A stretch of DNA of 39,494 nt, from positions 1-39,494 of IMG/VR virus record IMGVR_UViG_2711768073_000020. One strand, given 5' to 3'. Source of the stretch: a virus. Its lineage: Duplodnaviria > Heunggongvirae > Uroviricota > Caudoviricetes. Both the position numbers and the translations under genes were made by a program. Shown piece after piece: positions 1-39,494 of this stretch. The notes beneath the pieces were generated by a model. It worked only from the letters and a program-made list of their open reading frames with translations, was not told where the DNA came from and did no database searches. How positions within the stretch are numbered: the first letter of the stretch is position 1; each line of letters opens with the position of its first letter.

Positions 1-1254
1 ATGCTGGAACAAATGGGCATTGCCGCGAAGCAAGCCTCGTATAAATTAGCGCAACTCTCCAGCCGCGAAAAAAATCGCGTGCTGGAAAAAATCGCCGATG
101 AACTGGAAGCACAAAGCGAAATCATCCTCAACGCTAACGCCCAGGATGTTGCTGACGCGCGTGCCAATGGCCTTGGCGAAGCGATGCTTGACCGTCTGGC
201 ACTGACGCCCGCACGGCTGAAAGGCATTGCCGATGATGTGCGCCAGGTGTGTAACCTCGCCGATCCGGTGGGGCAGGTAATCGATGGCAGCGTACTGGAC
301 AGCGGCCTGCGTCTTGAGCGTCGTCGCGTACCGCTGGGGGTTATTGGCGTGATTTATGAAGCGCGCCCGAACGTGACGGTTGATGTCGCTTCGCTGTGCC
401 TGAAAACCGGTAATGCGGTGATCCTGCGCGGTGGCAAAGAAACGTGTCGCACTAACGCTGCAACGGTGGCGGTGATTCAGGACGCCCTGAAATCCTGCGG
501 CTTACCGGCGGGTGCCGTGCAGGCGATTGATAATCCTGACCGTGCGCTGGTCAGTGAAATGCTGCGTATGGATAAATACATCGACATGCTGATCCCGCGT
601 GGTGGCGCTGGTTTGCATAAACTGTGCCGTGAACAGTCGACAATCCCGGTGATCACAGGTGGTATAGGCGTATGCCATATTTACGTTGATGAAAGTGTAG
701 AGATCGCTGAAGCATTAAAAGTGATCGTCAACGCGAAAACTCAGCGTCCGAGCACATGTAATACGGTTGAAACGTTGCTGGTGAATAAAAACATCGCCGA
801 TAGCTTCCTGCCCGCATTAAGCAAACAAATGGCGGAAAGCGGCGTGACATTACACGCAGATGCAGCTGCACTGGCGCAGTTGCAGACAGGCCCTGCGAAG
901 GTGGTTGCTGTTAAAGCCGAAGAGTATGACGATGAGTTTCTGTCATTAGATTTGAACGTCAAAATCGTCAGCGATCTTGACGATGCCATCGCCCATATTC
1001 GTGAACACGGCACACAACACTCCGATGCGATCTTGACCCGCGATATGCGCAACGCCCAGCGTTTTGTTAACGAAGTGGATTCGTCCGCTGTTTACGTTAA
1101 CGCCTCTACGCGTTTTACCGACGGCGGCCAGTTTGGTCTGGGTGCGGAAGTGGCGGTAAGCACACAAAAACTCCACGCGCGTGGCCCAATGGGGCTGGAA
1201 GCACTGACCACTTACAAGTGGATCGGCATTGGTGATTACACCATTCGTGCGTAA
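1..1254 (+). CDS. proA: Gamma-glutamyl phosphate reductase ProA, complete (417 aa)
   Basis: Full-length ORF from window position 1 to TAA at 1252-1254; recognised as the aldehyde-dehydrogenase-family proline biosynthesis enzyme; lies directly upstream of the tRNA-Thr as in the E. coli proA-thrW locus. Confidence 0.9.
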
Positions 1255-1260
1255 ATAAAA

Positions 1261-1323
1261 CCGGGTGATGCAAAAGTAGCCATTTGATTCACAAGGCCAT
1301 TGACGCATCGCCCGGTTAGTTTT
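1261..1323 (+). terminator. Candidate proA terminator: long hairpin (11-bp stem 1261-1271/1305-1315 with one G-U pair, 33-nt loop) followed by TTAGTTTT
   Basis: Inverted repeat CCGGGTGATGC ... GCATCGCCCGG immediately after the proA stop, T-rich tail; non-canonical loop size. Confidence 0.3.
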
Positions 1324-1368
1324 AACCTTGTCCACCGTGATTCACGTTCGTGAACATGTCCTTTCAGG

Positions 1369-1444
1369 GCCGATATAGCTCAGTTGGTAGAGCAGCGCAT
1401 TCGTAATGCGAAGGTCGTAGGTTCGACTCCTATTATCGGCACCA
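1369..1444 (+). tRNA. thrW: tRNA-Thr (anticodon CGT)
   Basis: 76-nt sequence GCCGATATAGCTCAGTTGGTAGAGCAGCGCATTCGTAATGCGAAGGTCGTAGGTTCGACTCCTATTATCGGCACCA: D-loop AGCTCAGTTGGTAGAGC, anticodon loop TTCGTAA, T-loop GGTTCGACTCC, encoded CCA end. Confidence 0.93.
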
Positions 1445-1458
1445 TTTAAATCAATAAG

Positions 1459-2622
1459 TTACACATCATTAGTACCTTCCTTATTTTTTGACTGGGACAA
1501 ATTTGGGACCGATGGGTTCAGGATCGAGTCTATTTGCCGTGCGTGTTCGGTAAGGTGATTAGGTGCAAGGTGAGCATATCGACGAACCATTTCGATAGAC
1601 TCCCAGCCTCCCATTTCCTGTAACACTGACAACGGGACTCCGGCTTGAACCAGCCAACTTGCCCAGGTGTGTCTCAAGTCGTGAAATCTGAAATCATCAA
1701 TACCAGCCCGTCTCAGCGCCGCTTTCCAGGCTGTGTTTGCGTCATACCGCATCTTCCTTACTGTTGGCGCTTTCGTTCCGTCTGGTTTGGTACAGCTTTC
1801 CTTGTACACAAATACCCAACGGTGATGATTCCCGATTTGTTTTTTCAATACGCGACATGCAGTATCATTCAGCGCAACGCCAATTGCGCGGTTTGATTTA
1901 CTCTCTTCCGGGTTTATCCATGCCACCCGGCGCTGCATGTCTATTTGTTGCCATTCAAGGTTGATGATGTTCGAGCGTCTTAAGCCTGTTGCCAGTGCAA
2001 ATTCAACAACAGACTTTAATGGCTCCGGACATTCATCAATCAGCCTTTGTGCTTCATGAGGCTCCAGCCAGCGGATACGTTTATTCTTCGGTTGAGGCAC
2101 TTTAAGAATTGGTGCCTTATCCAGCATTTTCCATTCACGCTCTGCGGCTCTTAGCAGGGCCTTTATAAATGAAAGATGCGTAGCCTTCGTTGCAACGGAC
2201 GCTGGTTTTGGCGTGTATTCTGGAACAGGTTTCCCTTTTTTTCTGCATGCTTCTGCCCTGAGTTTCCAGTTTTCCTCATGACGCCGGTTTGTCATTTTCT
2301 GCATCGCTGAATAAATTTTTGATTCAGTGATGTCTCTTAGTTGCATCCCTGCGAAATGTTGAAGCCAGAATCCGATCCGGCTTTTGTCATCGTCCAGTGA
2401 TTTCTTATGTGCTTTCTCTTCGAGCCACCTGACACACGCTTCCTCAAACGTCATATCAGGTATTTCACCAAGTTTGCTGACCCGCCATGCTTCAGCCTTT
2501 AGCTTGTCATGGAGCTCTGTCGCCTGCCTTTTGTCCTTTGTTCCAAGAGACTGTTTAAATCTTTTACCGTTCGGCAATGTGAAACTGGCGTACCATATTT
2601 CACTTCTGCGGAAGAGTGACAT
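1459..2622 (-). CDS. int: Prophage integrase, tyrosine recombinase (P22/SfV-like, thrW-targeting), 387 aa
   Basis: Starts [33 protein letters not shown]; C-terminal catalytic region [39 protein letters not shown] (R-H-R-Y family); stop codon 15 bp downstream of the tRNA 3' end, the classic tRNA-adjacent integrase arrangement. Confidence 0.9.
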
Positions 2623-2849
2623 TTTCTTTCCTCTGTTATGCCATCACCCGCGCTCACCTGGACAGTATGCAGCGGAGACTGAAGAGCCGCAATGCAGGCT
2701 TGTCGTGTTGTGAGGTAAGGAGATTTATTCTTAGTGGGATCTTTGCGTGTTGCCTGAAGACGCCCTGTGCGTATCCAGTTAATGGCAGTCGGTCTGGATA
2801 TCTTGAGAAAATGACAGGCCTCATCGAGTGTGAGGCTGTATGGCTCCAT
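2499..2849 (-). CDS. xis: Excisionase (Xis), about 116 aa from internal ATG at 2849
   Basis: [33 protein letters not shown] helix-turn-helix excisionase-like N-terminus; start ATG overlaps the upstream gene stop (TAATG); 3' end overlaps the int 5' end by about 124 nt as in P22-type int-xis modules. Confidence 0.65.
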
Positions 2850-3154
2850 TATTTCACCTCTTGCTGTGACATTGTTGAAAAATGGATACCAGCTCGTTGC
2901 TGCCAGACGATCCAACCGAGAGTCATATCCCATGCCATGTATTCGTTATTGCCGTTTTTTGCTCTCCGACGATCTACTAAGTCACCGAAACGCTTTTCCA
3001 TGAATAATTCATAAGCTTCGCGTTCATCTGGTTCTACTTCCAGAGATAGGAGTGCGATTTCATAAGCACGGCGCTCAATATCGTCTCGCACGTCAAGGCT
3101 GCTGATACGCTCTTTAATTTCTTTAATCAGTTCTTTGTCGGTAAAAGTGGTCAT
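2849..3154 (-). CDS. Hypothetical early protein (YfdT-like by size and position), 101 aa
   Basis: ORF translationally coupled to neighbours (ATGA overlap with the upstream gene at 3154); no recognisable motif. Confidence 0.5.
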   Translation of the reverse strand: MTTFTDKELIKEIKERISSLDVRDDIERRAYEIALLSLEVEPDEREAYELFMEKRFGDLVDRRRAKNGNNEYMAWDMTLGWIVWQQRAGIHFSTMSQQEVK

Positions 3155-3516
3155 TATGCTCCAGCCTCCGGTGCTTTTGGCATTACTGCCCAGTGAGTGA
3201 TATTGACGTTTTCAAGGTCCCCGACCTGAAATGTCCACTGCCATTCTCCGGTTTCTTTTTGTCCCCAGGTGTACCAGAGAGAACGCCAACCAATTAGCCA
3301 GCCTTCTCCGTTAGCATCGAATAACAAAACACTTTCATTTGCTGGTGGCAGTTCAGTTGACACTGGTATTACTTTGTTTTCCTGTGCTGCACATTTAGCT
3401 TCAAGCGCATCGAATTTACGCACCAGGTATTCAGAATCTGTTTCATTTACTTTCAGATCTCGCGGTACACATCTCCCACGAAGAAACCCTTCCATTTCGA
3501 AAACATTCATGCGCAT
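3154..3516 (-). CDS. DUF551-type phage protein (YfdS-like), 120 aa
   Basis: W-rich C-terminal region (GWLIGWRSLWYTWGQKETGEWQW) typical of DUF551 proteins of lambdoid early regions; overlaps the upstream gene by 10 nt. Confidence 0.5.
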   Translation of the reverse strand: MRMNVFEMEGFLRGRCVPRDLKVNETDSEYLVRKFDALEAKCAAQENKVIPVSTELPPANESVLLFDANGEGWLIGWRSLWYTWGQKETGEWQWTFQVGDLENVNITHWAVMPKAPEAGA

Positions 3517-4043
3517 TTGCGTAACTCCGATAACTCGTTAAAGCGTTCCATAAACATCCCGTAGGCATGGCCCGGTGCCAGTGGAATCACGTTGAACATC
3601 TCTGTTGCCGGGATACCTTCCAGTACAGGCCAGAAAGAGCCATCATCAAGCCCGAGATCGCGGCGTTCGGTTGCCAGCATGATGAGATCGGCATATTTCA
3701 CGGGCGTACTCATAACTGGGGGTAATCCGTATTTCTCACGGATTACGGAGTCTATTTTTTCTTCCATTTGTTTATAGTCAGGAAGAAGGCGTTTCAGTGG
3801 TGCGGGAATGTCCTGGCAATACGCTTCTGTTGCATCATGCATTAACGCTTCAAAAGCAAATTCCTGCGGCACCAGCTGGCTGCAAAGAACCGCATGTTGG
3901 GCGACGCTGTAGAAGTGCGAAAGATGACCGGCAAAGCGACAGATATTTGAAAGGGAAACCGCGATATCGTTAATATCGATGTCGTCTTTATTTATCCTGT
4001 CATAATAAAAATGCTTCCCGGAAAAAGTTTTAATAAATGACAT
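3507..4043 (-). CDS. HD-domain phosphohydrolase / 5'-deoxynucleotidase-like protein (YfdR-like), 178 aa
   Basis: H...HD motif (FAGHLSHFYSVAQHAV ... ALMHDATEAY); likely true start is the ATG at 4043 preceded by GGAG (the ORF-track start at 4070 is a GTG). Confidence 0.65.
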   Translation of the reverse strand: MSFIKTFSGKHFYYDRINKDDIDINDIAVSLSNICRFAGHLSHFYSVAQHAVLCSQLVPQEFAFEALMHDATEAYCQDIPAPLKRLLPDYKQMEEKIDSVIREKYGLPPVMSTPVKYADLIMLATERRDLGLDDGSFWPVLEGIPATEMFNVIPLAPGHAYGMFMERFNELSELRKCA

Positions 4044-4170
4044 TTTGTTCTCCACGTATATGCGCTGCACCGCGCTGAATTCTGGTAAAAAGAATCCCTC
4101 ACCATCCGGCGATTATTGAGTAAATTACGTTTCCATAAATGCCCCCGCAGGGGCATTTGCAGTAATGAAA

Positions 4171-4995
4171 TCAGGCGGTGAAAGTACCAATAAAGGTTTC
4201 TACTTTGCTGTCCTTGAATTTCTCAACAAGCAGATCACGAAATTCGTTAGCCATTTCTTCCTGCACCGCCTCCAGCTGAATAATGCGCAGAACCAGTACC
4301 GGACGATCGCCAGTGATAATGCTGAGGCGTAATTTAAACGGACGTTCTTTCAGACCTTCAAACGGAATGCATTTAAATTCAAATGCCACTGGCATAATGT
4401 CTTTGGTCTTCGCTTCGACAGACTCCATCAGGGAGCGTTTGCCGCTGAAGTCATTATCTTCAAAATCAGCGGTCTGGTTTGCTTCAATCGTGATTTTACG
4501 GACCGCCGCAGCCGCTTTTGTTGCCTGAATGGTGTCACCATTAGCATCAAAGCCCACAAGGTAGTCGGCCCAGTCTTCAATCCATTCTGCCAGTGATTTC
4601 TGGGAGTTACGCTCGCCATTAACAGACAACAGAGCAGAGAACGGTGCTGTCTTTTTCAGTTTGAGAGTGGCGGTGTTATCTGCGTGACCTGGTTCATCAA
4701 TAGTACCCAGGTTAAGCACACTGACGGCACGCATATTATCAGCATCGATAAAGCAGCGGGTGCCTTCATCTGCAAGATCTTTAGAATAACGGGTAAAGTC
4801 ATCGATGCTGGCAGTGGAAAGCGCACCACGGAAACGGAAGCGATTTAAATTAAATTTTTCCAGATCATGAATGCGGAAATTCTCAGGCAATGCCACAGCA
4901 TCGGCACCAATCTTACTGATAATTTCATTAACACCCTGAGCAGAAATAAGGGCATGGATTTGATTAATTGCGGTTGCGTCTAAGTTCTGAGACAT
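4171..4995 (-). CDS. YfdQ-like (DUF2303-type) prophage protein, 274 aa
   Basis: ORF with GAGGA RBS 7 nt upstream of the ATG; size and position match the CPS-53-type yfdQ; function unknown. Confidence 0.6.
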
Positions 4996-5060
4996 AATAA
5001 GTCCTCACTATATAAAGATATTCAGTGATGAGATAAATAATCAGTTAATTAAGAACGATA

Positions 5061-5423
5061 TTAATGACCTGCTGCGCGGAGTTTTCCGTCAGGTTCACCG
5101 GCAAGAGTCAGTAATTGTCCCTGGTCTTCCTGCAGAATAGTCAGGCGACCACCGCGATTGACATACATCGGCGTTTCGGTGGTGTCTTCTTCGGAAATTT
5201 TCCCGCGGTTAGTCGGGCGAACATATGAGAGTTTGTGTTTGATTTTCACACGGTTCTCATCAAATGGTTCGATTTCCAGGTTGAGTGAGACCTTACCTTT
5301 GGTTTTCGTGTTCATCACACCGGAAGCGACTTCACTGAGAACTGCGCCGATTTTGGTTTCAAATACGCCGCCGTCCAGCTCCCCGATAAATGCCTGCACA
5401 TCAGTACTGCGTTCGCTAGCCAT
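5061..5423 (-). CDS. YfdP-like prophage protein, 120 aa (start at internal ATG 5423)
   Basis: GAGGAG RBS 8 nt upstream of the ATG at 5421-5423; the longer ORF-track version (to 5741) has a compositionally odd N-terminal extension and is probably not translated. Confidence 0.55.
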   Translation of the reverse strand: MASERSTDVQAFIGELDGGVFETKIGAVLSEVASGVMNTKTKGKVSLNLEIEPFDENRVKIKHKLSYVRPTNRGKISEEDTTETPMYVNRGGRLTILQEDQGQLLTLAGEPDGKLRAAGH

Positions 5424-5860
5424 TTTGCTGCTCCTCATCATATCGACCCTGCAAGGCCGATTAGTTTCTCCACAAAACAGAGAAGAACACCTGCGGTAGC
5501 AGCCGCCCGGATGGATTGGGTTATGAGCCCGTCGTCCGGTGATGCTCTTCTCTGTTTTGTAAAAAGGACGGTACCAGCCGGAAGCAAGGGTACAAACTGG
5601 TACCGCCAGGACTACACACAGCATAAAGTTGTGGTGCCGGGTGCCTCCCGGTGCCTGGCGAAGGTTGCACACCAGACGGGTGGGTATCCACAGAAGGTCG
5701 ACTGTCAGCCTCAACCTTAACCCGCGTGCGCTGAGCCGCATTCACCACAACGCTAAGGATTCTCTTTGGTTGAAAATACTTAGCTGTTATGTGCCTGTCT
5801 TTTCACCACTTCAGGCTCGGTGGTATCCTTTTAAGCCCGTATACATAAAAGGAAAATCAA

Positions 5861-6106
5861 ATGACTTTTGATGAAAAAGAACTTGATAATGCAATTAATA
5901 AAATCATCGTAACGTCGCTCTTTTCCTGTCTCAGCGACACTCAGCAGAAACAGTTCTACGAATCGGCTTTCAACATGATCGAGCGTTGTTGTTTCTGCGA
6001 TGCCGACGAGTTACCTGAAAAAATCAGGAAACAGTTGGCTGATGCTCTTCGAGTGCGACTTTCTGACCAATTTTCTGAAATGTGCTCTCCGAATTTGGAC
6101 AAATAG
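5861..6106 (+). CDS. Hypothetical small protein, 81 aa
   Basis: AAGGA RBS 7 nt upstream of ATG; Cys-containing (CCFCDADE); converges on and overlaps a minus-strand ORF. Confidence 0.4.
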   Translation: MTFDEKELDNAINKIIVTSLFSCLSDTQQKQFYESAFNMIERCCFCDADELPEKIRKQLADALRVRLSDQFSEMCSPNLDK

Positions 6107-6299
6107 AAAAAGGCCATTTCCATTCAGGGTCTGATGGAAATACTTCAGCCTGTTCCAAAGCACGGCGTAAAGAGAACACAACTCCAGCCATAATCTGATG
6201 TTTCCCATTGGTCCAGCTATCGCCGCTCTGATCTACAGGGGCGGCTATGTCGTATGACCAAACGACTTCACAGTTATTGTTTAAAATCTGGACTTTCAT
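6024..6299 (-). CDS. Hypothetical protein, first gene of the leftward early operon (91 aa from ATG 6299; 98 aa if from 6320)
   Basis: AGGTG RBS 6 nt before the ATG at 6297-6299; lies downstream of the candidate PL; no arginine-rich N-like motif. Confidence 0.4.
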   Translation of the reverse strand: MKVQILNNNCEVVWSYDIAAPVDQSGDSWTNGKHQIMAGVVFSLRRALEQAEVFPSDPEWKWPFSICPNSESTFQKIGQKVALEEHQPTVS

Positions 6300-6425
6300 T
6301 TCATACACCTGCTTTAACATGAGTGCCTAGTGGCACAACATGACTCAACGAATCATCCTGGACTTCATATGCCCCAGGCGGCTACTTCGTGGGCGTCCTG
6401 CCTGTTCGTTGTTTCGCTTGGGTAC

Positions 6426-6453
6426 ATTATGTATCTCAAAGGTACATTGTCAA
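6426..6453 (-). promoter_or_regulatory. Candidate PL promoter with repressor half-sites (minus strand: TTGACA-16 nt-CATAAT)
   Basis: Minus-strand perfect -35 TTGACA (plus 6448-6453) and -10 CATAAT (plus 6426-6431); two direct copies of AATGTACC overlap the promoter, the same GTAC-core half-site as in OR. Confidence 0.45.
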
Positions 6454-6454
6454 G

Positions 6455-6480
6455 TATAAAAAAACCTGCCGAAGCAGGTT
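6455..6480 (-). terminator. Rho-independent terminator of the cI transcript
   Basis: Minus strand: stem AACCTGC / GCAGGTT (6463-6480) with 4-nt loop, followed by TTTTTTTA; begins 13 nt after the cI stop codon. Confidence 0.6.
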
Positions 6481-6492
6481 CATAAACATTGA

Positions 6493-7167
6493 TTAGGCTT
6501 TGATTTTGTATCTTCTTGGTTTTCCTGAGAAAATCACTGTACCAATTATAGAGCAATTACCGTTGATCTTAATGTAAGGCTCAGGCCAGTTTGGGTTTAA
6601 CGCTTTGAGATAACGCTGTGTCCCATCTTCTATCAACCTTTTGAAGGTGGTTTCGCCTGTATCGTGCATCAATGCAATAACGTCGTCACCGTGGCAGGCA
6701 GGTACTTCAGGATCGACAAAAATCATGTCTCCCGGGCGGTACTCATCAATCATTGAATCACCTATCACCCGCAAGATATAAGTCATTTCCCCACAGGGTA
6801 CAGGGCAGGGATACGTTTCTGCTGTGCTCAAATCAACCTCAGAATATCCAACTTCTTTCCATGCTCCGGCCTGTACCCATGATATGACAGGGACTAATGT
6901 GATTTGTTTATTAGTGATTGAAACATCAGGTTTTTTTGTGATGTTCGTTGTCTGGTGTTCTTGATCGAGCCATCCGACAGGCAGGTCGAAACATTTTTCG
7001 ATGTGTCGTGCCATGCTGTCACCGATATTTTTAGTAGCACCATCTCCCATAAACCTGCTGGTCTGGGTTGGCTCGCGATCAATCATAGTGGCAAAGGAAG
7101 AATTCCCGCCAACACCATCTCTCAGTTTTCTGGCGTTAGACCGCCGGATGTCATGGATTGTTTTCAT
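6493..7167 (-). CDS. cI: CI-type prophage repressor (HTH plus S24 LexA-like peptidase domain), 224 aa
   Basis: C-terminal self-cleavage domain with Ser motif (VIGDSMIDEYRPGDMIFVDP) and a downstream Lys (TTFKRL); divergent from a cro-like gene across an operator-rich 90-bp spacer. Confidence 0.85.
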   Translation of the reverse strand: MKTIHDIRRSNARKLRDGVGGNSSFATMIDREPTQTSRFMGDGATKNIGDSMARHIEKCFDLPVGWLDQEHQTTNITKKPDVSITNKQITLVPVISWVQAGAWKEVGYSEVDLSTAETYPCPVPCGEMTYILRVIGDSMIDEYRPGDMIFVDPEVPACHGDDVIALMHDTGETTFKRLIEDGTQRYLKALNPNWPEPYIKINGNCSIIGTVIFSGKPRRYKIKA

Positions 7168-7182
7168 AACGAAATTAAAACC

Positions 7183-7252
7183 CTTGTACCGTTAAGGTAC
7201 AAGTATCTTGAAGGTTCATTTCAATCATGTAATATGTACACCGGAGGTACAT
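7183..7252. promoter_or_regulatory. OR region: two palindromic operators plus candidate PR (-35 TTGAAG 7208-7213, -10 TAATAT 7230-7235)
   Basis: Perfect palindrome CTTGTACC-GTTAA-GGTACAAG (7183-7203) and ATGTACA-CCGGAG-GTACAT (7234-7252) between divergent cI and cro; GGAGG RBS at 7243-7247 before the cro ATG. Confidence 0.55.
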
Positions 7253-7257
7253 ATTGT

Positions 7258-7458
7258 ATGAAAGCGTATTGGGACTCTTTAACCAAAGAACAGCAGGGCG
7301 AGTTGGCCGGAAAAGTTGGCTCAACACCTGGCTACTTACGGCTGGTTTTCAATGGCTATAAAAAAGCCAGTTTTGTGCTGGCTAAAAAACTTGAGCAATG
7401 CACGTCAGGTGCAATTACGAAATCTGACTTAAGACCGGATATCTATCCGAAAGATTAG
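7258..7458 (+). CDS. cro: Cro-like HTH regulator (YdaS/Cro family), 66 aa
   Basis: MKAYWDSLTKEQQGELAGKVGSTPGYLRLVFNGYKK...; GGAGG RBS; divergent from cI. The 167-aa ORF-track version (from 6955) overlaps the cI promoter region and is rejected. Confidence 0.6.
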   Translation: MKAYWDSLTKEQQGELAGKVGSTPGYLRLVFNGYKKASFVLAKKLEQCTSGAITKSDLRPDIYPKD

Positions 7459-7489
7459 CAGAACACTTTCAATTTTTAACCACAGAACG

Positions 7490-8053
7490 ATGAGGCTAAC
7501 CGTGGGTAAGCATCACTGGAAAATAGAAAAACAGCCTGAGTGGTACGTGAAAGCTGTCAGAAAAACTATCGCGGCGTTGCCGGGTGGTTACGCTGAAGCG
7601 GCTGACTGGCTCGATGTAACAGAAAACGCTTTATTCAACCGCCTTCGTGCAGATGGCGATCAGATTTTCCCGCTGGGATGGGCAATGGTTTTACAGCGTG
7701 CTGGTGGCACTCACTTCATTGCTGATGCTGTGGCGCAGTCTGCAAATGGCGTCTTTGTGTCTCTTCCTGACGTCGAGGATGTGGACAACGCCGATATCAA
7801 CCAACGCCTGCTGGAAGTCATTGAACAGATCGGCAGTTATTCAAAACAGATTCGTTCAGCAATTGAAGACGGTGTAGTGGAACCGCATGAGAAGACAGCA
7901 ATTAACGATGAGCTGTACCTCTCAATTTCGAAGCTGCAGGAGCATGCAGCACTGGTCTACAAAATCTTTTGCGTTTCAGAAAGTAGTGACGCCCGCGAGT
8001 GTGCAGCTCCGGGCGCCGTGGCGTGTCGTGACTGTGGAGAAACTAACGCATGA
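7490..8053 (+). CDS. CII-like phage regulatory protein (YdaT/CII-family position), 187 aa
   Basis: Immediately follows cro; alternative GTG start at 7502 has a better RBS (GAGG); C-terminus has a Cys cluster ([14 protein letters not shown]). Confidence 0.45.
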
Positions 8054-8388
8054 ACAGTTTAACAACACACTACCGTCGCTCGCAACTGATTGCGCTTCCT
8101 GTACCGGGTGGAAAAGCGAAGGTGGAGTATTGCTATGCAGTAAATGTACCAGGTGACAGGGAAATTGTAACCCACAGCTTTGCAGAGTGGGCTGTGGGTG
8201 ATTTCAACCGGCAGAAGGAGACAGTCCTTTGCGACAAGTTAACCGCTGGTTCAAAGATCACTACGGAGTGCCCGTCAGAGTCATTCGTTGGGAGCCGGAA
8301 ACACAACGTGTTATCTACCTCCGCGAAGGCTATGAGCATGAGTGCTTCAGCCCGCTCGAACAGTTTCGTCGTAAATTCAGGGAAATAG
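8050..8388 (+). CDS. Hypothetical protein; C-terminal half possibly out of frame (see small ORF 8229..8408)
   Basis: ATGA start coupling with the upstream gene; the N-terminal ~55 aa look protein-like, the C-terminal part is low-complexity Ser-rich ([10 protein letters not shown]) while an alternative frame over the same DNA looks coding. Confidence 0.3.
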
Positions 8389-8408
8389 AGGTCGGTCATG
8401 AGCACTAA
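8229..8408 (+). CDS. Candidate small protein (59 aa, TTG start) not in the ORF track
   Basis: Strong AAGGAG (8215-8220) 8 nt upstream of TTG 8229; translation [59 protein letters not shown] has balanced, protein-like composition; stop overlaps the start of the O-like gene. Confidence 0.35.
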
Positions 8409-9339
8409 ATTAACCGGCTATGTATGGGATGGTTGCGCTGCATCAGGCATGAAATTATCCAGCGTGGCAATTATGGCCCGCCTGGCTGATTTCAGTAATG
8501 ACGAAGGTGTGTGCTGGCCATCAATTGAAACCATTGCCCGCCAGATTGGCGCGGGAATGAGTACCGTCAGAACGGCTATCGCACGGCTGGAAGCAGAAGG
8601 CTGGTTAACGCGTAAGGCGCGTCGCCAGGGTAACCGCAATGCGTCGAATGTTTATCAGCTTAACGTTGCGAAGCTTCAGGCAGCGGCATTTTCTCAACTG
8701 TCAGATTCTGACCCGTCAAAATCTGACGCATCAAAATCTGACCCGTCAAAATTTGATGCGTCGAAATCTGGCAAAAAAGCGGGTTTTCACCCGTCAGAAT
8801 CTGGCGGGGATCCGTCAGTAAAATCAAAACATGATCCGTCAGATAAAAAAACTTCTCGTCCGGACGCTTCGCAACCGGACACGCAGACGGCTGAACAGGA
8901 GTTTTTAACTCGCCATCCTGATGCGGTTGTATTCAGCCCTAAAAAGCGCCAGTGGGGAACGCAGGATGATTTGACCTGCGCACAGTGGCTCTGGAAAAAA
9001 ATCATCGCCCTGTACGAGCAGGCCGCCGAATGTGACGGCGAGGTGGTTCGTCCCAAAGAACCGAACTGGACAGCCTGGGCAAACGAAATTCGCCTGATGT
9101 GTGTGCAGGATGGTCGTACTCATAAACAAATCTGCGAGATGTACAGCCGCGTCAGTCGCGATCCGTTCTGGTGCCGTAACGTGCTCAGCCCGTCGAAGCT
9201 GCGGGAAAAATGGGATGAGCTTTCCCTGCGCTTATCGCCGTCCGTCAGCACGTACACCGAAAAACGCGAAGACCCGTACTTCAAAGCCAGTTACGACAAC
9301 GTGGACTACAGCCAAATCCCGGCAGGATTCAGGGGGTGA
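8398..9339 (+). CDS. Replication initiation protein (lambda O-like: N-terminal HTH DNA-binding domain, iteron-containing linker, C-terminal domain), 313 aa
   Basis: N-terminus SSVAIMARLADFSNDEGVCWPSIETIARQIGAGMSTVRTAIARLEAEGWL (winged-helix initiator type); central repetitive SDSDPSKSDASKSDPSKFDASKS encoded by DNA iterons. Confidence 0.7.
   Translation: MSTKLTGYVWDGCAASGMKLSSVAIMARLADFSNDEGVCWPSIETIARQIGAGMSTVRTAIARLEAEGWLTRKARRQGNRNASNVYQLNVAKLQAAAFSQLSDSDPSKSDASKSDPSKFDASKSGKKAGFHPSESGGDPSVKSKHDPSDKKTSRPDASQPDTQTAEQEFLTRHPDAVVFSPKKRQWGTQDDLTCAQWLWKKIIALYEQAAECDGEVVRPKEPNWTAWANEIRLMCVQDGRTHKQICEMYSRVSRDPFWCRNVLSPSKLREKWDELSLRLSPSVSTYTEKREDPYFKASYDNVDYSQIPAGFRG
8701..8805. repeat. Origin-type iterons: five 15-bp-spaced copies of TCA(A/G)AATCTG(A/G)C plus one more, followed by an A-rich tract
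   Basis: Copies at 8701, 8716, 8731, 8746, 8761 and 8794; AGATAAAAAAAC at 8841-8852; embedded in the initiator gene as in the lambda ori. Confidence 0.6.
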
Positions 9340-9830
9340 GCATGAGTCTTTTGAATGACGTTCAGAAATTCATTGAAGCCCATCCGGGCTGTACTTCCGG
9401 AGATATTGCGGATGCTTTTGCCGGTTACTCACGGCAGCGCGTTCTGCAGTCAGCAAGCAAGTTACGTCAGAGTGGGCGTGTGGCTCACCGTTGTGAAGGA
9501 GATACACGCAGACATTTCCCGCGCCTGACTGAGAGAGCGCAGGAACCGGAACCACAACCAGTTCGTGAAACCAGACCTGTGCGCAATTTCTATGTCGGCA
9601 CTAACGATCCCCGTGTGATTTTGTGCCTGACCCGCCAGGCGGAAGAACTGGAGTCCAGGGGCTTATACCGTCGTGCTGCAACCGTGTGGATGGCGGCATT
9701 CCGTGAAAGCCACTCCCAGCCAGAACGAAACAATTTTCTGGCGCGTCGTGAGCGGTGCTTACGGAAAAGCAGCAAGCGCGCTGCATCGGGTGAAGAGTGG
9801 TATCTGTCAGGGAATTACGTGGGGGCTTAA
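9336..9830 (+). CDS. Hypothetical replication-region protein, 164 aa
   Basis: ATGA overlap with the O-like gene stop; basic C-terminus; not recognisable as lambda P, DnaC or a helicase. Confidence 0.45.
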   Translation: MSMSLLNDVQKFIEAHPGCTSGDIADAFAGYSRQRVLQSASKLRQSGRVAHRCEGDTRRHFPRLTERAQEPEPQPVRETRPVRNFYVGTNDPRVILCLTRQAEELESRGLYRRAATVWMAAFRESHSQPERNNFLARRERCLRKSSKRAASGEEWYLSGNYVGA

Positions 9831-10483
9831 TGAGTAATAAATATTGCCAGGCGCTGGTGGAACTGCGGAACAAACCAGCCCATGAACTGAAGGAAGTGGG
9901 CGATCAGTGGCGCACGCCGGACAACATTTTCTGGGGAATTAACACCCTGTTTGGCCCGTTTGTTCTGGATCTGTTCACTGACGGTGATAACGCCAAATGT
10001 GCCGCGTATTACACGGCGGAAGACAACGCGCTGGCGCATGACTGGTCAGAACGTCTTGCGGAGCTTAAAGGTGCTGCCTTTGGTAATCCCCCATACAGCC
10101 GCGCCAGTCAGCATGAGGGGCAATACATCACCGGCATGCGTTACATCATGAAACATGCCAGTGCCATGCGTGATAAGGGCGGGCGCTATGTTTTCCTGAT
10201 CAAAGCTGCCACCAGCGAAGTGTGGTGGCCGGAAGATGCAGATCATATTGCTTTTATTCGCGGGCGTATTGGTTTTGAACTGCCTGTCTGGTTTATCCCG
10301 AAAGACGAGAAGCAGGTACCGACAGGAGCTTTTTTCGCTGGTGCTATTGCTGTTTTTGACAAGACCTGGAAGGGACCGGCAATCAGCTACATCGGGCGCG
10401 ATGAACTTGAGGCATGTGGTGAGGCGTTTCTGGCGCAGGTTCGCCAGCAGGCAGAAAAACTGGTCAGGGAGATGGCGGCATGA
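9830..10483 (+). CDS. Phage DNA N6-adenine methyltransferase (Dam-like), ~217 aa
   Basis: Catalytic NPPY motif (AFGNPPYS); start ATG 9830 overlaps the upstream stop (TAATG). Confidence 0.8.
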   Translation: MSNKYCQALVELRNKPAHELKEVGDQWRTPDNIFWGINTLFGPFVLDLFTDGDNAKCAAYYTAEDNALAHDWSERLAELKGAAFGNPPYSRASQHEGQYITGMRYIMKHASAMRDKGGRYVFLIKAATSEVWWPEDADHIAFIRGRIGFELPVWFIPKDEKQVPTGAFFAGAIAVFDKTWKGPAISYIGRDELEACGEAFLAQVRQQAEKLVREMAA

Positions 10484-10806
10484 CGACGTTAACTCAATGC
10501 CAGCAGCAGGTGCTGGATATGCTGATTTCTTATCAGAAAGAACGTGGCTTCCCGCCAACCAATCAGGAGGTGGCAACCATGCTGGGATACCGTTCAGTGA
10601 ATGCAGCGGTGGAGCATCTTCGCGCACTGGAGAAAAAAGGCGTCATCACGATAAAGCGTGGCGTGGCCCGGGGGATCACGCTTCATACCGCGGTGAAGGA
10701 CGACGACAGCGAGGCGGTCGGGATTATCCGCTCACTGCTTGCCGGTGAGGAAAACGCAAGGCTGCGTGCAACCCACTGGTTACATGAGAGAGGCCTGAAA
10801 GCATGA
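10480..10806 (+). CDS. LexA N-terminal DNA-binding-domain-like protein (no peptidase domain), 108 aa
   Basis: QQQVLDMLISYQKERGFPPTNQEVATMLGYRSVNAAVEHLRALEKKGVI parallels the LexA winged-HTH N-domain; no Ser/Lys S24 domain follows. Confidence 0.6.
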   Translation: MTTLTQCQQQVLDMLISYQKERGFPPTNQEVATMLGYRSVNAAVEHLRALEKKGVITIKRGVARGITLHTAVKDDDSEAVGIIRSLLAGEENARLRATHWLHERGLKA

Positions 10807-11192
10807 AGCTGATCCTGCCTTTTCCGCCCAGCGTGAACACGTACTGGCGACACCCCAACAAAGGGGCGTTTGCTGGTAAGAGCCTGATAAGCTCGGCGGG
10901 GCGAAAATTCCAGAGCGCGGCGTGCGCAGCAATAGTTGAGCAGTTACGTCGTCTGCCGAAACCAACGTCGGCACCTGCTTCAGTGGAGATCGTGTTGTTT
11001 CCTCCGGATAACCGGATCCGCGATCTGGACAACTATAACAAGGCGCTGTTTGACGCCCTGACCCATGCGGGTGTGTGGGAAGACGACAGTCAGGTGAAAA
11101 GAATGCTGGTGGAGTGGGGACCGGTTATCCCGAAAGGGAAAGTCGAGATCACTATCAGTAAGTACGAGAAAACGGCGGGTGCAGCCGCCTGA
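10803..11192 (+). CDS. rusA: Holliday junction resolvase RusA
   Basis: ~129 aa with RusA-like acidic motif (DNRIRDLDNYNKALFDALTHAGVWEDDSQV); ATGA coupling with the upstream gene. Confidence 0.8.
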   Translation: MKLILPFPPSVNTYWRHPNKGAFAGKSLISSAGRKFQSAACAAIVEQLRRLPKPTSAPASVEIVLFPPDNRIRDLDNYNKALFDALTHAGVWEDDSQVKRMLVEWGPVIPKGKVEITISKYEKTAGAAA

Positions 11193-11211
11193 TCAAGAGG
11201 AGAAACGAAGT

Positions 11212-12021
11212 ATGAATAATCTGATGGTCATTGATGGTATTGAAGTTCGTCGTGATGCTTATGGGCGTTACAGCCTGAACGATCTGCATCGCGCAGCAGT
11301 AGCATCTGGTGCAAATGCCAGAACCAAGGAGCCGGGAAAGTTTCTTTCCAGCCAACAAACTGTTGAGCTTGTTCATGAATTGACCAACACCCAGAATTTG
11401 GGTGTTGACCCAGTGAGTGTGATTCATGGGGGAAATGAACGGGGAACGTATGTCTGCAAGGAACTGGTGTATGCCTATGCAATGTGGATCAGCCCGTCAT
11501 TCCATCTGAAGGTGATCCGTACTTTCGATATGGTAACCAGCGCACCGGAAAAATTATCCGGACAGGCTGCTGACAAGATGCAGGCTGGCGTGATCCTGCT
11601 GGACTTTATGCGCCGGGAGTTAAACCTGTCTAACTCTTCAGTGCTTGGTGCCTGTCAGAAACTCCAGGAGGCTGTTGGCTTACCGAATCTGGCACCGCGC
11701 TATGCCATTGATGCTCCTGCTGACGCGCCTGATGGCTCAAGTCGCCCGACACTGTCACTGAGTGCACTGCTGAAACAGTATGGTATCCGCCTTACGGCTA
11801 ATCAGGCATATCACCAGATGGTGAAGCTGGGGATCGTCGAGCAGCGCGAACGATACAGCCGTACCTCGATTAACAACATCAAAAAATTCTGGTCGCTGAC
11901 AGCGAAAGGCTGCATGTTCGGCAAGAACATCACCAGTCCCGCAAATCCGCGCGAGACGCAGCCGCATTTCTTCGAATCCCGATTCCCTGAGCTGTTAAAG
12001 CTGCTCGATACCGTTCATTGA
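11212..12021 (+). CDS. KilA-N domain protein (antirepressor-like), 269 aa
   Basis: N-terminal MNNLMVIDGIEVRRDAYGRYSLNDLHRAA... KilA-N-type pattern; AGAGGAG RBS 9 nt upstream of ATG 11212. Confidence 0.55.
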   Translation: MNNLMVIDGIEVRRDAYGRYSLNDLHRAAVASGANARTKEPGKFLSSQQTVELVHELTNTQNLGVDPVSVIHGGNERGTYVCKELVYAYAMWISPSFHLKVIRTFDMVTSAPEKLSGQAADKMQAGVILLDFMRRELNLSNSSVLGACQKLQEAVGLPNLAPRYAIDAPADAPDGSSRPTLSLSALLKQYGIRLTANQAYHQMVKLGIVEQRERYSRTSINNIKKFWSLTAKGCMFGKNITSPANPRETQPHFFESRFPELLKLLDTVH

Positions 12022-12022
12022 G

Positions 12023-13018
12023 GTGACTGTGAGAGCACTACTGACCCCTGAAATTGCCCCGCGTATGGGGATCGTATTGTTCAGACCAGGTTCAGAGCTG
12101 ATGCCCTTGTTTATGCAGGGGCGTGTCTTGCTGGAGCCTGAGCCGGAACGTTATTCATCTTTCGCCAGTGGTGCCGTTCCGGCGGCATCACAACCGCTGG
12201 CGGATGATCCTGCCGTTCGGGCCGTGTTCCGCAATGAGGCAGTGATCCGTCGTGCTGGTGGCGTGGAATGTCTTGAAAGCTGGTTACTTCGTGAAAAAGG
12301 CTGCCAGTGGCCTCATTCCGACTGGCACAGCGAGAACATGACAACAATGCGACACGCTCCGGGCGCAATCCGTTTGTGCTGGCACTGCGATAACCAGCTG
12401 CGCGATCAGTTCACGGAACGGCTGGAATCAATGGCAACGGATAACAGTGCCCGCTGGGTGTTGTCTGTTGTGCGTCGGGATCTCGGTTTTGATGACAGTC
12501 ATGTTGTGACAATGCCGGAACTGTGCTGGTGGCTGATTCGTAATGATCTGGCGGATGCCTTACCGGAAAGTGCAGCCCGTAAGGCACTGAGATTACCGAA
12601 GCCTGTTGTGCCGTCTGTTACCCGGGAAAGTGACCTTGTGCCTTCGGTTCCTGCCACCAGCATCATCCAGGATAAGGCGAAAAAGGTGCTGGCGCTGAAA
12701 GTGGATCCGGAGTCGCCGGAGTCTTTTATGTTACGTCCCAAACGTCGCCGCTGGGTTAATGAAAAGTACACGCGATGGGTTAAGACGCAGCCGTGCGCAT
12801 GTTGTGGAAAACCTGCTGATGATCCCCACCACCTGATAGGTCACGGTCAGGGTGGAATGGCTACAAAAGCGCATGACCTCTTTGTGTTGCCTTTGTGCAG
12901 AAAGCATCACGACGAGCTGCATGCGGATACCGTGGCATTTGAAGAGAAGTATGGCTCCCAACTGGAGCTGATATTTCGTTTTATCGATCGCGCGCTGGCG
13001 ATTGGTGTGTTGGCCTGA
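12023..13018 (+). CDS. DUF968 protein (YdfU-like) with C-terminal zinc-finger/HNH-like motif, 331 aa
   Basis: C-terminal CACCGKPADDPHHLIGHGQGG...CRKHHDELH; GTG start, true start uncertain. Confidence 0.55.
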   Translation: MTVRALLTPEIAPRMGIVLFRPGSELMPLFMQGRVLLEPEPERYSSFASGAVPAASQPLADDPAVRAVFRNEAVIRRAGGVECLESWLLREKGCQWPHSDWHSENMTTMRHAPGAIRLCWHCDNQLRDQFTERLESMATDNSARWVLSVVRRDLGFDDSHVVTMPELCWWLIRNDLADALPESAARKALRLPKPVVPSVTRESDLVPSVPATSIIQDKAKKVLALKVDPESPESFMLRPKRRRWVNEKYTRWVKTQPCACCGKPADDPHHLIGHGQGGMATKAHDLFVLPLCRKHHDELHADTVAFEEKYGSQLELIFRFIDRALAIGVLA

Positions 13019-13035
13019 TTTGGTGGAGAAAGTTG

Positions 13036-13401
13036 ATGCGTGATATTCAGATGGTTCTGGAGCGTTGGGGAGCATGGGCGGCGAGTGATAGTTCTGGAGT
13101 AGACTATTCGCCTATAGCTGCTGGGTTTAAGGGGCTTCTTCCCTACACAAGCAAAACACGTCAGGCTTGTTCAGATAGTGATGCATTAATTATTGAAGGT
13201 TGTCTTGCTCGTCTAAAGCAAAAAAAGCCAGATGAGCACTCGCTGCTTGTGGCACATTATTTATACAGAATATCCAAGCGTAAGATTGCAAAGGTGCGTG
13301 GAAAGGATGAAAAATTGGTACGCATAGAAATACAACTAGCCGAAGGATTTATTGATGGTTGCCTTTCAATGTTGGATGTTAACCTTGAAATGGACGCTTA
13401 G
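13036..13401 (+). CDS. Late-gene antiterminator Q (phage-82/DLP12 QuuD-type small Q), 121 aa
   Basis: MRDIQMVLERWGAWAA...AAGFKGL...RLEMD pattern of the small Q family; GGAG RBS 8 nt upstream of ATG 13036. Confidence 0.75.
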   Translation: MRDIQMVLERWGAWAASDSSGVDYSPIAAGFKGLLPYTSKTRQACSDSDALIIEGCLARLKQKKPDEHSLLVAHYLYRISKRKIAKVRGKDEKLVRIEIQLAEGFIDGCLSMLDVNLEMDA

Positions 13402-13407
13402 GGTTGC

Positions 13408-13437
13408 ACAGGTTGGCCCCATATGAGGCCAACCTGT
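13408..13437. other. Perfect 11-bp-stem hairpin between convergent Q and the membrane-protein gene
   Basis: ACAGGTTGGCC-ccatatga-GGCCAACCTGT; starts 7 nt after the Q stop and overlaps the minus-strand gene's stop codon; no U-tract on either strand. Confidence 0.4.
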
Positions 13438-13886
13438 CACAAGTGGGGGAAGATTTTTCGTAACACTAACCAACACCTTCCGAAGGTATATAGCGAAATT
13501 ATAAGGGAGGATAAGCCTAACAGTATGAATAGGAAATCAATAGGTTTGCCCGCAACAATAACATCATCTGGTAGAAACATCGCTATCAATGGAAATATAC
13601 ATGCGACGATGAGAGTTAACCCTGTTGAAAGTAATCGATTTACCAGAGTTGGTAACACGTTGTTTTGCTTAAGGGCATTAATTGCTCCTTCCTTATCGCT
13701 GTTTGCACTACTAAATATAGATATTGCAGCCAGAACAAAACCAAACAGGATGCCTGATATAGTCGAGAGCACCCCCGCTGTTGTGAGTACGTCAGCATGC
13801 TTCATCGGTTTAAACAGTTTTGTCGCTGCATAGGTCAACAGAATCCAGAGGACGCATTTCCAGAGAAAAGTGGCTAATTCTCTCAT
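13437..13886 (-). CDS. Small integral membrane protein with four predicted TM helices (RexB-like architecture), ~149 aa
   Basis: Four hydrophobic segments (LATFLWKCVLWILLTYAA; VLSTISGILFGFVLAAISIF; LLSTGLTLIVACIFPLIAMFL; IDFLFILLGLSSLIISLYTF); GGAGG RBS before ATG 13886; 21 nt downstream of the 313-aa gene on the same strand; AT-rich by eye. Confidence 0.6.
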   Translation of the reverse strand: MRELATFLWKCVLWILLTYAATKLFKPMKHADVLTTAGVLSTISGILFGFVLAAISIFSSANSDKEGAINALKQNNVLPTLVNRLLSTGLTLIVACIFPLIAMFLPDDVIVAGKPIDFLFILLGLSSLIISLYTFGRCWLVLRKIFPHL

Positions 13887-13907
13887 TGTGTCCTCCATGC
13901 TTGGTTA

Positions 13908-14849
13908 TTAGTCTCTGCTAGCGAGCTCATACTGTGCAAGATAGTTCGCGTTATCAATTTTAGCAGATATCATCGCCGTTCTGATATCAGAATCGGATGG
14001 ATAACCGCTTTTGACAATGATTGTCTTTGTACTGACCAATACTTGGTCAAGTAGACTTTTGGGCGTTCTATTGGATGGCTCTGTTACATCAATTTTTTTA
14101 ATTTTTAGACCTCCAGAACCTTTTGGAAAAAGTTCAAGTAGTTCCTTAATAGCATCGGTGACAGAAGTTTTTAGATAGTTAAAACCTTGTTTTTTCGGGC
14201 GAATCCGACCTCGCATATTTAATCTTAGATGCGACCCGCCCATACCAACAACCATGTCAATAATTTCATTAGCTAAAGGGTTTTTAATCTTATAATTAGC
14301 TTTGTTAAAGTTTCTTGGAGCAGCAACTATAAGATCGAAACTACGTAGGATATTTCCGTCCTCAAGCAGTTCCTTCATGCTCTCTTGTTTCCAAATGGCT
14401 TCAAAAGTGACGCTTTTTAAATCAGTTTTGTTATACAAAATGAATGCCAGATCATTTACTTTGGGCCCTATATGGTTGAGGGTCATAGCTAATAAGTCCG
14501 TTTCGTAGTAATAGATAAAATATGTTCTTTCAACTACAGAATCTTTATCATTTAAAGGAATTGTTCTCTCACTACCTGTAGCATCCTCGATGAACGGTAG
14601 TAGGCATTCCCTTCTCCACGATACGTAACCAAAGTAACATTGCAGTGTGGTATCTTTTTGAAGAATAACTAACTTTAACCCTCGATTTGGGGTGTCTGTT
14701 GTGTAAGTTATTGGAAAAGTTACAGTATCTGCTGTGGTCATTTGCTCAAAGGCTAGTTTTGCAGCAGATGTGCCATCTTTTTTGCTTCCATTACCAGTGA
14801 AAAAACCAACTCTCACTCGCCTGGTTTTATTCTTATTTTCTGTACTCAT
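13908..14849 (-). CDS. 313-aa soluble protein of unknown function, co-operonic with the 4-TM protein (candidate RexA-like sensor)
   Basis: Basic N-terminus (KNKTRRVRV); no enzymatic motif recognised; AT-rich coding sequence, antisense to all flanking phage genes; candidate promoter on the minus strand upstream (TTGTTG...TAAAAT). Confidence 0.6.
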   Translation of the reverse strand: MSTENKNKTRRVRVGFFTGNGSKKDGTSAAKLAFEQMTTADTVTFPITYTTDTPNRGLKLVILQKDTTLQCYFGYVSWRRECLLPFIEDATGSERTIPLNDKDSVVERTYFIYYYETDLLAMTLNHIGPKVNDLAFILYNKTDLKSVTFEAIWKQESMKELLEDGNILRSFDLIVAAPRNFNKANYKIKNPLANEIIDMVVGMGGSHLRLNMRGRIRPKKQGFNYLKTSVTDAIKELLELFPKGSGGLKIKKIDVTEPSNRTPKSLLDQVLVSTKTIIVKSGYPSDSDIRTAMISAKIDNANYLAQYELASRD

Positions 14850-14910
14850 TATCGATCCGAAATAATTTTAGCAACCGTGTGAAAAATACAACAAAAAAAA
14901 GAGGAAATCA

Positions 14911-14939
14911 TTAGCGCGGTCCGCAAAAAACATTGTAAT
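14911..14939 (+). promoter_or_regulatory. Candidate late promoter PR' (-35 TTAGCG, 17-nt spacer, -10 TGTAAT)
   Basis: Only plausible sigma-70-like promoter upstream of the intrinsic terminator at 14972-15003 and the lysis cassette; weak -35. Confidence 0.3.
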
Positions 14940-14971
14940 CTGTTAAGAGTGGTTACTTCGCCACACAGCTT

Positions 14972-15003
14972 AAACCCGCCGTCGAGCGGGTTTTGTCGTT
15001 TCT
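14972..15003 (+). terminator. Intrinsic terminator (tR'-like) upstream of the lysis genes
   Basis: Stem AAACCCGC / GCGGGTTT with loop CGTCGA followed by TTTTGTCGTTTCT. Confidence 0.6.
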
Positions 15004-15145
15004 GTGGCTGGGGATTCGTTGGTCCTGGCCTATTCCGCAGTTCTCCATCGGTTCGGCTTCTTTGATGTTTCCGCTTCTGATTTGCGGTACATGATGTTCC
15101 CTCAATTTGCACCTGCTGTATCAGCGAGGTGAGAGATAACTACAA

Positions 15146-15472
15146 ATGCCTCATAACCCAAATACCTGGCTGGAGTTGGTCCAGAGCTGGTGGCGTGGAG
15201 ACACACCGCTGGGCGCAGTGATTATGTCGATCGTTATGGCTGGCTTGCGCATTGCCTATTTTGGCGGTGGTGGTGGCTGGAAACGAAAAACGCTCGAGAT
15301 TTTGCTCTGTGGTGCTCTGACGCTGACTTTTGCATCCGCTCTTGAGTATGTCGGATGGCCTAAATCTCTTTCTGTTGCCATTGGTGGCGGCGTTGGGCTG
15401 ATCGGGGTCGATGCTATTCGTGGGGCTGCAATGAGAGTAATCGGTAATAAGTTTGGTGGCTCTAAGGAGTAA
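15146..15472 (+). CDS. Holin, 108 aa
   Basis: Small protein with hydrophobic helices (LGAVIMSIVMAGLRIAYF; LEILLCGALTLTFASALEYVGW; AIGGGVGLIGV) and a charged C-terminus, immediately upstream of the endolysin. Confidence 0.7.
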   Translation: MPHNPNTWLELVQSWWRGDTPLGAVIMSIVMAGLRIAYFGGGGGWKRKTLEILLCGALTLTFASALEYVGWPKSLSVAIGGGVGLIGVDAIRGAAMRVIGNKFGGSKE

Positions 15473-15475
15473 TTT

Positions 15476-15952
15476 ATGCAGGTACTAAATTCCCAGCGTA
15501 AAGCTTTCCTGGATATGGTGGCATGGTCAGAAGGAACGGATAACGGGCGACAACCGACACGTAACCACGGTTATGACGTTATTGTCGGTGGCGAACTCTT
15601 CACTGATTACTCCGATCACCCTCGCAAACTTGTCACGCTAAACCCGAAACTCAAATCAACAGCTGCAGGCCGTTATCAACTTCTTTCACGTTGGTGGGAT
15701 GCTTACCGCAAGCAGCTTGGGCTGAAAGACTTCTCTCCCAGAAGCCAGGACTCAGTGGCATTACAGCAGATTAAAGAGCGTGGCGCTTTACCGATGATTG
15801 ATCGCGGCAATATTCGTCAGGCAATCGACCGTTGCAGCAATATCTGGGCGTCTTTACCTGGTGCAGGTTACGGTCAGTATGAACATAAAATTGGCGACCT
15901 GATTTCCCGGTTTAAAGAGGCTGGTGGGGTGGTAAATGAAGCTGAGATATAA
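15476..15952 (+). CDS. R: Endolysin, lambda R-type lytic transglycosylase, 158 aa
   Basis: NSQRKAFLDMVAWSEGTDNGRQPTRNHGYDVIVGGELFTDYSDHPRKLV... is near-identical in pattern to lambda R. Confidence 0.9.
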   Translation: MQVLNSQRKAFLDMVAWSEGTDNGRQPTRNHGYDVIVGGELFTDYSDHPRKLVTLNPKLKSTAAGRYQLLSRWWDAYRKQLGLKDFSPRSQDSVALQQIKERGALPMIDRGNIRQAIDRCSNIWASLPGAGYGQYEHKIGDLISRFKEAGGVVNEAEI

Positions 15953-16328
15953 GCTGGTTATTGTTGCCTTCTTTGTTACCGTCATTGGTTCCTTCATCTG
16001 GTCTGCCGGGCATTACTACAGCAAATATCTGCACGAAAAGGAGCGTGCTGATGAGGCTATACGAAATGCTGAATCAGCAACTGCCATTACCCGTAACGTT
16101 CTGCAATCACTGCAAATCATCAATACAGTTATAGAGGCTAACCAGCATGCAAAACAGCAGATTGCACTGGAGTCACAGAAAACCCAGGAAGATATCAAAG
16201 TGGCTGTTGCGGATGATGATTGTGCTTCACGTCCTGTGCCTGCTGCCGCTGCTGACCGGTTGCGGAAGTACGCGGACAGTTTACGTGAACACTCCGGCGG
16301 TACCACTGCCAGCCAGCTTGACTTCTGA
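15936..16328 (+). CDS. i-spanin (Rz-like), 130 aa
   Basis: N-terminal TM anchor (LVIVAFFVTVIGSFIW) followed by charged helical region; overlaps the endolysin end; an o-spanin ORF starts inside it in another frame. Confidence 0.6.
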   Translation: MKLRYKLVIVAFFVTVIGSFIWSAGHYYSKYLHEKERADEAIRNAESATAITRNVLQSLQIINTVIEANQHAKQQIALESQKTQEDIKVAVADDDCASRPVPAAAADRLRKYADSLREHSGGTTASQLDF

Positions 16329-16461
16329 TACACCTGTACCGTTTATACCCAACCCACTGACGTATGGTGCAAGTCTTGATTTGAATGTAAGTTTGTTATC
16401 CGCGTTGGCTCAATGTAATAGGGATAAGTCTGATATCAGAATCATTGATAATCAAAATTGA
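16213..16461 (+). CDS. o-spanin (Rz1-like) lipoprotein, ~82 aa
   Basis: Signal peptide plus lipobox MMIVLHVLCLLPLLTGC, Pro-rich mature part; starts inside Rz in a different frame and extends 133 nt beyond its stop. Confidence 0.6.
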   Translation: MMIVLHVLCLLPLLTGCGSTRTVYVNTPAVPLPASLTSDTPVPFIPNPLTYGASLDLNVSLLSALAQCNRDKSDIRIIDNQN

Positions 16462-16664
16462 TGTATATTTTTATCGTCATGTAGATAACGAACAAGGTAT
16501 TCCTCTGATACGTTTCGTTGAATACAGGTCATGGGTAGGCATTGCAATATCGCTTCGAAATTATCTGTGATAATGCTCTTAATTTTGAATGTATGTATTT
16601 GGGAAAAGAGATAAAGTAATAGTCTAATTAATGGAGATATCCACAAAACACAAAAGGGACTATT

Positions 16665-17171
16665 ATGCGACCAGATCAATTTTTCTATCCAGATACTTTT
16701 ACCTTTAATTCATCCACCTATTATGGTCAACGTGACTCATCTAAAGGTCGATTGTATATTCCTATTGAAAGTGACTTATGTCCATTTAATATCGGCGATA
16801 TCATTGTGCAAAAAATGGTCGACAGGGAAAGACTATTTGAAGTGCTTGATTACGAGGTGCAAATTAGTCTCGAGGCTGGTTGCCCTGGCTACTCACATTT
16901 GGCGGTATTGATAGTGAATGCATTGGATGTAAAAGAGAAGCCGAAGCAGATTACGACCCATTTGACGTTTAACGGTGCTATTAATGCTGGTGGTGATTTT
17001 CAAGCCGGTAATGACAATTCGATCACAAAGAATATAACCATTCAACAACTACATGATGCTATAGAGCATTGCAATGATCCAGAGGTTAAAAGCCTTTGGC
17101 AAAAGCTATTGGAAAATCCGACGTTTGCTTCAATTGCTTCAATATTGGCAAAAAGTGCTTTAGGACAGTAA
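16665..17171 (+). CDS. Hypothetical cargo protein, 168 aa (AT-rich, between lysis and packaging genes)
   Basis: AAGGGA RBS 6 nt upstream; preceded by a ~200-bp AT-rich spacer and followed by its own terminator; no signal peptide or motif recognised. Confidence 0.5.
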   Translation: MRPDQFFYPDTFTFNSSTYYGQRDSSKGRLYIPIESDLCPFNIGDIIVQKMVDRERLFEVLDYEVQISLEAGCPGYSHLAVLIVNALDVKEKPKQITTHLTFNGAINAGGDFQAGNDNSITKNITIQQLHDAIEHCNDPEVKSLWQKLLENPTFASIASILAKSALGQ

Positions 17172-17180
17172 TTCATCAAG

Positions 17181-17202
17181 CCCCATTCAATATGGGGTTT
17201 TT
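17181..17202 (+). terminator. Intrinsic terminator after the 168-aa gene
   Basis: CCCCAT-tcaat-ATGGGG followed by TTTTT. Confidence 0.65.
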
Positions 17203-17228
17203 ATGCTTATTACAAAGAGTTTTCTTCA

Positions 17229-17579
17229 ATGCCACCACGAACTCCAAAAGCCTGCCGTGTTCGCGGGTGCCGCCGTACCACCACTGACCCGTCAGGTTAT
17301 TGCGAAAGCCACAAAAGCGAAGGCTGGAAGCAATACAAGCCAGGACAATCCCGTCATCAGCGCGGCTACGGTTCGAAGTGGGACGTTATCCGCGCGCGTG
17401 TGCTGAAACGTGACAAAGGTTTATGTCAGTTATGTCTGCGCGCTGGTGTGGTGCGTGAGGCGAAAACTGTTGACCACATCATCCCTAAAGCGCATGGCGG
17501 CACTGATGCCGACTGTAATCTGCAGAGTCTGTGCTGGCCGTGTCATAAGGCGAAGACGGCCCGTGAACGGTTGAAGTGA
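17229..17579 (+). CDS. HNH endonuclease (terminase-associated), copy 1, 116 aa
   Basis: Cys-rich zinc motifs (CRVRGC...CESH) and HNH core (DHIIPKAHGGTDADCNLQSLCWPCH); 5' part only ~88% identical to copy 2 at the DNA level. Confidence 0.8.
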   Translation: MPPRTPKACRVRGCRRTTTDPSGYCESHKSEGWKQYKPGQSRHQRGYGSKWDVIRARVLKRDKGLCQLCLRAGVVREAKTVDHIIPKAHGGTDADCNLQSLCWPCHKAKTARERLK

Positions 17580-17704
17580 TAATAATTCTCAACTGCCTGA
17601 GGGGAGGGGCGGGTCAAATCCCTGCGGCCTGACGTCTTCCGGACTGCCCGCCCCATCGTTTTTTTATACCCGCGAAAAATGAAATTTAACCAGGAGTGCC
17701 GCAT
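17580..17704. other. Candidate cos / packaging region between HNH and TerS (copy 1)
   Basis: GC-rich dyad GGGGCGGG...CCCGCCCC followed by TTTTTTTATAC; in HK97-type phages cos lies between the HNH gene and the small terminase gene. Confidence 0.3.
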
Positions 17705-18190
17705 ATGGCTGGAACGGCGGGGCGTTCCGGGCGTCGCCCCAAGCCAACGGCGCGCAAGGCGCTGGCCGGAAACCCCGGCAAGCGAGCCCTGAATAAAGAT
17801 GAACCTGTTTTTACGCCCATCAAAGGTGTTGAGCCACCGGAATGGTTCGCTGAAGAAGATCTCCCTCTCGCTACGATCATGTGGCAACTGACAACTAAAG
17901 AACTCTGCGGTCAGGGCCTGCTGTGCGTGACTGACCTCGCGGTGCTTGAGCGGTGGTGCGTGGCCTATGAGTTCTGGCGACGTGCCGTGAAAAATATTGC
18001 CAGCCAGGGCAACACCATTACCGGTGCAATGGGCGGTATGGTCAAAAACCCGGAGCTGACCGCCAAGAAAGAACAGGAGTCCGAGATGAGCAGCACGGGG
18101 GCAATGCTCGGACTCGACCCCAGCAGCCGCCAGCGTCTGATTGGCCTGGCGGGGAAGAAGAAAGCCACTAACCCGTTTCTGACAATCTGA
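17705..18190 (+). CDS. Terminase small subunit (P27 family), copy 1, 161 aa
   Basis: [14 protein letters not shown]... with AGGAG RBS 8 nt upstream of ATG 17705; protein identical to copy 2. Confidence 0.75.
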
Positions 18191-18203
18191 AAATCATCGA
18201 ATC

Positions 18204-18388
18204 ATGAGCCGGAAATCTTACCCCAACGTAAATGCTGCCAATCAGTATGCCCGGGATGTCGTGCGCGGAAAGATTGTGGCCTGCCAGTTTGTGATTCAGG
18301 CCTGCCAGCGCCATCTTGATGACCTGATGGCGGAAAAAAGTAAGTCGTTTCGTTACCGCTTCGACAAGGATCTGGCTGAACGGGCCGC
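18204..18388 (+). pseudogene. Terminase large subunit, 5' fragment (first ~62 codons) truncated at an IS3 junction
   Basis: Matches the first ~185 nt of the intact TerL gene at 21075 and diverges after 18388, where IS3-derived sequence begins. Confidence 0.8.
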
Positions 18389-19038
18389 ATTCCACGCAGA
18401 TTATGCCGCTTCAGTTGCGCCTGATAATCTGCTGAACAGTACTGGCCTCCACGGTCCGTGTGAACGATAACGTTCCGGGGCCTCTTACGCCGCCACAGCG
18501 CCATCTGCAGGGCATCGCAGGCCAGTTGCGCCGTCATGCGTGGCGACATTGACCAGCCAATAACGGCACGTGACCACAGGTCAATGACCACTGCCAGATA
18601 CAGCCAGCCTTCATCTGTACGTAAGTACGTGATGTCTCCTGCCCACTTCTGGTTCGGGCCACTGGCGTAAAAATCCTGCTCCAACAGATTTTCTGACACA
18701 GGCAGGCCGTGTGCGCGGTAGCTGACCGGGCTGAACTTCCGGGAGGCCTTTGCCCTCAGTCCCTGACGGCGCAGGCTTGCCGCCACGGTTTTTACGTTAA
18801 AGGGGTAACCCTGAGCACGCAGTTCATCCGTCAGGCGTGGGGCACCGTAACGCTGTTTTGACCGGGTAAAAGCCGCGAGGACAACGCTGTCGCAGTGTTG
18901 GCGGAACTGCTGACGCGTGCTTATCCTTGTCCGCCGCTGACACCACGTATACCAGCCGCTGCGGGCCACCCGGAGCACGCGGCACATTGCTTTGATGCTG
19001 AACTCAGCCTGATGTTTTTCAATAAAGACATACTTCAT
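18389..19038 (-). pseudogene. insF: IS3 transposase InsF (OrfB), 3'-truncated
   Basis: [36 protein letters not shown]...QLKRHNLRG matches IS3 InsF, then reads into non-IS DNA. Confidence 0.8.
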
Positions 19039-19334
19039 TTCAGGCGCTTCGCGAAGTATGTCGCGGCCTTTTGGAGGATAGCCAGCTCTTCATCCCGTTC
19101 TGCCAGCTGGCGTTTGAGACGTGCAATCTCGGTAGACATCTCCAGTTCACGTTCAGAAGACGTCTGCTGATTTTGCTGTTTACTGCGCCAGTTGTAGAGC
19201 TGTGATTCATACAGGCTGAGTTCACGGGCTGCGGCAGTAACACCGATGCGTTCAGCAAGCTTCAGGGCTTCACTGCGAAATTCAGGCGAATGCTGTTTAC
19301 GGGGTTTTTTACTGGTTGATACTGTTTTTGTCAT
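19035..19334 (-). CDS. insE: IS3 InsE (OrfA), 99 aa
   Basis: [54 protein letters not shown]... from ATG 19334. Confidence 0.85.
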
Positions 19335-19396
19335 GTGAGTCACCTCTGACTGAGAGTTTACTCACTTAGCCGCGTGTCCACTATTGCTGGGTAAGA

Positions 19397-19570
19397 TCAC
19401 TCATCACGTATTTGTGTTTCATGTTTGCGATTGTAGAAGTAGCCATTCAGTTCATTTAACTTTTTATGCATCCTATCGTGACTAATTGCTTCGATCAGTA
19501 AATCCTGAATCATACTTTTCTCTAGGTAATCCGAACGGTTGTAAGTGACAGTATTGTGCTGGCATGTCAT
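19397..19570 (-). pseudogene. Small ORF (57 codons) whose stop codon is supplied by the IS3 terminus; probable IS3-truncated gene
   Basis: Minus-strand ORF MTCQHNTVTYNRSDYLEKSMIQDLLIEAISHDRMHKKLNELNGYFYNRKHETQIRDE ends with the TGA of the IS3 end TGATCTTACC; no clear RBS. Confidence 0.3.
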
Positions 19571-19613
19571 TAATATGTAAAGGTATTGTGAATGCCAGAA
19601 AGATAACGAAGTA

Positions 19614-19949
19614 TCATCGATAGAAAAACTTTACAGCCCACTCGTAAACAGCTTTGTAAATCGGTTCATGGTAAATACTATCGATACTATTCAGATGTGC
19701 GATCATCGCCTCCACAGTTGTAGTGGTTGTTTCTAATATTTCGATTATTGCAGGGCGGTCATCATCTTCATCGAAGTATTCGAACAGCAGTACAGGTTTA
19801 CCATGCAATTCAGCATCTGAGACTCTAAGGTTACAACTACCGCTCAACTCAAAGTGAATTTTGTAATTACCTTCTACAGAATGGCCTACGGGGAAAAAGT
19901 ATAGGGTGTCATCTTTGTTCAAAAGCCATGCCCATTCATAACTATTCAT
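19614..19949 (-). CDS. Hypothetical acidic protein, ~111 aa (AT-rich island between the IS3 fragment and packaging module 2)
   Basis: AGGAG 7 nt upstream of ATG 19949; poly-Thr/acidic stretch (DEDDDRPAIIEILETTTTT). Confidence 0.45.
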   Translation of the reverse strand: MNSYEWAWLLNKDDTLYFFPVGHSVEGNYKIHFELSGSCNLRVSDAELHGKPVLLFEYFDEDDDRPAIIEILETTTTTVEAMIAHLNSIDSIYHEPIYKAVYEWAVKFFYR

Positions 19950-20099
19950 TTGTGAACTCCTGTTCATTGAGTTTCAACAACTATCAACTACATCCAGCGA
20001 AGCATAAAAGATCGTTTATGGCAAAACCGGAATGGAGTGCGATTCGATTCTGAGAAGGGTGCCACGTATCGTACGCGAACCATCCAAGAGGATTATGCA

Positions 20100-20450
20100 A
20101 TGCCCCCACGAACCCCAAAAGCCTGCCGCGTTCGCGGCTGCCGCCATACCACCACTGACTCGTCAGGCTATTGCGAAAGCCACAAAAGCGAAGGCTGGAA
20201 GCAATACAAGCCAGGCCAGTCCCGACACCAGCGCGGTTATGGTTCGAAATGGGATGTTATCCGTGAACGTGTGCTCAAGCGTGACAAAGGCCTGTGCCAG
20301 TTGTGCCTGCGTGCTGGTGTGGTGCGCGAGGCGAAAACCGTTGACCACATCATCCCTAAAGCGCATGGCGGCACTGATGCCGACTGTAATCTGCAGAGTC
20401 TGTGCTGGCCGTGTCATAAGGCGAAGACGGCCCGTGAACGGTTGAAGTGA
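20100..20450 (+). CDS. HNH endonuclease (terminase-associated), copy 2, 116 aa
   Basis: Same HNH motifs as copy 1; AGAGGA RBS 7 nt upstream of ATG 20100. Confidence 0.8.
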   Translation: MPPRTPKACRVRGCRHTTTDSSGYCESHKSEGWKQYKPGQSRHQRGYGSKWDVIRERVLKRDKGLCQLCLRAGVVREAKTVDHIIPKAHGGTDADCNLQSLCWPCHKAKTARERLK

Positions 20451-20575
20451 TAATAATTCTCAACTGTCTGAGGGGAGGGGCGGGTCAAATCTCTGCGGCC
20501 TGACGTCTTCAGGACTGCCCGCCCCATCGTTTTTTTATACCCGCGAAAAATGAAATTTAACCAGGAGTGCCGCAT
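20451..20575. other. Candidate cos / packaging region between HNH and TerS (copy 2)
   Basis: Same GC-rich dyad and T-tract as copy 1 with 3 substitutions. Confidence 0.3.
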
Positions 20576-21061
20576 ATGGCTGGAACGGCGGGGCGTTCCG
20601 GGCGTCGCCCCAAGCCAACGGCGCGCAAGGCGCTGGCCGGAAACCCCGGCAAGCGAGCCCTGAATAAAGATGAACCTGTTTTTACGCCCATCAAAGGTGT
20701 TGAGCCACCGGAATGGTTCGCTGAAGAAGATCTCCCTCTCGCTACGATCATGTGGCAACTGACAACTAAAGAACTCTGCGGTCAGGGCCTGCTGTGCGTG
20801 ACTGACCTCGCGGTGCTTGAGCGGTGGTGCGTGGCCTATGAGTTCTGGCGACGTGCCGTGAAAAATATTGCCAGCCAGGGCAACACCATTACCGGTGCAA
20901 TGGGCGGTATGGTCAAAAACCCGGAGCTGACCGCCAAGAAAGAACAGGAGTCCGAGATGAGCAGCACGGGGGCAATGCTCGGACTCGACCCCAGCAGCCG
21001 CCAGCGTCTGATTGGCCTGGCGGGGAAGAAGAAAGCCACTAACCCGTTTCTGACAATCTGA
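20576..21061 (+). CDS. Terminase small subunit (P27 family), copy 2, 161 aa
   Basis: Identical protein to copy 1; immediately followed by the intact large subunit. Confidence 0.8.
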
Positions 21062-21074
21062 AAATCATCGAATC

Positions 21075-22808
21075 ATGAGCCGGAAATCTTACCCCAACGT
21101 AAATGCTGCCAATCAGTATGCCCGTGATGTCGTGCGCGGAAAGATTGTGGCCTGCCAGTTTGTGATTCAGGCCTGCCAGCGCCATCTTGATGACCTGATG
21201 GCGGAAAAAAGTAAGTCGTTTCGTTACCGCTTCGACAAGGATCTGGCTGAACGGGCCGCCAAATTTATTCAGCTGTTGCCGCACACCAAGGGTGAGTGGG
21301 CATTCAAGAGGATGCCCATCACGCTGGAGCCGTGGCAGCTCTTTGTGATCTGCTGCGCGTTTGGCTGGGTCAATAAAGGCTCCCGGCTGCGCCGCTTCCG
21401 TGAGGTGTATACCGAAATCCCCCGTAAGAACGGCAAATCGGCAATCTCTGCCGGTGTCGCCCTGTATTGTTTTGCCTGTGATAACGAGTTCGGCGCGGAA
21501 GTGTATTCCGGTGCCACGACGGAGAAACAGGCATGGGAAGTCTTTCGTCCGGCAAGACTGATGTGTAAACGCACACCCATGCTGACGGAAGCGTTCGGGA
21601 TTGAGGTTAACGCCTCAAACATGAACCGTCCGGAGGATGGCGCGCGGTTTGAACCGCTGATCGGCAACCCCGGTGATGGTTCATCACCCCACTGTGCCGT
21701 GGTGGATGAATATCACGAGCACGCCACCGATGCGCTTTATACCACAATGCTTACCGGGATGGGGGCGCGACGTCAGCCACTGATGTGGGCCATCACCACC
21801 GCCGGGTACAACATTGAGGGGCCGTGCTACGACAAGCGGCGGGAAGTCATCGAGATGCTCAACGGCTCGGTGCCTAACGATGAACTGTTCGGGATCATCT
21901 ATACCGTTGATGAAGGTGACGACTGGACCGACCCGCAGGTGCTGGAAAAAGCCAATCCAAATATTGGCGTATCGGTTTATCGCGAATTTTTGTTAAGTCA
22001 GCAGCAGCGTGCGAAAAATAACGCCCGTCTGGCAAACGTCTTTAAAACAAAACACCTCAATATCTGGGTGTCGGCACGTTCGGCGTATTTCAACCTGGTG
22101 AGCTGGCAGAGCTGCGAGGATAAATCACTGACCCTTGAGCAGTTCGAGGGGCAGCCGTGCATTCTGGCCTTTGACCTGGCGCGTAAGCTGGATATGAACA
22201 GCATGGCGCGACTTTATACCCGCGAGATTGACGGTAAAACGCATTACTACAGTGTGGTCCCGCGCTTCTGGGTACCGTATGACACGGTGTACAGCGTCGA
22301 GAAAAATGAAGATAGACGGACAGCCGAACGCTTTCAGAAATGGGTGGAAATGGGCGTCCTGACCGTTACCGATGGTGCAGAGGTGGATTATCGCTACATC
22401 CTCGAAGAGGCCAAAGCGGCGAACAAAATCAGCCCGGTCAGTGAGTCACCCATCGACCCCTTCGGGGCGACCGGGCTGTCACATGACCTTGCTGATGAAG
22501 ATCTGAATCCCGTCACTATCGTCCAGAACTTCGCCAATATGTCCGATCCGATGAAAGAGCTGGAAGCAGCGATTGAATCGGGACGCTTTCATCATGACGG
22601 CAATCCCATCATGACCTGGTGTATCGGCAATGTGGTCGGCAAAAACATGCCAGGTAACGATGATTTAGTGAAGCCCGTCAAGGAGCAGGCGGAAAACAAA
22701 ATCGATGGTGCGGTTGCACTGATTATGACGATCGGTCGGGCAATGCTCAAAGAACCTGACGATTTCCTCTCATCTCTTGATCCGGACGATGATCTCTTAA
22801 TTCTATGA
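21075..22808 (+). CDS. Terminase large subunit, 577 aa
   Basis: Size and position after TerS; N-terminal ATPase region with Walker A-like EIPRKNGKS and C-terminal nuclease region. Confidence 0.9.
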
Positions 22809-22966
22809 AATCACTAATTGCTGATGTTATCGGGCTGGCTGGTTTTGGCCTGCTTACGTGCGGGGTTTACCTGCAGTTTGGTATGGCTCCGGCTCTGATT
22901 TTGTCCGGTGCTTTACTGCTGGTGGGCGCACTGGCTATGGTCAGAAGGGGGACGCGTGCTGCTTGA
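22805..22966 (+). CDS. Candidate small two-TM membrane protein (53 aa) between TerL and portal; not in the ORF track
   Basis: [53 protein letters not shown]; ATGA overlap with the TerL stop and stop adjacent to the probable portal start. Confidence 0.35.
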
Positions 22967-24182
22967 TGCTCTGTTCAGAAGTAAATCACTGGAGAATCCT
23001 TCCACCCCGATAACCGGGGATGCCGTTGATACTGATGGGCTGTTCCGGGCTGACGTTTATGTCAGTCCTGAGACTGCGATGAAACTGGCTGCGGTGTATT
23101 CCTGTATCTATGTCCTGTCTTCCAGCCTTGCCCAGATGCCGTTGCATGTTATGCGCAGGCACAAGGGGAAGGTTGAACCCGCACGCGATCATCCTGCGTT
23201 TTATCTGGTTCATGATGAGCCCAATACCTGGCAAACCAGCTACAAATGGCGCGAACTGAAGCAACGTCACATCCTTGGCTGGGGGAATGGGTATACCTGG
23301 GTGAAACGTAATCGTCGCGGTGAAGTCATATCCCTGGATTGCTGTATGCCGTGGGAAACGACGCTGATGAATACTGGTGGCCGATATACCTACGGTTTGT
23401 ACAACGAATATGGGGCGTTTGCGATCAGTCCGGACGATATGATCCACATCCGTGCGCTGGGTAATAATCAGAAGATGGGGCTGAGTCCGATTATGCAACA
23501 TGCCGAAACAATAGGCATGGGGATGAGCGGTCAGAAGTACACAGAAAGCTTCTTCAGCGGTAATGCCCGTCCGGCGGGGATAGTATCCGTTAAAAGCGGA
23601 CTCAATAAGGAAAGCTGGGGCTGGCTTAAAGATCAGTGGCAGAAGGCATCGCAGGCGTTACGCCGCCAGGAAAACAAAACCATGCTGCTGCCAGCCGATC
23701 TGGATTACAAGGCACTGACTGTGTCGCCAGTTGACGCTCAGATCATTGACATGATGAAGCTGAACCGTTCAATGATCGCCGGTATTTTCAATATTCCTGC
23801 GCACATGATTAATGACCTCGAAAAAGCCACCTTCTCCAATATTTCTGCGCAGGCGATTCAGTTTGTCCGCTACACGATGATGCCGTGGGTGACGAACTGG
23901 GAGCAGGAGCTTAACCGTCGCTTGTTTACCCGCGCTGAGTTAGCCGCCGGGTATTACGTCAGGTTCAATCTGACGGGGCTTTTACGCGGAACTCCGCAGG
24001 AGCGCGCGCAATTCTATCACTTCGCTATTACCGATGGATGGATGAGCCGTAATGAGGCCCGCGCATTCGAGGATATGAATCCGGTTGAAGGGCTGGACGA
24101 GATGCTGGTAAGCGTGAATGCTGCTAACCCGGCAGGAGATTTTAAGCCCCCAAAAAACGATGAGGGAAAAACCAATGAATGA
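22956..24182 (+). CDS. Portal protein (HK97 family), ~408 aa from GTG 22956
   Basis: Position after TerL, size and portal-like sequence; the ORF-track start at 22908 gives a W-rich extension overlapping the small membrane ORF, so GTG 22956 (preceded by AAGGGGG) is preferred. Confidence 0.8.
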   Translation: MLLDALFRSKSLENPSTPITGDAVDTDGLFRADVYVSPETAMKLAAVYSCIYVLSSSLAQMPLHVMRRHKGKVEPARDHPAFYLVHDEPNTWQTSYKWRELKQRHILGWGNGYTWVKRNRRGEVISLDCCMPWETTLMNTGGRYTYGLYNEYGAFAISPDDMIHIRALGNNQKMGLSPIMQHAETIGMGMSGQKYTESFFSGNARPAGIVSVKSGLNKESWGWLKDQWQKASQALRRQENKTMLLPADLDYKALTVSPVDAQIIDMMKLNRSMIAGIFNIPAHMINDLEKATFSNISAQAIQFVRYTMMPWVTNWEQELNRRLFTRAELAAGYYVRFNLTGLLRGTPQERAQFYHFAITDGWMSRNEARAFEDMNPVEGLDEMLVSVNAANPAGDFKPPKNDEGKTNE

Positions 24183-24777
24183 CCGTGAAATCCGTTGTTA
24201 CAGCGGTGAGGTGCGTGCTGAGAGGCATGACGATAACCCGGCGCACATTATCGGTTATGGATCGGTGTTTGACTGTCGTTCTGAGCTGATATTCGGTTCA
24301 TTCCGCGAAATCATCCGGCCCGGCGCTTTTGACGATGTGCTTGGTGATGATGTACGCGCACTGTTTAACCACGATCCTAATTTTATTCTTGGGCGTAGTG
24401 CAGCAGGCACGCTGAATCTTTCAGTTGATGAGCGCGGATTACGCTATGACATCCAGGCTCCGGAGACACAGACCATTCGTGATCTGGTGCTGGCCCCGAT
24501 GCAACGTGGAGATATTAACCAGTCATCTTTCGCTTTCCGTGTCGCCCGTGACGGTGAGGAGTGGTATCAGGATGAGGATGGGGTTGTTATTCGCGAGATA
24601 ACCCGCTTTTCCCGTCTGCTGGATGTCAGTCCTGTGACATATCCTGCCTATCAGGAGGCTGACTCGGCTGTTCGCTCCATGAAAGCATGGCAGGAGGCGC
24701 GCAACAGCGGCGCGCTACAGAAAGCCATTAATCAACGTATGGCGCGTGAACGCGTCCTGACCCTTCTTAACGCGTAA
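24175..24777 (+). CDS. Prohead protease (HK97 family), 200 aa
   Basis: MNDREIRCYSGEVRAERHDDNPAHIIGYGSVF...; GAGGG RBS; ATG 24175 overlaps the portal stop. Confidence 0.85.
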   Translation: MNDREIRCYSGEVRAERHDDNPAHIIGYGSVFDCRSELIFGSFREIIRPGAFDDVLGDDVRALFNHDPNFILGRSAAGTLNLSVDERGLRYDIQAPETQTIRDLVLAPMQRGDINQSSFAFRVARDGEEWYQDEDGVVIREITRFSRLLDVSPVTYPAYQEADSAVRSMKAWQEARNSGALQKAINQRMARERVLTLLNA

Positions 24778-24787
24778 AGGAAACATC

Positions 24788-34683: not shown

Positions 34684-35231
34684 TGAGGACGATTGAAGCC
34701 ATGCAGCGACAACTCCTCGGCCTGATTGGGCGGGCCGTGGTGAAAAGCATCAGTGCCGCCACGAAATGTCAGACCGTGGATGTGTCCCTGATTGCCGGTG
34801 AACCCAAAGCCGGGGTTGAACATCTTGAACCCTACGGTTTTACCGCAAGGGCAAACAGCGGTGCGGAAGCGGTGGTGTTGTTTCCGGATGGCGACCGTTC
34901 TCATGCGGTGGTTGTTACGGTGTCGGACCGTCGCTACCGCCTGAAAGGGCTGCAAACGGGGGAGGTGGCTGTCTATGACGATCAGGGGCAGTCCGTGACG
35001 CTGACCCGGGAGGGGATCGTGGTGGACGGTGCAGGTAAAACGATCACGTTTCGCAATGCGCCCAGAGCACGTTTTGAAATGGACCTGGAAGTGACCGGAC
35101 AGGTGAAAGACCTGTGCGACTCCGGCGGCACCACCATGTCAGCGATGCGGCTTGCCTATAACGGGCATCGTCACAGAGAGAACGGTCAGGGCAGTAACAC
35201 CGACAAACCTGATAAAGCGATGGAGGCATGA
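34683..35231 (+). CDS. Baseplate assembly protein V-like (Mu gp45-like spike), 182 aa
   Basis: Position and size. Confidence 0.6.
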   Translation: MRTIEAMQRQLLGLIGRAVVKSISAATKCQTVDVSLIAGEPKAGVEHLEPYGFTARANSGAEAVVLFPDGDRSHAVVVTVSDRRYRLKGLQTGEVAVYDDQGQSVTLTREGIVVDGAGKTITFRNAPRARFEMDLEVTGQVKDLCDSGGTTMSAMRLAYNGHRHRENGQGSNTDKPDKAMEA

Positions 35232-35656
35232 TGGAACTGTGGCTGACGGTGAACGGTAAACGCACCTGCGCCAGCGCACCGCTGGATCCGCTGACCCGCG
35301 CCGTGGTGATTTCCCTGTTCACCTGGCGGCGGGCGGAGCCTGATGACAATGCCGACGTCCCGATGGGATGGTGGGGGGATACCTGGCCTGCGGTACAGAA
35401 TGACCGTTACGGCTCCCGGCTGTGGCTGCTTCAGCGCAGCAAACTGACCAATCAGCTGGTGCTGACGGTAAGGGGGTATATCCGCGAATGCCTGCAATGG
35501 ATGATTGATGACGGCGTGGTGTCCCGTATTGATCTGGATATCCGCCGCACCGGGATTAATGAACTGGGTAACAGTATCACTCTCTGGCGTCGTGACGGAC
35601 CGGTAATGATTTCTTTTGATGATCTGTGGAGTGCGATAACGCATGGCGGACAGTGA
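35228..35656 (+). CDS. Baseplate protein, GP46 family (W-like), 142 aa
   Basis: Position and size between V-like and J-like genes. Confidence 0.6.
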   Translation: MMELWLTVNGKRTCASAPLDPLTRAVVISLFTWRRAEPDDNADVPMGWWGDTWPAVQNDRYGSRLWLLQRSKLTNQLVLTVRGYIRECLQWMIDDGVVSRIDLDIRRTGINELGNSITLWRRDGPVMISFDDLWSAITHGGQ

Positions 35657-36701
35657 ATTTCAGCGCCCGACGCTGGCAGAAAATATCAGTATGCTCCGTA
35701 ACGATTTATTCGCCAGGCTGGACGTCAGCGACACGCTCCGGCGCATGGATGAAGACGTGCGGGCAAAGGTGTATGCGGCGGCGCTGCATACGGTTTACGG
35801 GTACATCGATTATCTGGCAATGAACATGCTGCCTGACCTGTGCGATGAGTCCTGGCTGGCGCGACATGCTGCGATGAAACGGTGTCCGCGCAAGGGGGCC
35901 ACGGCTGCCAGCGGGTATATGCGCTGGGAAGGTGTCAGCGATGGCCTGAAGGTGACCGCCGGGAGTGTTATTCAGCGCGATGACCTGGTTCAGTATACTG
36001 CAACTGCCGATGCAACCAGCTCCGGTGGTGTCCTGCGCGTGCCGATCGCCTGCTCAAATGCAGGCGCGGTCGGTAACGCTGACGACGGTACGGCATTAAT
36101 CCTGGTCACGCCGGTGAATGGTCTGCCGTCTTCCGGTGTGGCTGACACCCTGACAGGCGGATTTGATACTGAAGAGCTGGAAACGTGGCGCGCCCGCGTC
36201 ATTGAGCGGTATTACTGGACGCCGCAGGGCGGGGCTGACGGGGACTATGTCGTCTGGGCTAAAGAAGTGCCCGGCATTACCCGCGCATGGACATACCGTC
36301 ACTGGATGGGAACGGGAACTGTCGGTGTGATGATTGCCAGCAGTGACCTGATTAATCCCATTCCGGAAGAATCAACGGAAACGGCGGCAAGACAACATAT
36401 CGAGCCACTGGCCCCGGTGGCAGGCTCTGATTTGTATGTGTTCAGGCCGGTGGCACATACGGTGGATTTTCATATCCGCGTGACGCCGGACACACCAGAA
36501 ATACGGGCTGCCATTACCGCGGAGTTGCGTTCGTTCCTGCTGCGTGATGGTTATCCGCAGGGAGAACTCAAGGTATCGCGTATCAGTGAGGCGATTTCCG
36601 GTGCGAACGGGGAATACAGCCATCAGTTGCTTGCACCGGTGGACAATATCTCCATTGCGAAAAACGAACTGGCGGTACTGGGGACGATTTCATGGACGTG
36701 A
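35643..36701 (+). CDS. Baseplate J-like protein (Mu gp47-like), 352 aa
   Basis: Position and size. Confidence 0.7.
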
Positions 36702-37276
36702 CAAACGATGATTACATCCGCCTGTTATCGGCACTGTTGCCGCCCGGTCCGGCGTGGTCAGCCAGCGATCCGGCGATTGCCGGTGCGGCACCGTCATTAA
36801 CCCGTGTTCATCAGCGTGCGGATGCCCTGATGCGGGAGCTGGATCCGCGCACCACCACTGAACTGATAAACCGCTGGGAGCGTCTGTGCGGTCTGCCGGA
36901 TGAATGTATTCCGGCAGGGACGCAGACCCTTCGCCAGCGTCAGCAACGGCTGGATGCGAAGGTTAACCTGGCGGGCGGCATCAACGAGAATTTTTATCTT
37001 GCACAGCTTGCTGCCCTGGGCAGACCAGACGCTACCATCACGCGATACGACAAAAGCACGTTCACCTGCTCATCGGCCTGTACTGACGCGGTGAATGCGC
37101 CGGAATGGCGGTATTACTGGCAGGTCAACATGCCAGCCGCCACAAACACCACCTGGATGACATGTGGCGATCCCTGTGATTCCGCGCTGCGTATCTGGGG
37201 CGACACCGTTGTCGAGTGTGTGCTTAACAAACTCTGCCCGTCGCATACCTACGTAATTTTTAAATATCCGGAGTAA
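36692..37276 (+). CDS. Tail protein, DUF2313/YmfQ-like (Mu gp48-like), 194 aa
   Basis: Position immediately before the tail fibre gene. Confidence 0.6.
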
Positions 37277-37279
37277 TCC

Positions 37280-37984
37280 ATGCATCGTATAGACACGAAA
37301 ACCGCGCAGAAGGATAAGTTCGGCGCGGGTAAGAACGGTTTTACCCGTGGTAACCCCCAGACCGGCACACCTGCCACCGATCTGGATGATGACTACTTTG
37401 ACATGTTGCAGGAAGAACTTTGTAGCGTGGTGGAGGCATCCGGTGCCAGTCTGGAGAAGGCGCGGCACGACCAGCTGCTTACCGCGCTTCGTGCGCTGCT
37501 GTTAAGCCGCAAGAATCCGTTTGGCGATATCAAATCGGATGGCACGGTGAAAACGGCTCTCGAAAACCTTGGTTTGGGAGAAGGCTCTGCATTACCCGTA
37601 GGTGTGCCTGTTCCGTGGCCTTCAGTCACACCGCCAACAGGTTGGCTGAAATGCAACGGTGCAGCTTTTTCTGCCGAAGAGTATCCGGAACTGGCAAAAG
37701 TTTATCCGACAAATAAATTGCCAGATTTACGCGGCGAATTCATTCGTGGGTGGGATGATGGAAGAGGAATTGATTCAGGACGGACTCTCCTGTCTGCTCA
37801 GGACGGGAGCATTGAGGCACACGGCCATGATTACAATGGGGTCATCTATACTTCTAGCGGTCCTTCCTGGGCTAATACGACGGATGCGGGACACCGGGCA
37901 TATTCGGGATTTACATCATCATATGGCGGGAGTGAAACCCGTCCACGAAATATTGCATTTAACTTTATCGTGAGGGCTGCATAA
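37280..37984 (+). CDS. Tail fibre protein: constant N-terminal part plus variable C-terminal part in the current orientation, 234 aa
   Basis: Tail-collar-like motif [23 protein letters not shown]; the N-terminal coding region 37472-37583 is repeated in inverted orientation at 39383-39494. Confidence 0.8.
37472..37583. repeat. Left inverted repeat of tail fibre invertible region (112 bp within the window)
   Basis: Exact reverse-complement match to 39383-39494; extent unknown because the right copy hits the window end. Confidence 0.75.
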
Positions 37985-38586
37985 TGGATAACGCCGTATT
38001 AAATAGCGAGCTTATTGCCACGAAGGCGGGGAATATTACCGTCTATAACTATGATGGTGAAACTCGGGAATATATTTCCACTTCAAATGAATATCTTGCC
38101 ATTGGTGTCGGTATCCCTGCATATTCCTGTTTAGATGCCCCTGGCACACATAAGGCGGGTTATGCTATCTGCCGTTCGATGGATTTAAACTCATGGGAAT
38201 ATGTGCCAGACCATCGCGGTGAAATCGTTTATAGCACCGAAACAGGAGAATTGAAAGAAATCACAGGTCCGGGTGATTATCCTGAAAATACGACCACTAT
38301 CGCCCCGTTAACGCCATACGATGAATGGGATGGTGAGAAATGGGTGACGGATACCGAGGCACAGCATAGCGCCGCAGTAGATGCAGCAGAAGCACAGCGC
38401 CAGTCGCTTATTGATGCTGCTATGGCTTCCATCAGTCTGATTCAACTGAAATTGCAGGCCGGACGGAAGTTGATGCAGGCAGAAACAACTCGCCTTAACG
38501 TTGTGCTGGATTATATCGACGCGGTGACGGCAACAGATACCAGCACCGCGCCGGATGTCATCTGGCCTGAACTGCCGGAGGCGTAG
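37984..38586 (+). CDS. Tail fibre assembly protein (Tfa), 200 aa
   Basis: Follows the tail fibre gene; conserved C-terminal TDTSTAPDVIWPELP motif shared with the convergent minus-strand Tfa. Confidence 0.75.
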   Translation: MDNAVLNSELIATKAGNITVYNYDGETREYISTSNEYLAIGVGIPAYSCLDAPGTHKAGYAICRSMDLNSWEYVPDHRGEIVYSTETGELKEITGPGDYPENTTTIAPLTPYDEWDGEKWVTDTEAQHSAAVDAAEAQRQSLIDAAMASISLIQLKLQAGRKLMQAETTRLNVVLDYIDAVTATDTSTAPDVIWPELPEA

Positions 38587-39001
38587 GCCATTCAATATCG
38601 GGGGCTGTTGAAGTATCAACACGCATCAGCAGCACACGGTATTTCTTCCATTGGGTGAGAGTTGAAGTTTCTTCATCAGTTGCAATGCCCGCATCAACAG
38701 CATCCTGACGCCAGGATATTTCACTGTCAGCTTTTGCACGAAATGTGGCTTTCATGTTTTCTGCATCTGATATTTTCTGTTCTGGTGAAAGCGGCGGCTC
38801 ATCAACCCATGCAAGGGCCCCTGAAACCATTCCCAGCATTTTTCCTGTTGGCTTATTTCCCCCATTAAATCTGACAGCATCCTCATCGCTGATTTCAATA
38901 CCATCCTGCGGCCATGTCCCCTCCTTGATATAACTTTCGTATAGCGCTGCGTTGTAGATTGCATTTTCGGAAGGGCTGTAAACACTTTTAACTTTATTCA
39001 T
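38558..39001 (-). CDS. Alternative tail fibre assembly protein (Tfa'), inverted orientation, 147 aa
   Basis: Convergent with Tfa, shares C-terminal VDTSTAPDIEWPTPP motif. Confidence 0.7.
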   Translation of the reverse strand: MNKVKSVYSPSENAIYNAALYESYIKEGTWPQDGIEISDEDAVRFNGGNKPTGKMLGMVSGALAWVDEPPLSPEQKISDAENMKATFRAKADSEISWRQDAVDAGIATDEETSTLTQWKKYRVLLMRVDTSTAPDIEWPTPPAVQAR

Positions 39002-39005
39002 TCTG

Positions 39006-39494
39006 TTATCTCCCTTTCGCTATATAGCAAAGATTAAACCCACCGCTACCTGACATACGGGCTGTAAAACCCGTTCTTGAAGTACCAGTTGAGTTAACTC
39101 CATAAGCAGGCATGGTTGTTGGAGAAAGCAGAGACTCCTGGATATCTGCCATTGTCAGTGTAATTGATTCGACCCGCGCGGGGAAAGGTAGCGGGAAAAC
39201 AACATTCGTCCCTGTCTGTCCAACGGGGAAACCGAAAATACCCCATTGTGTAATTACCCCATCCGGCCCCTTACTCCATCCAGATTTAGGATTCGGCCAG
39301 TCTGCTGCTCCAGAGTGCCCCGTTGTAAAACTACTCATATCTGGTACTTGCCCGGTATCCGTTCCGACGTTCCTCGTTGCCGCTTCTCCCAAACCAAGGT
39401 TTTCGAGAGCCGTTTTCACCGTGCCATCCGATTTGATATCGCCAAACGGATTCTTGCGGCTTAACAGCAGCGCACGAAGCGCGGTAAGCAGCTG
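39006..39494 (-). CDS. Alternative tail fibre variable C-terminal segment, partial at window end (no own start codon)
   Basis: Minus-strand reading frame continues from the inverted repeat (…[15 protein letters not shown]) into a different variable domain; would be joined to the constant N-terminus after inversion. Confidence 0.65.
39383..39494. repeat. Right inverted repeat of tail fibre invertible region (truncated by the window end)
   Basis: Reverse complement of 37472-37583. Confidence 0.75.
39384..39409. other. Candidate Din-family invertase crossover site (TTCTCCCAAACC-AA-GGTTTTCGAGAG); partner copy at 37557-37582
   Basis: 26-bp imperfect dyad resembling hix/gix/cix sites, at the inner edge of the inverted repeat on both sides. 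Confidence 0.45.

Follow-up and report, generated by a model that had tools for sequence, protein, structure and literature searches.

The region at positions 5440 to 5860 of the window (the whole 39,494-nucleotide stretch of caudovirus DNA that was analyzed, IMG/VR record IMGVR_UViG_2711768073_000020) belongs to a known kind of prophage small RNA (sRNA), of which it is an unannotated variant related to STnc100 and KilS. The two inverted repeats that a first-pass annotation had reported there are both real and far beyond chance, but what they form is hairpins in minus-strand RNA rather than repressor sites. We consider it likely that the region specifies a composite structured RNA of the early-left operon, in which an Hfq-type sRNA would be released by a terminator that also attenuates the operon. 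This reading draws on our results for the strand, the fold, the homology, the terminator anatomy, and the noncoding nature of the region and, for association with Hfq, on the literature on homologues.

To judge from its sequence, the whole window is essentially Shigella phage SfV, with 99.8% identity over positions 5400 to 5900. The gene order, read from the SfV annotation together with the map of open reading frames (ORFs), is a leftward string in which the RNA lies between orf33 and yfdP. The features are as follows.

7167-6493, minus strand: cI
6481-6462, minus strand: terminator of cI
6453-6426, minus strand: pL-like promoter (TTGACA-16-CATAAT; 11/12 matches in the promoter scan), directly downstream of the cI terminator
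6410-6426 and 6430-6446: operator-like sites that overlap the pL-like promoter
6320-6024, minus strand: orf33
5824 to 5425, minus strand: RNA region
5805-5824, minus strand: leader hairpin H-1 (ACCAC / GUGGU), next to a conserved A-rich linker (5785-5804)
5752-5784, minus strand: hairpin H0, abutting core helix P1, with 13-nt arms (repeat I5), present in the minimum-free-energy fold
5628-5751, minus strand: pseudoknotted core of the STnc100 family, 124 nt, from the Rfam match and covariation
5751-5743 / 5636-5628, minus strand: core helix P1, 9 bp, perfect (repeat I11)
5740-5737 / 5730-5727, minus strand: core helix P2
5724-5720 / 5681-5677, minus strand: core helix P3
5718-5712 with 5667-5661, minus strand: pseudoknot strand S1 and its partner in the loop of hairpin S2
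5676-5670 / 5660-5654, minus strand: core hairpin S2
5651-5647 / 5641-5637, minus strand: core hairpin P6, loop AGGCA
5606-5623, minus strand: single-stranded seed-like segment UGCUGUGUGUAGUCCUGG, 18 nt, between the core and the terminator hairpin
5561-5607, minus strand: Rho-independent terminator, read from sequence and fold, whose 11-bp stem (5607-5597 / 5577-5567) is the GGTACC palindrome
5472-5560, minus strand: long hairpin, 89 nt, with a 19-bp basal stem that includes the 15-bp repeat and a branched apex, starting right after the U-run of the terminator
5461-5442, minus strand: small hairpin, from the fold, followed by the yfdP Shine-Dalgarno sequence GAGGAG (5436-5431) and AUG (at 5423)
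5423-5061, minus strand: yfdP, followed by yfdQ and the genes on to xis and int

The region had been described as a GC-rich divergent intergenic region. The GC content agrees with this description (52 to 58% over 5400 to 5800, versus 38 to 49% in the flanks). The term divergent is doubtful because the minus-strand gene orf33 has a diverged homologue, a 40.7%-identical protein encoded at the same place in phage SfII, whereas the plus-strand ORF at 5861-6106 was found only as copies at least 99% identical. PGAP and the SfV authors both annotate orf33.

The pL-like promoter is the probable source of the RNA transcript. The promoter scan revealed no sigma-70 promoter belonging to the RNA itself just upstream of it on the minus strand. 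Thus, expression in a lysogen would need a leaky pL, spontaneous induction, or an unrecognized promoter. One candidate, AAGACA-17-TATTTT (about 5800-5772), was discarded on two grounds, its overlap with the covarying H0 hairpin and its absence from ST64B. The sequence TAAAGT after DicF was also rejected as a promoter because it lacks a conserved -35 element.

In ST64B, sal3, phiES15, and mEp460, too, the element separates the repressor side from the first early-left genes. Of 5426 complete E. coli genomes, about half (2785) have a match to the window-type block, and in 1815 the match covers 80% or more of the region. The homologous DNA in E. coli genomes carries either no annotation or that of a hypothetical or frameshifted protein, the "ymfH" gene of K-12 included. 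Reannotation of this block as an RNA gene would be warranted.

The longer of the two repeats, ACAAAACAGAGAAGA at 5472-5486 with its exact complement at 5546-5560, has the coordinates originally reported and is the sole perfect inverted repeat of at least 12 nt with a spacer of at most 100 nt in the 39.5-kb window. A 15-mer inverted repeat appeared in 0 of 200 shuffles (the mean for 12-mers was 0.195). Its arms extend to 25 nt, with 84% complementarity (5472-5496 / 5536-5560). The GGTACC repeat, first described as 8 bp, is a perfect 9-bp repeat (CGGTACCAG at 5569-5577 and CTGGTACCG at 5597-5605) that reaches 11 bp on the minus strand with one G.U pair.

The predicted RNA fold of the region was more stable for the minus strand (-167.3 kcal/mol; z = -5.98) than for the plus strand (-149.6 kcal/mol; z = -2.41), and the stems hold G.U pairs that exist only in minus-strand RNA. 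Of the options that the first-pass annotation had offered for the region, a structured small RNA was the correct one, although the strand, which is minus, had not been stated.

The Rfam E-value scan returned one meaningful match, to STnc100 (RF02076), which spans model positions 1 to 206 at 5773-5558 on the minus strand. The score of 39.5 bits is below the gathering score of 47, and the E value ranges from 3e-7 (481-nt search) to 2.6e-5 (whole window). Other copies of this type of core, which form a subfamily located in early-left operons beside the cell-division inhibitors dicB, kilR, and kil, score 33 to 41 bits and likewise escape the Rfam gathering threshold. The window shares with STnc100 the helix P1 (yrUGGUG / CACCAyr) closing a multihelix core that ends in CCGGG-AGGCA-CCCGG. 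The 22-mer CACCGGGAGGCACCCGGCACCA and GGUGAAU in the window match the STnc100 model consensus exactly, and the 3' terminator, an 11-bp stem plus UUUUU at 5607-5561, is aligned to the terminal hairpin of the model.

Known members of the family include PasD1, PasD2, and EcOnc27, relatives of STnc100 that are prophage-encoded sRNAs of Salmonella and pathogenic E. coli. PasD, from RIL-seq data, and EcOnc27, which is described as Hfq binding, are Hfq associated (bioRxiv 10.64898/2026.05.13.724894; PMC12711010), and the relationship of PasD to STnc100 and its late-region contexts have been reported (Zhu, Shabalina and Storz 2026). Like these RNAs, the window element matches the full model from P1 to the terminator, has the same multihelix core with an H-type pseudoknot, and belongs to a lambdoid prophage. 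It differs from them in P2, which in canonical members is CCCCCU-nnGCGG-AGGGG and in the window is UGCG-GCUCAG-CGCA, with noncanonical pairs marked by cmscan. The context differs also. Canonical STnc100 genes stand alone, each with a promoter and a terminator of its own, and are located in the late region close to Q, stx, and the lysis genes, whereas the window element lies between orf33 and yfdP, downstream of pL in the early-left operon, with no evident promoter of its own and with a seed and terminator of the KilS type. In the collection of papers searched, we found no description of the e14/SfV element or of the core upstream of dicB or kilR.

The pseudoknot was found in this analysis and is absent from the Rfam STnc100 model. 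It is of the H type: the strand that follows P3 pairs with the loop of the hairpin preceding the invariant CCGGG-AGGCA-CCCGG hairpin. The pairing is AAGGUUG (5718-5712) / CAACCUU (5667-5661) in the window, AAGGCUG / CAGCCUU in phiES15, CAGUUAA / UUAACUG in Qin and Rac, and GACUGACAAA / UUUGUCAGUC in locus L015. The same pseudoknot was present in about 20 of the 26 canonical STnc100 representatives tested, formed by many different sequence pairs (Fisher combined p = 1.6e-12, for representatives that are not independent of one another). Because canonical members show the same pseudoknot, we take the window element to be a diverged structural homologue of STnc100, named subfamily B here.

IMG/VR was searched first for the shared 22-mer and next for a pattern specific to the subfamily, which yielded more than 200 loci. 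A scan of genome contigs with the pattern TGAATGCGGCN{0,1}CAGCGC was too unspecific; among those checked of the matches listed, only one (L178, E. coli) was genuine. The covariation set comprised 16 sequence types that were segmented by hand, each segmentation reproducing its sequence exactly; the variable insert was removed, the segments were padded with N, and MAFFT added no gaps. In this structure-guided, hand-built alignment, 98.4% of the core cells were paired and 21 of 43 pairs changed on both sides. None of 500 shuffles scored as high, and slid alignments had 32 to 39% of cells paired with 2 to 7 two-sided changes. Within subfamily B, 7 of the 10 pairs of the pseudoknot helix changed on both sides, with 99.1% of cells paired. 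P1 covaries across loci (CAUG/CAUG, UGUG/CACA, CGUG/CACG, and others), as does P6. P2 is uninformative for covariation because its replacement is invariant in subfamily B. Folding and covariance analysis across homologous prophages had been proposed in the first-pass annotation as a check, and both the minus-strand z score and these pair counts came out in favor of a conserved RNA structure.

The leader preceding the core is conserved in part. Klebsiella phages have the 45-nt block at 5784-5829 with 95.7% identity, Rac-SA53 has it as well, and the block of H-1 and linker lies upstream of the same core in K-12 e14, sal3, phiES15, and Klebsiella phage ST405-OXA48phi1.2. At the place of H0, ST64B has a hairpin of different sequence (GAUAAGAGUU / GAACUCUUAUC), and in the Qin, Rac, and Klebsiella copies H0 is replaced by an extension of P1 of about 20 bp.

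The segment following the core connects the window to KilS, which the MG1655 annotation lists as an sRNA (b4833) of the Rac prophage, on the 5' side of kilR. This sRNA candidate came from a prediction based on Hfq RIL-seq data and was confirmed by northern blotting (PMC8175672). The 21-nt run UGCUGUGUGUAGUCCUGGCGG (5623-5603), which consists of the seed-like segment and the first three bases of the terminator stem, is identical to K-12 KilS at 21 of 21 positions. Over the longer stretch of 5623-5561, compared with KilS nt 35-98, 53 of 67 columns are identical, a similarity of the KilS type that includes a homologous terminator hairpin and U-tail. The seed-like segment is conserved in phiES15 and ST64B despite their different terminator stems. 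Both KilS and the window RNA belong to a lambdoid early-left operon. However, KilS, which comes from the kilR 5' untranslated region in Rac, lies upstream of a subfamily B core and kilR with no intact core before it, whereas in the window the KilS-like module comes after the core and before the long hairpin and yfdP. The identity of the two seeds predicts shared targets and possible cross talk of SfV-like or e14-like prophages with Rac.

DicF (RF00039) has in common with the window only the terminator arm UGGCGGUAyCAGUUU (17 of 19 nt). The window scores 15.7 bits against DicF over 5620-5566 (E, 0.9 to 2.1), below the gathering score of 48. DicF has another seed, and the order in Qin is sRNA, core, and dicB, rather than the core followed by the sRNA as in the window. 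In both Qin and Rac, the sRNA (DicF or KilS) and its terminator are immediately 5' of a subfamily B core, so that a DicF-type sRNA and the core stand side by side in an early-left-like operon. The dicF-dicB segment is present in 4645 of 5426 complete E. coli genomes. STnc100/PasD, KilS, and DicF would share a modular architecture, a pseudoknotted core with exchangeable seeds and terminators. Two other sRNAs were rejected as this element because they are at different loci: svsR/C0293, which maps near icd or to the 3' end of cI, and HnrS, which is among late genes.

The copy of the block in E. coli K-12 e14 is 91% identical to that in the window and is annotated there as the protein gene ymfH (b1142, 103 aa). 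In published RIL-seq data, the sRNA score of "ymfH" is 0.113, which exceeds the cutoff of 0.1 set by the authors and lies just above the 0.103 of DicF; the gene also has 81 chimeric fragments and 3 interactions, with a SIC score of 0.667 and a U-tract of 6 (Table S1, PMC8175672). A SIC score of 0.667 with 3 interactions means that "ymfH" was always second in the chimera. These data provide indirect support for the e14 block yielding an Hfq-bound, sRNA-like RNA.

The terminator has a 19-nt loop, and its stem is followed by CCUUUUUA, with a U-run of five U at 5565-5561. The stem is GUCGGCGUC / GACGCCGAC in ST64B and sal3 and GCCCGC / GCGGGC in phiES15, sequences that are unrelated to the stem in the window, yet ST64B and phiES15 keep a hairpin and a U-run (CUUUUU or longer). 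Conservation of a hairpin and U-run with unrelated stems is the signature of an intrinsic terminator rather than of a protein-binding site. In K-12 e14 the terminator stem is identical to that in the window and the loop differs.

In an alignment fold of eight variants, the long hairpin has a 19-bp stem with G.U pairs at columns 16-74 and 19-71 that are A.C on the plus strand. ST64B and sal3 have compensatory changes from G-C to A-U, and the E. coli K-12 and Salmonella copies have changes from G.U to G-C. The long hairpin, terminator, and yfdP travel together in mEp460, Stx2 phages, and cdtI, where the upstream core and seed are of another variant. In E. coli K-12 the long hairpin accompanies the RNA block, beside xisE. 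The stem of about two helical turns, in RNA made by read-through, suggests an RNase III-type processing or stability element. At the position of the small hairpin that follows it, ST64B has a different hairpin (UGGCGG / CCGCCA).

We infer a mechanism in which a transcript from the pL-like promoter would extend through orf33, the structured RNA, yfdP, and yfdQ to xis and int. When transcription stops at 5561, the product set free would be an Hfq-type sRNA of about 200 nt, as counted from a predicted 5' end. By analogy with DicF, an RNase E cut in the A/U-rich linker at 5627-5624 could then give a form of about 65 nt. The sRNA would act in trans through its seed on putative targets. The same terminator would attenuate transcription into yfdP-int and so would gate the expression of yfdP through xis and int. 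Polymerases that read through would transcribe the 89-nt long hairpin, whose role for the downstream mRNA would most likely be the processing or stability function proposed above. Counting against the sRNA model are the STnc100 score below the gathering threshold, the noncanonical P2, and the large loop and only five U of the terminator. Furthermore, in most subfamily B relatives (those upstream of dicB, kilR, and kil) an ORF directly follows the core without a terminator. This arrangement suggests a cis role that the sRNA model leaves unexplained.

One possibility, which we hold only tentatively, is that the core is an autonomous RNA domain, very widespread in lambdoid prophages, that does not base pair with targets and instead binds a host or phage protein, an RNase, or RNA polymerase, with the seeds and terminators around it being interchangeable. 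Toxic early-left genes and late transcripts would be under the control of such a domain at the level of termination, processing, or translation. Its distribution would take in the dicF-dicB spacer, the kilR leader, e14 "ymfH," the early-left leaders of SfV, ST64B, and phiES15, and the STnc100/PasD genes, and the interchangeable additions would be KilS, the mEp460 variant, and PasD.

Another alternative, unlikely in our estimation but a serious rival that is also compatible with the sRNA reading, is that the region is mainly a cis-acting leader for the downstream early-left genes (yfdP and those beyond it here and dicB, kilR, or kil elsewhere) and that the released RNA is a by-product. The pseudoknotted core, the terminator, and the long hairpin would then control read-through, processing, stability, or translation. 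Consistent with a leader, the genes that subfamily B cores immediately precede include dicB (Qin), kilR (Rac), and kil (phiES15 and Klebsiella phages), along with other small genes. The core of Qin, Rac, Klebsiella, and many viral contigs is 25 to 40 nt upstream of an ORF with no terminator between them, and the helix of about 20 bp that closes it stops just short of the Shine-Dalgarno sequence. In every phage examined, the core occupies the same position downstream of the early-left promoter. An RNase III-dependent site (1649470) listed as "Known? Yes" lies inside the dicF-dicB core (Gordon et al. 2017, Table S1), but this is weak evidence, with that table resting on very low read counts (26 versus 0). 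An RNase III site downstream of DicF was considered and rejected, as Ragunathan et al. place the mapped cut upstream of DicF. In the window, however, a KilS-type seed and a terminator come after the core, and this is the layout of a released sRNA. The sRNA-like behavior of the K-12 copy in RIL-seq data and the existence of canonical STnc100 as stand-alone genes with both a promoter and a terminator also argue against a role that is mainly in cis.

The sRNA reading is challenged far less by the idea that the core is a processive antiterminator like the put sites of phage HK022, binding RNA polymerase in cis to allow read-through at 5561 and at later terminators, which we regard as quite improbable. 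HK022 putL and putR are, like the window element, structured RNAs in the early left-operon transcript of a lambdoid phage without an evident N, and the location between pL and a terminator resembles that of putL (PMC9378689). The fold of the core is complex and conserved, the phage has no recognizable N protein, no Pfam or functional match was obtained for orf33, which is the first gene after pL, and many canonical copies begin a few nucleotides after a strong promoter. However, HK022 put is about 70 nt long with two stem-loops (PMC9378689), in contrast to the 124-nt pseudoknotted core with its own terminator. Identity with put was rejected because the Rfam scan and motif search of HK022 positions 22000 to 34000 found neither an STnc100 match at an E value of 1 or less nor core motifs in its immunity region. 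Moreover, the core is downstream of a terminator in Qin, Rac, and ST64B, and the RIL-seq data suggest that termination does occur in K-12. After a canonical copy come its own terminator and a convergent one, and thus there is nothing downstream for it to antiterminate.

It is more improbable still that the region encodes a protein, either a YmfH-like one from a minus-strand ORF or those of the 69-aa or 80-aa plus-strand ORFs. The annotation of the 103-aa ymfH over the homologous block in K-12 would favor a protein, as would the ORFs that some phage records annotate here, which fall into PHROG families. The PHROG matches were rejected as evidence for coding because they reflect earlier ORF calls only. 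Differences of 1-nt indels separate the window block from K-12 e14, ST64B, and sal3, and PGAP marks the ORF "frameshifted" in strain 2013C-3342, which is identical to the window. In the window the YmfH-like frame is split (a 75-aa GTG ORF at 5748-5521), and the conserved intact reading frame expected for the YmfH protein was not found. The ORFs across the region had no match in Pfam, and substitutions follow base pairs, not codons. The earlier impression that the long ORFs predicted here do not look coding is in agreement with these comparisons, which indicate that the region is noncoding and that K-12 ymfH is frameshifted between strains.

We give almost no credence to the remaining reading, that the repeats are DNA sites, either a third set of CI operators with the GTAC core or a site of recombination or cruciform formation. 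GTAC is the core of the OR operators and the repeats are palindromic, but the G.U pairs, valid only in minus-strand RNA, break the palindromes at the DNA level, and among relatives it is the pairing that is conserved and not the stem sequences, the GGTACC stems being replaced in ST64B and phiES15. The first-pass annotation had suggested a third repressor-controlled region. The operator consensus read from OR is a 17-bp palindrome, TGTAC-N7-GTACA (7185-7201 and 7235-7251), and with up to 2 mismatches it has no match within 5440-5860. Nor is the GGTACC hexamer enriched, with 8 copies in the window versus 5.1 expected and at least 8 in 16 of 100 shuffles. The further GGTACA that had been noted is present at 5589-5594, in the loop of the terminator hairpin, and even the E. 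coli K-12 e14 copy does not conserve it. A recombination site, the other suggestion, is at odds with the location of the integrase gene (1459-2622), which adjoins a tRNA (1369-1441) and is followed by the excisionase gene, far away at the other end of the operon. At the same threshold of up to 2 mismatches, operator matches in the immunity region are confined to 6410-6446, 6786-6802, and 7185-7251, and the one at 6786-6802 is inside the cI coding sequence and has 2 mismatches. The window as a whole has 11 operator matches, versus a chance expectation of 10.9.

The spacers between DicF and dicB in the Qin prophage and between KilS and kilR in the Rac prophage of E. coli K-12 are each filled by an unannotated, STnc100-like pseudoknotted core:

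136-300 of L350 (Qin locus): core in the dicF-dicB spacer
about 215-40 of L351 (Rac locus), minus strand: core in the kilS-kilR spacer

Both cores are closed by a helix of approximately 20 bp, the end of which lies just 5' of the Shine-Dalgarno sequence. Of the 5426 complete genomes of E. coli, 4645 carry the dicF-dicB segment.

The homologue of the window's structured RNA block in prophage e14 of E. coli K-12 is overlain by an annotated gene:

1201069-1201380 of E. coli K-12 MG1655 (5070-5381 of L353 and 3496-3807 of L004, two loci with e14 ymfH coordinates): ymfH (b1142), "putative protein YmfH"

It is very probable that ymfH of e14 is not protein-coding. A published RIL-seq-based scoring gave ymfH an sRNA-candidate score of 0.113, beside DicF (PMC8175672).

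Phage mEp460 has a third variant of the core:

1640-1830 of L352 (mEp460 locus), minus strand: third core variant

Its helix P2 is GCGCA-GGCUGA-UGCGC, its final hairpin is CCGG-AGAUCAGCA-CCGG, and its seed, AGCCACUGCUUUGGCGG, is unlike that of the window. The terminator, long hairpin, and yfdP that follow 3' are the same as in the window. This joining of a different seed to a window-type terminator, long hairpin, and yfdP suggests that seeds are exchanged as modules. Cores of this kind always have, a short distance 5' of them, a block that is ~95% identical among phages of E. coli, Klebsiella, and Cronobacter, and "this kind" here means the core of the window and its relatives listed next:

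5784-5829 of the window (also L354 900-960, L247, and L004): 45-nt block with hairpin ACCAC/GUGGU and A-rich AAAAGACAGGCAyAUAAC

In ST64B, the 815 nt separating cI and sb37 are without an annotated gene, and an additional hairpin is found ~60 nt upstream of the core:

about 2840-2900 of L245 (ST64B locus), minus strand: terminator-like hairpin CUGGCGG...CCGCCAG, then UUUUU

The rightward operon of ST64B contains a match to IsrK that scores 64.3 bits (L245 5231-5307, plus strand). In four IMG/VR contigs (L037, L020, L071, and L051), genes of the canonical STnc100 type are arranged in tandem, as pairs spaced 484 nt apart; in the two contigs inspected, L037 and L020, each gene of a pair comes with a promoter-like sequence and a terminator of its own.

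Two other features of the window can be compared with those of other prophages:

5861-6106 (plus) and 6024-6320 (minus): ORF pair overlapping on opposite strands
6462-6493: 3' end of cI and cI terminator

The ORF overlap is like that of ymfI and ymfJ in e14, and which ORF is annotated varies by record. A diverged protein homologue, 40.7% identical and from phage SfII, exists for the minus-strand ORF (orf33) alone. The cI segment corresponds in position to svsR, an sRNA reported in the NC-SV prophage (PMC12803456). Positions 38607-38796 (minus strand) matched the full-length Rfam IS009 model at 50 bits (E value, 1.2e-8), below the gathering score of 117.

Follow-up and report, generated by a model that had tools for sequence, protein, structure and literature searches.

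The question raised by this locus is what a set of GTAC-core repeats on both sides of a repressor gene is there to bind. The repeats lie in a stretch of phage DNA of 39,494 nucleotides (the window, analysed here at its full length), between and beyond two divergent genes that leave a 90 bp intergenic region between them. Our study suggests that these repeats are very probably the sites at which the repressor binds in the on/off switch of a prophage, although each of them is named here as a putative site. The reading as a whole, in which a lambdoid genetic switch of the SfV/e14 type is controlled by CI and Cro through five operator sites, is one that we hold with considerable confidence. The two divergent genes are the following.

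6493-7167, minus strand: cI-type repressor gene, 224 aa (YmfK/CohE of e14, cI of SfV), identified as an open reading frame with domain matches
7258-7458, plus strand: cro-like gene, 66 aa (YmfT/CroE of e14), matching the phrog_35 transcriptional repressor at 3e-15

The repressor gene is 99% identical at the nucleotide level to ymfK of K-12. Its product matches Peptidase_S24 over the full length of the family (1.5e-26) and the C-terminal domain of lambda cI (2e-9), and an alignment of three sequences (the window, Hafnia yong2 and Edwardsiella EPP-1) shows no variation at Ala100-Gly101, Ser138 or Lys176. The profile of the N-terminal domain matches the phage repressor structures 5d50_A (1.4e-5) and 7nkv_A (0.003), as well as repressor PHROGs; no Pfam helix-turn-helix family matched this domain, even at E<=10. 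By sequence reading we assigned a proposed recognition helix, whose residues T34, Q35, S37 and R38 are invariant in 20 loci. The Cro-like protein is a helix-turn-helix protein with sub-threshold matches to the Pfam families YdaS and HTH_3, and its gene is annotated as cro in SfV. It is adjoined by a CP76-type CII-like gene (7490-8053).

The candidate sites were scored in bits with a half-site matrix built only from the sites of relatives, with the window excluded, and this matrix was then scanned over the 39.5-kb window. The predicted operator unit that results is a 19-bp dyad, ATGTAYC-N5-GGTACAT (7+5+7). Between cI and cro, the elements of the right operator region and its two promoters are the following.

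7184-7202, no strand: OR3-like putative operator, TTGTACC-GTTAA-GGTACAA, a perfect dyad and the best site of the window (23.7 bits)
7201-7219, no strand: OR2-like weak putative operator, AAGTATC-TTGAA-GGTTCAT, fifth best in the window (9.5 bits)
7234-7252, no strand: OR1-like putative operator, ATGTACA-CCGGA-GGTACAT (21.3 bits), conserved in all relatives
7243-7247, plus strand: cro Shine-Dalgarno sequence GGAGG, in the right half of OR1, invariant in 24 loci
7208-7235, plus strand: PR, with -35 TTGAAG (7208-7213), a 16-nt spacer and -10 TAATAT (7230-7235)
7174-7202, minus strand: PRM, with -10 TTTAAT (7179..7174), a 17-nt spacer and -35 TTGTAC (7202..7197)

The earlier note on this DNA had described two palindromes between the divergent genes, the second of them overlapping the -10 and start of a candidate PR, and both are where it placed them: the left one (7183-7203, CTTGTACCGTTAAGGTACAAG) is a perfect 8+5+8 palindrome, and the right one (7234-7252, ATGTACACCGGAGGTACAT) is a 6-bp dyad with a 7-nt centre, the dyad extending over the final 2 nt of the PR -10 and over the predicted start. 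Its count of two operators at OR was nevertheless incomplete, for it missed the third, weak site at 7201-7219, which we recovered as a repeat, at 75%, of the 20-mers of OL1 and OR1 (repeat family D1); it also overlooked the cro Shine-Dalgarno sequence inside the right palindrome. OR3 and OR2 abut, with 17 bp from centre to centre, and the next spacing within OR is 33 bp. In relation to the promoters, the OR3-like site spans positions -17 to -35 of PRM and so includes its -35, the OR2-like site overlaps the -35 of PR and has its centre at position -43 of PRM, and the OR1-like site overlaps the edge of the PR -10, the predicted start of PR (about 7240-7244) and the cro Shine-Dalgarno sequence.

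Both promoters match the consensus at only 8 of 12 positions, which is the reason why PR does not appear in a consensus promoter scan. PRM has its start at 7167, on the first base of the cI ATG, so that the cI mRNA is leaderless and lacks a Shine-Dalgarno sequence. This start has been mapped in K-12, where transcription of e14 ymfK begins at the A of its start codon and the leader is 0 nt long (PMC4681348 Table S3), and the K-12 sequence of the PRM region is identical to that of the window. The same K-12 table has no entries near the predicted starts of PR or PL, which is what is expected if both are repressed and does not count as evidence.

On the other side of the repressor gene, the elements of the left operator region are the following.

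6462-6481, minus strand: intrinsic terminator of the cI transcript, with an 8-bp stem, a UUCG loop and a T-run, annotated in SfV and Ayreon
6426-6453, minus strand: PL, with TTGACA (6453..6448), a 16-nt spacer and CATAAT (6431..6426), the best promoter-like site in the region
6429-6447, no strand: OL1 putative operator, ATGTATC-TCAAA-GGTACAT (22.6 bits)
6409-6427, no strand: OL2 putative half-site, with an invariant proximal GGTACAT and a weak distal TTGTTTC (14.4 bits)

A minus-strand promoter with a TTGACA -35 directly after the cI terminator had also been proposed in the earlier note, and PL indeed begins 9 nt past the terminator hairpin (6481..6462). Its description as a perfect-consensus promoter applies only to the -35; over the two hexamers 11 of 12 positions match, the one mismatch being in the -10 (5/6), and the spacer is 16 nt. 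The two copies of AATGTACC reported there are present on the minus strand (6427..6420 and 6447..6440), but they are the right halves of 19-bp sites. The proposed OL/PL pair is supported by OL1, which lies within this 11/12 promoter, filling its spacer together with 3 nt at the beginning of the -10, and which belongs to the strongest class of sites across relatives (median 25 bits); the second site, in turn, is a conserved half-site in most relatives. The proximal half of OL2 lies over the PL -10 and +1, with a predicted start at about 6418-6419, and has a median of 12.6 bits across relatives, whereas the distal half is random (-4.5 bits). OL1 and OL2 are separated by 20 bp from centre to centre.

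Chance occurrence of these dyads was ruled out by comparison with shuffled sequences in two ways. First, the motif search that had been suggested for the prophage counted 25 copies of the hexamer TGTACC in the window, where shuffled sequences have 12.4 +/- 3.3, and 8 of the 25 are located within 6421-7251. Second, the five best sites of the matrix scan (23.7, 22.6, 21.3, 14.4 and 9.5 bits) are all inside the switch, and four of them reach at least 14 bits, where the shuffles have a mean of 0.055 such sites. The scan detected no further operators elsewhere in the prophage: the next best site, at 6785-6803 (8.1 bits), and another at 6198-6216 (5.0 bits) are both in the chance range.

The conservation of the sites was followed in a footprint set of 24 loci from other genera, among them Hafnia, Edwardsiella, Klebsiella, Pantoea, Serratia and Proteus, with repressors that are 61-88% identical. 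In this set the dyads, the PR and PL hexamers (TTGACA and CATAAT in the case of PL) and the 16-nt spacers are kept, while the 5-nt centres of the dyads and the flanks diverge freely. The PR spacer is 16 nt in all 24 loci; the PR -10 reads TAATAT, CATAAT or TATAAT in 22 of them and the -35 reads TTGNNG or TTGNNT in 23. For PRM, a TNTAAT-type hexamer 6-7 nt from the ATG was found in 21 of the 24 loci by script and in 22 by reading, after one locus (L010) had been parsed again. In the OR3 dyad the half-sites are fixed, the centre is free and 22 distinct sequences contain 0 compensatory changes, a pattern that fits a site read by a protein rather than an RNA hairpin.

Three other explanations of the repeats were considered, and the one that survives best is a reduced architecture, in which only OR3, OR1 and OL1 would bind the repressor and control would be by simple repression, with neither OR2-dependent activation nor pairwise cooperativity. 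Under this explanation OR2 and OL2 owe their conservation to promoter elements, which are the -35 region of PR in the first case and the -10 of PL with the initially transcribed region in the second. We regard it as possible, though clearly the less probable account. The 9.5 bits of OR2 are by themselves within the chance range, given that shuffles contain 0.8 sites of at least 8 bits per window; the conserved bases of OR2 include the TTG of the PR -35, with which its conservation is confounded; and the distal half of OL2 is the random one in relatives, as its median indicates. Against this, each of the two halves of OR2 has a positive median score across relatives, and in a Proteus locus (L028) its right half is the full consensus GGTACAT. 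The GGTTCAT of OR2 belongs to no promoter element and is kept in nearly all of the loci listed, the centre of OR2 at -43 of PRM matches the -42 of lambda, and the proximal half of OL2 is an exact consensus placed with respect to the -10 as OR1 is placed at PR.

Far less probable is that, instead of CI and Cro, another regulator binds the dyads, for example LexA of the host or the CII-like product of the gene at 7490-8053. RefSeq labels the repressor as 'LexA family', and the gene of the CII-like activator adjoins cro. The LexA box, however, is CTGT-N8-ACAG, with 8 nt between TGT and ACA, and the corresponding gap in these dyads is 11 nt; CII-type activators, for their part, act at a promoter elsewhere, inside or beyond cro. 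In addition, the dyads accompany this repressor gene in every genus examined, they are found in the 39.5-kb window only at the two promoters that flank it, and T34, Q35, S37 and R38 of the proposed recognition helix do not vary. The weakest explanation, that the left palindrome at 7183-7203 is a minus-strand RNA hairpin or intrinsic terminator and no protein site, has some appearance in its favour, as a terminator scan lists an 8-bp stem and a 5-nt loop followed by GGTTTTAATT, but we rejected it as the least probable of all because there are no compensatory changes: variation among the 22 distinct homologues is one-sided or breaks the pairing, with covariation equal to the shuffled value, four further occurrences of the same half-site have no T-run, the PRM -10 accounts for the T-rich tail and the mapped transcription start is downstream of the palindrome, and genuine RNA elements nearby do show compensation, both in the PL leader and in the cI terminator, whose stem changes in a paired manner among relatives (for example, CCTGC/GCAGG to CCCGC/GCGGG).

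In the preferred reading, that of a CI/Cro switch with five operator sites, a CI dimer most probably binds the 19-bp dyads. Because OR1 reaches from the edge of the PR -10 across the start to the ribosome-binding site of cro, its occupation would block PR, and from their positions in the PL spacer and over the -10 and start, OL1 and the half-site OL2 would keep PL silent in the lysogen. Lambda CI activates PRM from an OR2-type position, and the weak OR2 over the PR -35, centred at -43 from the PRM start, may serve in the same manner, with cooperativity between sites a further possibility. OR3, over the PRM -35 and spacer, would allow CI to regulate its own gene negatively and Cro to shut that gene off; the cI mRNA that PRM yields is leaderless, beginning at the A of its ATG. 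Since the site predicted to be the best, OR3, lies on PRM, which is the reverse of lambda, an occupancy order of the lambda type may not apply. After DNA damage, active RecA would induce CI to cleave itself at Ala100-Gly101, and PR and PL would then fire together.

Beside the operators, and not part of them, we observed a structured RNA in the leader of PL, at about +10 to +76 of the predicted transcript.

6344-6410, minus strand: conserved structured RNA of the PL leader, identified with RNAalifold and a covariance model

That its structure is real is near certain. It comprises three covarying helices, with hairpins enclosed by an outer helix; double changes occur at 9 of the 17 pairs and pairing holds in 94% of cells, a result reached by 0 of 500 shuffles. 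At least 119 viral contigs contain an invariant 23-mer of this RNA. Each genome has a single copy, with no copy after PR, and the RNA holds the same place after cI in SfII, ST64B, mEp460, SPN3UB and ZF40. Its carriers are phages of several unrelated immunity types, with variable cargo genes downstream. We found no Rfam match for it on that strand, either at the gathering threshold or at E<=10, and no match for its core in a full-text literature search. Likewise, the covariance model matched neither the put sites of HK022 nor the putL-like RNA of HK639 nor the PL leader of lambda. On these negative results in Rfam and with the covariance model we rejected its assignment to a known family, and a short resemblance between the lambda PL leader and this RNA (GCAGGACGC) is unsupported by the model.

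It has been reported that put of HK022 is a structured antiterminator RNA just downstream of PL (PMC9378689). HK022 put and the HK639 putL-like RNA are about 65-70 nt long, have two hairpins and are located just after PL in lambdoid phages without N; the same holds here, with about 70 nt of structured RNA that follows PL directly in a lambdoid phage probably devoid of N, but there is no homology to putL or putR and no second copy downstream of PR. We therefore offer only as a speculation, which we consider unlikely as it stands, that this RNA is a new kind of early-operon RNA acting in cis, such as a processive antiterminator of the put type that takes the place of N/nutL in phages of the e14/SfV/SfII/ST64B type; a role in antitermination is guessed only from where the RNA lies. 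As a strongly covarying element common to many N-less lambdoid phages, this RNA may matter more than the operators, whose importance is small.

The operators are of limited importance as a discovery since the switch is already known: it is the e14/SfV immunity module, an ordinary feature that has been annotated before, as K-12 e14 and Shigella phage SfV carry the same switch. Several features of a lambdoid CI/Cro switch are found here, namely divergent genes, a repressor that has a helix-turn-helix domain and an S24 domain, OR dyads over PR and PRM, putative operators at OL/PL and a leaderless cI made from PRM; the near-identical repressor, Cro and operators place it in the e14/SfV immunity group. 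The earlier proposal that this region is the immunity switch of the prophage is thus supported, but the specificity, as judged from these sequences, is that of e14 and SfV and not a new one. The module is present at >=90% identity in 1324 of 5426 complete E. coli genomes, about a quarter of them, K-12 included. We found no footprinting, EMSA or ChIP data on this repressor or on Cro in the literature that could be searched, our search for binding data on YmfK and YmfT turned up only expression-level or list-level mentions, and the operator strings had no match in a full-text search. What our study adds is the explicit consensus, a five-site map tied to PR, PRM and PL, and the cross-genus footprinting; these could guide binding experiments, of which none appears to have been published. 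Homoimmunity is predicted among e14, SfV, SfIV, cdtI and phages of the Stx2c type.

Among known systems, the closest is e14 (ymfK/cohE and ymfT/croE of K-12), which is 99% identical at the nucleotide level over 6400-7270 and base-for-base identical in the cI terminator, PL, all five operator sites, PR and PRM. The two diverge about 40 nt into the PL leader, with ymfJ as cargo in e14 and orf33 here, and e14 is a defective 15-kb element at icd, whereas the module of the window adjoins a tRNA-Thr(CGT) gene. In K-12 expression compendia, the leftward genes ymfJ, ymfH, xisE and intE fall together with the rightward genes ymfT, ymfL, ymfM and ymfN in one co-regulated module, which also contains the SOS genes sulA and recN (PMC12132413, PMC10602906), so that the two arms of e14 are induced jointly with SOS genes. 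SfV (U82619) is 98.2% identical over 6300-7500, and nothing of substance differs in the switch. Its GenBank record has annotations for cI, cro and the terminator of cI, and its 'putative operator region' corresponds exactly to 7184-7252; PL and OL are unannotated there, and the same leftward promoter is annotated in the record of Ayreon. The relatives of SfV include SfIV, cdtI, Stx2c phages, Ayreon, 2H10 and PhiR29/PhiR49. It has been reported that SfIV and SfV have 100% identical cI and Cro proteins and that SfV, SfIV and SfII have no homologues of N, cII and cIII (PMC3851460).

With lambda itself, the locus shares the divergent cI and cro genes, a homologous S24 C-terminal domain, three OR sites over PR and PRM, a leaderless cI from PRM and operators at PL, and the centre of OR2 is 42 bp from the cI start codon in lambda and 43 bp here. 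The lambda operators, however, are 17 bp long and unrelated in sequence to the 19-bp (7+5+7) dyads described here, and the spacing of the OR sites is 23 and 24 bp in lambda against 17 and 33 bp in this locus. The site predicted to be strongest is the one proximal to PRM, the reverse of the lambda affinity order, and OR1 lies over the +1 and the cro Shine-Dalgarno sequence instead of upstream of the start. At the left operator, lambda has three sites and this locus one dyad and a half-site, at a distance between OL and OR of about 0.8 kb, compared with 2.3 kb in lambda. Lambda relies on N and nut for antitermination, this locus probably has neither, and SfV, SfIV and SfII lack an N homologue by report (PMC3851460). 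Finally, unlike in lambda, PL abuts the cI terminator, with no rexAB between them.

The repeat unit of the immunity switch is, judged from the sequence, a 19-bp dyad, (A/T)TGTAYC-N5-GRTACA(A/T), because two families returned by the repeat finder align accordingly: D1, with three 20-mers (6428-6447, 7200-7219 and 7233-7252), and D5, in which 6409-6426 is aligned with 7184-7201. The earlier note had placed two palindromes between cI and cro and a matching set at a leftward promoter, and our study confirms these observations. The first palindrome (7183-7203) is perfect in the window, CTTGTACC-GTTAA-GGTACAAG; the second (7234-7252) is present as ATGTACACCGGAGGTACAT; and one copy of AATGTACC is set within the leftward promoter and another just past it. 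A search for TGTACC found 25 occurrences in the window (expectation 12.4 +/- 3.3), 8 of them inside 6421-7251. The window was then scanned with a half-site matrix made solely from the relatives' sites, which avoids circularity, and the five putative operators are its top five matches among all 39,494 bases:

7184-7202, OR3, 23.7 bits
6429-6447, OL1, 22.6 bits
7234-7252, OR1, 21.3 bits
6409-6427, OL2, 14.4 bits
7201-7219, OR2, 9.5 bits

Dinucleotide shuffles gave 0.055 sites of at least 14 bits per window and a mean best score of 8.9 bits, and the matrix scan found no further operators above chance in the rest of the prophage in the window. The terminator and promoters associated with these sites are the following:

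6481..6462, minus strand, cI terminator hairpin, ending 8 nt before the TTGACA of PL
6453..6448 and 6431..6426, minus strand, PL: -35 TTGACA, 16-nt spacer, -10 CATAAT
7208-7213 and 7230-7235, plus strand, PR: -35 TTGAAG, 16 nt, -10 TAATAT
7179..7174, minus strand, PRM -10, a TNTAAT-type hexamer

The leftward promoter had been described as a perfect consensus, which holds for its TTGACA -35 after the cI terminator but not for the promoter overall, an 11/12 match; it is the best promoter-like site within 5700-7600 in the promoter scan. OL1 occupies its spacer and reaches three bases into its -10; OL2 begins at the final two bases of that hexamer, matching the placement of OR1 at PR. PR, with a match of just 8/12, is absent from the consensus promoter scan list; its 16-nt spacer is invariant in all 24 loci compared, and its -10 is TAATAT, CATAAT or TATAAT in 22 of them. 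Its start is predicted at about 7240-7244, and the Shine-Dalgarno sequence of cro, GGAGG (7243-7247), falls within OR1. On the other side, the ATG of cI has a TNTAAT-type hexamer at a distance of 6-7 nt in 21 of the 24 loci by script (22 by manual reading, one mis-parse in L010 being corrected), and cI has no Shine-Dalgarno sequence across the loci compared; this arrangement predicts a leaderless cI mRNA from PRM. The RefSeq names of the repressor and cro genes are ymfK and ymfT, and differential RNA-seq in K-12 places the ymfK transcription start on the first base of its ATG codon, the A (leader length 0 nt), ymfK being one of five leaderless E. coli mRNAs listed (PMC4681348). Relative to the PRM start, OR3 extends from -17 to -35 and takes in the -35 TTGTAC, while OR2 and OR1 are centred at -43 and -76; in lambda, the annotated OR2 has its centre 42 bp away from the start codon of cI.

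The phylogenetic footprint included two diverged phage copies, Hafnia yong2 (74%) and Edwardsiella EPP-1 (69%), and 21 more genomic loci from Klebsiella, Leclercia, Pantoea, Kluyvera, Rahnella, Serratia, Symbiopectobacterium, Proteus and others, whose encoded repressors are 61-88% identical. The half-sites of OR3, OR1 and OL1 are essentially fixed across relatives and their five central bases are free to vary. OR2 is a weak dyad (its halves have medians of 4 and 5 bits), its right half being a full consensus in the Proteus locus. The proximal half of OL2 is of consensus strength (median 12.6 bits) and the distal half is random (median -4.5 bits), which makes OL2 a half-site in most relatives. 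A reduced architecture of three sites only is plausible, although we consider it the less probable arrangement. As for the protein that recognizes the dyads, LexA is an unlikely candidate because TGT and ACA are separated by 11 nt, rather than by the 8 nt of a LexA site. Recognition by the CII-like protein is also unlikely, since the dyads are confined to the promoters on either side of the repressor gene and accompany it. An RNA hairpin at OR3 was rejected: 22 distinct sequences of the dyad contain 0 compensatory changes, and the level of covariation is that of the shuffles. The cI terminator stem, by contrast, has compensated changes among relatives. Because the sequence of OR3 is kept and its pairing is not, OR3 reads as a protein-binding site.

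The repressor (224 aa) contains a complete S24 domain, a homologue of the C-terminal domain of lambda cI; Ala100-Gly101, Ser138 and Lys176 are invariant in three aligned sequences. Pfam returns no HTH family for the repressor; a profile built on its first 80 residues has hits to 5d50, the repressor of Salmonella phage SPC32H (1.4e-5), and to 7nkv, the N-terminal domain of a phage CI (0.003). The annotated repressor CDS looks misbounded in EPP-1 (1578-2312, start 66 nt too far upstream, crossing the operator region) and in yong2 (1583-2140, start 117 nt downstream, with the N-terminal 39 residues lost); the homologous ATG gives full-length alignments in both. Cro is a 66-aa HTH protein, and downstream of its gene there is a gene for a 187-aa CII-like activator of the CP76 / phrog_101 type (7490-8053, plus strand), even though SfV-type phages have been stated to have no cII (PMC3851460, the SfIV paper).

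With these components, repressor dimers at OR1 and OR2 would block PR, and OL1 with the OL2 half-site would block PL; OR2 occupancy may stimulate PRM, by analogy with lambda, and OR3 would serve autorepression and Cro-mediated shut-off. RecA-stimulated self-cleavage of the repressor would release both promoters; in expression compendia, both e14 arms are induced together with sulA and recN, two SOS genes (PMC12132413, PMC10602906). The order of operator occupancy is uncertain: OR3 rather than OR1 is predicted to be the best site, and OR2 lies directly next to it, with 17 bp between their centres, so a lambda-like hierarchy should not be assumed.

The predicted PL transcript carries near its start a conserved structured RNA, followed by the first PL gene; these are listed here with the ORF that converges on that gene and with a tRNA gene:

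6410..6344, minus strand, PL-leader RNA, about +10 to +76 of the transcript, ~65 nt
6024-6320, minus strand, first gene after PL, 98 aa, phrog_3195, no function annotated
5861-6106, plus strand, ORF converging on that gene with an 83-nt overlap, 81 aa, phrog_3311
1369-1444, plus strand, tRNA-Thr(CGT) gene

The nucleotide sequence of the leader is conserved in many loci with differing downstream genes, and its predicted fold (RNAalifold) is an outer helix around two hairpins. Double-sided changes occur in 9 of 17 pairs and 94% of cells pair, values reached by 0 of 500 shuffles; in slid controls the paired share of cells is 14-42%. At least 119 viral contigs carry an invariant 23-mer of the RNA, one occurrence apiece, and among them the 5-bp hairpin stem has at least 10 different complementary versions. 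Roughly half of the distinct sequences upstream contain a promoter of at least 9/12 ending 20-31 nt before the core. A covariance model recovers the RNA from e14, SfII, ST64B, mEp460, mEp237, SPN3UB and ZF40. In five of the six phages, with differing immunity types, it lies about 100-190 nt past the repressor gene; in the sixth, mEp237, it comes after two hypothetical genes and before kil. The RNA has no match in Rfam and no second copy in the window, and its model does not match HK022 put, the HK639 putL-like RNA or the lambda PL leader. From position alone, a put-like role is conceivable, because SfV-type phages are reported to be without N (PMC3851460). The first PL gene differs in almost every relative's locus, which marks its position as a cargo slot directly behind the conserved leader. 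Further down the PL operon, the ORF-free gap between orf33 and the phrog_204 gene contains a full-length, sub-threshold match to the STnc100 sRNA family (RF02076; 5558-5773, minus strand; 39.5 bits against a gathering score of 47; E = 1.5e-6). The tRNA gene is probably the thrW attachment site of SfV-type phages, in which case the window begins in host DNA and continues into the prophage.

Both this kind of system and its very sequence are already known as an annotated module. Positions 6300-7500 are 98.2% identical to Shigella phage SfV and 96-99% identical to SfIV, cdtI, twelve Stx2c phages, Ayreon, 2H10 and PhiR29/PhiR49. In the GenBank record of SfV, cI, cro and the cI terminator are annotated together with a 'putative operator region' (26377-26445); this region maps gap-free onto window 7184-7252, running precisely from one palindrome to the other. 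The Ayreon record annotates the same leftward promoter. Literature searches, whose reach did not include the SfV and e14 papers likeliest to treat the operators, found no published binding experiment for these operators; the explicit consensus and five-site map may go somewhat beyond the existing record. Among 5426 complete E. coli genomes, 1324 carry the immunity module at an identity of at least 90%, some of them in as many as 3 copies; one of these instances is K-12 e14, which is 99% identical and has the same terminator, PL, five sites, PR and PRM as the window. Homoimmunity is therefore to be expected between e14 and the SfV, SfIV, cdtI and Stx2c-type phages. Nonetheless, the host recorded for phage Ayreon (96% identical) is 'E. 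coli K12'.

Follow-up and report, generated by a model that had tools for sequence, protein, structure and literature searches.

Two genes in different reading frames probably share 160 bp between ymfL and the replication initiator gene of an e14-like lambdoid prophage

Introduction

Which reading frame encodes protein between ymfL and the O-like replication-initiator gene of an e14-like lambdoid prophage, or is more than one frame in use? The question arises at positions 8050-8408 of the viral DNA analyzed here (IMG/VR record IMGVR_UViG_2711768073_000020, Caudoviricetes; the whole stretch of 39,494 nucleotides is referred to as the window). A first-pass annotation, made from the letters and a list of their open reading frames (ORFs), described two candidates over the same bases. 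One is an ORF with an ATGA-coupled start and a Ser-rich second half of low complexity. The other, in a different frame, begins with TTG downstream of a strong AAGGAG motif, encodes a balanced and protein-like sequence, and reaches the start of the O-like gene. The two were treated as a frame conflict with two possible solutions: an unannotated small gene with a TTG start, or a single gene that carries a frameshift.

Public annotations of this locus disagree. The 112-amino acid (aa) ORF is annotated as ymfM in Escherichia coli K-12 MG1655 and in phage GenBank records, and the second ORF is missing from them. RefSeq calls the second ORF in E. coli genomes as a DUF4222 domain-containing protein, and leaves 8054-8228 empty. 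In a few other phage records the DUF4222 gene is annotated alone. None of the records examined has both ymfM and DUF4222.

We compared the locus with 80 near-identical viral contigs, 46 Enterobacterales loci of different species, and phage records. Ratios of nonsynonymous to synonymous substitution (dN/dS) were calculated using seven more distant relatives that share the same type of ymfM N-terminal half.

Genomic context

The window represents an SfII/e14-like lambdoid prophage at the thrW site. Host proA-like sequence (Aldedh family) opens the window, tRNA-Thr(CGT) is encoded at 1369-1444, and a minus-strand integrase gene was identified near the window start. Thus, we conclude that the prophage is integrated at thrW. 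The Shigella phages SfII and SfIV likewise integrate at thrW, and share 98% identity with the window across the region of interest.

Genes of the immunity and early region occur in the order cI/LexA-like repressor (6493-7167, minus strand), cro-like gene, ymfL, ymfM/DUF4222, O-like gene, PerC-like gene and Dam methylase. The product of ymfL (7490..8053, plus strand) is a cII-like regulator (Pfam Phage_CP76, E 1.4e-13; NCBIfam phage_reg_YmfL, 169.8 bits), and is annotated by RefSeq with a start at GTG 7502. The O-like gene (8398..9339, plus strand) was identified as encoding a replication initiator based on Pfam HTH_36 (E 4e-11) and on RefSeq and phage annotations. No promoter-like site was found in 7100-8600, and the region from ymfL to the O-like gene therefore looks like one operon. 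Of 5426 complete E. coli genomes, 2701 contain a match to the locus.

The ymfM open reading frame

The longer ORF is present as the first-pass annotation described it. It occupies 8050..8388 on the plus strand, encodes 112 aa, and corresponds to ymfM (b1148) of the K-12 e14 prophage and, at full length, to phrog_1170. Its ATG (8050-8052) overlaps the TGA of ymfL (8051-8053) to form ATGA, and its stop codon is TAG (8386-8388). A GGAG Shine-Dalgarno motif (8036..8039, plus strand) is located 10 nt before the ATG, within GGAGAAACTAACGCATGA. This sequence is conserved across genera; the identical 18-mer was found 5′ of a ymfM-like ATG in many Enterobacterales loci. The 112-113-aa form of ymfM predominates in database clusters.

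The K-12 e14 gene, which carries the annotation 'cell division inhibitor YmfM', is an orthologue by sequence and by synteny (it is flanked by ymfL upstream and by the O-like gene downstream), and it contains an identical DUF4222 ORF. Nucleotide identity between the window ymfM and b1148 is 98.6%, with 5 differences that lead to 3 amino-acid changes, all in the C-terminal tail.

The two halves of the encoded protein are dissimilar in composition and in predicted structure. Ser contributes 12 of the 52 residues of the second half vs 3 of 60 in the first, so the reported Ser-rich character is borne out. In the AF2 model of YmfM, pLDDT is 50-67 in the N-terminal half vs 32-43 for residues 57-112, and the model as a whole (mean pLDDT 47) is too poor for a fold search. 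The N-terminal half (about 60 codons, 8050..8228, plus strand) is distinguished by dN/dS and polymorphism (see below) and by its solo occurrence: it forms proteins of 73-78 aa in relatives L154 and L156, where it carries unrelated short tails. NCBIfam has no model matching YmfM or the DUF4222 protein. We considered phrog_20047 (63 aa) as a natural truncation of ymfM and rejected it, as the database proteins of 63 aa result from a frameshift into the third frame.

The DUF4222 gene

The second ORF (8229..8408, plus strand) has a TTG start and encodes 59 aa. Its protein-like appearance is explained by membership in a known family: residues 2-53 match positions 3-52/53 of the Pfam DUF4222 model (PF13973) with 67.3 bits (E 8.6e-19), and the whole-protein score exceeds the curated gathering threshold of 27. 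In identical E. coli genomes, RefSeq places WP_001250269.1 at exactly these coordinates. Identification of the gene is further based on dN/dS (see below). The first-pass proposal of a small TTG-start gene is thus correct as to the gene itself. It is unannotated in K-12 and in phage GenBank records, as proposed, but it is annotated by RefSeq.

The AAGGAG Shine-Dalgarno motif (8215..8220, plus strand) lies 8 nt before the TTG, as had been reported, and is unchanged in 54 haplotypes of the E. coli lineage. The TAA stop (8406-8408) falls 8 nt beyond the ATG of the O-like gene, so that the two genes overlap by 11 nt. Both the start and the Shine-Dalgarno motif proved to be conserved in relatives rather than absent from them. 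Across 50 distinct contexts the start codon is ATG in 45, GTG in 4 and TTG in 1, and an SD-like motif is found upstream in 47. The TTG start belongs to the E. coli/Shigella lineage, and ATG is used in nearly all others.

The AF2 model of the DUF4222 protein (pLDDT 83.5) is a compact SH3/Tudor-like barrel. Members of the Pfam family in other phages have the same typical length and the same position, just 5′ of the replication-initiator gene. What differs here, and in most Enterobacterales relatives, is that the ymfM ORF overprints DUF4222.

The selected frame switches at position 8229

Comparison of the two frames shows that the frame under selection changes at 8229, from the ymfM frame upstream to the DUF4222 frame downstream. 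Codon usage, which the first-pass annotation had suggested scoring, gives this result. For 8050-8228 the score is +0.19 in the ymfM frame and -0.47 and -0.74 in the other two. For 8229-8385 it is +0.15 in the DUF4222 frame, about 0 in the ymfM frame and -0.91 in the third frame.

Substitutions follow the same pattern. Among the seven distant relatives, dN/dS over the N-terminal half of ymfM is 0.37 in its own frame vs about 1.0 and about 1.4 in the other two. Across the shared bases, the values are 0.086 for the DUF4222 frame (dS about 1.6) and 1.9 for the ymfM frame, vs 2.0 for the control. The 54 haplotypes of the E. coli lineage show 25 variants in 8050-8228, of which 18 leave the YmfM residues unchanged. 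Downstream, 14 of 16 variants in 8229-8385 occupy third positions of DUF4222 codons, where they are silent in that frame and change amino acids in the ymfM frame. The switch is visible even between the window and K-12, at all five sites that differ. Alignment to relatives, also suggested in the first pass, thus finds synonymous variation following the 8050 frame only as far as 8228.

Amino-acid-level selection on ymfM, as judged from these alignments, is confined to the N-terminal half, which is genuine coding sequence, and the residues of the tail are free of selection. The TTG ORF is a genuine gene with independent initiation. Purifying selection on its frame shows that the protein is not an artefact of alternative-frame translation. 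Mosaic breakpoints support a separate identity for this part of the locus, in that DNA similarity to other phages begins at window positions 8214-8236 and covers the DUF4222 half only.

It is extremely improbable that the 112-aa ymfM is the sole real gene here and that DUF4222 is a spurious family assembled by translating an alternative frame. In K-12 and phage GenBank records ymfM is the only annotated gene of the two, and a published phenotype is credited to it. However, it is the DUF4222 frame that is constrained (dN/dS 0.086) on bases where the ymfM frame is unconstrained, AF2 gives the product a confident compact fold, and stand-alone DUF4222 genes exist without ymfM, including one in an Elizabethkingia phage.

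The second solution of the first-pass annotation, a single gene broken by a frameshift, could take the form of a decaying pseudogene or of a programmed -1 frameshift that fuses the N-terminal half to DUF4222. The ymfM and DUF4222 frames do differ by -1, and a few database proteins join the two parts (P0030, P0052, P0059, P0065 and P0090). However, these fusions are uncommon (1-14 member sequences), their junctions are idiosyncratic and differ from one another, and raw-read assemblies are their main source. The DUF4222 frame of relatives meets a stop 0-39 codons 5′ of its own start; in L137 this stop immediately precedes the ATG, and in L108, L116, L118 and L126 it is 1-2 codons away. In 49 of the 50 contexts the gene starts with an ATG or GTG of its own, and in 47 of 50 an SD-like motif is present. 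No X XXY YYZ slippery site was seen in the open overlap (8202-8228), and the two parts are found as separate genes elsewhere. As for decay, the two-frame layout is the rule in 46 species-level genomes and in 80 viral contigs, across many Enterobacterales genera. We consider a single frameshifted or recoded gene very unlikely, and set this solution aside.

The ymfM frame across DUF4222

The preferred reading, in which ymfM and DUF4222 are both real, requires an account of the stretch in which they coincide (8229..8385, plus strand). Here, the frame of ymfM codons 61-112 is shifted one base to the right relative to that of DUF4222. The ymfM frame is free of stop codons in all 75 distinct overlapping copies, until offset 157-166 or beyond. 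Only one of the 75 lacks stops in the third sense frame. The ymfM frame is also open in three further loci with only about 45% DUF4222 identity.

An open frame of this length can occur by chance: in neighbouring long genes, 12.5% of 52-codon windows have the equivalent frame open. Resampling of synonymous codons gave a probability of openness of 0.03-0.18 per lineage. For 15 lineages with pairwise dS≥1, which are saturated at synonymous sites, the joint probability is about 1e-18, or 4e-16 with third positions only resampled; these joint values are rough, as they assume approximate independence of lineages that are partly non-independent, and five independent lineages would give about 1e-5.

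Codon choice in DUF4222 depends on context, in a way that avoids stops in the ymfM frame. Codons for Val, Leu or Ile that end in A or G occur in 0 of 52 cases before A vs 29 of 73 before C or T (p = 1e-8). Val16 of DUF4222 is encoded by GTG or GTA solely where Arg17 is CGN. Similarly, AGR is used for Arg following xT[AG] in 0/28 vs 31/111 cases (p = 6e-4).

Stand-alone copies of DUF4222 are informative in this regard. In L156, the gene order is ymfM N-terminal half (73 aa), antirepressor gene and stand-alone DUF4222. The latter has 5 stops in the ymfM-equivalent frame, at sites avoided elsewhere (GTG AAT and GTG ATA). The equivalent frame is also closed in the stand-alone DUF4222 genes of phiNP and EKP1, so that stops are present in 3 of 5 stand-alone copies. 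In the distant stand-alone genes of YeP2 and PSTCR8lys the frame is open, though no recognizable ymfM N-terminal half is present.

Thus, selection is detected in both frames of the overlap, as amino-acid constraint in DUF4222 and as stop avoidance in ymfM. Amino-acid constraint on the overprinted product itself is not seen in the ymfM tail, given its dN/dS of 1.9 vs 2.0 in the control. The frames are not in an either-or conflict, as originally framed, because the low-complexity frame is also kept open; dual coding is the better description.

The evidence so far also bears on a simpler explanation, in which only DUF4222 is real in 8229-8408, ymfM is a gene of at most about 60 codons, and its 52-codon extension is accidental and inconsequential. 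The RefSeq annotation amounts to this reading: it omits the extension (and also the N-terminal half). In its favor are the dN/dS of the tail, its low complexity and low AF2 confidence, the occurrence of the N-terminal half with unrelated short tails (L154 and L156), and the 12.5% background of open windows. Against it, stops are absent from 75 of 75 copies, including the 15 saturated lineages (roughly 1e-16 to 1e-18), codon choice is context-dependent and stop-avoiding, and stops do appear in DUF4222 that is not overlapped (L156, phiNP and EKP1). In addition, the first stop in the ymfM frame is fixed 9 nt before the next ATG. We consider an accidental extension unlikely.

Constraint from a gene on the opposite strand is another potential cause of the open frame, and one that we rate as highly improbable. 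A 90-aa ORF at 8133-8405 on the minus strand is annotated in one record, phage vB_EcoS-733R5. Stops are missing from this codon-aligned antisense frame in 70 of 75 copies and in 14 of 15 independent lineages, which exceeds the naive expectation. However, TTA, CTA and TCA are the only sense codons that can give rise to stops there, and its expected openness is 0.57-0.70. Given an open ymfM frame, the expectation rises to about 0.70-0.75 per lineage (P about 0.03-0.05), so antisense openness is mostly a by-product. The antisense frame is closed in at least one lineage, and conditioning on it leaves the signal in the ymfM frame intact (product 1e-15 to 3e-17).

The junction with the replication gene

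With both ymfM and DUF4222 taken as genes, the position at which each ends becomes of interest. At 8386..8400 on the plus strand, the ymfM TAG (8386-8388), a GAGG Shine-Dalgarno motif (8388-8391) and the ATG of the O-like gene (8398-8400) are packed together, with a 9-nt spacer between a stop and a start that are in the same frame. In 41 of 44 loci the same 9 nt separate the ymfM-frame stop from the following ATG, and this holds for at least three unrelated types of replication gene. A rare DUF4222 codon of the form xTA (ATA, TTA, GTA or CTA), with A or G as the next base, creates this stop, which abuts the Shine-Dalgarno motif. The DUF4222 stop is variable in position (+10 to +46). In the group with about 45% identity the roles are exchanged: there it is DUF4222 that has a stop overlapping the ATG, whereas ymfM stops 8 nt downstream of that ATG.

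Both ends of ymfM therefore have the geometry of coupled junctions (ATGA at ymfL/ymfM and the conserved 9-nt spacing of the ymfM stop). The O-like gene is probably translationally coupled to both upstream ORFs. RNA structure at the O-like start (8330-8440) is not significant (z = +1.06). At the DUF4222 start (8180-8270), the Shine-Dalgarno motif pairs with the TTG region in the minimum free energy fold, but the z-score is only -0.70, and relatives differ in sequence across this fold region.

Proposed arrangement

We consider it probable that two real genes in different frames share 160 bp between ymfL and the O-like gene, and that the tail of ymfM serves as a ribosome relay. Translation of ymfM would initiate at ATG 8050, coupled to the ymfL stop, and the functional part of the product would be its first 60 or so residues. 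Ribosomes would then read through DUF4222 one base out of register and add a Ser/Thr-rich tail of about 52 residues, probably disordered, with a sequence dictated by the DUF4222 gene. DUF4222 would initiate at its own AAGGAG-TTG, produce the conserved 59-residue SH3/Tudor-like barrel, and terminate 8 nt inside the O-like gene. Both ORFs are expected to be translated.

The tail is selected only for openness and for its end point. Thus, we infer that uninterrupted translation, rather than sequence, is what matters in this part of ymfM. Ribosomes that enter at the ymfL/ymfM junction may be carried to the start of the replication gene, where they would end on its Shine-Dalgarno motif and could reinitiate (termination-reinitiation). 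DUF4222 translation would provide a second, independent ribosome entry that also ends at the O-like start. The coupling role of the ymfM tail is suggested by the geometry of the junctions.

An argument against this role is that translation of DUF4222 alone could bring ribosomes to the O-like start, and so serve the same purpose as the ymfM tail. Regarding expression, a multi-omics study of the SOS response found the ymfM transcript to be induced, and YmfM protein is absent from its lists. Our literature search returned no ribosome-profiling paper that mentions ymfM.

Implications for SfiC

The arrangement has consequences for a named K-12 gene. Expression of the ymfM ORF from a pBAD24 clone led to loss of FtsZ rings and to filamentation, and a sulA ymfM double deletion lowered SOS filamentation, from which it was concluded that ymfM is sfiC (Ansari et al., bioRxiv 10.1101/2020.11.19.390815). 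The preprint treats the locus as one 112-aa protein, and a frame-specific mutant is not described there. The library clones of earlier division-inhibitor screens carried the whole ymfM/DUF4222 region.

The K-12 ymfM ORF, as cloned, includes the DUF4222 Shine-Dalgarno motif and start codon. It also includes 53 of the 59 DUF4222 codons, and thereby the entire Pfam domain. Deletion of ymfM likewise removes DUF4222. Because the constructs express or delete both frames, the division-block phenotype is not assignable to either YmfM or the DUF4222 protein. We tentatively raise the possibility, without favoring it, that the SOS-inducible division inhibitor SfiC is the DUF4222 protein or requires it. 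In that case the ymfM tail would be a relay of ribosomes to the replication initiator, independent of its sequence. Single synonymous changes can separate the frames, so the assignment of SfiC is directly testable.

Another phage gene implicated in division inhibition offers a parallel. Like the ymfM locus, icd of phage P1 is a small early-operon ORF involved in division inhibition that has an ATGA overlap with the next gene, and its translation is annotated as required for expression of the downstream gene ant. The resemblance does not extend to sequence: BLASTP of P1 Icd against YmfM and against the DUF4222 protein gave no alignment at E≤100. P1 Icd is controlled by the C4 antisense RNA, whereas the window has no match to C4 or isrK. 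Membership of either product among Icd-like division inhibitors was therefore rejected on the basis of sequence similarity.

Comparison with other overlapping genes

Out-of-frame overlapping genes are a familiar kind of arrangement in phages. In the pairs Rz/Rz1 of lambda and D/E of phiX174, both products have demonstrated sequence-dependent functions. The ymfM/DUF4222 pair resembles these in that the genes are on the same strand, the internal gene has its own start signals, and one frame carries most of the constraint. It differs in that selection on the ymfM tail acts only against stops and for the position of the final stop, and not on its residues. No paper linking ymfM with DUF4222 or with the overlap was found in our literature search. 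The pair, and the resulting ambiguity about SfiC, appear to be undescribed.

Annotation of this locus is inconsistent: K-12 lacks the better-conserved of the two genes, and RefSeq lacks the N-terminal half of ymfM, which is under purifying selection. This affects a named K-12 gene with a published phenotype, at a locus carried by about half of complete E. coli genomes. The locus provides a clear example from nature of an overprinted frame in which selection concerns only openness and a fixed distance from stop to start. It is thus a tractable case for the study of translational coupling and of the evolution of overlapping genes in temperate phages.

The ymfM and DUF4222 genes in annotated genomes

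A 175-bp stretch (8054-8228 in the window; 1655-1829 in the RefSeq locus L001) is left unannotated by NCBI's pipeline in E. coli genomes. The N-terminal half of ymfM, which lies in this stretch, is under purifying selection (dN/dS 0.37). The K-12 annotation has the reverse gap, as it is the DUF4222 gene that is absent.

In the minimum-energy fold (window 8213-8231), the Shine-Dalgarno sequence of the DUF4222 gene (GAAGGA) is paired with UCCUUU, a segment that extends into the TTG start and includes its first bases. The pairing hints that, in the E. coli lineage, ribosomes translating ymfM may have to open the structure before translation of DUF4222 can begin. The fold is not significant (z = -0.70), and the pairing is not conserved among relatives with ATG starts.

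Genome context

The left end of the window (1-2622) is the left junction of the prophage at thrW, with a host proA-like gene (Aldedh family), tRNA-Thr(CGT) (1369-1444) and a phage integrase gene on the minus strand (1459-2622). The same integration site is used by the Shigella serotype-converting phages.

The early operon is densely packed, with overlapping junctions all along. Downstream of the O-like gene, the PerC-like ORF (9336-9830) overlaps the Dam methylase ORF (9797-10483) by 34 nt, and the latter overlaps the LexA-family ORF (10480-10806) by 4 nt. Within the O-like gene, a 15-nt unit, TCTGACCCGTCAAAA, is repeated in 4.3 copies (8707-8770) and encodes the SKSD/PSKSD repeats of the protein. 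The repeated DNA looks like replication-origin iterons inside the initiator gene, an arrangement known from lambda O.

Variation among related loci

The ymfM-type frame has no stop after DUF4222 in SfV/Stx/ST64B/yong2-type phages (1349-1630 in phage SfV, locus L014, and likewise in loci L013, L147, L142, L012 and L139), where it remains open for 600-1000 nt. It passes through the genes of two Rfam RNAs, isrK and the C4 antisense RNA, before joining the start of the Rha/Ant gene (MAT[IV]P...) in frame. The isrK and C4 RNA region is the exact extent of the Pfam Phage_ASH match in these long ORFs as annotated (e.g., SfV orf37). Either the Phage_ASH protein family consists of translated RNA genes, or the frame in these phages is a second case of one held open over other genes, here isrK and C4.

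In Providencia phage PSTCR8lys (L143), an open frame (1184-1354) overlaps the distant DUF4222 gene. The predicted 55-aa peptide has a hydrophobic, membrane-helix-like N-terminus (MKMLIISIAFIWISGVFAFASYV...). The open frame may represent overprinting by an unrelated gene, or chance.

A deletion variant was identified in Entomohabitans teleogrylli (L154, 1501-1737), in which the N-terminal half of ymfM (78 aa, with a short tail) directly adjoins the O-like gene. All that is left of DUF4222 is a C-terminal remnant (…HFRERFKRVDR) in the other frame. Thus, DUF4222 can be lost while the N-terminal half of ymfM is kept.

Follow-up and report, generated by a model that had tools for sequence, protein, structure and literature searches.

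In the classical picture of lambdoid phages, origin specificity resides in the N-terminal half of the initiator O and in the iterons. In phage lambda the iterons and an AT-rich tract occupy the central part of gene O, and iteron-bound O forms the O-some (PMC7466680). The annotated iterons correspond to amino acids 117–145 of lambda O and 122–147 of phi80 gp15. In both phages, as in the Stx phages 933W and P27, the initiator gene belongs to the early rightward operon and comes behind cro and a CII-like gene. How does the O-like gene of an SfIV/SfII-type lambdoid prophage compare with this plan? We analyzed one such prophage, represented by a window of 39,494 nucleotides (the whole stretch of DNA under study). 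Its initiator shares with those of lambda and phi80 the place in the operon, an N-terminal DNA-binding domain followed by a flexible linker and a homologous C-terminal domain (E about 1e-25), partly palindromic repeats in the linker-coding DNA that are followed by an A-rich tract, and an N-terminal domain that forms one exchangeable module with its sites. Taking all lines of analysis together, we consider it very probable that positions 8700–8856 are the replication origin of this prophage, situated, as in lambda, inside the linker-coding part of its own initiator gene. The coordinates of the relevant features are collected in Table 1.

Table 1. Features of the initiator gene and its putative origin, numbered by position in the window.
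Feature	Position	Strand	Sequence	Basis
Replication initiator gene, 'O-like'	8398–9339	+		ORF, 313 aa
N-terminal winged-helix DNA-binding domain, aa 1–102	8398–8703	+		Pfam HTH_36, AlphaFold model
Alternative-frame ORF, TRQNL repeats, 60 aa	8639–8821	+		ORF list
Five phased iterons, 13-bp partial palindromes	8700–8772	unstranded		Starts 8700, 8715, 8730, 8745, 8760
Iteron 1	8700–8712		GTCAGATTCTGAC	
Iteron 2	8715–8727		GTCAAAATCTGAC	
Iteron 3	8730–8742		ATCAAAATCTGAC	
Iteron 4	8745–8757		GTCAAAATTTGAT	
Iteron 5	8760–8772		GTCGAAATCTGGC	
Distal sixth iteron in extended palindrome CCC-n-YCAGAATCTGG-n-GGG	8790–8808	unstranded	CCCGTCAGAATCTGGCGGG	Cross-genus conservation
Iteron 6 (distal)	8793–8805		GTCAGAATCTGGC	
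Two 24-bp A-rich direct repeats, each starting GATCCGTCAG	8809–8856	unstranded		Repeat search
A-rich repeat 1	8809–8832		GATCCGTCAGTAAAATCAAAACAT	
A-rich repeat 2	8833–8856		GATCCGTCAGATAAAAAAACTTCT	
Junction, 'N-domain + origin' module / C-terminal module	8843–8876	unstranded		mEp460_4F5, phiNP alignments
C-terminal domain, aa 162–280	8881–9237	+		Homology to lambda O, phi80 gp15 C-domains
C-terminal tail SQIPAGFRG	9310–9336	+		8/9 identical to C-terminus of E. coli DnaT (SQIPPGFRG)

SfII, SfIV and their relatives are a very common prophage family of E. coli, Shigella and other enterobacteria, with thousands of members in the databases. The initiator gene is 98–99.9% identical at the DNA level to genes of the Shigella phages SfIV and SfII and of several E. 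coli phages, where it goes by the name 'replication protein O / primosomal protein'. Its product is 99% identical to SfIV gp41 and to the SfII 'O protein family' member, and matches the profile PHROG 391, 'replication initiation O-like', over amino acids 1–313 (E=1.6e-135); NCBIfam gave no match above its cut-offs. Upstream of the start at 8398 lie a cI-like gene (6493–7167, minus strand), a cro-like ORF ending at 7458 and a Phage_CP76 (CII) gene at 7490–8053. The initiator follows in the early rightward operon, after repressor, cro and CII-like gene, a position characteristic of the lambda type. Behind it come PerC-like, Dam, LexA-N-like and RusA genes; the Dam-family methylase is encoded at 9797–10483, and SfIV is without one. 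A promoter scan found none. A terminator-like hairpin on the minus strand (8793–8780) is not kept in relatives and was discarded, as was the only match of an Rfam scan of 7000–10500, to a microRNA family (30.7 bits against a threshold of 97), which is caused by the palindromes.

The N-terminal domain of the initiator matches Pfam HTH_36 (PF13730) at amino acids 23–70 (E=4e-11; score 42.9 bits, cut-off 25). An AlphaFold model, computed from 38 homologues, contains one winged helix, with the helices of the helix-turn-helix at residues 43–50 and 54–66, wing strands at 70–74 and 84–88, and pLDDT values of about 80–89. The structures most similar to this domain are DNA-bound dimers of MarR-type winged-helix proteins, which recognize palindromic sites. 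Searches of the PDB by sequence and by fold returned generic MarR-type winged helices only, with no solved initiator and no match for the C-terminal domain. The linker (residues 103–161) is modelled as disordered, with pLDDT below 50, and it is the codons of this linker, amino acids 102–153, that the repeats and the A-rich tract occupy. A disordered linker is the part of a protein most tolerant of a second layer of sequence constraint. The C-terminal domain is helical in the model (pLDDT about 90) and, while it belongs to no Pfam family, BLASTP relates it to lambda O (E=1e-25) and phi80 gp15 (E=2e-25).

The repeat unit is a partly palindromic motif of 12–13 bp, GTCARAATCTGRC, present in six copies within 8700–8805. 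The first-pass annotation of this DNA had described five copies at exact 15-bp spacing plus a sixth, inside the initiator ORF and coding for a repetitive linker. This description holds: the copies form one repeat family with start-to-start distances of 15, 15, 15, 15 and 33 bp, the last being that between the fifth and sixth copies, and within the ORF at 8398–9339 they encode the repetitive peptide SDSDPSKSDASKSDPSKFDASKSG. The degenerate 12-mer given there stood only in part; it fits exactly in three copies (8716, 8731 and 8794), and the others deviate from it by one or two mismatches. Tandem Repeats Finder reports 8707–8770 with a period of 15 (4.3 copies, 81% matches) and also fits a period of 30 (88% matches). 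When a single mismatch is allowed, the motif has 5 matches in the gene and none on either strand of the remaining 38,552 bases. At up to two mismatches there are 31 matches, compared to 11.5 +/− 3.5 expected, and 10 of the 31 fall within the 106 bp of 8700–8805. Both strands match, because the repeat unit is palindromic (GTCAGA-n-TCTGAC). With a 15-bp spacing, adjacent sites face almost opposite sides of the helix. Every second site, at 30 bp, comes back approximately into phase, and 30 bp is also a period fitted by Tandem Repeats Finder.

The sixth copy is embedded in an extended palindrome; across genera, no other DNA of the gene is as well conserved. Its CCC and GGG arms are present in 57 of 70 sequences, and its two n positions show no covariation (28 complementary cases, compared to 28.1 expected). 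This pattern points to a symmetric protein site instead of a hairpin; a hairpin or cruciform reading was rejected for the lack of covariation at the variable positions. The A-rich repeats follow directly 3' of the extended palindrome. The A-rich tract that had been noted behind the repeats is real but modest, with about 58% A+T at 8809–8856. Across 8800–8879 the GC content is about 0.42–0.43 and the AT skew is positive, and no other 40-bp segment of the gene has a duplex as unstable as 8817–8857, which ranks at the 98th percentile of the whole window. Each A-rich repeat is headed by a GATC site, at 8809 and 8833; the first is invariant in 70 of 70 sequences and the second is lost in 8. Within these repeats, Asp is encoded by GAT and Val by GTA in all of the 66–67 sequences that have the residue at that column. 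We regard 8809–8856 as a candidate DNA-unwinding element.

Is it the peptide or the DNA that is kept? We compared five phage relatives with an SfIV-type N-domain, 80 chromosomal loci from many Enterobacterales genera (N-domain identity 52–100%) and 80 viral contigs, a comparison that rests on about 120 distinct relatives (121 distinct SfIV-type initiators). Nearly all homologues have two to six copies of the motif in the linker, whereas about 340 kb of flanks contain only four. For a codon test, linker peptides were picked on amino acids alone, as S[KE]S[DGE]. In 217 such peptides, TCA encodes the first Ser 201 times and TCT the second 184 times; in the rest of these genes TCA makes up 17% and TCT 9% of Ser codons. 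The Lys and Glu residues are AAA and GAA without exception, and the spacer codon between units is unconstrained, with 20 different codons found. We also compared the mean share of the commonest codon at columns with a conserved amino acid. It is 0.92 in the linker segment F-x-P-x-E-S-G-G-D-P-S-V-x-S-x-x-D-P, versus 0.54 over 59 columns of the N-domain (Mann-Whitney p=3e-7). In 8 of 13 columns of the segment a single codon is used among the sequences that have the residue, and the synonymous sites of the N-domain are saturated in the same sequences.

The variation among relatives follows the same division. A position matrix of 484 phased units from 115 genes assigns 1.1–2.0 bits per position to the 12-nt core T-C-A-R-A-W-T-C-T-G-A-C, and 0.6–0.9 bits to the 3-nt spacer. 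Phased runs contain 1 to 7 copies, most often 5, and the distal copy follows 33 (+15n) bp past the last phased one. The linker peptide varies (P, A, T or G in the spacer; K or E; D, G or V) while the DNA core stays. In two relatives, Stx2_KH16-043 (L007) and the Citrobacter prophage L083, a copy is found out of frame, as CGTCAGAATCTGAC or CTTCAGAATCTGAC, and is read there as T-R/L-Q-N-L-T. This comparison shows that the repeats are conserved as DNA and not as protein.

With what else are the repeats inherited? Across the relatives, this combination of N-domain and repeats precedes no fewer than four unrelated C-terminal parts. A lambda-O-type C-domain accompanies this N-domain in the window, in Klebsiella Kp4871 and in Providencia; a DnaD/Phg_2220-like one in phiNP, Flotzy, YeP2 and many others; an SfV-type one in KH16-043 and L083; and a fourth type in L090 and L092. 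The phage mEp460_4F5 shares with the window gene only nucleotides 446–942, and phiNP only nucleotides 2–479, so that the junction between the modules lies just 3' of the A-rich repeats. mEp460_4F5 has the C-terminal half of the window gene at 97% DNA identity but an unrelated N-domain, with distinct palindromes, spaced by 23 bp, and distinct A-rich repeats. The repeats are therefore inherited along with the N-terminal DNA-binding domain, irrespective of the C-domain that follows. The O-like genes of SfV, Phi24B, RAH1, ZF40, mEp460_4F5 and phi80 likewise have palindromic repeats of their own at the same linker position. Initiators with STVYGAL, STVITLI or STIRGAI in place of STVRTAI in the recognition helix have CCAGAATCTGG-type instead of TCAGAATCTGA-type sites, a hint, drawn from two or three independent lineages only, that recognition helix and site type co-vary.

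The likeness to lambda and phi80 has limits. At least four partly palindromic linker sites are selected as DNA, a feature that marks the lambda type, yet the sequence of the sites is unrelated to those of lambda and phi80, and the units are 13 bp long at 15-bp spacing, whereas those of lambda and phi80 measure about 18–19 bp and are spaced by 20–24 bp. The window has an extra, distal extended palindrome, and its A-rich tract consists of two GATC-headed repeats and is weaker, lambda's being much richer in A+T than the approximately 58% found here. In lambda O and phi80 gp15 the N-domain belongs to Phage_rep_O (PF04492), a membership feature that the HTH_36 domain of the window protein lacks. 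The same is true of gene P, which follows the initiator in lambda and is missing here, and the tail is of the IPxGFRG type, unlike the TDWIYGVDL of lambda. Related in their N-domains (39–46% identity over about 70 amino acids) are SfV orf39, Phi24B O, Klebsiella RAH1 O and Pectobacterium ZF40 gp14, but their repeat sequences differ from those of the window and are spaced by 21–24 bp. In most relatives of the HTH_36 type the next gene is P-like or encodes a primase-helicase or a helicase; SfV, like the initiator gene of the window, is an exception.

A second group worth comparing are the iteron plasmids (pSC101 RepA, R6K pi, RK2 TrfA, P1 RepA). They share with the origin proposed here tandem sites that adjoin an A/T-rich unwinding region, short repeats in that region, a winged-helix initiator and reliance on host DnaB/DnaC. 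In P1 oriR, the repeats in the unwinding region contain GATC. However, iteron plasmid origins are intergenic, while the repeats of the window are intragenic, which sets it apart from this class. Plasmid Rep proteins contain two winged-helix domains and lack a C-domain of the lambda O type; the window protein is modelled with one winged helix. DnaA boxes are typical of iteron plasmids, whereas in or near the initiator gene we found no convincing DnaA box or IHF site, and no mismatch-free DnaA box in 8000–9900. A search of a plasmid collection for this module matched only prophages in large replicons and phage-sized circular records, and no small plasmid.

Could the conservation of these repeats have arisen without any role of the DNA? 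The region encodes a disordered, repetitive peptide, and its RNA fold is far better than that of shuffled sequences (z=−5.7), both as expected if the repeats were a low-complexity SDxSK linker produced by replication slippage, or an mRNA structure. A strong fold is, however, automatic with repeated palindromes, and the copy number it would require is not conserved. The synonymous positions are frozen, the peptide changes while the DNA core stays, one copy exists out of frame, and the extended palindrome shows no compensatory covariation. Taken together, the frozen codons, the out-of-frame copy, the free spacers, the copy number and the non-covarying palindrome exclude a purely peptide-level or RNA-structure explanation, and we give a linker or transcript devoid of any DNA-level role next to no credence. 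Lambdoid genomes are highly mosaic, and the junction of the N- and C-terminal modules, at about 8843–8876, lies just 3' of the repeats. Recombination at a mosaic junction might thus have spread the 'linker' among phages with few synonymous changes. Under such a history, a 150-bp piece would have had to sweep again and again through dozens of genera. It would also have to leave the adjoining upstream N-domain synonymously saturated in the same sequences, keep the 12-nt core while the 3-nt spacers differ between copies and genomes, keep the CCC...GGG arms while the positions between them are free, allow 1 to 7 copies, and preserve a copy in another reading frame. We consider this account very improbable.

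Selection on the DNA shows a cis-acting role, not which role. The repeats might be sites of the initiator or of another DNA-binding protein with a function other than replication, the true unwinding site lying elsewhere; autoregulation, a transcriptional roadblock in the early operon, or copy-number 'handcuffing' would be variants of this possibility, and all of them share its low probability. Most winged-helix proteins with this fold regulate transcription, and the A-rich tract is weak. Yet the motif is absent from the vicinity of every promoter and from the rest of the window, the repeats sit where the iterons of lambda and phi80 are annotated, the C-domain is of the replication-initiator kind, and a conserved, easily melted A-rich repeat follows directly 3'. 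We therefore hold a non-origin role to be improbable and an origin of replication to be the better reading. The lambda-type arrangement, with the origin inside the initiator gene, had already been proposed in the first-pass annotation, and gains support from the homology of the C-domain, the position in the linker and the constraint at the DNA level.

How might such an origin work? Initiator binding, unwinding, activity as an origin and the way in which the helicase is recruited are all inferred here. Dimers of the N-terminal winged-helix domain would bind the 13-bp palindromic iterons, that is, the five phased copies and the distal extended palindrome. The resulting nucleoprotein complex would destabilize the adjacent A-rich, GATC-headed 24-bp repeats at 8809–8856, probably helped by transcription through the gene from the early rightward promoter. 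The C-terminal domain and the tail would then bring in the helicase of the host, which is proposed because no P, DnaC or DnaB is encoded next to the initiator gene. Two elements of the lambda scheme fit poorly. Neighbouring sites at 15 bp lie on nearly opposite faces of the helix, and in the other O-like genes examined the spacing is 21–24 bp, so that the geometry of an O-some-like complex is hard to picture. Since no helicase-loader gene follows the initiator, the O-P mechanism of lambda is not transferable as it stands.

In kind this is an ordinary feature, and the general picture of lambdoid replication is unchanged by it. What it seems to represent is an origin/initiator specificity class within the lambdoid scheme, apparently undescribed, with an unusual 15-bp phasing. 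No account of such an origin turned up in a literature search that covered older lambdoid work incompletely; the SfIV genome paper speaks of a 'replication module' without naming an origin, and the Stx 'Eru' paper does not discuss origins. The analysis locates the probable origin of a common enterobacterial prophage family (SfII, SfIV and relatives) and defines an exchangeable 'DNA-binding domain + origin' module. It also provides a clean case of a cis-acting DNA element hidden in coding sequence and revealed by comparative codon analysis alone. Annotation, the design of phage-derived replicons and the study of replication incompatibility between prophages are possible uses.

The C-terminal tail of the initiator resembles that of E. 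coli DnaT (Table 1). An IPxGF-type tail is present in 93 of the 121 distinct SfIV-type initiators; 90 of these 93 have no helicase-loader gene within 2.5 kb, and three stand directly before a DnaC-like gene. Two initiators have a TDW or PEGW tail like that of lambda and phi80, and both are followed by a P-like gene, so that the type of tail correlates with the kind of downstream partner gene. In the window itself, tblastn with lambda P, phi80 gp14, RAH1 P, DnaC and helicases found nothing. From these correlations, the tail may be a handle for DnaC-DnaB. As a more speculative proposal, and one we would sooner doubt than accept, this prophage family might run a lambda-like origin without a phage helicase loader, the DnaT-like tail recruiting host DnaC-DnaB directly and the GATC repeats making firing sensitive to Dam methylation or SeqA. 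How preprimosomes that contain DnaT recruit DnaB and DnaC has been stated to be unknown (PMC13377028), and a structure paper on the preprimosome states no role for the extreme C-terminus of DnaT. If the proposal were true, the tail motif would also hint at how the helicase passes from DnaT to the restart primosome.

The periodicity of the motif also generates an alternative-frame ORF with TRQNL repeats. It had been called spurious at the outset, and rightly so: its start and length are not conserved among the 121 relatives, 23 of which lack the ATG, and we rejected it as a gene and regard it as a by-product of the periodic motif. The frame is the one in which the out-of-frame copies of L007 and L083 are read. 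An antisense ORF is present as well, at 8660–8827.

The genes downstream of the initiator gene (window 9336-11192) include none for lambda P, DnaC, DnaB or a primase, and the same is true behind the initiators of phiNP, Flotzy, YeP2, SfV and mEp460_4F5. The initiator tail, SQIPAGFRG, shares 8/9 residues with the very C-terminal end of DnaT, a primosomal protein of the host. Among 121 relatives compared, tails of the IPxGF type occur either without a loader gene or with a DnaC-like gene downstream, and TDW/PEGW tails are paired with a P-like gene. Lambda O and phi80 gp15 carry tails of the TDW/PEGW kind, unlike the IPxGF-type tail of the window initiator. The initiator tail may thus act as a short recruitment motif for DnaC-DnaB. 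Upstream, the PHROG 1170 gene ends 10 bp before the initiator start; its relatives are annotated as DUF4222. A DUF4222 gene is also annotated beside the initiator gene in plasmid-collection matches from other genera.

Features of the window and of the records compared
Feature	Record	Position	Remark
112-aa gene, unknown function, PHROG 1170	window	8050-8388	directly upstream of initiator gene
Terminator-like hairpin with T-run, CGGGTGAAAACCCG CTTTTTTGCC	window	8780-8793	minus strand, opposite initiator gene
Initiator tail SQIPAGFRG	window	9310-9336	match to DnaT C-terminus
PerC-like activator	window	9336-9830	first gene after initiator
Dam-family methylase	window	9797-10483	second
LexA-N-terminal-like protein	window	10480-10806	third
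RusA	window	10803-11192	fourth
dnaT	L174 (E. coli)	2479-3018	comparison gene for initiator tail
Palindromic segment TCGTCAGAGAATTCTGGCGAATCCTCTGAC	L002 (lambda)	1355-1395	right of AT-rich tract
Palindromic segment TCGTCAGAGAATTCTGGCGAATCCTCTGAC	L175 (phi80)	8778-8812	right of AT-rich tract
455-aa ORF, N-domain/terminase-like fusion	L067, L091 (E. coli chromosomes)	2501-3868	

The palindromic segment common to lambda and phi80 is also carried by Providencia relatives of the window initiator gene, as TCGTCGCAGAATTCTAACGAATCC, downstream of their SfIV-type iterons (linker of L080, a Providencia prophage). With TCAGA/TCTGG as half-sites, the segment is similar in this respect to the window iteron. 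The window itself lacks the segment. The most diverged relatives, L090 and L092 (N-domain identity 52-53%), hold only two perfect palindromes in the initiator linker, CTCCAGAATCTGGAG; in L090 these flank a set of three direct repeats of 30 bp each (EPPVFRATSGL x3). A DnaC-like gene follows the initiator at both loci. The terminator-like hairpin of the window lies between repeats five and six; its TTTT(C/G)ACCC is kept among relatives, and the hairpin is not conserved among them.

Two E. coli chromosomal loci, L067 and L091, join initiator N-domain residues 1-78 to a terminase-like protein. This fusion is a deletion, which removed the repeats and everything as far as the terminase gene; the resulting ORF is presumably similar to ymfN from the defective e14 prophage.

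Finally, a complete SfIV-like phage genome with a window-type replication module is filed as a circular 37,667-bp 'plasmid' of E. coli CX04 (NZ_CP081716.1). The record contains no typed plasmid replicon; presumably the phage was present in the sequenced culture as a circle, either excised or replicating.

What the first reader, a model, noticed from the sequence alone, without database searches (positions are those of the whole stretch)
10480..10806. LexA DNA-binding-domain-only protein encoded in the nin-like region
The 108-aa protein resembles the LexA N-terminal winged-helix domain but has no peptidase domain, so it could occupy SOS boxes without being cleavable by RecA-stimulated autoproteolysis. 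That could modulate host SOS genes or prophage induction. It is translationally coupled to the Dam-type methylase upstream and RusA downstream.
Basis: partly seen in the sequence, partly recalled or inferred. Interest (0 to 1): 0.4.

Follow-up and report, generated by a model that had tools for sequence, protein, structure and literature searches.

The report
Prophage LexA-like DNA-binding protein, uncleavable
A common E. coli prophage gene encodes a small protein copied from the DNA-binding half of the host SOS repressor LexA but lacking the self-cleaving half; it is real and already annotated, its function has never been tested, and a changed DNA-contact residue makes simple occupation of SOS boxes doubtful.

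Summary
ORF 10480-10806 (+) encodes a 108-aa protein. Residues 1-69 are a full LexA winged-helix domain (Pfam PF01726, E 2.9e-19; 50% identical to E. coli LexA; model rmsd 1.0 Å). There is no S24 peptidase domain. ATGA start/stop overlaps join it to a phage Dam methylase upstream and RusA downstream, in the replication-to-Q region of an SfV/mEp460-like prophage beside proA/tRNA-Thr.

It is not new as an object. Similar DNA is in 2233 of 5426 complete E. coli genomes, annotated "LexA family transcriptional regulator" (PHROG 362). I found no functional study.

New here:
- A family-specific C-terminal two-helix hairpin, probably the dimerisation element.
- Invariant pairing with rusA (80/80 viral loci).
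- Strong purifying selection (pN/pS 0.03 in the DNA-binding domain).
- Glu44, one of five LexA base-contact residues, is never Glu in this family. It is Glu in nearly all LexA-type sequences sampled.
- No SOS box or enriched palindrome in the prophage.

Best reading: a RecA-insensitive, LexA-derived dimeric regulator made during lytic growth. Its operator is probably related to the SOS box but not identical. SOS-box mimicry stays possible (about 0.3). The closest characterised analogue is GIL01 gp6, a LexA-domain-only activator.

The parts
10480..10806 (+). Gene for the 108-aa LexA-derived protein, called LexN in this report
   Evidence: ORF. PF01726 E 2.9e-19. PHROG 362 E 1.5e-59, full length. 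pN/pS 0.117 over 49 alleles.
10480..10686 (+). Residues 1-69: LexA-type winged helix-turn-helix. Helices 6-22, 28-35 and 40-52; wing strands 56-58 and 66-68.
   Evidence: AlphaFold2 model. Foldseek match to 3jso/1lea with rmsd 1.0-1.2 Å at 49-51% identity. pN/pS 0.034.
10594..10632 (+). Recognition helix, residues 39-51: SVNAAVEHLRALE (E. coli LexA has SPNAAEEHLKALA). Ser39, Asn41, Ala42 and Glu45 are kept; Glu44 is Val.
   Evidence: Alignment to E. coli LexA. Contact residues taken from PMC3091678. Family and LexA residue census.
10687..10803 (+). Residues 70-108: low-confidence linker (71-75), then two amphipathic helices (75-87 and 93-103). This is the family-specific extension and the inferred dimerisation element.
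   Evidence: Model secondary structure and pLDDT. Conserved in relatives of 38-65% identity. No Pfam match. pN/pS 0.226.
10467..10471 (+). Shine-Dalgarno-like GGGAG, 8 nt upstream of the ATG
   Evidence: Read directly from the sequence.
10480..10483 (+). ATGA overlap of the Dam stop codon and the LexN start codon
   Evidence: Sequence. Dam is the upstream gene in only 40 of 77 scorable loci.
10803..10806 (+). ATGA overlap of the LexN stop codon and the RusA start codon
   Evidence: Sequence. RusA starts 317-326 nt after the LexN start in 80 of 80 viral loci.
9797..10483 (+). Phage Dam-type N6-adenine methyltransferase. RefSeq relatives start at the ATG equivalent to 9830.
   Evidence: PF05869 E 1.1e-45. 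Annotation of locus L001.
10803..11192 (+). RusA Holliday-junction resolvase, the invariant downstream partner
   Evidence: PF05866 E 9.5e-15. PHROG 34. Synteny. This rusA allele occurs at 2976 places against 2855 for LexN in E. coli genomes.
6493..7167 (-). Prophage CI-type repressor with an S24 peptidase domain. Context only: by analogy with other S24 repressors the prophage should be RecA/SOS-inducible.
   Evidence: PF00717 E 1.5e-26. Annotated 'LexA family protein ymfK' in L001.

Best explanation
LexN is a small DNA-binding regulator that lambdoid prophages of Enterobacteriaceae derived from the N-terminal domain of a proteobacterial LexA.

Shown here:
- It has the complete LexA winged helix-turn-helix.
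- It has no S24 peptidase or dimerisation domain.
- It carries a conserved 40-residue C-terminal helical hairpin.
- It overlaps rusA and sits inside the rightward early gene block with no promoter-like site of its own.
- It is under strong purifying selection.

Inferred:
- It is made only when the early-right operon runs, that is after infection or after RecA-dependent inactivation of the prophage's S24-type repressor.
- The hairpin replaces the LexA C-terminal domain as the dimer interface, so two wings can read a palindrome.
- The protein cannot be switched off by RecA*.
- It keeps Ser39, Asn41, Ala42 and Glu45 but has lost Glu44, as has every relative. Its operator is therefore most likely a palindrome related to, but not identical with, the CTGT-N8-ACAG SOS box.
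- No operator travels with the gene in these mosaic phages, so the target is more likely a constant one (host chromosome or other resident elements) than a phage promoter.
- The regulatory sign (repression or activation) is unknown. Repression by promoter occlusion is the default for a LexA-type domain.
For: Domain identity and fold.

Absence of S24, and below the lexA equivalog cutoff.

The C-terminal two-helix extension is conserved down to 38-50% identity in prophage proteins of Cronobacter, Kosakonia, Enterobacter, Cedecea, Klebsiella, Salmonella and Citrobacter.

Purifying selection: pN/pS 0.034 (DNA-binding domain) and 0.226 (extension).

Operon position:
- ATGA overlaps on both sides.
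- No sigma-70-like site on the + strand between 7000 and 15200.
- The prophage repressor has an S24 domain.

Altered contact residue:
- Val44 here; residue 44 is never Glu in the short family.
- Glu44 is present in 9 of 10 full-length LexA and in almost all fragments that run into the LPLxGRVAAG region.

No phage-borne operator was found:
- No exact SOS box, and one-mismatch hits are at chance level.
- CTG-N10-CAG is not enriched once the CTG/CAG trinucleotide abundance is allowed for.
- TGT-N6-10-ACA palindromes are at or below expectation.
- No shared palindrome across three diverged lineages.

Only rusA is constantly linked, while upstream genes and Q types vary.

Precedent: GIL01 gp6, a LexA-domain-only phage protein, binds its own palindrome and not the LexA box (PMC6182141).
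Against: - No binding site has been identified, so the central claim (altered operator) rests on one substituted contact residue plus family variability.
- The base read by Glu44 could not be checked with these tools.
- Four of five contact residues and 50% overall identity to E. coli LexA could still allow SOS-box binding.
- Dimerisation through the hairpin is inferred from a monomer model with mean pLDDT 77.5 and pTM 0.52. No multimer prediction was possible.
- Expression timing is inferred from gene order, not measured.
- The promoter scan is a crude consensus search.
Confidence: 0.45

Rival explanations
1. Uncleavable LexA mimic. LexN dimers occupy canonical host SOS boxes and re-repress the SOS regulon during prophage induction, when host LexA has been cleaved. 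They might also repress LexA-controlled antirepressors, colicins or toxins of co-resident elements.
For: - 50% identity and 1.0 Å rmsd to the E. coli LexA DNA-binding domain.
- Ser39, Asn41, Ala42 and Glu45 are retained.
- No S24 domain.
- The prophage repressor has an S24 domain, so by inference LexN appears when LexA is depleted.
- A host-borne target fits the lack of any operator linked to the gene.
- Very strong constraint on the DNA-binding domain (pN/pS 0.034).
Against: - Glu44 is Val, and residue 44 is never Glu in the family, although it is near-invariant in the sampled LexA sequences.
- Contact positions 42, 44 and 45 differ between lineages. The lineages with named sources are all from Enterobacteriaceae, which should share one SOS box.
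- LexN has diverged faster than its neighbour RusA: 49-56% against 74-87% identity in the same loci. That is not expected if it were held to LexA's target.
Confidence: 0.3
2. Phage-internal regulator like GIL01 gp6. LexN binds a phage-specific palindrome at a phage promoter and activates or times expression of phage genes, for example the Q-dependent late region, the KilA-N or Rha antirepressor-like gene, or the moron downstream of Q.
For: - The only characterised LexA-domain-only phage protein works this way (PMC6182141).
- The variable recognition helix among lineages fits co-evolution with phage-specific operators.
- PHROG 362 is categorised as transcription regulation.
Against: - No candidate operator was found. 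There are no enriched or conserved palindromes in the window or in diverged loci.
- There is almost no non-coding DNA between the replication gene and Q.
- The gene keeps only rusA as a constant neighbour, while immunity, Q and lysis modules are shuffled. A distant phage operator would often be lost.
- gp6 is not an orthologue: BLASTP finds no alignment, its best PHROG is 3502 rather than 362, and its key Lys38 aligns with Asn41.
Confidence: 0.15
3. Non-transcriptional DNA-targeting or accessory subunit for the neighbouring DNA enzymes (the RusA resolvase or the DUF968/HNH nuclease). Alternatively, a decoy whose LLAGE segment mimics the LexA cleavage-site region.
For: - Invariant overlap with rusA (80/80 loci), and near 1:1 co-occurrence in E. 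coli genomes (2855 against 2976 places).
- One protein (P0158) fuses this type of wHTH to the HNH part of DUF968.
- Residues 86-90 (LLAGE) align with LexA VAAGE around the Ala84-Gly85 site.
Against: - The fusion is a singleton on one contig, so it is probably a deletion product.
- From general knowledge, RusA works as a homodimer without partners, and other rusA alleles such as the one in DLP12 lack LexN.
- Tight linkage of overlapping genes is expected without any functional tie.
- The AGE motif is absent in more distant family members and lies in a predicted helix.
Confidence: 0.1

Closest known systems
E. coli LexA repressor, N-terminal DNA-binding domain (PDB 1lea, 3jso)
   Same: - Same Pfam domain over its full length.
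- About 50% identity over 68 residues, rmsd 1.0 Å.
- Ser39, Asn41, Ala42 and Glu45 of the recognition helix and Arg64-Gly65-Ile66 of the wing are conserved.
   Different: - No S24 peptidase/dimerisation domain and no Ser119/Lys156.
- Below the NCBIfam lexA cutoff.
- Glu44 is Val.
- A 40-residue helical hairpin replaces the C-terminal domain.
- Encoded in a prophage early operon rather than an autoregulated SOS gene.
GIL01 (Bacillus thuringiensis tectivirus) gp6, a LexA-domain-only activator of late promoter P3 (PMC6182141)
   Same: A phage-encoded LexA DNA-binding domain without the cleavage domain. Both match PF01726. gp6 shows that such proteins can bind their own palindrome rather than the LexA box.
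   Different: - An independent derivation: gp6 is 44% identical to Bacillus LexA, LexN is 50% identical to E. coli LexA.
- BLASTP between the two finds nothing; a MAFFT alignment gives about 35% identity.
- Different PHROGs: 3502 for gp6, 362 for LexN.
- gp6 has 66 aa with no C-terminal hairpin.
- The key Lys38 of gp6 corresponds to Asn41 here.
- Different virus type, host and genomic position.
PHROG 362 / RefSeq 'LexA family transcriptional regulator' of lambdoid phages (SfV orf42, mEp460 'LexA DNA binding domain protein', Stx2 phages)
   Same: This is the same gene, at 95-100% DNA identity. It is found in 71 phage records and 2233 of 5426 complete E. coli genomes.
   Different: Nothing differs. 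These are annotations by similarity only. No functional study was found in the searchable literature.
N-terminal fragments of S24 repressors after cleavage (LexA 1-84; staphylococcal phage CI N-terminal domain)
   Same: An isolated DNA-binding domain that could still bind operators. The abstract of PMC10584840 (listed) says ClpX is essential for inactivating the CI repressor and completing prophage induction after RecA*-promoted cleavage.
   Different: Those are transient cleavage products that are removed by proteolysis. LexN is a dedicated gene product with its own C-terminal module, and it does not end in an Ala-Ala tail.

Membership tests
Bona fide LexA SOS repressor (TIGR00498) | N-terminal LexA winged helix-turn-helix DNA-binding domain | tested here: met
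   PF01726 positions 1-65 of 65, E 2.9e-19. 1lea E 6.9e-16. rmsd 1.0 Å to 3jso.
Bona fide LexA SOS repressor (TIGR00498) | C-terminal S24 peptidase/dimerisation domain with the Ser-Lys dyad | tested here: not met
   The protein ends at residue 108. There is no PF00717 hit. In the alignment to LexA nothing corresponds to residues 90-202.
Bona fide LexA SOS repressor (TIGR00498) | Whole-protein score above the curated equivalog cutoff | tested here: not met
   70.8 bits against a cutoff of 110.95.
Bona fide LexA SOS repressor (TIGR00498) | All five base-contacting residues of helix 3 (Ser39, Asn41, Ala42, Glu44, Glu45) | tested here: not met
   Four of five are kept; Glu44 is Val. Residue 44 is never Glu in the short family but is Glu in 9 of 10 full-length LexA sampled.
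Bona fide LexA SOS repressor (TIGR00498) | Binds CTGT-N8-ACAG SOS boxes and is inactivated by RecA* | not testable with these tools
   This needs EMSA or reporter assays. RecA*-stimulated self-cleavage is excluded by the absence of the S24 domain.
Phage LexA-domain-only regulators (GIL01 gp6 type) | [quoted passage not shown] | tested here: met
   LexN additionally has a 40-residue helical extension that gp6 lacks.
Phage LexA-domain-only regulators (GIL01 gp6 type) | Orthology or close sequence relation to gp6, including the Lys38 DNA contact | tested here: not met
   BLASTP gives no alignment. The best PHROG for gp6 is 3502, against 362 for LexN. Lys38 aligns with Asn41.
Phage LexA-domain-only regulators (GIL01 gp6 type) | Binds a phage palindrome overlapping the -35 of the late promoter and activates it | tested here: inconclusive
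   No candidate palindrome was found in the window or in related loci. Binding itself is not testable here.
PHROG 362 (phage 'transcriptional repressor', LexA-like) | Full-length match to the family profile | tested here: met
   E 1.5e-59, residues 1-107 on profile positions 1-105 of 106. A relative of 49% identity (L004) also matches, E 4.1e-35.

The most novel reading that the evidence does not exclude
A RecA-proof LexA surrogate. During SOS induction of the prophage, LexN dimers take over SOS-type operators that cleaved host LexA has vacated. They would re-silence part of the SOS regulon or the LexA-controlled antirepressors of rival prophages. That would give a phage carried by about 40% of E. 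coli genomes control over the host DNA-damage response and over competing mobile elements.
Probability: 0.25. Interest if true: 0.7.

Novelty: new member of a known kind. Interest (0 to 1): 0.35.

Why it matters
The gene is in about 41% of complete E. coli genomes, including Stx2-converting and Shigella serotype-converting phages, yet it has no tested function. E. coli K-12 probably lacks it; that is recalled from general knowledge and was not checked here.

If LexN acts on SOS-type operators, it would be a phage-encoded off-switch for the DNA-damage response that RecA cannot remove. That would bear on prophage induction, Shiga-toxin release, SOS mutagenesis under antibiotics, and competition among co-resident prophages.

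If instead it has its own operator, it is a second, independent case after GIL01 gp6 of a phage re-tooling the LexA DNA-binding domain. It would also offer a natural experiment in how one contact-residue change (Glu44 to a hydrophobic residue) re-targets a winged helix.

Either way the tests are simple and cheap.

Tried and rejected
1. SOS boxes in the prophage. There is no exact CTGT-N8-ACAG. There are 17 one-mismatch hits against 12.9 ± 3.4 expected.

2. An apparent enrichment of CTG-N10-CAG: 27 hits against 9.4 in dinucleotide shuffles. This is an artefact. CTG and CAG are over-represented trinucleotides, every spacing from 4 to 17 gives 15-30 hits, and the trinucleotide expectation is 22.9.

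3. Relaxed half-sites TGT-N6-10-ACA are at or below expectation. The only intergenic hit is ATGTACCAGGTGACAG at 8144-8159. It is a single chance-level site with a GC-rich spacer and was not pursued.

4. Short inverted repeats in the window and in two diverged lineages. These show only the OR operators (7183-7261), the origin iterons (8700-8727) and terminator-like hairpins. Nothing is shared between lineages.

5. A covariation test of the recognition helix against the host SOS box is uninformative, because every family lineage that carries a source name is enterobacterial.

6. The Rosetta-stone lead P0158 (wHTH fused to the DUF968 HNH part) is a singleton on one contig. It was rejected as evidence.

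7. The search for related loci with the most diverse alignment failed because no stretch was conserved enough. A narrower alignment worked.

8. Literature. Seven searches gave results and none found a study of this enterobacterial family. An eighth search was swamped by unrelated hits. The LexA-DNA structure paper was not held, so the exact base read by Glu44 could not be confirmed.

9. PADLOC gives no meaningful defence-system hit for LexN: a wHTH-level match at E 3.6e-4.

Full report
**What is there**

The window is an E. coli chromosomal segment. It starts in proA, followed by tRNA-Thr, and then runs into an SfV/mEp460-like lambdoid prophage. The gene order is:
- integrase;
- yfdT-yfdP-like early-left genes;
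- an S24-type CI repressor (6493-7167, - strand; PF00717);
- Cro- and CII-like genes;
- an O-like replication gene (8398-9339);
- a PerC-family gene (9336-9830);
- a phage Dam methylase (to 10483);
- the gene in question (10480-10806);
- RusA (10803-11192);
- a KilA-N protein, then a DUF968/HNH protein;
- antiterminator Q (13033-13401);
- lysis and HK97-type head genes.

**Check of the observation**

The ORF is exactly as stated: 108 aa, ATG start, TGA stop. An ATGA overlap joins it to the gene on each side, and an SD-like GGGAG lies 8 nt upstream.
- Residues 1-65 match Pfam LexA_DNA_bind over the whole model (E 2.9e-19).
- The best PDB sequence hits are all LexA (1lea, E 6.9e-16).
- An AlphaFold2 model (mean pLDDT 77.5) superposes on LexA in its DNA complex with rmsd 1.0 Å at 50% identity.
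- There is no S24 domain, and the NCBIfam lexA equivalog is missed (70.8 bits against a cutoff of 110.95).
- Across 49 distinct alleles from related loci there are no internal stops. pN/pS is 0.034 for the winged-helix part and 0.226 for the tail.

**It is already an annotated object**

- The 2.8-kb block around the gene is 96-99% identical in mEp460, SfV (orf42), many Stx2a/2c/2d/2k phages and others. There the gene is called 'LexA DNA binding domain protein', 'LexA-like protein' or 'transcriptional repressor'.
- DNA at least 90% identical occurs in 2233 of 5426 complete E. coli genomes (2855 places), annotated 'LexA family transcriptional regulator'.
- It is PHROG 362 (E 1.5e-59).
- The literature searches that gave results found no functional work on it.

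After the wing there is a low-confidence linker (residues 71-75). It is followed by two helices, 75-87 and 93-103.
- An exhaustive HMMER search found full-length relatives at 38-52% identity that keep this extension. The conserved pattern is EAV..(I/L)(R/Q).(L/M)(L/I)......A..A..(W/F/Y)L...G.
- All members with source names come from Enterobacteriaceae: Cronobacter, Kosakonia, Enterobacter, Cedecea, Klebsiella, Salmonella and Citrobacter.
- The tail has no Pfam family and no structural counterpart in PDB hits.
- A 30-residue amphipathic helical hairpin is unlikely to be stable alone. LexA-type domains read palindromes as dimers. I therefore infer that the hairpin is the dimerisation element that replaces the missing LexA C-terminal domain. 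This is inference, because no multimer prediction was available.

**Genomic logic**

- In 80 viral-contig loci, rusA begins 317-326 nt after the LexN start in every case. This includes ten loci where LexN is only 49-56% identical while RusA is 74-87% identical.
- In one such locus the order is CI(S24) - CII - ? - O-like - LexN - RusA - Rha/Ant - DUF968 - Q.
- The upstream gene varies: Dam in 40 loci, PerC-like in 28, other in 9.
- In E. coli genomes this rusA allele and LexN occur in nearly equal numbers (2976 against 2855 places).
- No sigma-70-like site lies on the + strand between 7000 and 15200. The gene is therefore presumably read from the early-right promoter. If so, the protein appears on infection or after RecA-dependent loss of the S24-type prophage repressor.

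**Would it sit on SOS boxes?**

PMC3091678 lists the LexA DNA-contacting residues as Ser39, Asn41, Ala42, Glu44 and Glu45. LexN has Ser, Asn, Ala, Val and Glu.
- The substitution is systematic. Residue 44 is V, A, T, F, L or Y in the family lineages and never Glu. Residue 45 is E in most but G, D, L or I in others, and residue 42 is A, T or G.
- Among the same search's hits that continue into a LexA cleavage-site or S24 region, the helix reads NAAE(E/D/Q/S)HL almost without exception. That holds for 9 of 10 full-length sequences. The exception, from a Halothiobacillaceae genome, reads NAAVT.
- The lineages with named sources all come from Enterobacteriaceae. Their hosts should share one SOS box, yet their contact residues differ.
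- LexN also evolves faster than the adjacent RusA.

These points argue that the family is not held to LexA's operator. They do not exclude binding to some SOS boxes, because four contacts, the wing (Arg64-Gly65-Ile66) and the overall fold are retained. I could not verify which base Glu44 reads, since the structure paper was not available.

**Search for an operator**

- The prophage has no exact SOS box, and one-mismatch hits are at chance level.
- An apparent threefold excess of CTG-N10-CAG disappears when CTG/CAG abundance is accounted for.
- TGT-Nx-ACA palindromes are not enriched.
- Short inverted repeats reveal only the immunity operators, the origin iterons and terminators. Nothing is shared among three diverged lineages.
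- There is almost no non-coding DNA between the replication gene and Q, and everything except rusA is shuffled around LexN. A phage-borne operator would often be separated from the gene. This favours a constant target, such as host DNA, over a phage promoter. That is an argument from absence.

**Comparison with the known**

The closest characterised system is GIL01 gp6. It is a 66-aa LexA-domain-only protein that binds GaCACAnnTGTGaC over the -35 element of late promoter P3 and activates it. Lys38 is essential (PMC6182141).
- LexN shares the Pfam domain with gp6.
- It is otherwise an independent derivation. BLASTP finds no alignment, a global alignment gives about 35% identity, the best PHROGs differ, Lys38 corresponds to Asn41, and gp6 has no hairpin.
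- Foldseek against viral models shows that LexA-domain-only proteins are widespread in phages (Caudovirales, Tectiviridae, mycobacteriophage Wildcat).

LexN is therefore a member of a known kind (phage LexA-derived DNA-binding proteins). It is not a LexA, and its target is unknown.

**Verdict**

- The feature is real, correctly located and correctly recognised as a LexA N-terminal-domain protein.
- It is common and already annotated.
- The mechanistic idea of RecA-proof SOS-box occupancy is plausible but weakened by the family-wide loss of Glu44.
- My best estimates are: a RecA-insensitive dimeric regulator with an SOS-box-related but altered operator, 0.45; a true SOS-box mimic, 0.30; a gp6-like phage-promoter regulator, 0.15; a non-transcriptional partner or decoy, 0.10.
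- Interest is moderate (0.35). The specialist surprise is low, but the biology would be worthwhile if the SOS link holds, and the decisive experiments are easy.

Noticed in passing
window 13402-15145: A low-GC block (0.37-0.43, against about 0.54 nearby) lies between antiterminator Q and the holin. It carries two reverse-strand ORFs: 13437-13898 (153 aa) and 13908-14849 (313 aa). Neither has a Pfam or PADLOC match. This is a moron at the position where Stx phages carry stx. A near-perfect 30-bp palindrome (13408-13437, ACAGGTTGGCCCCAT/ATGAGGCCAACCTGT) sits at its left edge.
   Followed up: partly
window 17215-21061: The HNH endonuclease and terminase small subunit genes are present twice: 17229-17579 plus 17696-18190, and 20037-20450 plus 20567-21061. 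The repeat detected is 300 nt at 89% identity, 2871 nt apart. The copies bracket an IS3-family element with transposase ORFs at 18202-19038 and 19035-19343 on the - strand.
   Followed up: partly
proteins P0131, P0185, P0159 and others: Some metagenomic proteins carry two LexA_DNA_bind domains in tandem, with the helix motif SPNGVMCHLRALE. This may be an alternative, covalent solution to the dimer requirement of a LexA domain that lacks its C-terminal domain.
   Followed up: no
protein P0158: A single 240-aa protein fuses a LexN-type winged helix to the HNH part of DUF968, the gene that lies two positions downstream of LexN in the window. It is a singleton on one 401-kb contig, so it is probably a deletion product in a decaying prophage.
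   Followed up: yes
window 10735-10749 (residues 86-90, LLAGE): HMMER aligns this segment with LexA VAAGE around the Ala84-Gly85 cleavage site. It may be a relic of the LexA linker. It is not conserved in distant family members and lies in a predicted helix.
   Followed up: partly
window 7183-7261: The immunity-region operators look like TTGTAC/GTACAA-type inverted repeats: CTTGTACC-N5-GGTACAAG and TCATGTAATATGTAC-N7-GTACATATTGTATGA. They lie between the S24 repressor gene and the Cro-like gene.
   Followed up: no
window 8144-8159: ATGTACCAGGTGACAG is the only SOS-like half-match (ATGT-N8-ACAG) in an intergenic region. It lies between the CII-like gene and the replication genes, next to the inverted repeat 8170-8199. 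It is present in 40 of 81 loci but is statistically unremarkable.
   Followed up: partly

Follow-up and report, generated by a model that had tools for sequence, protein, structure and literature searches.

The late gene switch of phage lambda consists of a constitutive promoter (PR') that yields a short terminated transcript, a Q-binding element within that promoter, and the Q protein, which acts in trans to read through the terminator (tR'). In lambda, PR' abuts the Q gene, the leader (6S RNA) is 194 nt long, the pause element covers positions +1 to +6 and the pause itself occurs at +16/17. Phage 21 has a Q protein of an unrelated family, PF06530 (structures 6P18, 6P19 and 6JNX), instead of the PF03589 family of lambda, and its PR' likewise adjoins Q. 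The phage 21 record OL657228 annotates a -35 element (TTGACA), the Q-binding elements QBEu and QBEd (ATTGAGCA and AATGAGCA), a -10 element, the transcription start, the pause element TAAGCTG and tR'.

A third system is found in the DLP12 prophage (qsr') of Escherichia coli K-12, in which quuD is followed by the antisense gene nmpC (interrupted by IS5), by a copy of the control module described below, and then by the lysis genes essD-rrrD-rzpD. Phage 434B, in which the DLP12 segment has taken the place of the original Q, late promoter and lysis genes, is plaque-forming (PMC9119081), so the split layout, with nmpC between Q and the late promoter, is functional. A share of the control of the DLP12 lysis operon is ascribed to RpoE, and control by Hha is also cited (PMC7918800). 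Accessory genes in the interval from Q to the lysis genes are also found in Shiga-toxin (Stx) phages: tR' is followed there by stx and by tRNA morons, and stx, in sense orientation, is turned on by Q-dependent read-through. According to PMC7547250, the short PR' transcript of Stx phages is made in lysogens and acts as a small RNA, StxS, and another Shiga-toxin phage study noted pR' regions that 'lacked the pR' site' (PMC6266700). A hotspot with conserved flanks and hypervariable cargo, including known anti-phage systems, was described in 2022 for another phage type and at another position (PMC9122126).

Here we compare these systems with a late control region that is separated from its Q gene. 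The window (the whole stretch of DNA analysed, 39,494 nucleotides of IMG/VR virus record IMGVR_UViG_2711768073_000020, Caudoviricetes) is a lambdoid prophage akin to SfII and SfV. The features between Q and the lysis genes are as follows.

13036-13401, plus strand: Q antiterminator gene (121 aa; PF06530, PHROG 79)
13408-13437, minus strand: perfect 11-bp hairpin that immediately follows the stop codon of the antisense 153-aa gene
13437-14849, minus strand: antisense two-gene cassette, from open reading frames and composition
13437-13898, minus strand: second gene of the cassette, for a 153-aa multi-pass membrane protein
13908-14849, minus strand: first gene of the cassette, for a 313-aa protein
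14865-14873, minus strand: candidate extended -10 element of the cassette, TGCTAAAAT, read from the sequence
14911-14916, plus strand: weak -35-like hexamer TTAGCG, 19 bp 5' of the -10 hexamer and overlapping the left arm of the palindrome
14916-14930, plus strand: probable Q-binding element, a 9-bp palindrome GCGGTCCGC (14916-14924) with an A-tract (14925-14930)
14936-14941, plus strand: -10 hexamer of PR', TAATCT, with T, A and final T invariant in relatives
14941-14950, plus strand: second -10-like element with an upstream TG, TGTTAAGAGT, overlapping the predicted start (G14947/A14948)
14947-15003, plus strand: predicted leader of about 50 nt, from its fold, ending at the terminator
14972-15003, plus strand: tR'-like intrinsic terminator, AAACCCGC-CGTCGA-GCGGGTTT and then TGTCGTTTCT, from the terminator scan
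15146-15472, plus strand: holin gene S, first of the late genes
15476-15952, plus strand: endolysin gene R
15936-16328, plus strand: Rz gene

The Q gene ends at 13401, as the earlier note on this DNA had placed it. Its product matched PF06530 over the full length of the model (E 7.5e-52; score 174.7 bits, gathering cut-off 26; positions 1-118) and PHROG 79, 'anti-termination protein Q-like', and its C-terminal helix-turn-helix carries the recognition helix DEKLVRIEIQ. At 121 aa it is shorter than the phage 21 protein (162 aa), with which it shares only marginal similarity, namely a weak phmmer match to the solved Q21 (E 0.002, residues 8-86). The best PDB matches of its AF2 model (pLDDT 79) in Foldseek were Q21 chains at a probability of 0.92-0.99, but with an E of 0.016, a TM score of 0.4-0.5 and an rmsd above 10 A they lie below significance. 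The C-terminal half of the model (residues ~47-112) superposes to within about 2 A on sigma region 4, the domain by which ECF sigma factors bind the -35 element, and this likeness fits a Q protein that may dock on the -35 side of its promoter. Downstream, the first late genes (15146..16328) contain a match to PF05106 (E 5.7e-25), and the S/R region is 96% identical to that of phage SfII, which has the same module upstream.

The block at 14910-15003 is a conserved unit of about 90 bp, set apart from the cassette by a 60-nt A/T-rich spacer. It begins 1508 bp after the Q stop, in agreement with the displacement of about 1.5 kb claimed earlier, and its palindrome GCGGTCCGC and its core TAAGAGTGGTTAC each occur once in the whole window. 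We consider it highly probable that this block is the cognate late control module of the PF06530 Q, comprising PR', the Q-utilisation site and tR', and that the cassette occupies a conserved cargo slot between them. The window thereby departs from the usual layout, in which PR' directly follows Q and which is not a mechanistic requirement.

The comparison with relatives carries this reading. Megablast against phage records returned two-piece matches that bridge Q and the 14910-14994 block. In Stx phage 1720a-02, one of several Stx phages that use the Q class and module of the window, there is no cassette and the block (ATTAGCGCGGTCCGC...GTTAAGAGTGGTTACTTCGCCACACAGCTTAAACCCGCC...GGGTTTT) begins 6 nt past the Q stop, a gap also seen in many related contigs. 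Phage cdtI has the same kind of antisense two-gene cassette between Q and the module, PhiR40_1 has a single antisense gene there and SfII an unrelated antisense two-gene cassette. A scan of IMG/VR with the 24-nt core found 119 loci. All 110 pattern-found loci with enough upstream sequence (the window and the phage records included) had exactly one same-strand PF06530 Q upstream, and the gap from the Q stop to the module ranged from -5 to 3748 bp. As a guard against circularity, 80 loci from different Enterobacterales species in GTDB were sampled by Q only; the module profile matched downstream of Q in 76 of them, and in several species the module begins inside the 3' end of Q. Over the relatives the gap spans -39 to 5332 bp and is filled by unrelated, mostly antisense cargo. 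The late switch lies 1.5 kb from Q because the junction between Q and its promoter is a widely used slot for backward-facing cargo, in many cases anti-phage defence genes.

The Q proteins of these loci differ mainly in the C-terminal helix-turn-helix, and the palindrome, of 8-10 bp and centred at a fixed register (14916-14924 in the window), changes with the recognition helix. In all 183 loci examined, each of the eight helix classes goes with its own one of the eight palindrome types, as listed here.

Helix DEKxIRI: palindrome GCGGTCCGC
Helix SDGTIRK: palindrome GCGTACGC
Helix SDxxVGR / IGKR (QuuD type): palindrome ACRATCGT / ACGTACGT
Helix SLNQVVIR: palindrome TGTTATAACA
Helix SEGLIRQ: palindrome GCGCTACGC
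Helix SEGMIRI: palindrome GCGTTACGC
Helix SEGKIRQ: palindrome TTCGTAACGAA
Helix SHTQVLKR: palindrome TGGAATTCCA

The palindrome is single in all Q classes (such as GCGGTCCGC, GCGTACGC, ACGATCGT, TGTTATAACA, TTCGTAACGAA or TGGAATTCCA), and the pairing is unaffected by differences in gap size (dozens), in cargo (55 architectures) or in the kind of downstream genes (two). It also survives recombination between the palindrome and the -10 element, the identical -10 segment ACATTGTAATCT being found behind two different palindromes, and in classes 3 and 4 the N-terminal half of Q and the upstream genes are common, with only the helix-turn-helix and the palindrome differing. Simple linkage would be expected to break occasionally under such shuffling, and we therefore read the palindrome as a Q-binding element: judged from this covariation, GCGGTCCGC is most likely the element bound by Q, specific for the Q allele. 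The earlier view that the cassette is inserted between Q and its site of action is supported by the same 183 pairs, by the module that adjoins Q in relatives without a cassette, and by the cargo-filled gaps elsewhere.

From the window sequence alone, PR' would be a guess: a consensus promoter scan called no site at 14911-14946, because the -35 element is weak. The relatives make the predicted promoter solid. In 60 of 60 dereplicated, Q-anchored modules from different species the hexamer (14936-14941 in the window) reads TAnnnT, with T-6, A-5 and T-1 invariant, a conservation that is partly built in where it falls within the 24-nt search pattern and the nhmmer profile, as the pairing of Q with its palindrome is not. 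A yTAnyG motif is kept 18-19 bp upstream of the hexamer in Q-anchored modules, and class 2 modules have a -35-like TTAACG with an 18-bp spacer.

One relative with a mapped start is DLP12, whose module has one core mismatch to that of the window, lies ~125 nt before the holin gene and carries the palindrome ACGTACGT, matched to the QuuD-class helix. DLP12 differs from the window in Q class, cargo, holin type and endolysin type; it has a good -35 element (TTTACG, 16-bp spacer), unlike the window, and an extra strong rightward promoter next to nmpC. For the conversion of U00096.2 to NC_000913.3 coordinates we used an offset that we take, from lacZ coordinates, to be +776 (good to ±1 nt). The Cappable-seq table of Ettwiller et al. 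(PMC4782308) records a plus-strand start at U00096.2 576452 in uninduced K-12, the sole plus-strand start between 576081 and 576907 in that table. With the assumed offset, this start falls 6 nt after the hexamer TATGCT, at module position 5 (±1 nt), which is equivalent to G14947 or A14948 in the window. The signal is weak (score 1.7) and comes from a Q class other than that of the window; its weakness is not surprising because the transcript is only ~50 nt long. The Cappable-seq supplements for EDL933 gave no sequence match. By orthology with DLP12, the window is predicted to have a Q-independent sigma-70 promoter at this site, and the PR' that was considered plausible at 14911-14946 has gained support from both the invariant hexamer and the K-12 start. 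The +1 of Rueggeberg 2015 is a different start, since the primers given in PMC7918800 put it ~350 nt upstream of the DLP12 module.

The module shares with phage 21 PR' the order of -35 element, Q-binding element, -10 element, start, TAAG element, short leader and intrinsic terminator. When the two are aligned on TAAG, the palindrome of the window takes the position of QBEu and the A-tract at 14925-14930 that of QBEd; the binding element is a single 8-10-bp palindrome with an A-tract in the window, as against two 8-bp direct repeats in phage 21. These comparisons bear on the alternative that the module is a Q-independent promoter-attenuator, for instance one under stress or sigma-E control, with the palindrome as the operator of another regulator. 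Such a role would suit the cited RpoE and Hha control of the DLP12 lysis operon (PMC7918800) and a K-12 start that is detected without induction, yet a constitutive start with early termination is what PR' itself should show, the match to phage 21 PR' extends element by element, and in classes 3 and 4 the palindrome tracks the recognition helix of Q while its neighbours are constant. We regard this alternative as very unlikely.

The preferred reading, a Q-dependent late module, includes one element in an odd position. The element at 14941-14950, TGnTAAGAGT, has invariant T-1, G0, T2 and A3 and a near-invariant AGAGT; it lies 8 bp downstream of the invariant -10 element, is similar to TAAGCTG, the pause element of phage 21, and spans the start that was mapped in DLP12 (positions -4 to +3). 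As the invariant -10 element stands between the binding element and TAAG, the mapped start overlaps TAAG, unlike in phage 21, where the start precedes it. Past the mapped start there is neither a conventional sigma-dependent pause element nor, in the Q-anchored modules, a further conserved TAnnnT. On sequence grounds TGnTAAGAGT is a candidate sigma-dependent pause element, and three possibilities may be envisaged. Sigma might re-engage at a very early stage, with a pause near +9 to +12; Q might load during initial transcription; or transcription might begin in some classes at position 0/1, directed by a weaker hexamer, in a register wholly like that of phage 21. The -10 element of this third possibility (positions -11 to -6; CATTGT at 14931-14936 in the window) is ~55% conserved and absent from DLP12; a start at 0/1 would place the outer leader stem UUAAG/CUUAA within the RNA as well.

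Other assignments of these elements were tried and rejected. If TAnnnT were the pause element of a promoter farther upstream, the -10 element would be GCAAAA, and nothing is conserved beyond -32. TAAGAG is ruled out as the -10 element of a promoter by the K-12 start, which lies at position 5/6 and not at 13-15, and candidates for a minus-strand promoter within the module (TACAAT or TAAGCT) are not conserved.

The predicted leader would end at the hairpin 14972-14993, the strongest terminator-like site in 12000-17000 according to the terminator scan. This hairpin has a 6-nt loop on a stem of 8 bp, 5 of them G-C; TGTCGTTTCT comes next, and the holin gene starts 150 nt farther on. For the 56-nt leader (14948-15003) the folding energy is -19.6 kcal/mol (z = -3.1), a value that none of 200 shuffled sequences reached. 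A hairpin with a T-run within 100 nt of the module was present in 44 of 61 Q-anchored loci, compared with 21 of 280 control windows (7.5%); the hairpins vary in sequence between genera, and the 3' end stays constant at 51-69 nt from the core. By scan, fold and positional conservation, the tR'-like terminator that had been noticed directly before the lysis genes is borne out. Near the 5' end, the leader stem GUGGU/GCCAC pairs 14949-14953 with 14960-14964 and shows compensatory GUGA/UCAC changes in Xenorhabdus and Rosenbergiella relatives. The closing position of the outer stem UUAAG/CUUAA covaries with its partner (T-A 29, A-T 10, A-C 11); these base pairs were counted by script, as an ungapped MAFFT alignment misplaces loops that are 1 nt shorter. 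The 3'-end data in the supplement of Adams 2021 have no entry at the DLP12 terminator, and an Rfam search of 13350-15200 gave chance snoRNA matches only.

The Q-proximal end of the interval has a different character. As minus-strand RNA, the form in which it is strongest, 13408-13437 folds at -27.3 kcal/mol (z = -5.8); neither strand has a U-tract. The cassette in the window is known in three sequence variants, each with a different hairpin directly after the Q stop; in the cdtI type this hairpin is a canonical bidirectional terminator, AAAAAAGGGCATTTCTGCCCTTTTT. Because the hairpin differs among the three variants, 13408-13437 is assigned to the 3' end of the cassette, where it is predicted to insulate the two convergent units, Q and cassette, from each other; it does not belong to either of the promoter arrangements to which the earlier note had allowed that it might contribute.

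This has consequences for the alternative that PR' lies next to Q, at 13402-13460, with late transcripts running antisense through the cassette and 14911-15003 acting as an internal terminator or attenuator. Its appeal is that PR' abuts Q in lambda and in phage 21. However, the 35-nt spacer between Q and the cassette consists wholly of the hairpin and holds no promoter-like site (a scan of 13402-13460 was blank) and no conservation across cassette types; the sequence after Q is wholly different between types and even among the variants of a single type. It is the distal module that is the sole non-coding element tracking the Q class, that adjoins Q, with no other promoter, in relatives without a cassette, and to which the DLP12 start maps. 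We consider a PR' next to Q extremely improbable, and with it falls the suggestion that induction silences the cassette through antisense reading by late transcripts. With late transcription starting at the distal module, downstream of the cassette, it cannot silence the cassette; only early transcription through Q could run antisense into it, as we infer from the arrangement.

In the mechanism proposed here, of which Q binding, Q-dependent read-through, the pause or loading step and the cassette promoter are inferred, RNA polymerase would start constitutively at PR' (-10 element 14936-14941; start at about 14947/14948), make a leader of ~50 nt and stop at the hairpin and T-run at 14972-15003. 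After induction, Q would be produced from the early rightward transcript and would bind GCGGTCCGC through its sigma-4-like C-terminal helix-turn-helix, probably together with the A-tract (14916-14930). It would join the polymerase near the start, probably at the invariant TGnTAAGAGT, and the modified polymerase would no longer stop at tR' but go on to transcribe S, R, Rz and the late operon. The cassette, upstream of PR', would be transcribed leftward from its own promoter and end at the 13408-13437 hairpin. As Q diffuses and acts in trans, the distance between Q and PR' would be free to vary. In this scheme, constitutive promoter, short terminated transcript, Q-binding element within the promoter and a Q that reads through the terminator in trans would be shared with lambda, from which the window differs in its unrelated Q family, its shorter leader and its distal PR'; from phage 21 it differs in that cargo splits PR' from Q.

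The cassette itself is low in G+C (0.34-0.44). Its proteins had no significant match in Pfam, PADLOC or NCBIfam (sub-threshold only for the 153-aa protein) and belong to PHROGs 7651 and 8552, both annotated as of unknown function; in an hhalign comparison with the other two-gene cassettes of the slot, a Kosakonia cassette was the one relative (95%). The candidate -10 element TGCTAAAAT may serve a leftward promoter of the cassette that stands back to back with PR'; the consensus scan did not pick it out, and the cassette variants do not share it. Among 5426 complete E. coli genomes, 73 have the exact arrangement of Q, cassette, module and holin, and 3874 match parts of the 2.2-kb region from Q to the holin gene.

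The slot between Q and PR' qualifies as a hotspot, with conserved flanks and hypervariable, unrelated inserts. Among 139 related loci that bear an insert there were 55 gene architectures, of which the cassette of the window is the commonest, and 81 protein families, and 92% of the coding bases were antisense. In related loci, genes of known defence systems form part of the cargo: Kiwa (KwaA E 1.9e-83, KwaB E 2.3e-150), a type II C5-methyltransferase with an NsnA-like protein, and PDC-S20, PDC-M53A and a HEC-04/OLD-like ATPase, and the slot of DLP12 holds the porin gene nmpC. Such a slot would be tolerated because Q works in trans. It resembles the hotspot of PMC9122126 in its flanks and its cargo; it differs in phage type and position, and in splitting a regulator gene from its cis-acting target. 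Within the incomplete coverage of our literature search, which returned P2/P4 hotspots and general moron reviews, we found no description of a slot between Q and PR' or of the palindromic elements.

A hypervariable slot with conserved sequence at both borders, and the A-rich, promoter-like DNA just left of the module, could also suggest that the block serves mainly to anchor recombination, or as a divergent promoter region for the cargo, and owes its conservation to homologous recombination that swaps cassettes at this site, with a palindrome that has no part in late control. An anchor, however, needs neither an invariant -10 element nor a terminator at a fixed distance nor an allele-specific palindrome, and the block is equally conserved at loci without cargo. 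This alternative seems to us highly improbable; an anchor role can exist alongside late control, not instead of it.

The arrangement in the window is a variant of the classical Q/PR'/tR' switch, already present, unannotated, in K-12, to which the present analysis adds the cargo slot, the matched classes of Q and palindrome, and the odd position of the pause-like element. A broader proposal, towards which we lean slightly less than away, is that the junction of Q and PR' is a dedicated, order-wide and defence-enriched cargo slot in lambdoid prophages of the Enterobacterales, and that Q in this branch of PF06530 reads a single palindrome that co-evolves with its sigma-4-like helix and loads unusually early, at a TG-extended -10-like element, in a distinct loading mode. 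If the early-loading part were true, a pause near +9 to +12, or loading during initial transcription, would be expected.

These results give a rule by which the late promoter can be located in enterobacterial prophages, of which there are thousands, and the eight natural pairs of Q helix and palindrome are a ready specificity-swap set for the reading of DNA by PF06530 proteins. The slot is a compact hunting ground for new defence genes, for which the two-gene cassette of the window is an uncharacterised candidate. Cargo in the slot is antisense, stands upstream of PR' and is not part of the late transcript; it would therefore be expressed as the lysogen dictates and not under Q, the opposite of stx.

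In the predicted structural model of the antiterminator Q (gene at 13036-13401), the C-terminal half, residues ~47-112, superposed at about 2 Å on the domain with which ECF sigma factors bind the -35 element, sigma region 4 (matches 3HUG and 2H27). The putative Q binding site and the -35 region of the late promoter PR' overlap. In several species the late control module, which comprises PR', this element and the tR'-like terminator, starts 24-39 nt within the 3' end of Q (related loci L133, L134, L137, L138, L140, L154, L169 and L170), and the putative Q-binding element is therefore coding sequence in those species. Two further features lie around the transcription start, whose position was transferred by orthology from the E. 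coli K-12 prophage DLP12:

14941-14950, invariant TG-extended -10-like element TGTTAAGAGT, overlapping the mapped start site
within 14943-14973, outer leader stem UUAAG/CUUAA

The closing pair of the outer stem covaries with its partner; despite this, the 5' arm of the stem lies upstream of the mapped start.

The gap between the Q stop codon and PR' (window 13402-14909) is a hypervariable cargo slot in the related loci (L004-L206), and in the window an uncharacterised cassette occupies it. It held 81 protein families in 55 architectures, with 92% of slot coding bases in antisense orientation, and its cargo included Kiwa, a methyltransferase with an NsnA-like protein, PDC-S20, an OLD-like ATPase and PDC-M53A. 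In DLP12 (L124), Cappable-seq gives a strong start on the plus strand (U00096.2 576081, score 90; about 4347-4359 in L124). This start is located 32 nt upstream of the start codon of nmpC, which is encoded on the opposite strand, and is preceded by TATTAT as the -10 element. DLP12 therefore carries a cargo-borne promoter directed at PR'/tR' and the lysis genes.

Another low-G+C stretch (0.34-0.40) was observed 3' of Rz/Rz1, at 16330-17200, and may be a further cargo slot. It contains or precedes the following genes, and the small terminase gene is also found downstream of it:

16665-17171, + strand, 168-aa ORF inside the stretch
17229-17579, HNH endonuclease downstream of the stretch

This enterobacterial Q and its module were also present in GTDB records with the titles Bacillus sp. 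MAG, Chryseobacterium sp. and Vagococcus sp. (L127, L133 and L136), which are probably contaminating contigs.

Two gene contexts follow the terminator (L001, L002 and L003 versus window 15004-15145 and L004). A holin gene directly follows it in the window and in SfII, whereas a small ORF and a DNA methylase gene follow it in phages 1720a-02, cdtI and PhiR40_1, as is also the case in Stx phages. The module undergoes recombination on either side.

What the first reader, a model, noticed from the sequence alone, without database searches (positions are those of the whole stretch)
16462..17205. Single-gene cargo cassette with its own AT-rich upstream region and terminator between lysis and packaging genes
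The 168-aa ORF (16665..17171) is preceded by ~200 bp of very AT-rich spacer and a good RBS and followed by a clean intrinsic terminator (17181..17202), i.e. an autonomously expressed unit inserted between Rz/Rz1 and the HNH gene. The protein has no signal peptide or motif I recognise. Lysogen-expressed genes in this slot are often superinfection-exclusion, defence or virulence factors.
Basis: partly seen in the sequence, partly recalled or inferred. Interest (0 to 1): 0.5.

Follow-up and report, generated by a model that had tools for sequence, protein, structure and literature searches.

The report
Prophage cargo gene with RHIM-like motif
A small self-contained gene dropped between the lysis and packaging genes of an E. 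coli prophage encodes an uncharacterised protein whose wider family, carried by phages and phage satellites, joins a swappable front domain to a conserved motif resembling the amyloid "RHIM" switch of animal cell-death signalling, so it is a plausible but untested anti-phage suicide or exclusion factor.

Summary
ORF 16665-17171 is a real, conserved gene on a low-GC segment (33-43% against about 50%) that replaces 26 bp of phage SfV, and a strong terminator follows it. Only a promoter is unproven. Just 29 of 940 E. coli genomes with the flanking HNH gene carry the segment. Relatives lie in unrelated phage backbones, often antisense to their neighbours, so this is a classic mobile "moron".

The protein has no Pfam, NCBIfam or PADLOC match (PHROG 5789, unknown function). 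It has four parts: a β-barrel (residues 1-90), a low-confidence stretch, two or three helices and a C-terminal tail.

In a wider family of 78 representative clusters the front domain is swapped while the rear module is kept. That module has a near-invariant φ-Q-φ-G-N-x-N motif, helices, and a Gly/Ala-rich hydrophobic tail. The motif resembles RHIM/BASS3 only below threshold. However, adjacent genes share it, as in amyloid-signalling pairs, once with an AbiTii abortive-infection protein.

Canonical members are the lone antisense cargo gene of capsid-forming PICI satellites.

Best reading (about 0.4): a sensor, assembly-motif and membrane-tail defence protein. The window's own copy has a degenerate motif (FQAG) and a weaker tail. 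Function is untested.

The parts
16421..17228 (.). Segment absent from phage SfV (it replaces the last ~40 bp of Rz1 and the 26-bp Rz1-HNH gap); low-GC cargo island
   Evidence: blastn against SfV: homology ends at 16420 and resumes at 17229. GC is 33-43% against about 50% in the flanks.
16462..16664 (+). AT-rich upstream spacer (203 bp, about 33% GC); presumed promoter region, unproven
   Evidence: No consensus sigma-70 site on the + strand.
16566..16574 (+). Best candidate promoter element: extended -10 TGtGATAAT, with no good -35; sits inside the small palindrome TTATCtgtGATAA
   Evidence: Read and scored; not better than shuffles (P = 0.58). Inference only.
16654..16659 (+). Shine-Dalgarno-like AAGGGA, 5 nt upstream of the ATG
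   Evidence: Sequence.
16665..17171 (+). CDS, 168 aa (same sequence as RefSeq WP_032249113 in E. coli QDFD216); PHROG 5789
16665..16934 (+). Residues 1-90: six-stranded small β-barrel domain (proposed specificity or sensor domain)
16962..17042 (+). Residues 100-126, LTFNGAINAGGDFQAGNDNSITKNITI: diverged copy of the family's N/Q/G-rich φ-Q-φ-G-N-x-N motif (core FQAGNDN at 16998-17018)
   Evidence: Q113, A114, G115 and N118 are invariant in the subfamily. Q is kept in 42/45, G in 45/45 and N in 44/45 of the wider family. AF2 pLDDT is below 50 over residues 91-118. RHIM-like only at sub-threshold level.
17043..17168 (+). Residues 127-168: helices (QQLHDAIEHCNDPEVKSLWQKLLEN) and C-terminal tail TFASIASILAKSALGQ
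   Evidence: AF2 helices 126-134, 139-150 and 152-166. The helices are the most conserved part at 77% identity. Tail mean hydrophobicity is 0.46 here against 0.66 in canonical relatives.
17178..17205 (+). Intrinsic terminator (9-bp stem, 5-nt loop, T-run)
15936..16461 (+). Left flank: Rz (15936-16328) and the embedded/overlapping Rz1-like lipoprotein gene (ends at 16461)
   Evidence: PGAP annotation of the identical E. coli locus.
17229..17579 (+). Right flank: HNH endonuclease gene, followed by the small terminase gene

Best explanation
The cassette is a mobile moron. Its product is a one-protein, prophage- or satellite-borne defence factor built as sensor, assembly motif and membrane-active tail.

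Proposed mechanism (all steps inferred): the N-terminal β-barrel binds a component of an incoming or competing phage. Binding frees the disordered N/Q/G-rich φQφG-N-x-N motif to self-assemble, in a RHIM/BASS-like, possibly cross-β manner. Assembly clusters the conserved C-terminal helices and the small-residue hydrophobic tail at the inner membrane. The membrane is then compromised, or an essential membrane step is blocked, which aborts the infection.

Shown: the cassette anatomy, its mobility and autonomy, the domain layout, the modular front-domain swapping, the motif conservation, the sharing of the motif by neighbouring genes, and the phage/satellite habitat.

Inferred: sensing, assembly, membrane action, and the defence phenotype.
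For: 1. Moron anatomy and sporadic presence.

2. The gene travels alone between unrelated backbones and is always 39-42% GC in 49-57% GC surroundings. It is found after the lysis cassettes of other siphophage- or myophage-like prophages (L007, L023-L025). It lies antisense between the portal and terL genes of BPP-1-like podophages (L008, L026). It lies antisense between an SLT tail gene and a primase gene in Serratia. It lies antisense between the capsid and primase genes of capsid-forming PICI-like islands in Klebsiella and E. coli.

3. A profile search of 1.84 billion representatives finds only 78 clusters. Many share only residues ~88-168, behind unrelated front domains: Zn-ribbon, helical/wHTH, or another ~170-aa domain.

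4. The rear module is the conserved part. Q, G, N, D, K and N are near-invariant across 45 diverse members. Within the window's subfamily, the motif is 68% and the helices 77% identical, against 54% for the barrel.

5. Motif sharing between neighbouring genes, the hallmark of amyloid-signalling pairs. An AbiTii-domain protein (Pfam E 2e-42) ends in NVNIGSITGHQVQLGNNNTQ and lies 25 bp upstream of a Zn-ribbon + TFNIGSISSQQVQVGNNNNQ + helices + tail protein. Tandem paralogues occur in L030 and L033. About 259-aa motif-bearing partners occur in Enterobacter-type islands. Two paralogues sit in the two moron slots of a single prophage, L024.

6. Reciprocal weak RHIM similarity. The Pfam RHIM model hits this motif in family members (best E 0.0015; 12 bits at RHIM positions 8-19). 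The family motif HMM scores the human RIPK3 and RIPK1 RHIM peptides at about 17 bits, against 6 bits for the best background among 8818 ORF segments.

7. AF2 gives pLDDT below 50 exactly over the motif.

8. Canonical tails (TVASIVGAGASALLGLL) are membrane-like, with a 17-residue Kyte-Doolittle mean of 1.5-2.0 and <H> of 0.66.

9. Precedent: the E. coli Bab/Agp system kills infected cells through a shared 20-aa amyloid motif and a membrane-targeting domain, and it sits in prophage hotspots (bioRxiv 10.1101/2024.11.07.622273).

10. The same slot in phage SfII holds a PADLOC PDC-S45-like candidate defence gene.
Against: No experiment or transcript data exist. There is no hit in PADLOC for the window protein, for 67 relatives, or for the Klebsiella form.

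The RHIM similarity is below Pfam's threshold. It is not recovered from the PDB with default filters.

The window's subfamily has the weakest version of both key elements. Its core is FQAG rather than VQVG. Its tail contains Lys and has a 17-residue Kyte-Doolittle mean of only ~0.7-1.2, so membrane insertion is doubtful for this copy.

The window holds no second motif-bearing gene.

The neighbourhood census shows phage structural genes, not known defence genes.

The C-terminal module of typical AbiTii proteins has the same layout but no detectable homology (hhalign probability 12%).
Confidence: 0.4

Rival explanations
1. Non-lethal superinfection exclusion. The protein is tethered to, or associated with, the cytoplasmic face of the inner membrane by its C-terminal tail. 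It blocks DNA entry or an early step of incoming phages without killing the cell. In this reading the conserved motif is simply an oligomerisation strand.
For: It has moron anatomy and a prophage/satellite habitat. It has a C-terminal hydrophobic or amphipathic tail and no N-terminal signal. From my own knowledge, not checked here: prophage morons such as HK97 gp15 act in this way.
Against: A tail-anchored topology leaves the globular domain in the cytoplasm, away from the entry site. It does not explain the extreme conservation of the N/Q/G motif, nor the sharing of that motif with an AbiTii-type partner. The window copy's tail is only weakly hydrophobic.
Confidence: 0.2
2. Counter-defence decoy. 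Like the RHIM proteins of herpesviruses, the phage protein uses a diverged copy of the motif (FQAG, weak tail) to cap or poison motif-driven assemblies. Its targets would be host- or satellite-encoded family members, for example the canonical VQ[VI]G proteins of cf-PICIs, or Bab/Agp-like systems.
For: The window subfamily combines a conserved but altered core with a tail of low hydrophobicity. Canonical members exist in E. coli satellites that parasitise phages: 5 genomes carry the full gene, and 76 of 5426 genomes match at least the rear-module part of it. An FQAG-type and a VQVG-type gene co-occur in prophage L024. Viral RHIM decoys are an established principle (cited).
Against: Anti-defence genes are usually early genes; this one sits at the late end with its own terminator. 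The FQAG subfamily is also found antisense in podophages and a Serratia prophage, like ordinary cargo. No interaction data exist. Whether this motif equals BASS11 could not be tested, because the Bab sequence is not in the held text.
Confidence: 0.1
3. Accessory lysis or head-assembly protein of the phage itself, co-transcribed with the late operon. The location beside Rz/Rz1 and a barrel resembling head-closure proteins would then reflect a structural or lysis-timing role.
Against: It is absent from SfV and from 911 of the 940 E. coli genomes that match the flanking HNH region. It is antisense to the structural operons in podophages and cf-PICIs. Its GC content is foreign. It shows no sequence relation to the resident head-closure protein (hhalign probability 0.1%). 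Foldseek is not significant. The front domain is replaced by unrelated domains in relatives.
Confidence: 0.07

Closest known systems
Bab/Agp amyloid-signalling abortive-infection system of E. coli (BASS11 motif; Ibarlosa et al., bioRxiv 10.1101/2024.11.07.622273)
   Same: Enterobacterial and carried in prophage-associated hotspots. A ~20-residue Gly/Asn-containing motif is shared by products of adjacent genes, and a small helical part with a hydrophobic helix is proposed to target the membrane. Bab residues I87-G88-S89-V90 recall the NIGS[IV] start of this family's motif.
   Different: Bab has its helical Bell-type domain at the N-terminus and the motif at the extreme C-terminus, and it needs the 1094-aa TPR-GreA/B-PIN sensor Agp. 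Here the motif is internal and the hydrophobic helix is C-terminal. A small β-barrel precedes the motif, and most loci have one gene only. Identity of the two motifs could not be tested.
RHIM (RIPK1/RIPK3, viral M45/ICP6) and the related bacterial BASS3 and fungal PP motifs
   Same: The core is φ-Q-φ-G followed by x-x-N, flanked by Asn and β-branched residues, in a region predicted to be disordered. Dyrka et al. define the class by G-φ-Q-φ-G. The weak profile hits are reciprocal.
   Different: Scores are below Pfam's gathering cut-off (12 bits against 20). The upstream Gly sits two residues further away than in G-φ-Q-φ-G. BASS3 is described in Actinobacteria and Cyanobacteria on Bell/NLR pairs, not in phages of Gammaproteobacteria. 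Amyloid formation is untested here.
AbiTii-domain abortive-infection proteins (Pfam PF18864; L. lactis AbiT)
   Same: One AbiTii-domain protein carries this family's motif at its C-terminus and is followed by a family member. Typical ~300-aa AbiTii proteins end in a module with the same layout: a short N/Q/G motif, helices, and a Gly/Ala hydrophobic tail.
   Different: The window protein has no AbiTii domain. The two C-terminal modules are not detectably homologous. The AbiTii pairing was seen once.
Phage morons (promoter-gene-terminator units between late genes, as defined for HK97/HK022/lambda; my own knowledge of Juhala et al. 2000, not checked here)
   Same: A single gene with deviant GC content and its own terminator, inserted between conserved late genes, and sporadically distributed among otherwise syntenic phages.
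   Different: The promoter is not demonstrated in this window.
Phage head-closure/stopper proteins (e.g. SF1141, PDB 2kz4) and PilZ barrels
   Different: Identity is 6-14%. There is no profile similarity to the resident head-closure protein. The PilZ RxxxR and D/NxSxxG motifs are absent (read). Foldseek E is 0.09 or worse.

Membership tests
Phage moron | Single gene inserted between conserved genes of otherwise syntenic phages | tested here: met
   SfV has 26 bp where the window has 808 bp. Only 29 of 940 E. coli genomes with the flank carry it.
Phage moron | Base composition different from the surrounding genome | tested here: met
   33-43% GC against about 50%. The same offset is seen in 8 contexts.
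Phage moron | Own transcription terminator | tested here: met
   (z = -5.3). Also present in L005, L007, L008 and L023.
Phage moron | Own promoter, active in the lysogen | tested here: inconclusive
   No site beats shuffles in the window. Antisense placement of relatives implies a promoter travels with the gene. A -10-like hexamer recurs 37-42 nt upstream of the ATG in most other contexts. No transcript data are available.
RHIM (Pfam PF12721) | Match to the RHIM profile at or above the gathering score (20 bits) | tested here: not met
   The window protein has no hit even at E <= 10. Relatives give at best E 0.0015, and 12.1 bits for P0095.
RHIM (Pfam PF12721) | Core tetrad [IV]-Q-[IVLC]-G with a downstream Asn | tested here: met
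   Wider family: [VIF]-Q-[VIA]-G-N-x-N, with Q in 42/45, G in 45/45 and N in 44/45. The window has F-Q-A-G-N-D-N. The RIPK3 sequence was verified from PDB 7dac.
RHIM (Pfam PF12721) | Forms amyloid / hetero-amyloid | not testable with these tools
   Needs ThT/EM or cell foci assays, or multimer modelling.
Bacterial amyloid-signalling gene pair (BASS; Dyrka et al.; Bab/Agp) | The same short motif in the products of adjacent genes | tested here: inconclusive
   Met in relatives (L029, L030/L033, L038, the L051 group). Not met in the window, which has a single motif-bearing gene. About 50 of 64 related loci are also single-gene.
Bacterial amyloid-signalling gene pair (BASS; Dyrka et al.; Bab/Agp) | Motif terminal (C-terminus of the effector, N-terminus of the sensor); effector with a Bell/HeLo-type domain; sensor an NLR or TGP protein | tested here: not met
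   The motif is internal (residues 100-126 of 168). No Bell, NLR or TPR domains were found.
Bacterial amyloid-signalling gene pair (BASS; Dyrka et al.; Bab/Agp) | Sequence identity of the motif with BASS11 | not tested
   The Bab/Agp sequences are not in the held text or supplements.
Known anti-phage defence systems (PADLOC-DB v2) | Profile match to a catalogued defence protein | tested here: not met
   No match for the window protein. The 67 relatives give only three isolated single-member hits, to PDC-S53, C3a205 and PDC-M14B. The Klebsiella form gives none.
PilZ c-di-GMP receptors | RxxxR and [D/N]xSxxG binding motifs on the barrel | tested here: not met
Phage head-closure (stopper) proteins | Sequence or profile relationship, and a place in the head-tail operon | tested here: not met
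   hhalign probability 0.1% against the resident protein. No Pfam hit. The gene lies outside, or antisense to, the structural operons.
Holins / lysis accessory proteins | Transmembrane helices or a signal/lipobox; constant association with lysis cassettes | tested here: not met
   There is no N-terminal hydrophobic segment, and the only hydrophobic stretch is the C-terminal tail. The gene is found away from lysis genes in podophages and cf-PICIs.

The most novel reading that the evidence does not exclude
This gene belongs to an undescribed class of single-polypeptide, necroptosis-like abortive-infection proteins spread by temperate phages and capsid-forming PICI satellites of Gammaproteobacteria. 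An exchangeable sensor domain controls a RHIM/BASS-type amyloid switch, which in turn activates a C-terminal glycine-zipper membrane tail. Paralogues, and an AbiTii-type sensor, would plug into the same switch through the shared motif. The diverged FQAG forms, such as the one in this window, could be either specialised effectors or phage-encoded antagonists of the canonical forms.
Probability: 0.22. Interest if true: 0.85.

Novelty: new variant of a known kind. Interest (0 to 1): 0.55.

Why it matters
If the proposed mechanism is right, RHIM-like amyloid switching, so far shown in bacteria only for the two-gene Bab/Agp system, would also exist as a compact one-gene module. Phages and satellites would trade that module and re-target it by swapping a 90-residue front domain.

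That would give a very small and tractable model (168 aa) for how a cross-β motif couples recognition to membrane damage.

It would assign a function to the only cargo gene of many E. coli and Klebsiella capsid-forming PICIs.

It would add a family that current defence catalogues (PADLOC) miss.

Even if the mechanism is wrong, the family is a clean example of a moron moving between unrelated phage backbones.

Tried and rejected
1. Direct annotation. Pfam, NCBIfam and PADLOC gave nothing; PHROGs gave only an unknown-function family.

2. The 4708-aa and 1793-aa "homologues" (P0025, P0094). These are giant Big_9/cadherin adhesins. Their DFFGTDTFEYT repeats match the PDxFFYPDTFTF start of the barrel many times over. 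The hits are spurious and were rejected.

3. Barrel as a PilZ domain or as a duplicated head-closure protein. The binding motifs are absent, there is no profile similarity, and Foldseek is not significant. BFVD was uninformative.

4. Homology of the rear module to the C-terminal module of ~300-aa AbiTii proteins. The layout is the same, but hhalign probability is 12%, so it is kept as an analogy only.

5. PDB sequence search with the rear-module and motif profiles. Nothing relevant appeared at E <= 10 with default filters. RIPK RHIM peptides score about 17 bits only with filters off.

6. Word-indexed search with the rear-module profile. It returned mostly fragments and no new architectures.

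7. Genome scan with the close family. There was no hit in one-genome-per-species GTDB. Broad alignment A4 was too diverse for pattern scans, so A5 was used instead.

8. tblastn of the module against phages and plasmids. It was largely masked by the low-complexity filter.

9. Promoter prediction. It was not discriminating.

10. Retrieving the Bab/BASS11 sequence from the paper. It is not in the held text or supplements.

11. Rfam. Nothing was found in or near the cassette.

12. The afdb50 fold library was unavailable.
Full report
**Setting**

The window is an SfV-like prophage of E. coli with an HK97-type head and a Mu-type contractile tail. It is integrated beside tRNA-Thr(CGT) at 1369-1444. 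It is 94-99% identical over most of its length to a prophage of E. coli QDFD216, and 100% identical over the query around the finding.

The gene order around the finding is:
- holin, 15146-15472
- endolysin, 15476-15952
- Rz, 15936-16328
- Rz1, ending at 16461
- the target ORF, 16665-17171
- HNH, 17229-17579
- small terminase, 17696-18190

**Observation**

- The spacer 16462-16664 is 203 bp at about 33% GC. The gene is about 39% GC and the flanks about 50%.
- AAGGGA lies 5 nt before the ATG.
- The terminator at 17178-17200 plus its T-run folds at -15.8 kcal/mol (z = -5.3).
- Phage SfV has only 26 bp between Rz1 and HNH. Homology to SfV ends at 16420 and resumes exactly at the HNH start codon, 17229.
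- Among 5426 complete E. coli genomes, 940 match the flanking HNH region but only 29 carry the cassette.

The one element that could not be verified is a promoter. The consensus scan finds none on the + strand of the spacer. The best hand-picked site, the extended -10 TGtGATAAT at 16566-16574, is no better than shuffled sequence.

**It is a mobile, autonomous unit**

The close family comprises 22 clusters at 48-98% identity. In every context examined the gene is 39-42% GC inside 49-57% GC DNA.

| Context | Placement |
|---|---|
| Other prophages (L007, L023-L025) | After the lysis cassette, same strand as its neighbours |
| BPP-1-like podophages (L008, L026) | Between portal and terL, opposite strand |
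| Serratia prophage | Between an SLT tail gene and a DUF927 primase, opposite strand |

A terminator follows the gene in most of these contexts. A -10-like hexamer recurs 37-42 nt before the ATG. Antisense placement inside late operons requires the gene to bring its own promoter. That is the best available argument for autonomy.

The slot itself is variable:
- SfV has it empty.
- SfII has IS911 plus a 206-aa gene that matches PADLOC candidate PDC-S45 at E 1.5e-32.
- The window's own duplicated HNH copy is preceded by a different low-GC ORF.

**The protein**

There is no Pfam, NCBIfam or PADLOC match. It matches PHROG 5789, of unknown function.

AlphaFold2 on the 22-sequence alignment gives mean pLDDT 74:
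- a confident six-stranded β-barrel over residues 1-90 (pLDDT 80-92)
- a low-confidence stretch over residues 91-118 (pLDDT below 50)
- helices at 126-134, 139-150 and 152-166

- Foldseek is not significant against the PDB or BFVD.
- hhalign sees no relation to the resident head-closure protein.
- The PilZ binding motifs are absent.

I treat the fold as a generic small barrel. The neck-protein resemblance is only a lead.

**The wider family**

An exhaustive profile search of 1.84 billion representatives finds only 78 clusters. Many share only residues ~88-168, attached to unrelated front domains: a Zn-ribbon, helical or wHTH domains, and a ~170-aa α/β domain.

Across 45 diverse members the rear module reads [IFY]-N-I-x-G-S-[IV]-x-G-x-x-Q-[VIF]-Q-[VIA]-G-N-x-N-[TS]-Q-x-x-N-I-T-I-QELVEKVAKS-x-D-PEAK-SLLKKLLEN-x-T-VASIVGAGASALLGLL. 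Q is kept in 42/45 members, G in 45/45, N in 44/45 and D in 45/45.

The window's subfamily aligns column for column but is diverged:
- The motif is LTFNGAINAGGDFQAGNDNSITKNITI, with Q113, A114, G115 and N118 invariant.
- The tail is TFASIASILAKSALGQ, and it is less hydrophobic. Its 17-residue Kyte-Doolittle mean is 0.7-1.2, against 1.5-2.0 in canonical members. Its <H> is 0.46 against 0.66.

Within the subfamily the motif is 68% and the helices 77% identical, which is more conserved than the barrel at 54%. A variable front with a constant rear is the pattern of a specificity domain driving a common effector.

**Is the motif RHIM-like?**

The core φ-Q-φ-G-x-x-N is the RHIM tetrad pattern. The RIPK3 sequence VQVGDNN was verified from PDB 7dac, and RIPK1 has IQIGNHN in 8ib0. 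It is also close to the G-φ-Q-φ-G signature that Dyrka et al. use to unite RHIM, fungal PP and bacterial BASS3.

Statistically the link is weak in both directions.
- Pfam's RHIM model hits this motif in a few relatives, but below threshold. The best E is 0.0015. P0095 residues 113-124 match RHIM positions 8-19 at 12 bits against a cut-off of 20. It never hits the window protein.
- The family motif HMM scores the RIPK3 and RIPK1 peptides at about 17 bits with filters off. The best unrelated hit among 8818 ORF segments scores 6 bits. With default filters nothing appears at E <= 10 in the PDB.

I therefore call the motif RHIM-like in pattern and do not file it as RHIM.

**Independent support for a homotypic signalling motif**

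A motif-only HMM run over all fetched loci shows that neighbouring genes share the motif.

- On contig L029, an AbiTii-domain protein (Pfam E 1.9e-42) ends in ...NVNIGSITGHQVQLGNNNTQHKKTAKR. A family member (Zn-ribbon + TFNIGSISSQQVQVGNNNNQ + helices + tail) follows it 25 bp downstream.
- L030 and L033 carry tandem paralogues with different front domains.
- Enterobacter-type islands carry a ~259-aa upstream partner with a diverged motif and no tail.
- Prophage L024 carries two paralogues, one in each of its two moron slots.

Shared short motifs in adjacent gene products are the defining signature of amyloid-signalling pairs. In E. coli such a pair, Bab/Agp, was shown to cause abortive infection through a 20-residue amyloid motif and a membrane-targeting domain.

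AbiTii is an N-terminal domain of abortive-infection proteins that is normally fused to HEPN or other C-terminal modules. Most close AbiTii homologues (~300 aa) end in a module of similar layout: an NFQGVLGNV motif, helices, and a Gly/Ala-rich tail ending in ...KFYGL. hhalign finds no homology between that module and this family's rear module (probability 12%).

About 50 of 64 related loci, and the window itself, hold a single family gene. The protein must therefore usually work alone.

**Habitat**

Canonical relatives were recovered from 19 GTDB species and from 45 viral contigs. The species are mostly Gammaproteobacteria:
- Shewanella
- Marinomonas
- Vreelandella
- Kluyvera
- Pluralibacter
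- Enterobacter
- Pseudomonas
- Psychrobacter

A Pfam census of 118 neighbouring ORFs is dominated by phage structural and regulatory genes: 10 major capsid genes, 4 prohead proteases, 3 portals, Ogr/Delta and an integrase.

In E. coli, Klebsiella, Kluyvera and Enterobacter, the gene is the lone opposite-strand gene between the major capsid gene and the primase. The islands are 14-18 kb and ordered int-alpA-primase-...-capsid-protease-portal-connector-HNH-terS-terL. That is the capsid-forming PICI layout (described).

**Mechanism and rivals**

The best-supported reading (confidence about 0.4) is a one-protein defence factor. The barrel recognises a phage cue. The N/Q/G motif drives self-assembly. 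The conserved helices and tail act at the membrane to abort or block infection. Only the architecture and its comparative genomics are shown; every mechanistic step is inferred.

| Rival | Confidence | Main point |
|---|---|---|
| Non-lethal exclusion | 0.2 | Same habitat and tail, but does not explain the motif conservation or sharing |
| Phage-encoded decoy of canonical family members or Bab/Agp-type systems | 0.1 | Attractive because this subfamily has an altered core and a weak tail |
| Lysis or assembly accessory | 0.07 | Disfavoured by sporadic presence, antisense contexts, foreign GC and front-domain swapping |

The remaining probability is "something else".

**Novelty and score**

The cassette as such is an ordinary moron. 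What is new is the family behind it:
- It is uncatalogued and spread by phages and satellites.
- It pairs a modular front domain with a RHIM/BASS-like motif.
- It has a layout different from known amyloid-signalling proteins. The motif is internal, the hydrophobic tail is C-terminal, and most loci have a single gene.

I rate it a new variant of a known kind, with interest 0.55. The score is tempered by the sub-threshold motif statistics, by the degenerate state of the window's own copy, and by the absence of any functional data.

Noticed in passing
window 17215-18388 and 20086-21259; IS at about 18200-19380: HNH + small terminase + the first ~190 bp of terL are present twice (96.8% identical). 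The first terL copy is cut by an IS3-family element (orfB 18202-19038, orfA 19035-19343, minus strand). Only the second copy runs into a full terL (21075-22808). This suggests an IS-associated rearrangement or recombination between two related prophages.
   Followed up: partly
window 19384-20085: A second low-GC island (36-42% GC) lies directly upstream of the second HNH copy, with a 117-aa ORF on the minus strand (19614-19967). It is a different cargo in the equivalent slot. There is no PADLOC hit; Pfam was not run on this ORF.
   Followed up: partly
window 13908-14849 (minus strand): A 313-aa ORF at 34-40% GC sits in the Q-to-holin slot, antisense to the late operon, with no Pfam or PADLOC match. 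The otherwise near-identical prophage of E. coli QDFD216 has an 'SDH family Clp fold serine proteinase' gene there instead. This is another exchangeable cargo position.
   Followed up: partly
L003 2309-2929 (phage SfII, gene SfII_57): In phage SfII the Rz1-HNH slot holds IS911 plus a 206-aa gene that matches the PADLOC candidate defence family PDC-S45 (E 1.5e-32). SfV has the slot empty.
   Followed up: partly
L100 7001-7513 (E. coli ET670, next to fis); L099 4707-5213 (E. coli SMS-3-5); L028 3614-4126 (Klebsiella pK15-KPC): Canonical relatives of the target protein are the single opposite-strand gene between the major capsid gene and the primase of capsid-forming PICI-like islands. 76 of 5426 complete E. 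coli genomes match at least the rear-module part of such a gene.
   Followed up: partly
P0114-P0191 (AbiTii homologues), last ~110 residues: Most ~300-aa AbiTii-domain proteins (Burkholderia, Pseudomonas, Stenotrophomonas and others) end in a conserved module outside the Pfam AbiTii model. It reads N-I-x-I-x-NFQGVLGNV, then helices around D-P-E-P, then a Gly/Ala-rich hydrophobic tail ending in ...AAGxLLAxAIxKFYGL. It looks like an undescribed effector or assembly module.
   Followed up: partly
L039 4025-4627, L093 7090-7704, L095 7095-7697: A ~200-aa protein with an N-terminal transmembrane helix recurs immediately upstream of family members in two clusters. It has a faint PADLOC LeoBC hit (E 6e-4).
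   Followed up: no
window 1369-1444: tRNA-Thr(CGT) lies next to the prophage integrase end and is the likely attachment site.
   Followed up: no

Follow-up and report, generated by a model that had tools for sequence, protein, structure and literature searches.

The locus described here raises the question of whether a prophage has come to hold two packaging modules through recombination between related phages, or whether the second module is a product of the assembly. It lies in the window, by which we mean the whole stretch of 39,494 nt that was analysed; the window is the terminal 39.5 kb of the E. coli draft scaffold CYGD01000024.1, which carries an SfV/e14-family prophage at thrW. The sequence-only reading had reported that an HNH-cos-TerS-TerL' unit recurs in front of an intact TerL, and this direct repeat is indeed present, at 17215-18388 and 20086-21259 (1174 nt, offset 2871, ungapped; Table 1).

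Table 1. Features of the duplicated packaging region, in window coordinates
Feature	Position	Strand	Basis or remark
orf168, cargo gene, phrog_5789	16665..17171	+	PHROG E = 7e-79; upstream flank of module 1 (A lineage)
Terminator of orf168	17178-17200		directly after orf168
HNH endonuclease, copy 1, 116 aa	17229..17579	+	Pfam HNH E = 5e-15, phrog_144; 5' half is the A-lineage allele
cos cohesive-end decamer TGCCCGCCCC, copy 1	17645..17654	+	identical to the SfI cohesive end; cleavage predicted
TerS (P27 / Terminase_4 family), copy 1	17696..18190	+	PF05119 E = 5e-21, phrog_83
TerL' (first 185 nt of TerL, 62 codons)	18204..18388	+	translation; contig end, not a demonstrated truncation
Scaffold join	18389..18389	.	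A in window, N in record
IS3 piece, 1010-1011 nt from IRL end	18389/18390-19399	-	1010/1010 identical to the 1258-bp annotated IS3 of PS1Thumoskin9
phrog_12494 cargo gene (189 aa), first 38 codons	19400..19513	-	interrupted by IS3 at CTC target
111-aa cargo gene, phrog_14397	19614..19949	-	PHROG E = 8e-77; upstream flank of module 2 (B lineage)
HNH endonuclease, copy 2, 116 aa	20100..20450	+	Pfam HNH E = 5e-15, phrog_144; 5' half is the B-lineage allele
cos cohesive-end decamer TGCCCGCCCC, copy 2	20516..20525	+	identical to the SfI cohesive end; cleavage predicted
TerS, copy 2	20567..21061	+	PF05119, phrog_83; identical to copy 1
TerL, full length, 577 aa	21075..22808	+	TerL_ATPase (PF03354) and TerL_nuclease (PF20441)

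Judged by their sequence, both repeat units are ordinary SfV/HK97-type cos packaging modules composed of HNH, cos, TerS and TerL. Each HNH ORF lies 116 nt upstream of its TerS, the decamer is found nowhere in the window except between HNH and TerS of the two copies, and the stretch from cos to the TerS start does not vary among the two copies and all comparable relatives. The SfI cohesive end that the decamer matches was determined experimentally on virion DNA (PMC3636060). Downstream of the full-length TerL, Pfam identifies an HK97-type portal, protease and capsid, followed by Mu-type tail genes. Gene callers place the start of the first TerS at the ATG at 17705.

The order HNH, cos, TerS, TerL is shared with SfV, SfI, SfII, SfIV, SKA5 and vB_EcoM-720R4 at 95-97% nucleotide identity, and the SfV-type phages of Shigella and E. 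coli also have the decamer measured in SfI, the invariant cos-TerS sequence and the thrW site beside proA. In contrast to the window, each of these phage genomes has one module, with other cargo or none in the slot between Rz1 and HNH, and the TerS of the window differs from theirs by an 8-nt insertion that alters the C-terminus. HK97 likewise has its HNH gene (gp74) directly upstream of cos, TerS (gp1) and TerL (gp2), followed by portal, protease and capsid. This likeness is known here from gene order and protein families; the cohesive ends are of 10 nt in SfI (PMC3636060) and a 10-nt 3' overhang in HK97 (PMC11331095). The HK97 TerS binds 15-29 bp downstream of the cut (PMC11331095), gp74 stimulates cleavage (PMC3592412), and cos cleavage depends on gp74 (cited in PMC11331095); the HNH proteins of the window may have a similar role.

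Identity between the two copies is not uniform. The first 254 nt (17215-17468) hold 32 mismatches (87.4% identity), close to the value of about 88% that had been given for the first 240 nt of HNH, and the last 920 nt (17469-18388) hold 4 (99.6%), three of them the substitutions previously noticed in the HNH-TerS spacer (17596, 17621 and 17640, which lie 5-49 nt upstream of the first decamer) and one in TerL (18254). The change from divergent to near-identical sequence is abrupt (Fisher p = 3e-18). Neither HNH ORF is disrupted, 24 of their 27 differing codons are synonymous, and the flanks upstream of the two repeat copies, which the sequence-only reading had called different, are unrelated.

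Matches in other genomes show that the upstream halves of the two copies derive from different phage lineages. Copy 1, from orf168 through the 5' half of HNH (16640-17470), is identical at 831/831 positions (100%) in E. coli QDFD216, W619 and UID2309220036, including single-module prophages such as that of QDFD216, and 17215-17468 has zero differences from QDFD216 and from the sibling assembly L018. The corresponding part of copy 2 (19400-20340) matches PS1Thumoskin9 and 602687 at 941/941 positions and CD45, a third IS3-bearing element, at 99.9%, with the next best match at 97.7%. The combination of IS3, flank B and HNH-B sits in an e14-like element at icd in at least six complete or near-complete genomes, and the exact 111-aa phrog_14397 protein adjoins IS3 in such elements of complete genomes. 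The comparison with related thrW prophages that had been proposed as a check assigns one half to single-module prophages and the other to the e14-like element at icd. One complete genome, PEC131, holds A-like and B-like modules at separate loci (H91 and H151). Pfam and PADLOC searches gave no match for orf168 or for the 111-aa gene.

A recent simple tandem duplication of one module, with later divergence or partial replacement, would fit the identity of TerS in both copies and the alleles that the copies have in common and many relatives lack, including the 8-nt insertion. Such an event calls for near-complete identity throughout, which is not what the profile shows (87% in the first 254 nt, 99.6% in the rest). 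Moreover, the 5' halves of HNH are 12.6% apart, each with a 100% match in a lineage attested on its own, and the flanks bear no relation to each other. The other four differences are existing polymorphisms of other phages, and the TerS allele also circulates in M8, L016 and L018. On the identity profile and the lineage matches we reject simple duplication as extremely improbable, which bears out the earlier view that the arrangement is no simple recent tandem duplication and that two lineages are involved.

The e14-like element at icd (PS1Thumoskin9, 602687, CD45, NCTC UGFL01 and CP148535) is defective, and its IS3 interrupts phrog_12494 at the same CTC as in the window. In that element the module is continued by a different allele of TerS/TerL (with about 22 and 99 differences, respectively) and a 413-aa portal, whereas in the window scaffold the B module runs into the TerL of the thrW prophage and a 408-aa portal. 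The uninterrupted target site is seen in E. coli A27 (...AACTAA CTC ATCACG...). CTC stands on both sides of IS3 in PS1Thumoskin9 and on the IRL side in the window, where the scaffold gap covers the IRR side.

The nature of the boundary between TerL' and IS3 became apparent from the source record. The window corresponds to positions 21969-61462 of CYGD01000024.1 (GCA_001284425.1) over every comparable part; window 1-12622 is 100% identical to it, and 11075-32808 differs from the record locus, L015, by a single base in 21,734 nt. That base is 18389, written A in the window (...GGGCCGC-A-TTCCACGCAG) and N in the public record, where it is the sole N of the locus. It is also the only base that fits neither TerL nor IS3, both of which would have C there. 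L015 thus reads TerL nt 185, N, IS3 nt 249. A sister assembly, L019, reads TerL nt 167, N (at TerL nt 168), one T and then a complete IS3; it, too, has one N, placed 18 nt earlier and again at the TerL/IS3 discontinuity, and the T is the icd-side flank base in strain 602687. GCA_001284425.1 has the hallmarks of a short-read assembly. The 18388/18390 boundary is a scaffold join of two contig ends and no biological junction.

The first module had been described as truncated by a partial IS3; with an N at 18389 and a complete IS3 in L019, that description applies to two contig ends brought together by the scaffolder. Within the window IS3 has its IRL alone, intact at 19399, and the 247-248 nt of its IRR side are missing because the contig starts there. 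Both transposase ORFs are recognized by Pfam, OrfA as an intact 102-aa ORF (HTH_Tnp_1) and OrfB (HTH_21 and rve) as cut at residue 216 by the contig end; IS3 is complete (1258 bp) in L019 and L001. Taken literally, the window would record an illegitimate recombination that joined TerL nt 185, an untemplated A and IS3 nt 249, and left an immobile truncated IS3 and a 62-codon TerL stub. The sequence as given does read so. Against it, the source record has N in place of the A, L019 places the boundary elsewhere and contains IS3 in full, no microhomology is present at the boundary, and neither of the fusion ORFs at the join occurs among 15 billion collected proteins. The fusion is contradicted by the record and by L019, and we consider it very improbable.

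The sequence-only reading had further proposed a recombination joint between two related prophages. Two lineages are present, as it supposed; the joint itself is a single-N scaffold join, and a novel sequenced junction linking two parental genomes was not found at a base that is N in the record and placed differently in L019. The junction sequence was absent from the two contig collections searched, and none of 5,426 complete E. coli genomes contains the tandem arrangement, the window junction, or any TerL 5' end beside the IRR end of an IS3.

The L019 and L015 contigs end immediately before TerL nt 168 and nt 186, respectively, and both positions are allelic sites. The window allele (T168, C186) differs there from most relatives, which have G at nt 186, as does the e14-B lineage (C168, A170, G186). 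Contigs that end just before allelic sites imply a second TerL allele in these genomes, and module 1 probably continues into this allele, assembled elsewhere. TerL' itself covers residues 1-62 only and contains neither the ATPase domain, which starts at residue 86, nor the nuclease domain. As both contigs stop at these sites, a full TerL may not be confined to module 2, contrary to what the sequence-only reading had stated.

The sibling assembly L018 contains the same prophage with one module and nearly identical arms, there being 5 differences in 10.2 kb of the left arm, all within 17571-17640, and 2 in the 11.5 kb downstream of the repeat. The alleles by which the window's copies depart from L018 (17571 T, 17573 G, 17596 C, 17621 C, 17640 C and 18254 T) are all e14-B alleles, and they are spread between the two copies in a swapped manner. 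The identical stretches between them, of 127 nt and 613 nt, are unphaseable by typical short reads. L018 could be the ancestor, a resolved product or the true structure. The suggestion of a collapsed tandem polylysogen is weakened, since L018 has both arms with one module and since the IS3/flank-B lineage sits at icd, not thrW, in complete genomes.

On balance, we think it probable that the scaffold combines, as a chimera, a thrW prophage with an e14-type remnant, two ordinary related elements residing in the same genome. The sequences show that the window matches the scaffold, that an N stands at the join, that two lineages are present, that the contigs end at allelic sites and that a sibling has a single module. 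We infer that the join is most likely false; the alternative is a real tandem whose gap was left unfilled. The first element would be a single-module prophage at thrW (orf168, HNH-A, TerS, then the window's TerL and right arm), and the second the defective, IS3-bearing element of e14 type that is widespread (IS3, flank B, HNH-B, TerS and the second TerL allele). L018 has exactly the structure of the former. An assembler unable to thread the common stretch of about 0.9 kb (3' half of HNH, TerS and 5' end of TerL) would have spliced the IS3/flank-B/HNH-B block into the thrW prophage and written the stretch twice, and two TerL alleles in the genome would have made it stop at nt 168 or nt 186. As to how the false join arose, our guess is that read pairs linked the common stretch to the TerL after it; greedy scaffolders are known for false joins (PMC5320598).

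Several observations stand against a chimera. The same order occurs in two independent assemblies, L015 and L019, and a scaffolder normally needs read pairs for a join (PMC5320598). In addition, both copies have the same TerS allele, whereas the e14-B elements of complete genomes differ at about 22 sites, so that a chimera would require either that the assembler collapsed SNP bubbles or that the TerS of the e14 remnant had been converted to the window's allele. The shared gene order and the usual basis of scaffold joins instead favor a real tandem in which only the gap was left unfilled, with the order orf168, HNH-A, cos, TerS, a stub of the other TerL allele, complete IS3, flank B, HNH-B, cos, TerS and full TerL. 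Such a tandem would go back to an IS3-associated recombination or deletion involving two related phage genomes or, alternatively, to Campbell-type insertion of an IS3-bounded block via the 0.9-kb homology. A stub with a non-window allele would account just as well for contigs that end at allelic sites, L018 is exactly the predicted resolution product, and the mismatched flanks of IS3, with CTC on one side only, would be those of an IS3 acting as a recombination joint. The two copies also do not differ in the decamer or in the downstream region that appears to match the TerS binding site of HK97. Nevertheless, the arrangement is found in none of the 5,426 complete genomes, and the B block of complete genomes is part of a defective chromosomal element at icd that is not mobile. 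The mosaic of e14-B alleles in copy 1 is hard to explain parsimoniously if that module is native to the A phage, and the junction sequence has never been seen. We therefore regard a real tandem as possible but doubtful.

Should the scaffold order be right, for which we see a minor chance, the window would contain an inducible thrW prophage with two functional direct cos sites about 3.1 kb apart that enclose IS3 and foreign cargo. Lambda derivatives with two cos sites have reportedly been described by Emmons in 1974 and by Feiss and co-workers, and the window would likewise have two direct cos sites per replicon, a natural cos duplication in which cos-to-cos packaging would drop the interval between the sites, as in lambda. 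Terminase running from cos2 to cos1 would then excise the IS3 block in each packaging round, and RecA-mediated recombination between the repeats would remove it in the lysogen to give an L018-like single-module genome. The single L018 and the double L015 and L019 would represent two states of an intermediate of modular phage exchange caught in the act. In HK97 in vitro, a cos reached after about 1.3 kb was cleaved and the motor was not released (PMC10359639), which means that the outcome with two cos sites may differ from that in lambda. Even so, a real tandem would amount to a modest natural cos duplication and an intermediate of phage mosaicism, with no new type of system.

The apparent recombination joint is an unsequenced gap in the scaffold, and the locus is ordinary under either order. 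A single N written as A was enough to give two contig ends the look of an illegitimate recombination joint, of a partial IS3 and of a TerL cut short, in a setting where short reads cannot thread closely related modules of prophages that share a genome. N-terminal TerL fragments of 50-110 aa, annotated as partial, are common in draft genomes.

The packaging module at 17215-18388 (copy 1) recurs at 20086-21259 (copy 2), at an offset of 2871 nt in an ungapped comparison, and both this repeat and its identity profile are real. The sequence-only reading had described two regimes of identity, and these are borne out by the alignment. The first 254 nt of the repeat carry 32 mismatches (87.4% identity) and the last 920 nt carry four, three of them in the HNH-TerS spacer (17596, 17621 and 17640) and one in TerL (18254), with an abrupt switch between the two regimes at 17468/17469 (Fisher p = 3e-18). 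The switch is a mosaic breakpoint within HNH, the alleles of which are 12.6% diverged over the 5′ 240 nt, with nearly all changes synonymous, and identical over the 3′ 110 nt. Breakpoints relative to the closest relatives concentrate from the end of HNH to cos (17571-17640). Both HNH ORFs are intact, and the fact that 24 of their 27 differing codons are synonymous points to two alleles kept by purifying selection. The TerS ORFs of the two copies are identical, and the TerL portion of copy 1 (TerL′) comprises only 62 codons (185 nt), ending short of the ATPase domain, whose first residue is 86. Pfam and PHROGs support the assignments of HNH, Terminase_4, TerL_ATPase with TerL_nuclease, and IS3 OrfA/OrfB. 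At the 3′ end of TerS lies an 8-nt insertion, TCTGACAA (18178-18185 and 21049-21056), which alters the C-terminus from ...NPFLKIIES to ...NPFLTI and leaves a 13-nt spacer in place of the usual TerS/TerL overlap; TerS alleles with and without this insertion both circulate among E. coli prophages.

The earlier conclusion that simple duplication does not explain the repeat, and that two related phage lineages are represented, was correct, as the 5′ part of each copy matches a separate lineage. The orf168 flank and HNH 5′ half of copy 1 (16640-17470) are identical at 831 of 831 positions to single-module prophages, e.g., that of QDFD216. The flank and HNH 5′ half of copy 2 (19400-20340) are found at 941/941 in PS1Thumoskin9 and 602687 and at 99.9% in CD45, all three of them IS3-bearing genomes, and the next-best matches stand at 97.7%. 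The window and PS1Thumoskin9 are collinear from the IS3 interior through the whole of TerL. In complete genomes, the block of IS3, flank B and HNH-B is part of a defective e14-like element at icd (the e14-B lineage), whose left arm is often missing and whose tail genes are truncated. Simple duplication of one module is contradicted by both the identity profile and the two-lineage matches, and is extremely improbable. In the icd elements of 602687 (L013) and PS1Thumoskin9 (L014), IS3-family elements removed the tail genes; the entire left arm has also been lost in 602687, and is retained in PS1Thumoskin9 with a second, oppositely oriented IS3 copy.

A recombination joint between two prophages, with the first module truncated by a partial IS3, had also been proposed, and neither claim is supported by the source records: the joint rests on a scaffold N written as A, and both boundaries are contig ends. 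Positions 11075-32808 of the window differ from CYGD01000024.1 (GCA_001284425.1, the source assembly) at one site in 21,734 nt, positions 1-12622 match it at 100%, and the window ends no more than one base from the end of that contig. At 18389 the window has A and the record has N, the only N of this locus, and the A fits neither TerL nor IS3, each of which has C there. Draft assemblies of like structure were found by exact look-up of the TerL protein. In the sister assembly GCA_001284085.1 (L019), the gene order is as in the window, and a single N is placed 18 nt earlier; the join reads from CGACAAGGA through N and T into TGATCCTACCC, the IRR end of IS3, and the element is complete, IRR end included. 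Therefore, on the basis of the N at 18389 and the different boundary beside a full IS3 in the sister assembly, both the "partial IS3" and the "TerL cut at codon 62" are simply where contigs end. An N of this kind in a scaffolded short-read assembly marks a read-pair join. Greedy scaffolding tools are capable of false joins (PMC5320598). The TerL′/IS3′ junction as literally written is contradicted by the N and by the sister boundary, and is very improbable. Microhomology was sought at this boundary and none was found, the junction is absent from complete E. coli genomes and species-representative genomes, and a protein look-up of both TerL′/IS3′ fusion ORFs found neither on record. Looking up the predicted junction ORFs (56-75 aa) by exact match is uninformative, since drafts already contain N-terminal pieces of TerL in a wide range of lengths that are annotated as partial proteins.

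The positions at which the contigs stop are themselves informative. The left-hand contig ends at TerL nt 185 in the window and at nt 167 in the sister assembly, and TerL nt 168 and nt 186 are the first sites that separate the window allele (T168, C186) from most relatives; the corresponding bases in the e14-B lineage are C168, A170 and G186. As only two to three sites differ in the first 200 nt, it is unlikely that two contigs would stop just before allelic sites by chance. The simplest reading of these sequences would be that a second TerL allele is present in these genomes and that the assembler halted at the branch. The right-hand contigs also start at ambiguous points. That of the window begins at the second TTCCACGCAG motif of IS3, where an IS3 variant with a 42-bp internal deletion diverges, and that of the sister assembly begins one base outside the IS3 end, with a T that is the icd-side flanking base in strain 602687.

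We consider it probable that the window is a chimera of a single-module thrW prophage, as in GCA_946055155.1 (L018), and an e14-type element that bears IS3 and has a TerL of its own; the two were presumably stitched through their common 0.9 kb. The scaffold N, the contig ends at allelic sites and the allele pattern described below all count for this reading. The absence of the tandem order, of the window junction and of a TerL 5′ end beside the IS3 IRR end from all 5,426 complete genomes counts for a chimera, as does the complete genome PEC131, in which A-like and B-like modules occupy separate loci; the TerL-IRR arrangement likewise gave no match in species representatives or JGI metagenomes. 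Against a chimera, the source and sister assemblies agree on the order, and one TerS allele is common to both copies, whereas about 22 sites separate it from the TerS of e14-B elements in complete genomes, so that a chimera needs collapse of an assembler bubble or a converted remnant. A real tandem with an unfilled gap, in which a complete IS3 abuts a TerL stub of another allele, is possible though unlikely; it is essentially the IS3-associated recombination between two phages of the sequence-only reading.

The distribution of alleles bears on how the copies were assembled. GCA_946055155.1 contains the prophage as in the window with one module, its left arm differing at five positions in 10.2 kb, all within 17571-17640, and its right arm at two in 11.5 kb downstream of the repeat. 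The sister assembly shares the L018 allele at every one of these differences, and its own two copies are identical from 17469 on. The window alleles that depart from L018 are all e14-B (17571 T, 17573 G, 17596 C, 17621 C, 17640 C and 18254 T), and they are split between the copies in a "swapped" manner, with a B-type spacer (CCC) in copy 1 and an A-type spacer (TTA) in copy 2. The identical stretches of 127 nt and 613 nt between markers are beyond phasing by typical short reads, and the pattern is what an assembler yields when two diverged copies reside in one genome. The three spacer sites mix freely among viable phages (SfV, SfI, SfII, SKA5 and 720R4) and are thus uninformative on cos function. 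Owing to this free mixing and the lack of phasing across the identical stretches, a reading of the swapped haplotypes as the sign of a single reciprocal crossover, or of Campbell-type insertion, was set aside. Gene conversion need not be invoked for the alike TerS copies if a single assembly path was used twice or was collapsed.

Each module is of the ordinary SfV/HK97 packaging type, and the IS3 is likewise ordinary. The decamer TGCCCGCCCC, which is the measured SfI cohesive end (PMC3636060), occurs at 17645 (cos1) and 20516 (cos2). In HK97, TerL makes the cut, with stimulation by the HNH protein gp74, and TerS binds 15-29 bp downstream of the cleavage point (PMC11331095); HNH genes adjoining cos and terminase genes are widespread (PMC3592412). 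Since the decamer and the cos-TerS stretch are identical in both copies and in all comparable relatives, both cos sites are predicted to be competent. If the tandem is true, packaging that starts at cos1 would encounter cos2 about 3 kb further on. In that case, packaging that runs from cos2 as far as the next cos1 would yield a genome of unit length that lacks the IS3 block, and RecA-mediated recombination between the repeats would likewise give an L018-like prophage. In lambda, Emmons and Feiss reportedly saw close cos sites skipped, or the interval lost. In vitro work on HK97 showed that a cos met about 1.3 kb along is cut without release of the motor (PMC10359639). The remaining value of the locus is as a possible natural cos duplication.

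Features of the window, with coordinates and strand
Feature	Coordinates	Strand	Remarks
proA	1-1254		opens the window
thrW, tRNA-Thr(CGT)	1369-1444
integrase	1459-2622	minus
IS3	18389/18390-19399	minus	IRL end intact at 19399; 247 nt absent on IRR side
cargo	19400-20085	minus	phrog_12494 (first 38 codons of 189) and phrog_14397 (111 aa), functions unknown

The IS3 piece matches the IS3 of E. coli PS1Thumoskin9, an element of 1258 bp, at 1010 of 1011 positions, base 18389 being the only mismatch. Its target is CTC, with an empty site in strain A27 and the CTC duplication in PS1Thumoskin9. The 10-nt TTCCACGCAG motif is present twice in the IS3 interior, 42 nt apart, and E. coli E2865 (locus L003) has an IS3-like pseudogene copy without the interval between the two motifs. 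The Rz/Rz1-HNH interval is a slot whose cargo varies across this phage family (window 16461-17228 and 19400-20099; loci L005, L008, L011, L012 and L042). It holds orf168 (phrog_5789) in one lineage, the minus-strand pair phrog_14397 and phrog_12494 in another, a GrlR-family gene in M8 and a similarly placed 106-aa hypothetical protein in SKA5, and is empty in SfV; strain PCP06173 has an independent IS3 insertion there. As candidates for defence or toxin systems, the cargo genes gave no Pfam or PADLOC match, only PHROGs of unknown function.

After the integrase follows a prophage of the SfV/e14 family of about 38 kb, with a lambda-like early region, holin/lysozyme/Rz, HNH-TerS-TerL, HK97-type portal, protease and capsid, and Mu-type tail genes. 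A promoter and terminator scan added only the orf168 terminator. Both the window and its source contig stop inside an invertible tail-fibre (Pin-type) segment (38304-39494), of which 39383-39494 is inverted relative to QDFD216. Between the Q antiterminator and the holin lies a low-GC (0.38-0.43) two-gene insert on the minus strand (13437-14849), encoding two proteins, one of 313 aa (phrog_7651, function unknown) and one of about 150 aa; the equivalent slot of QDFD216 holds an SDH-family Clp-fold serine protease instead. In a related thrW prophage from a complete genome (L039, CP050201.1), the yfdP-yfdQ early genes are tandemly duplicated at 5236-8452.
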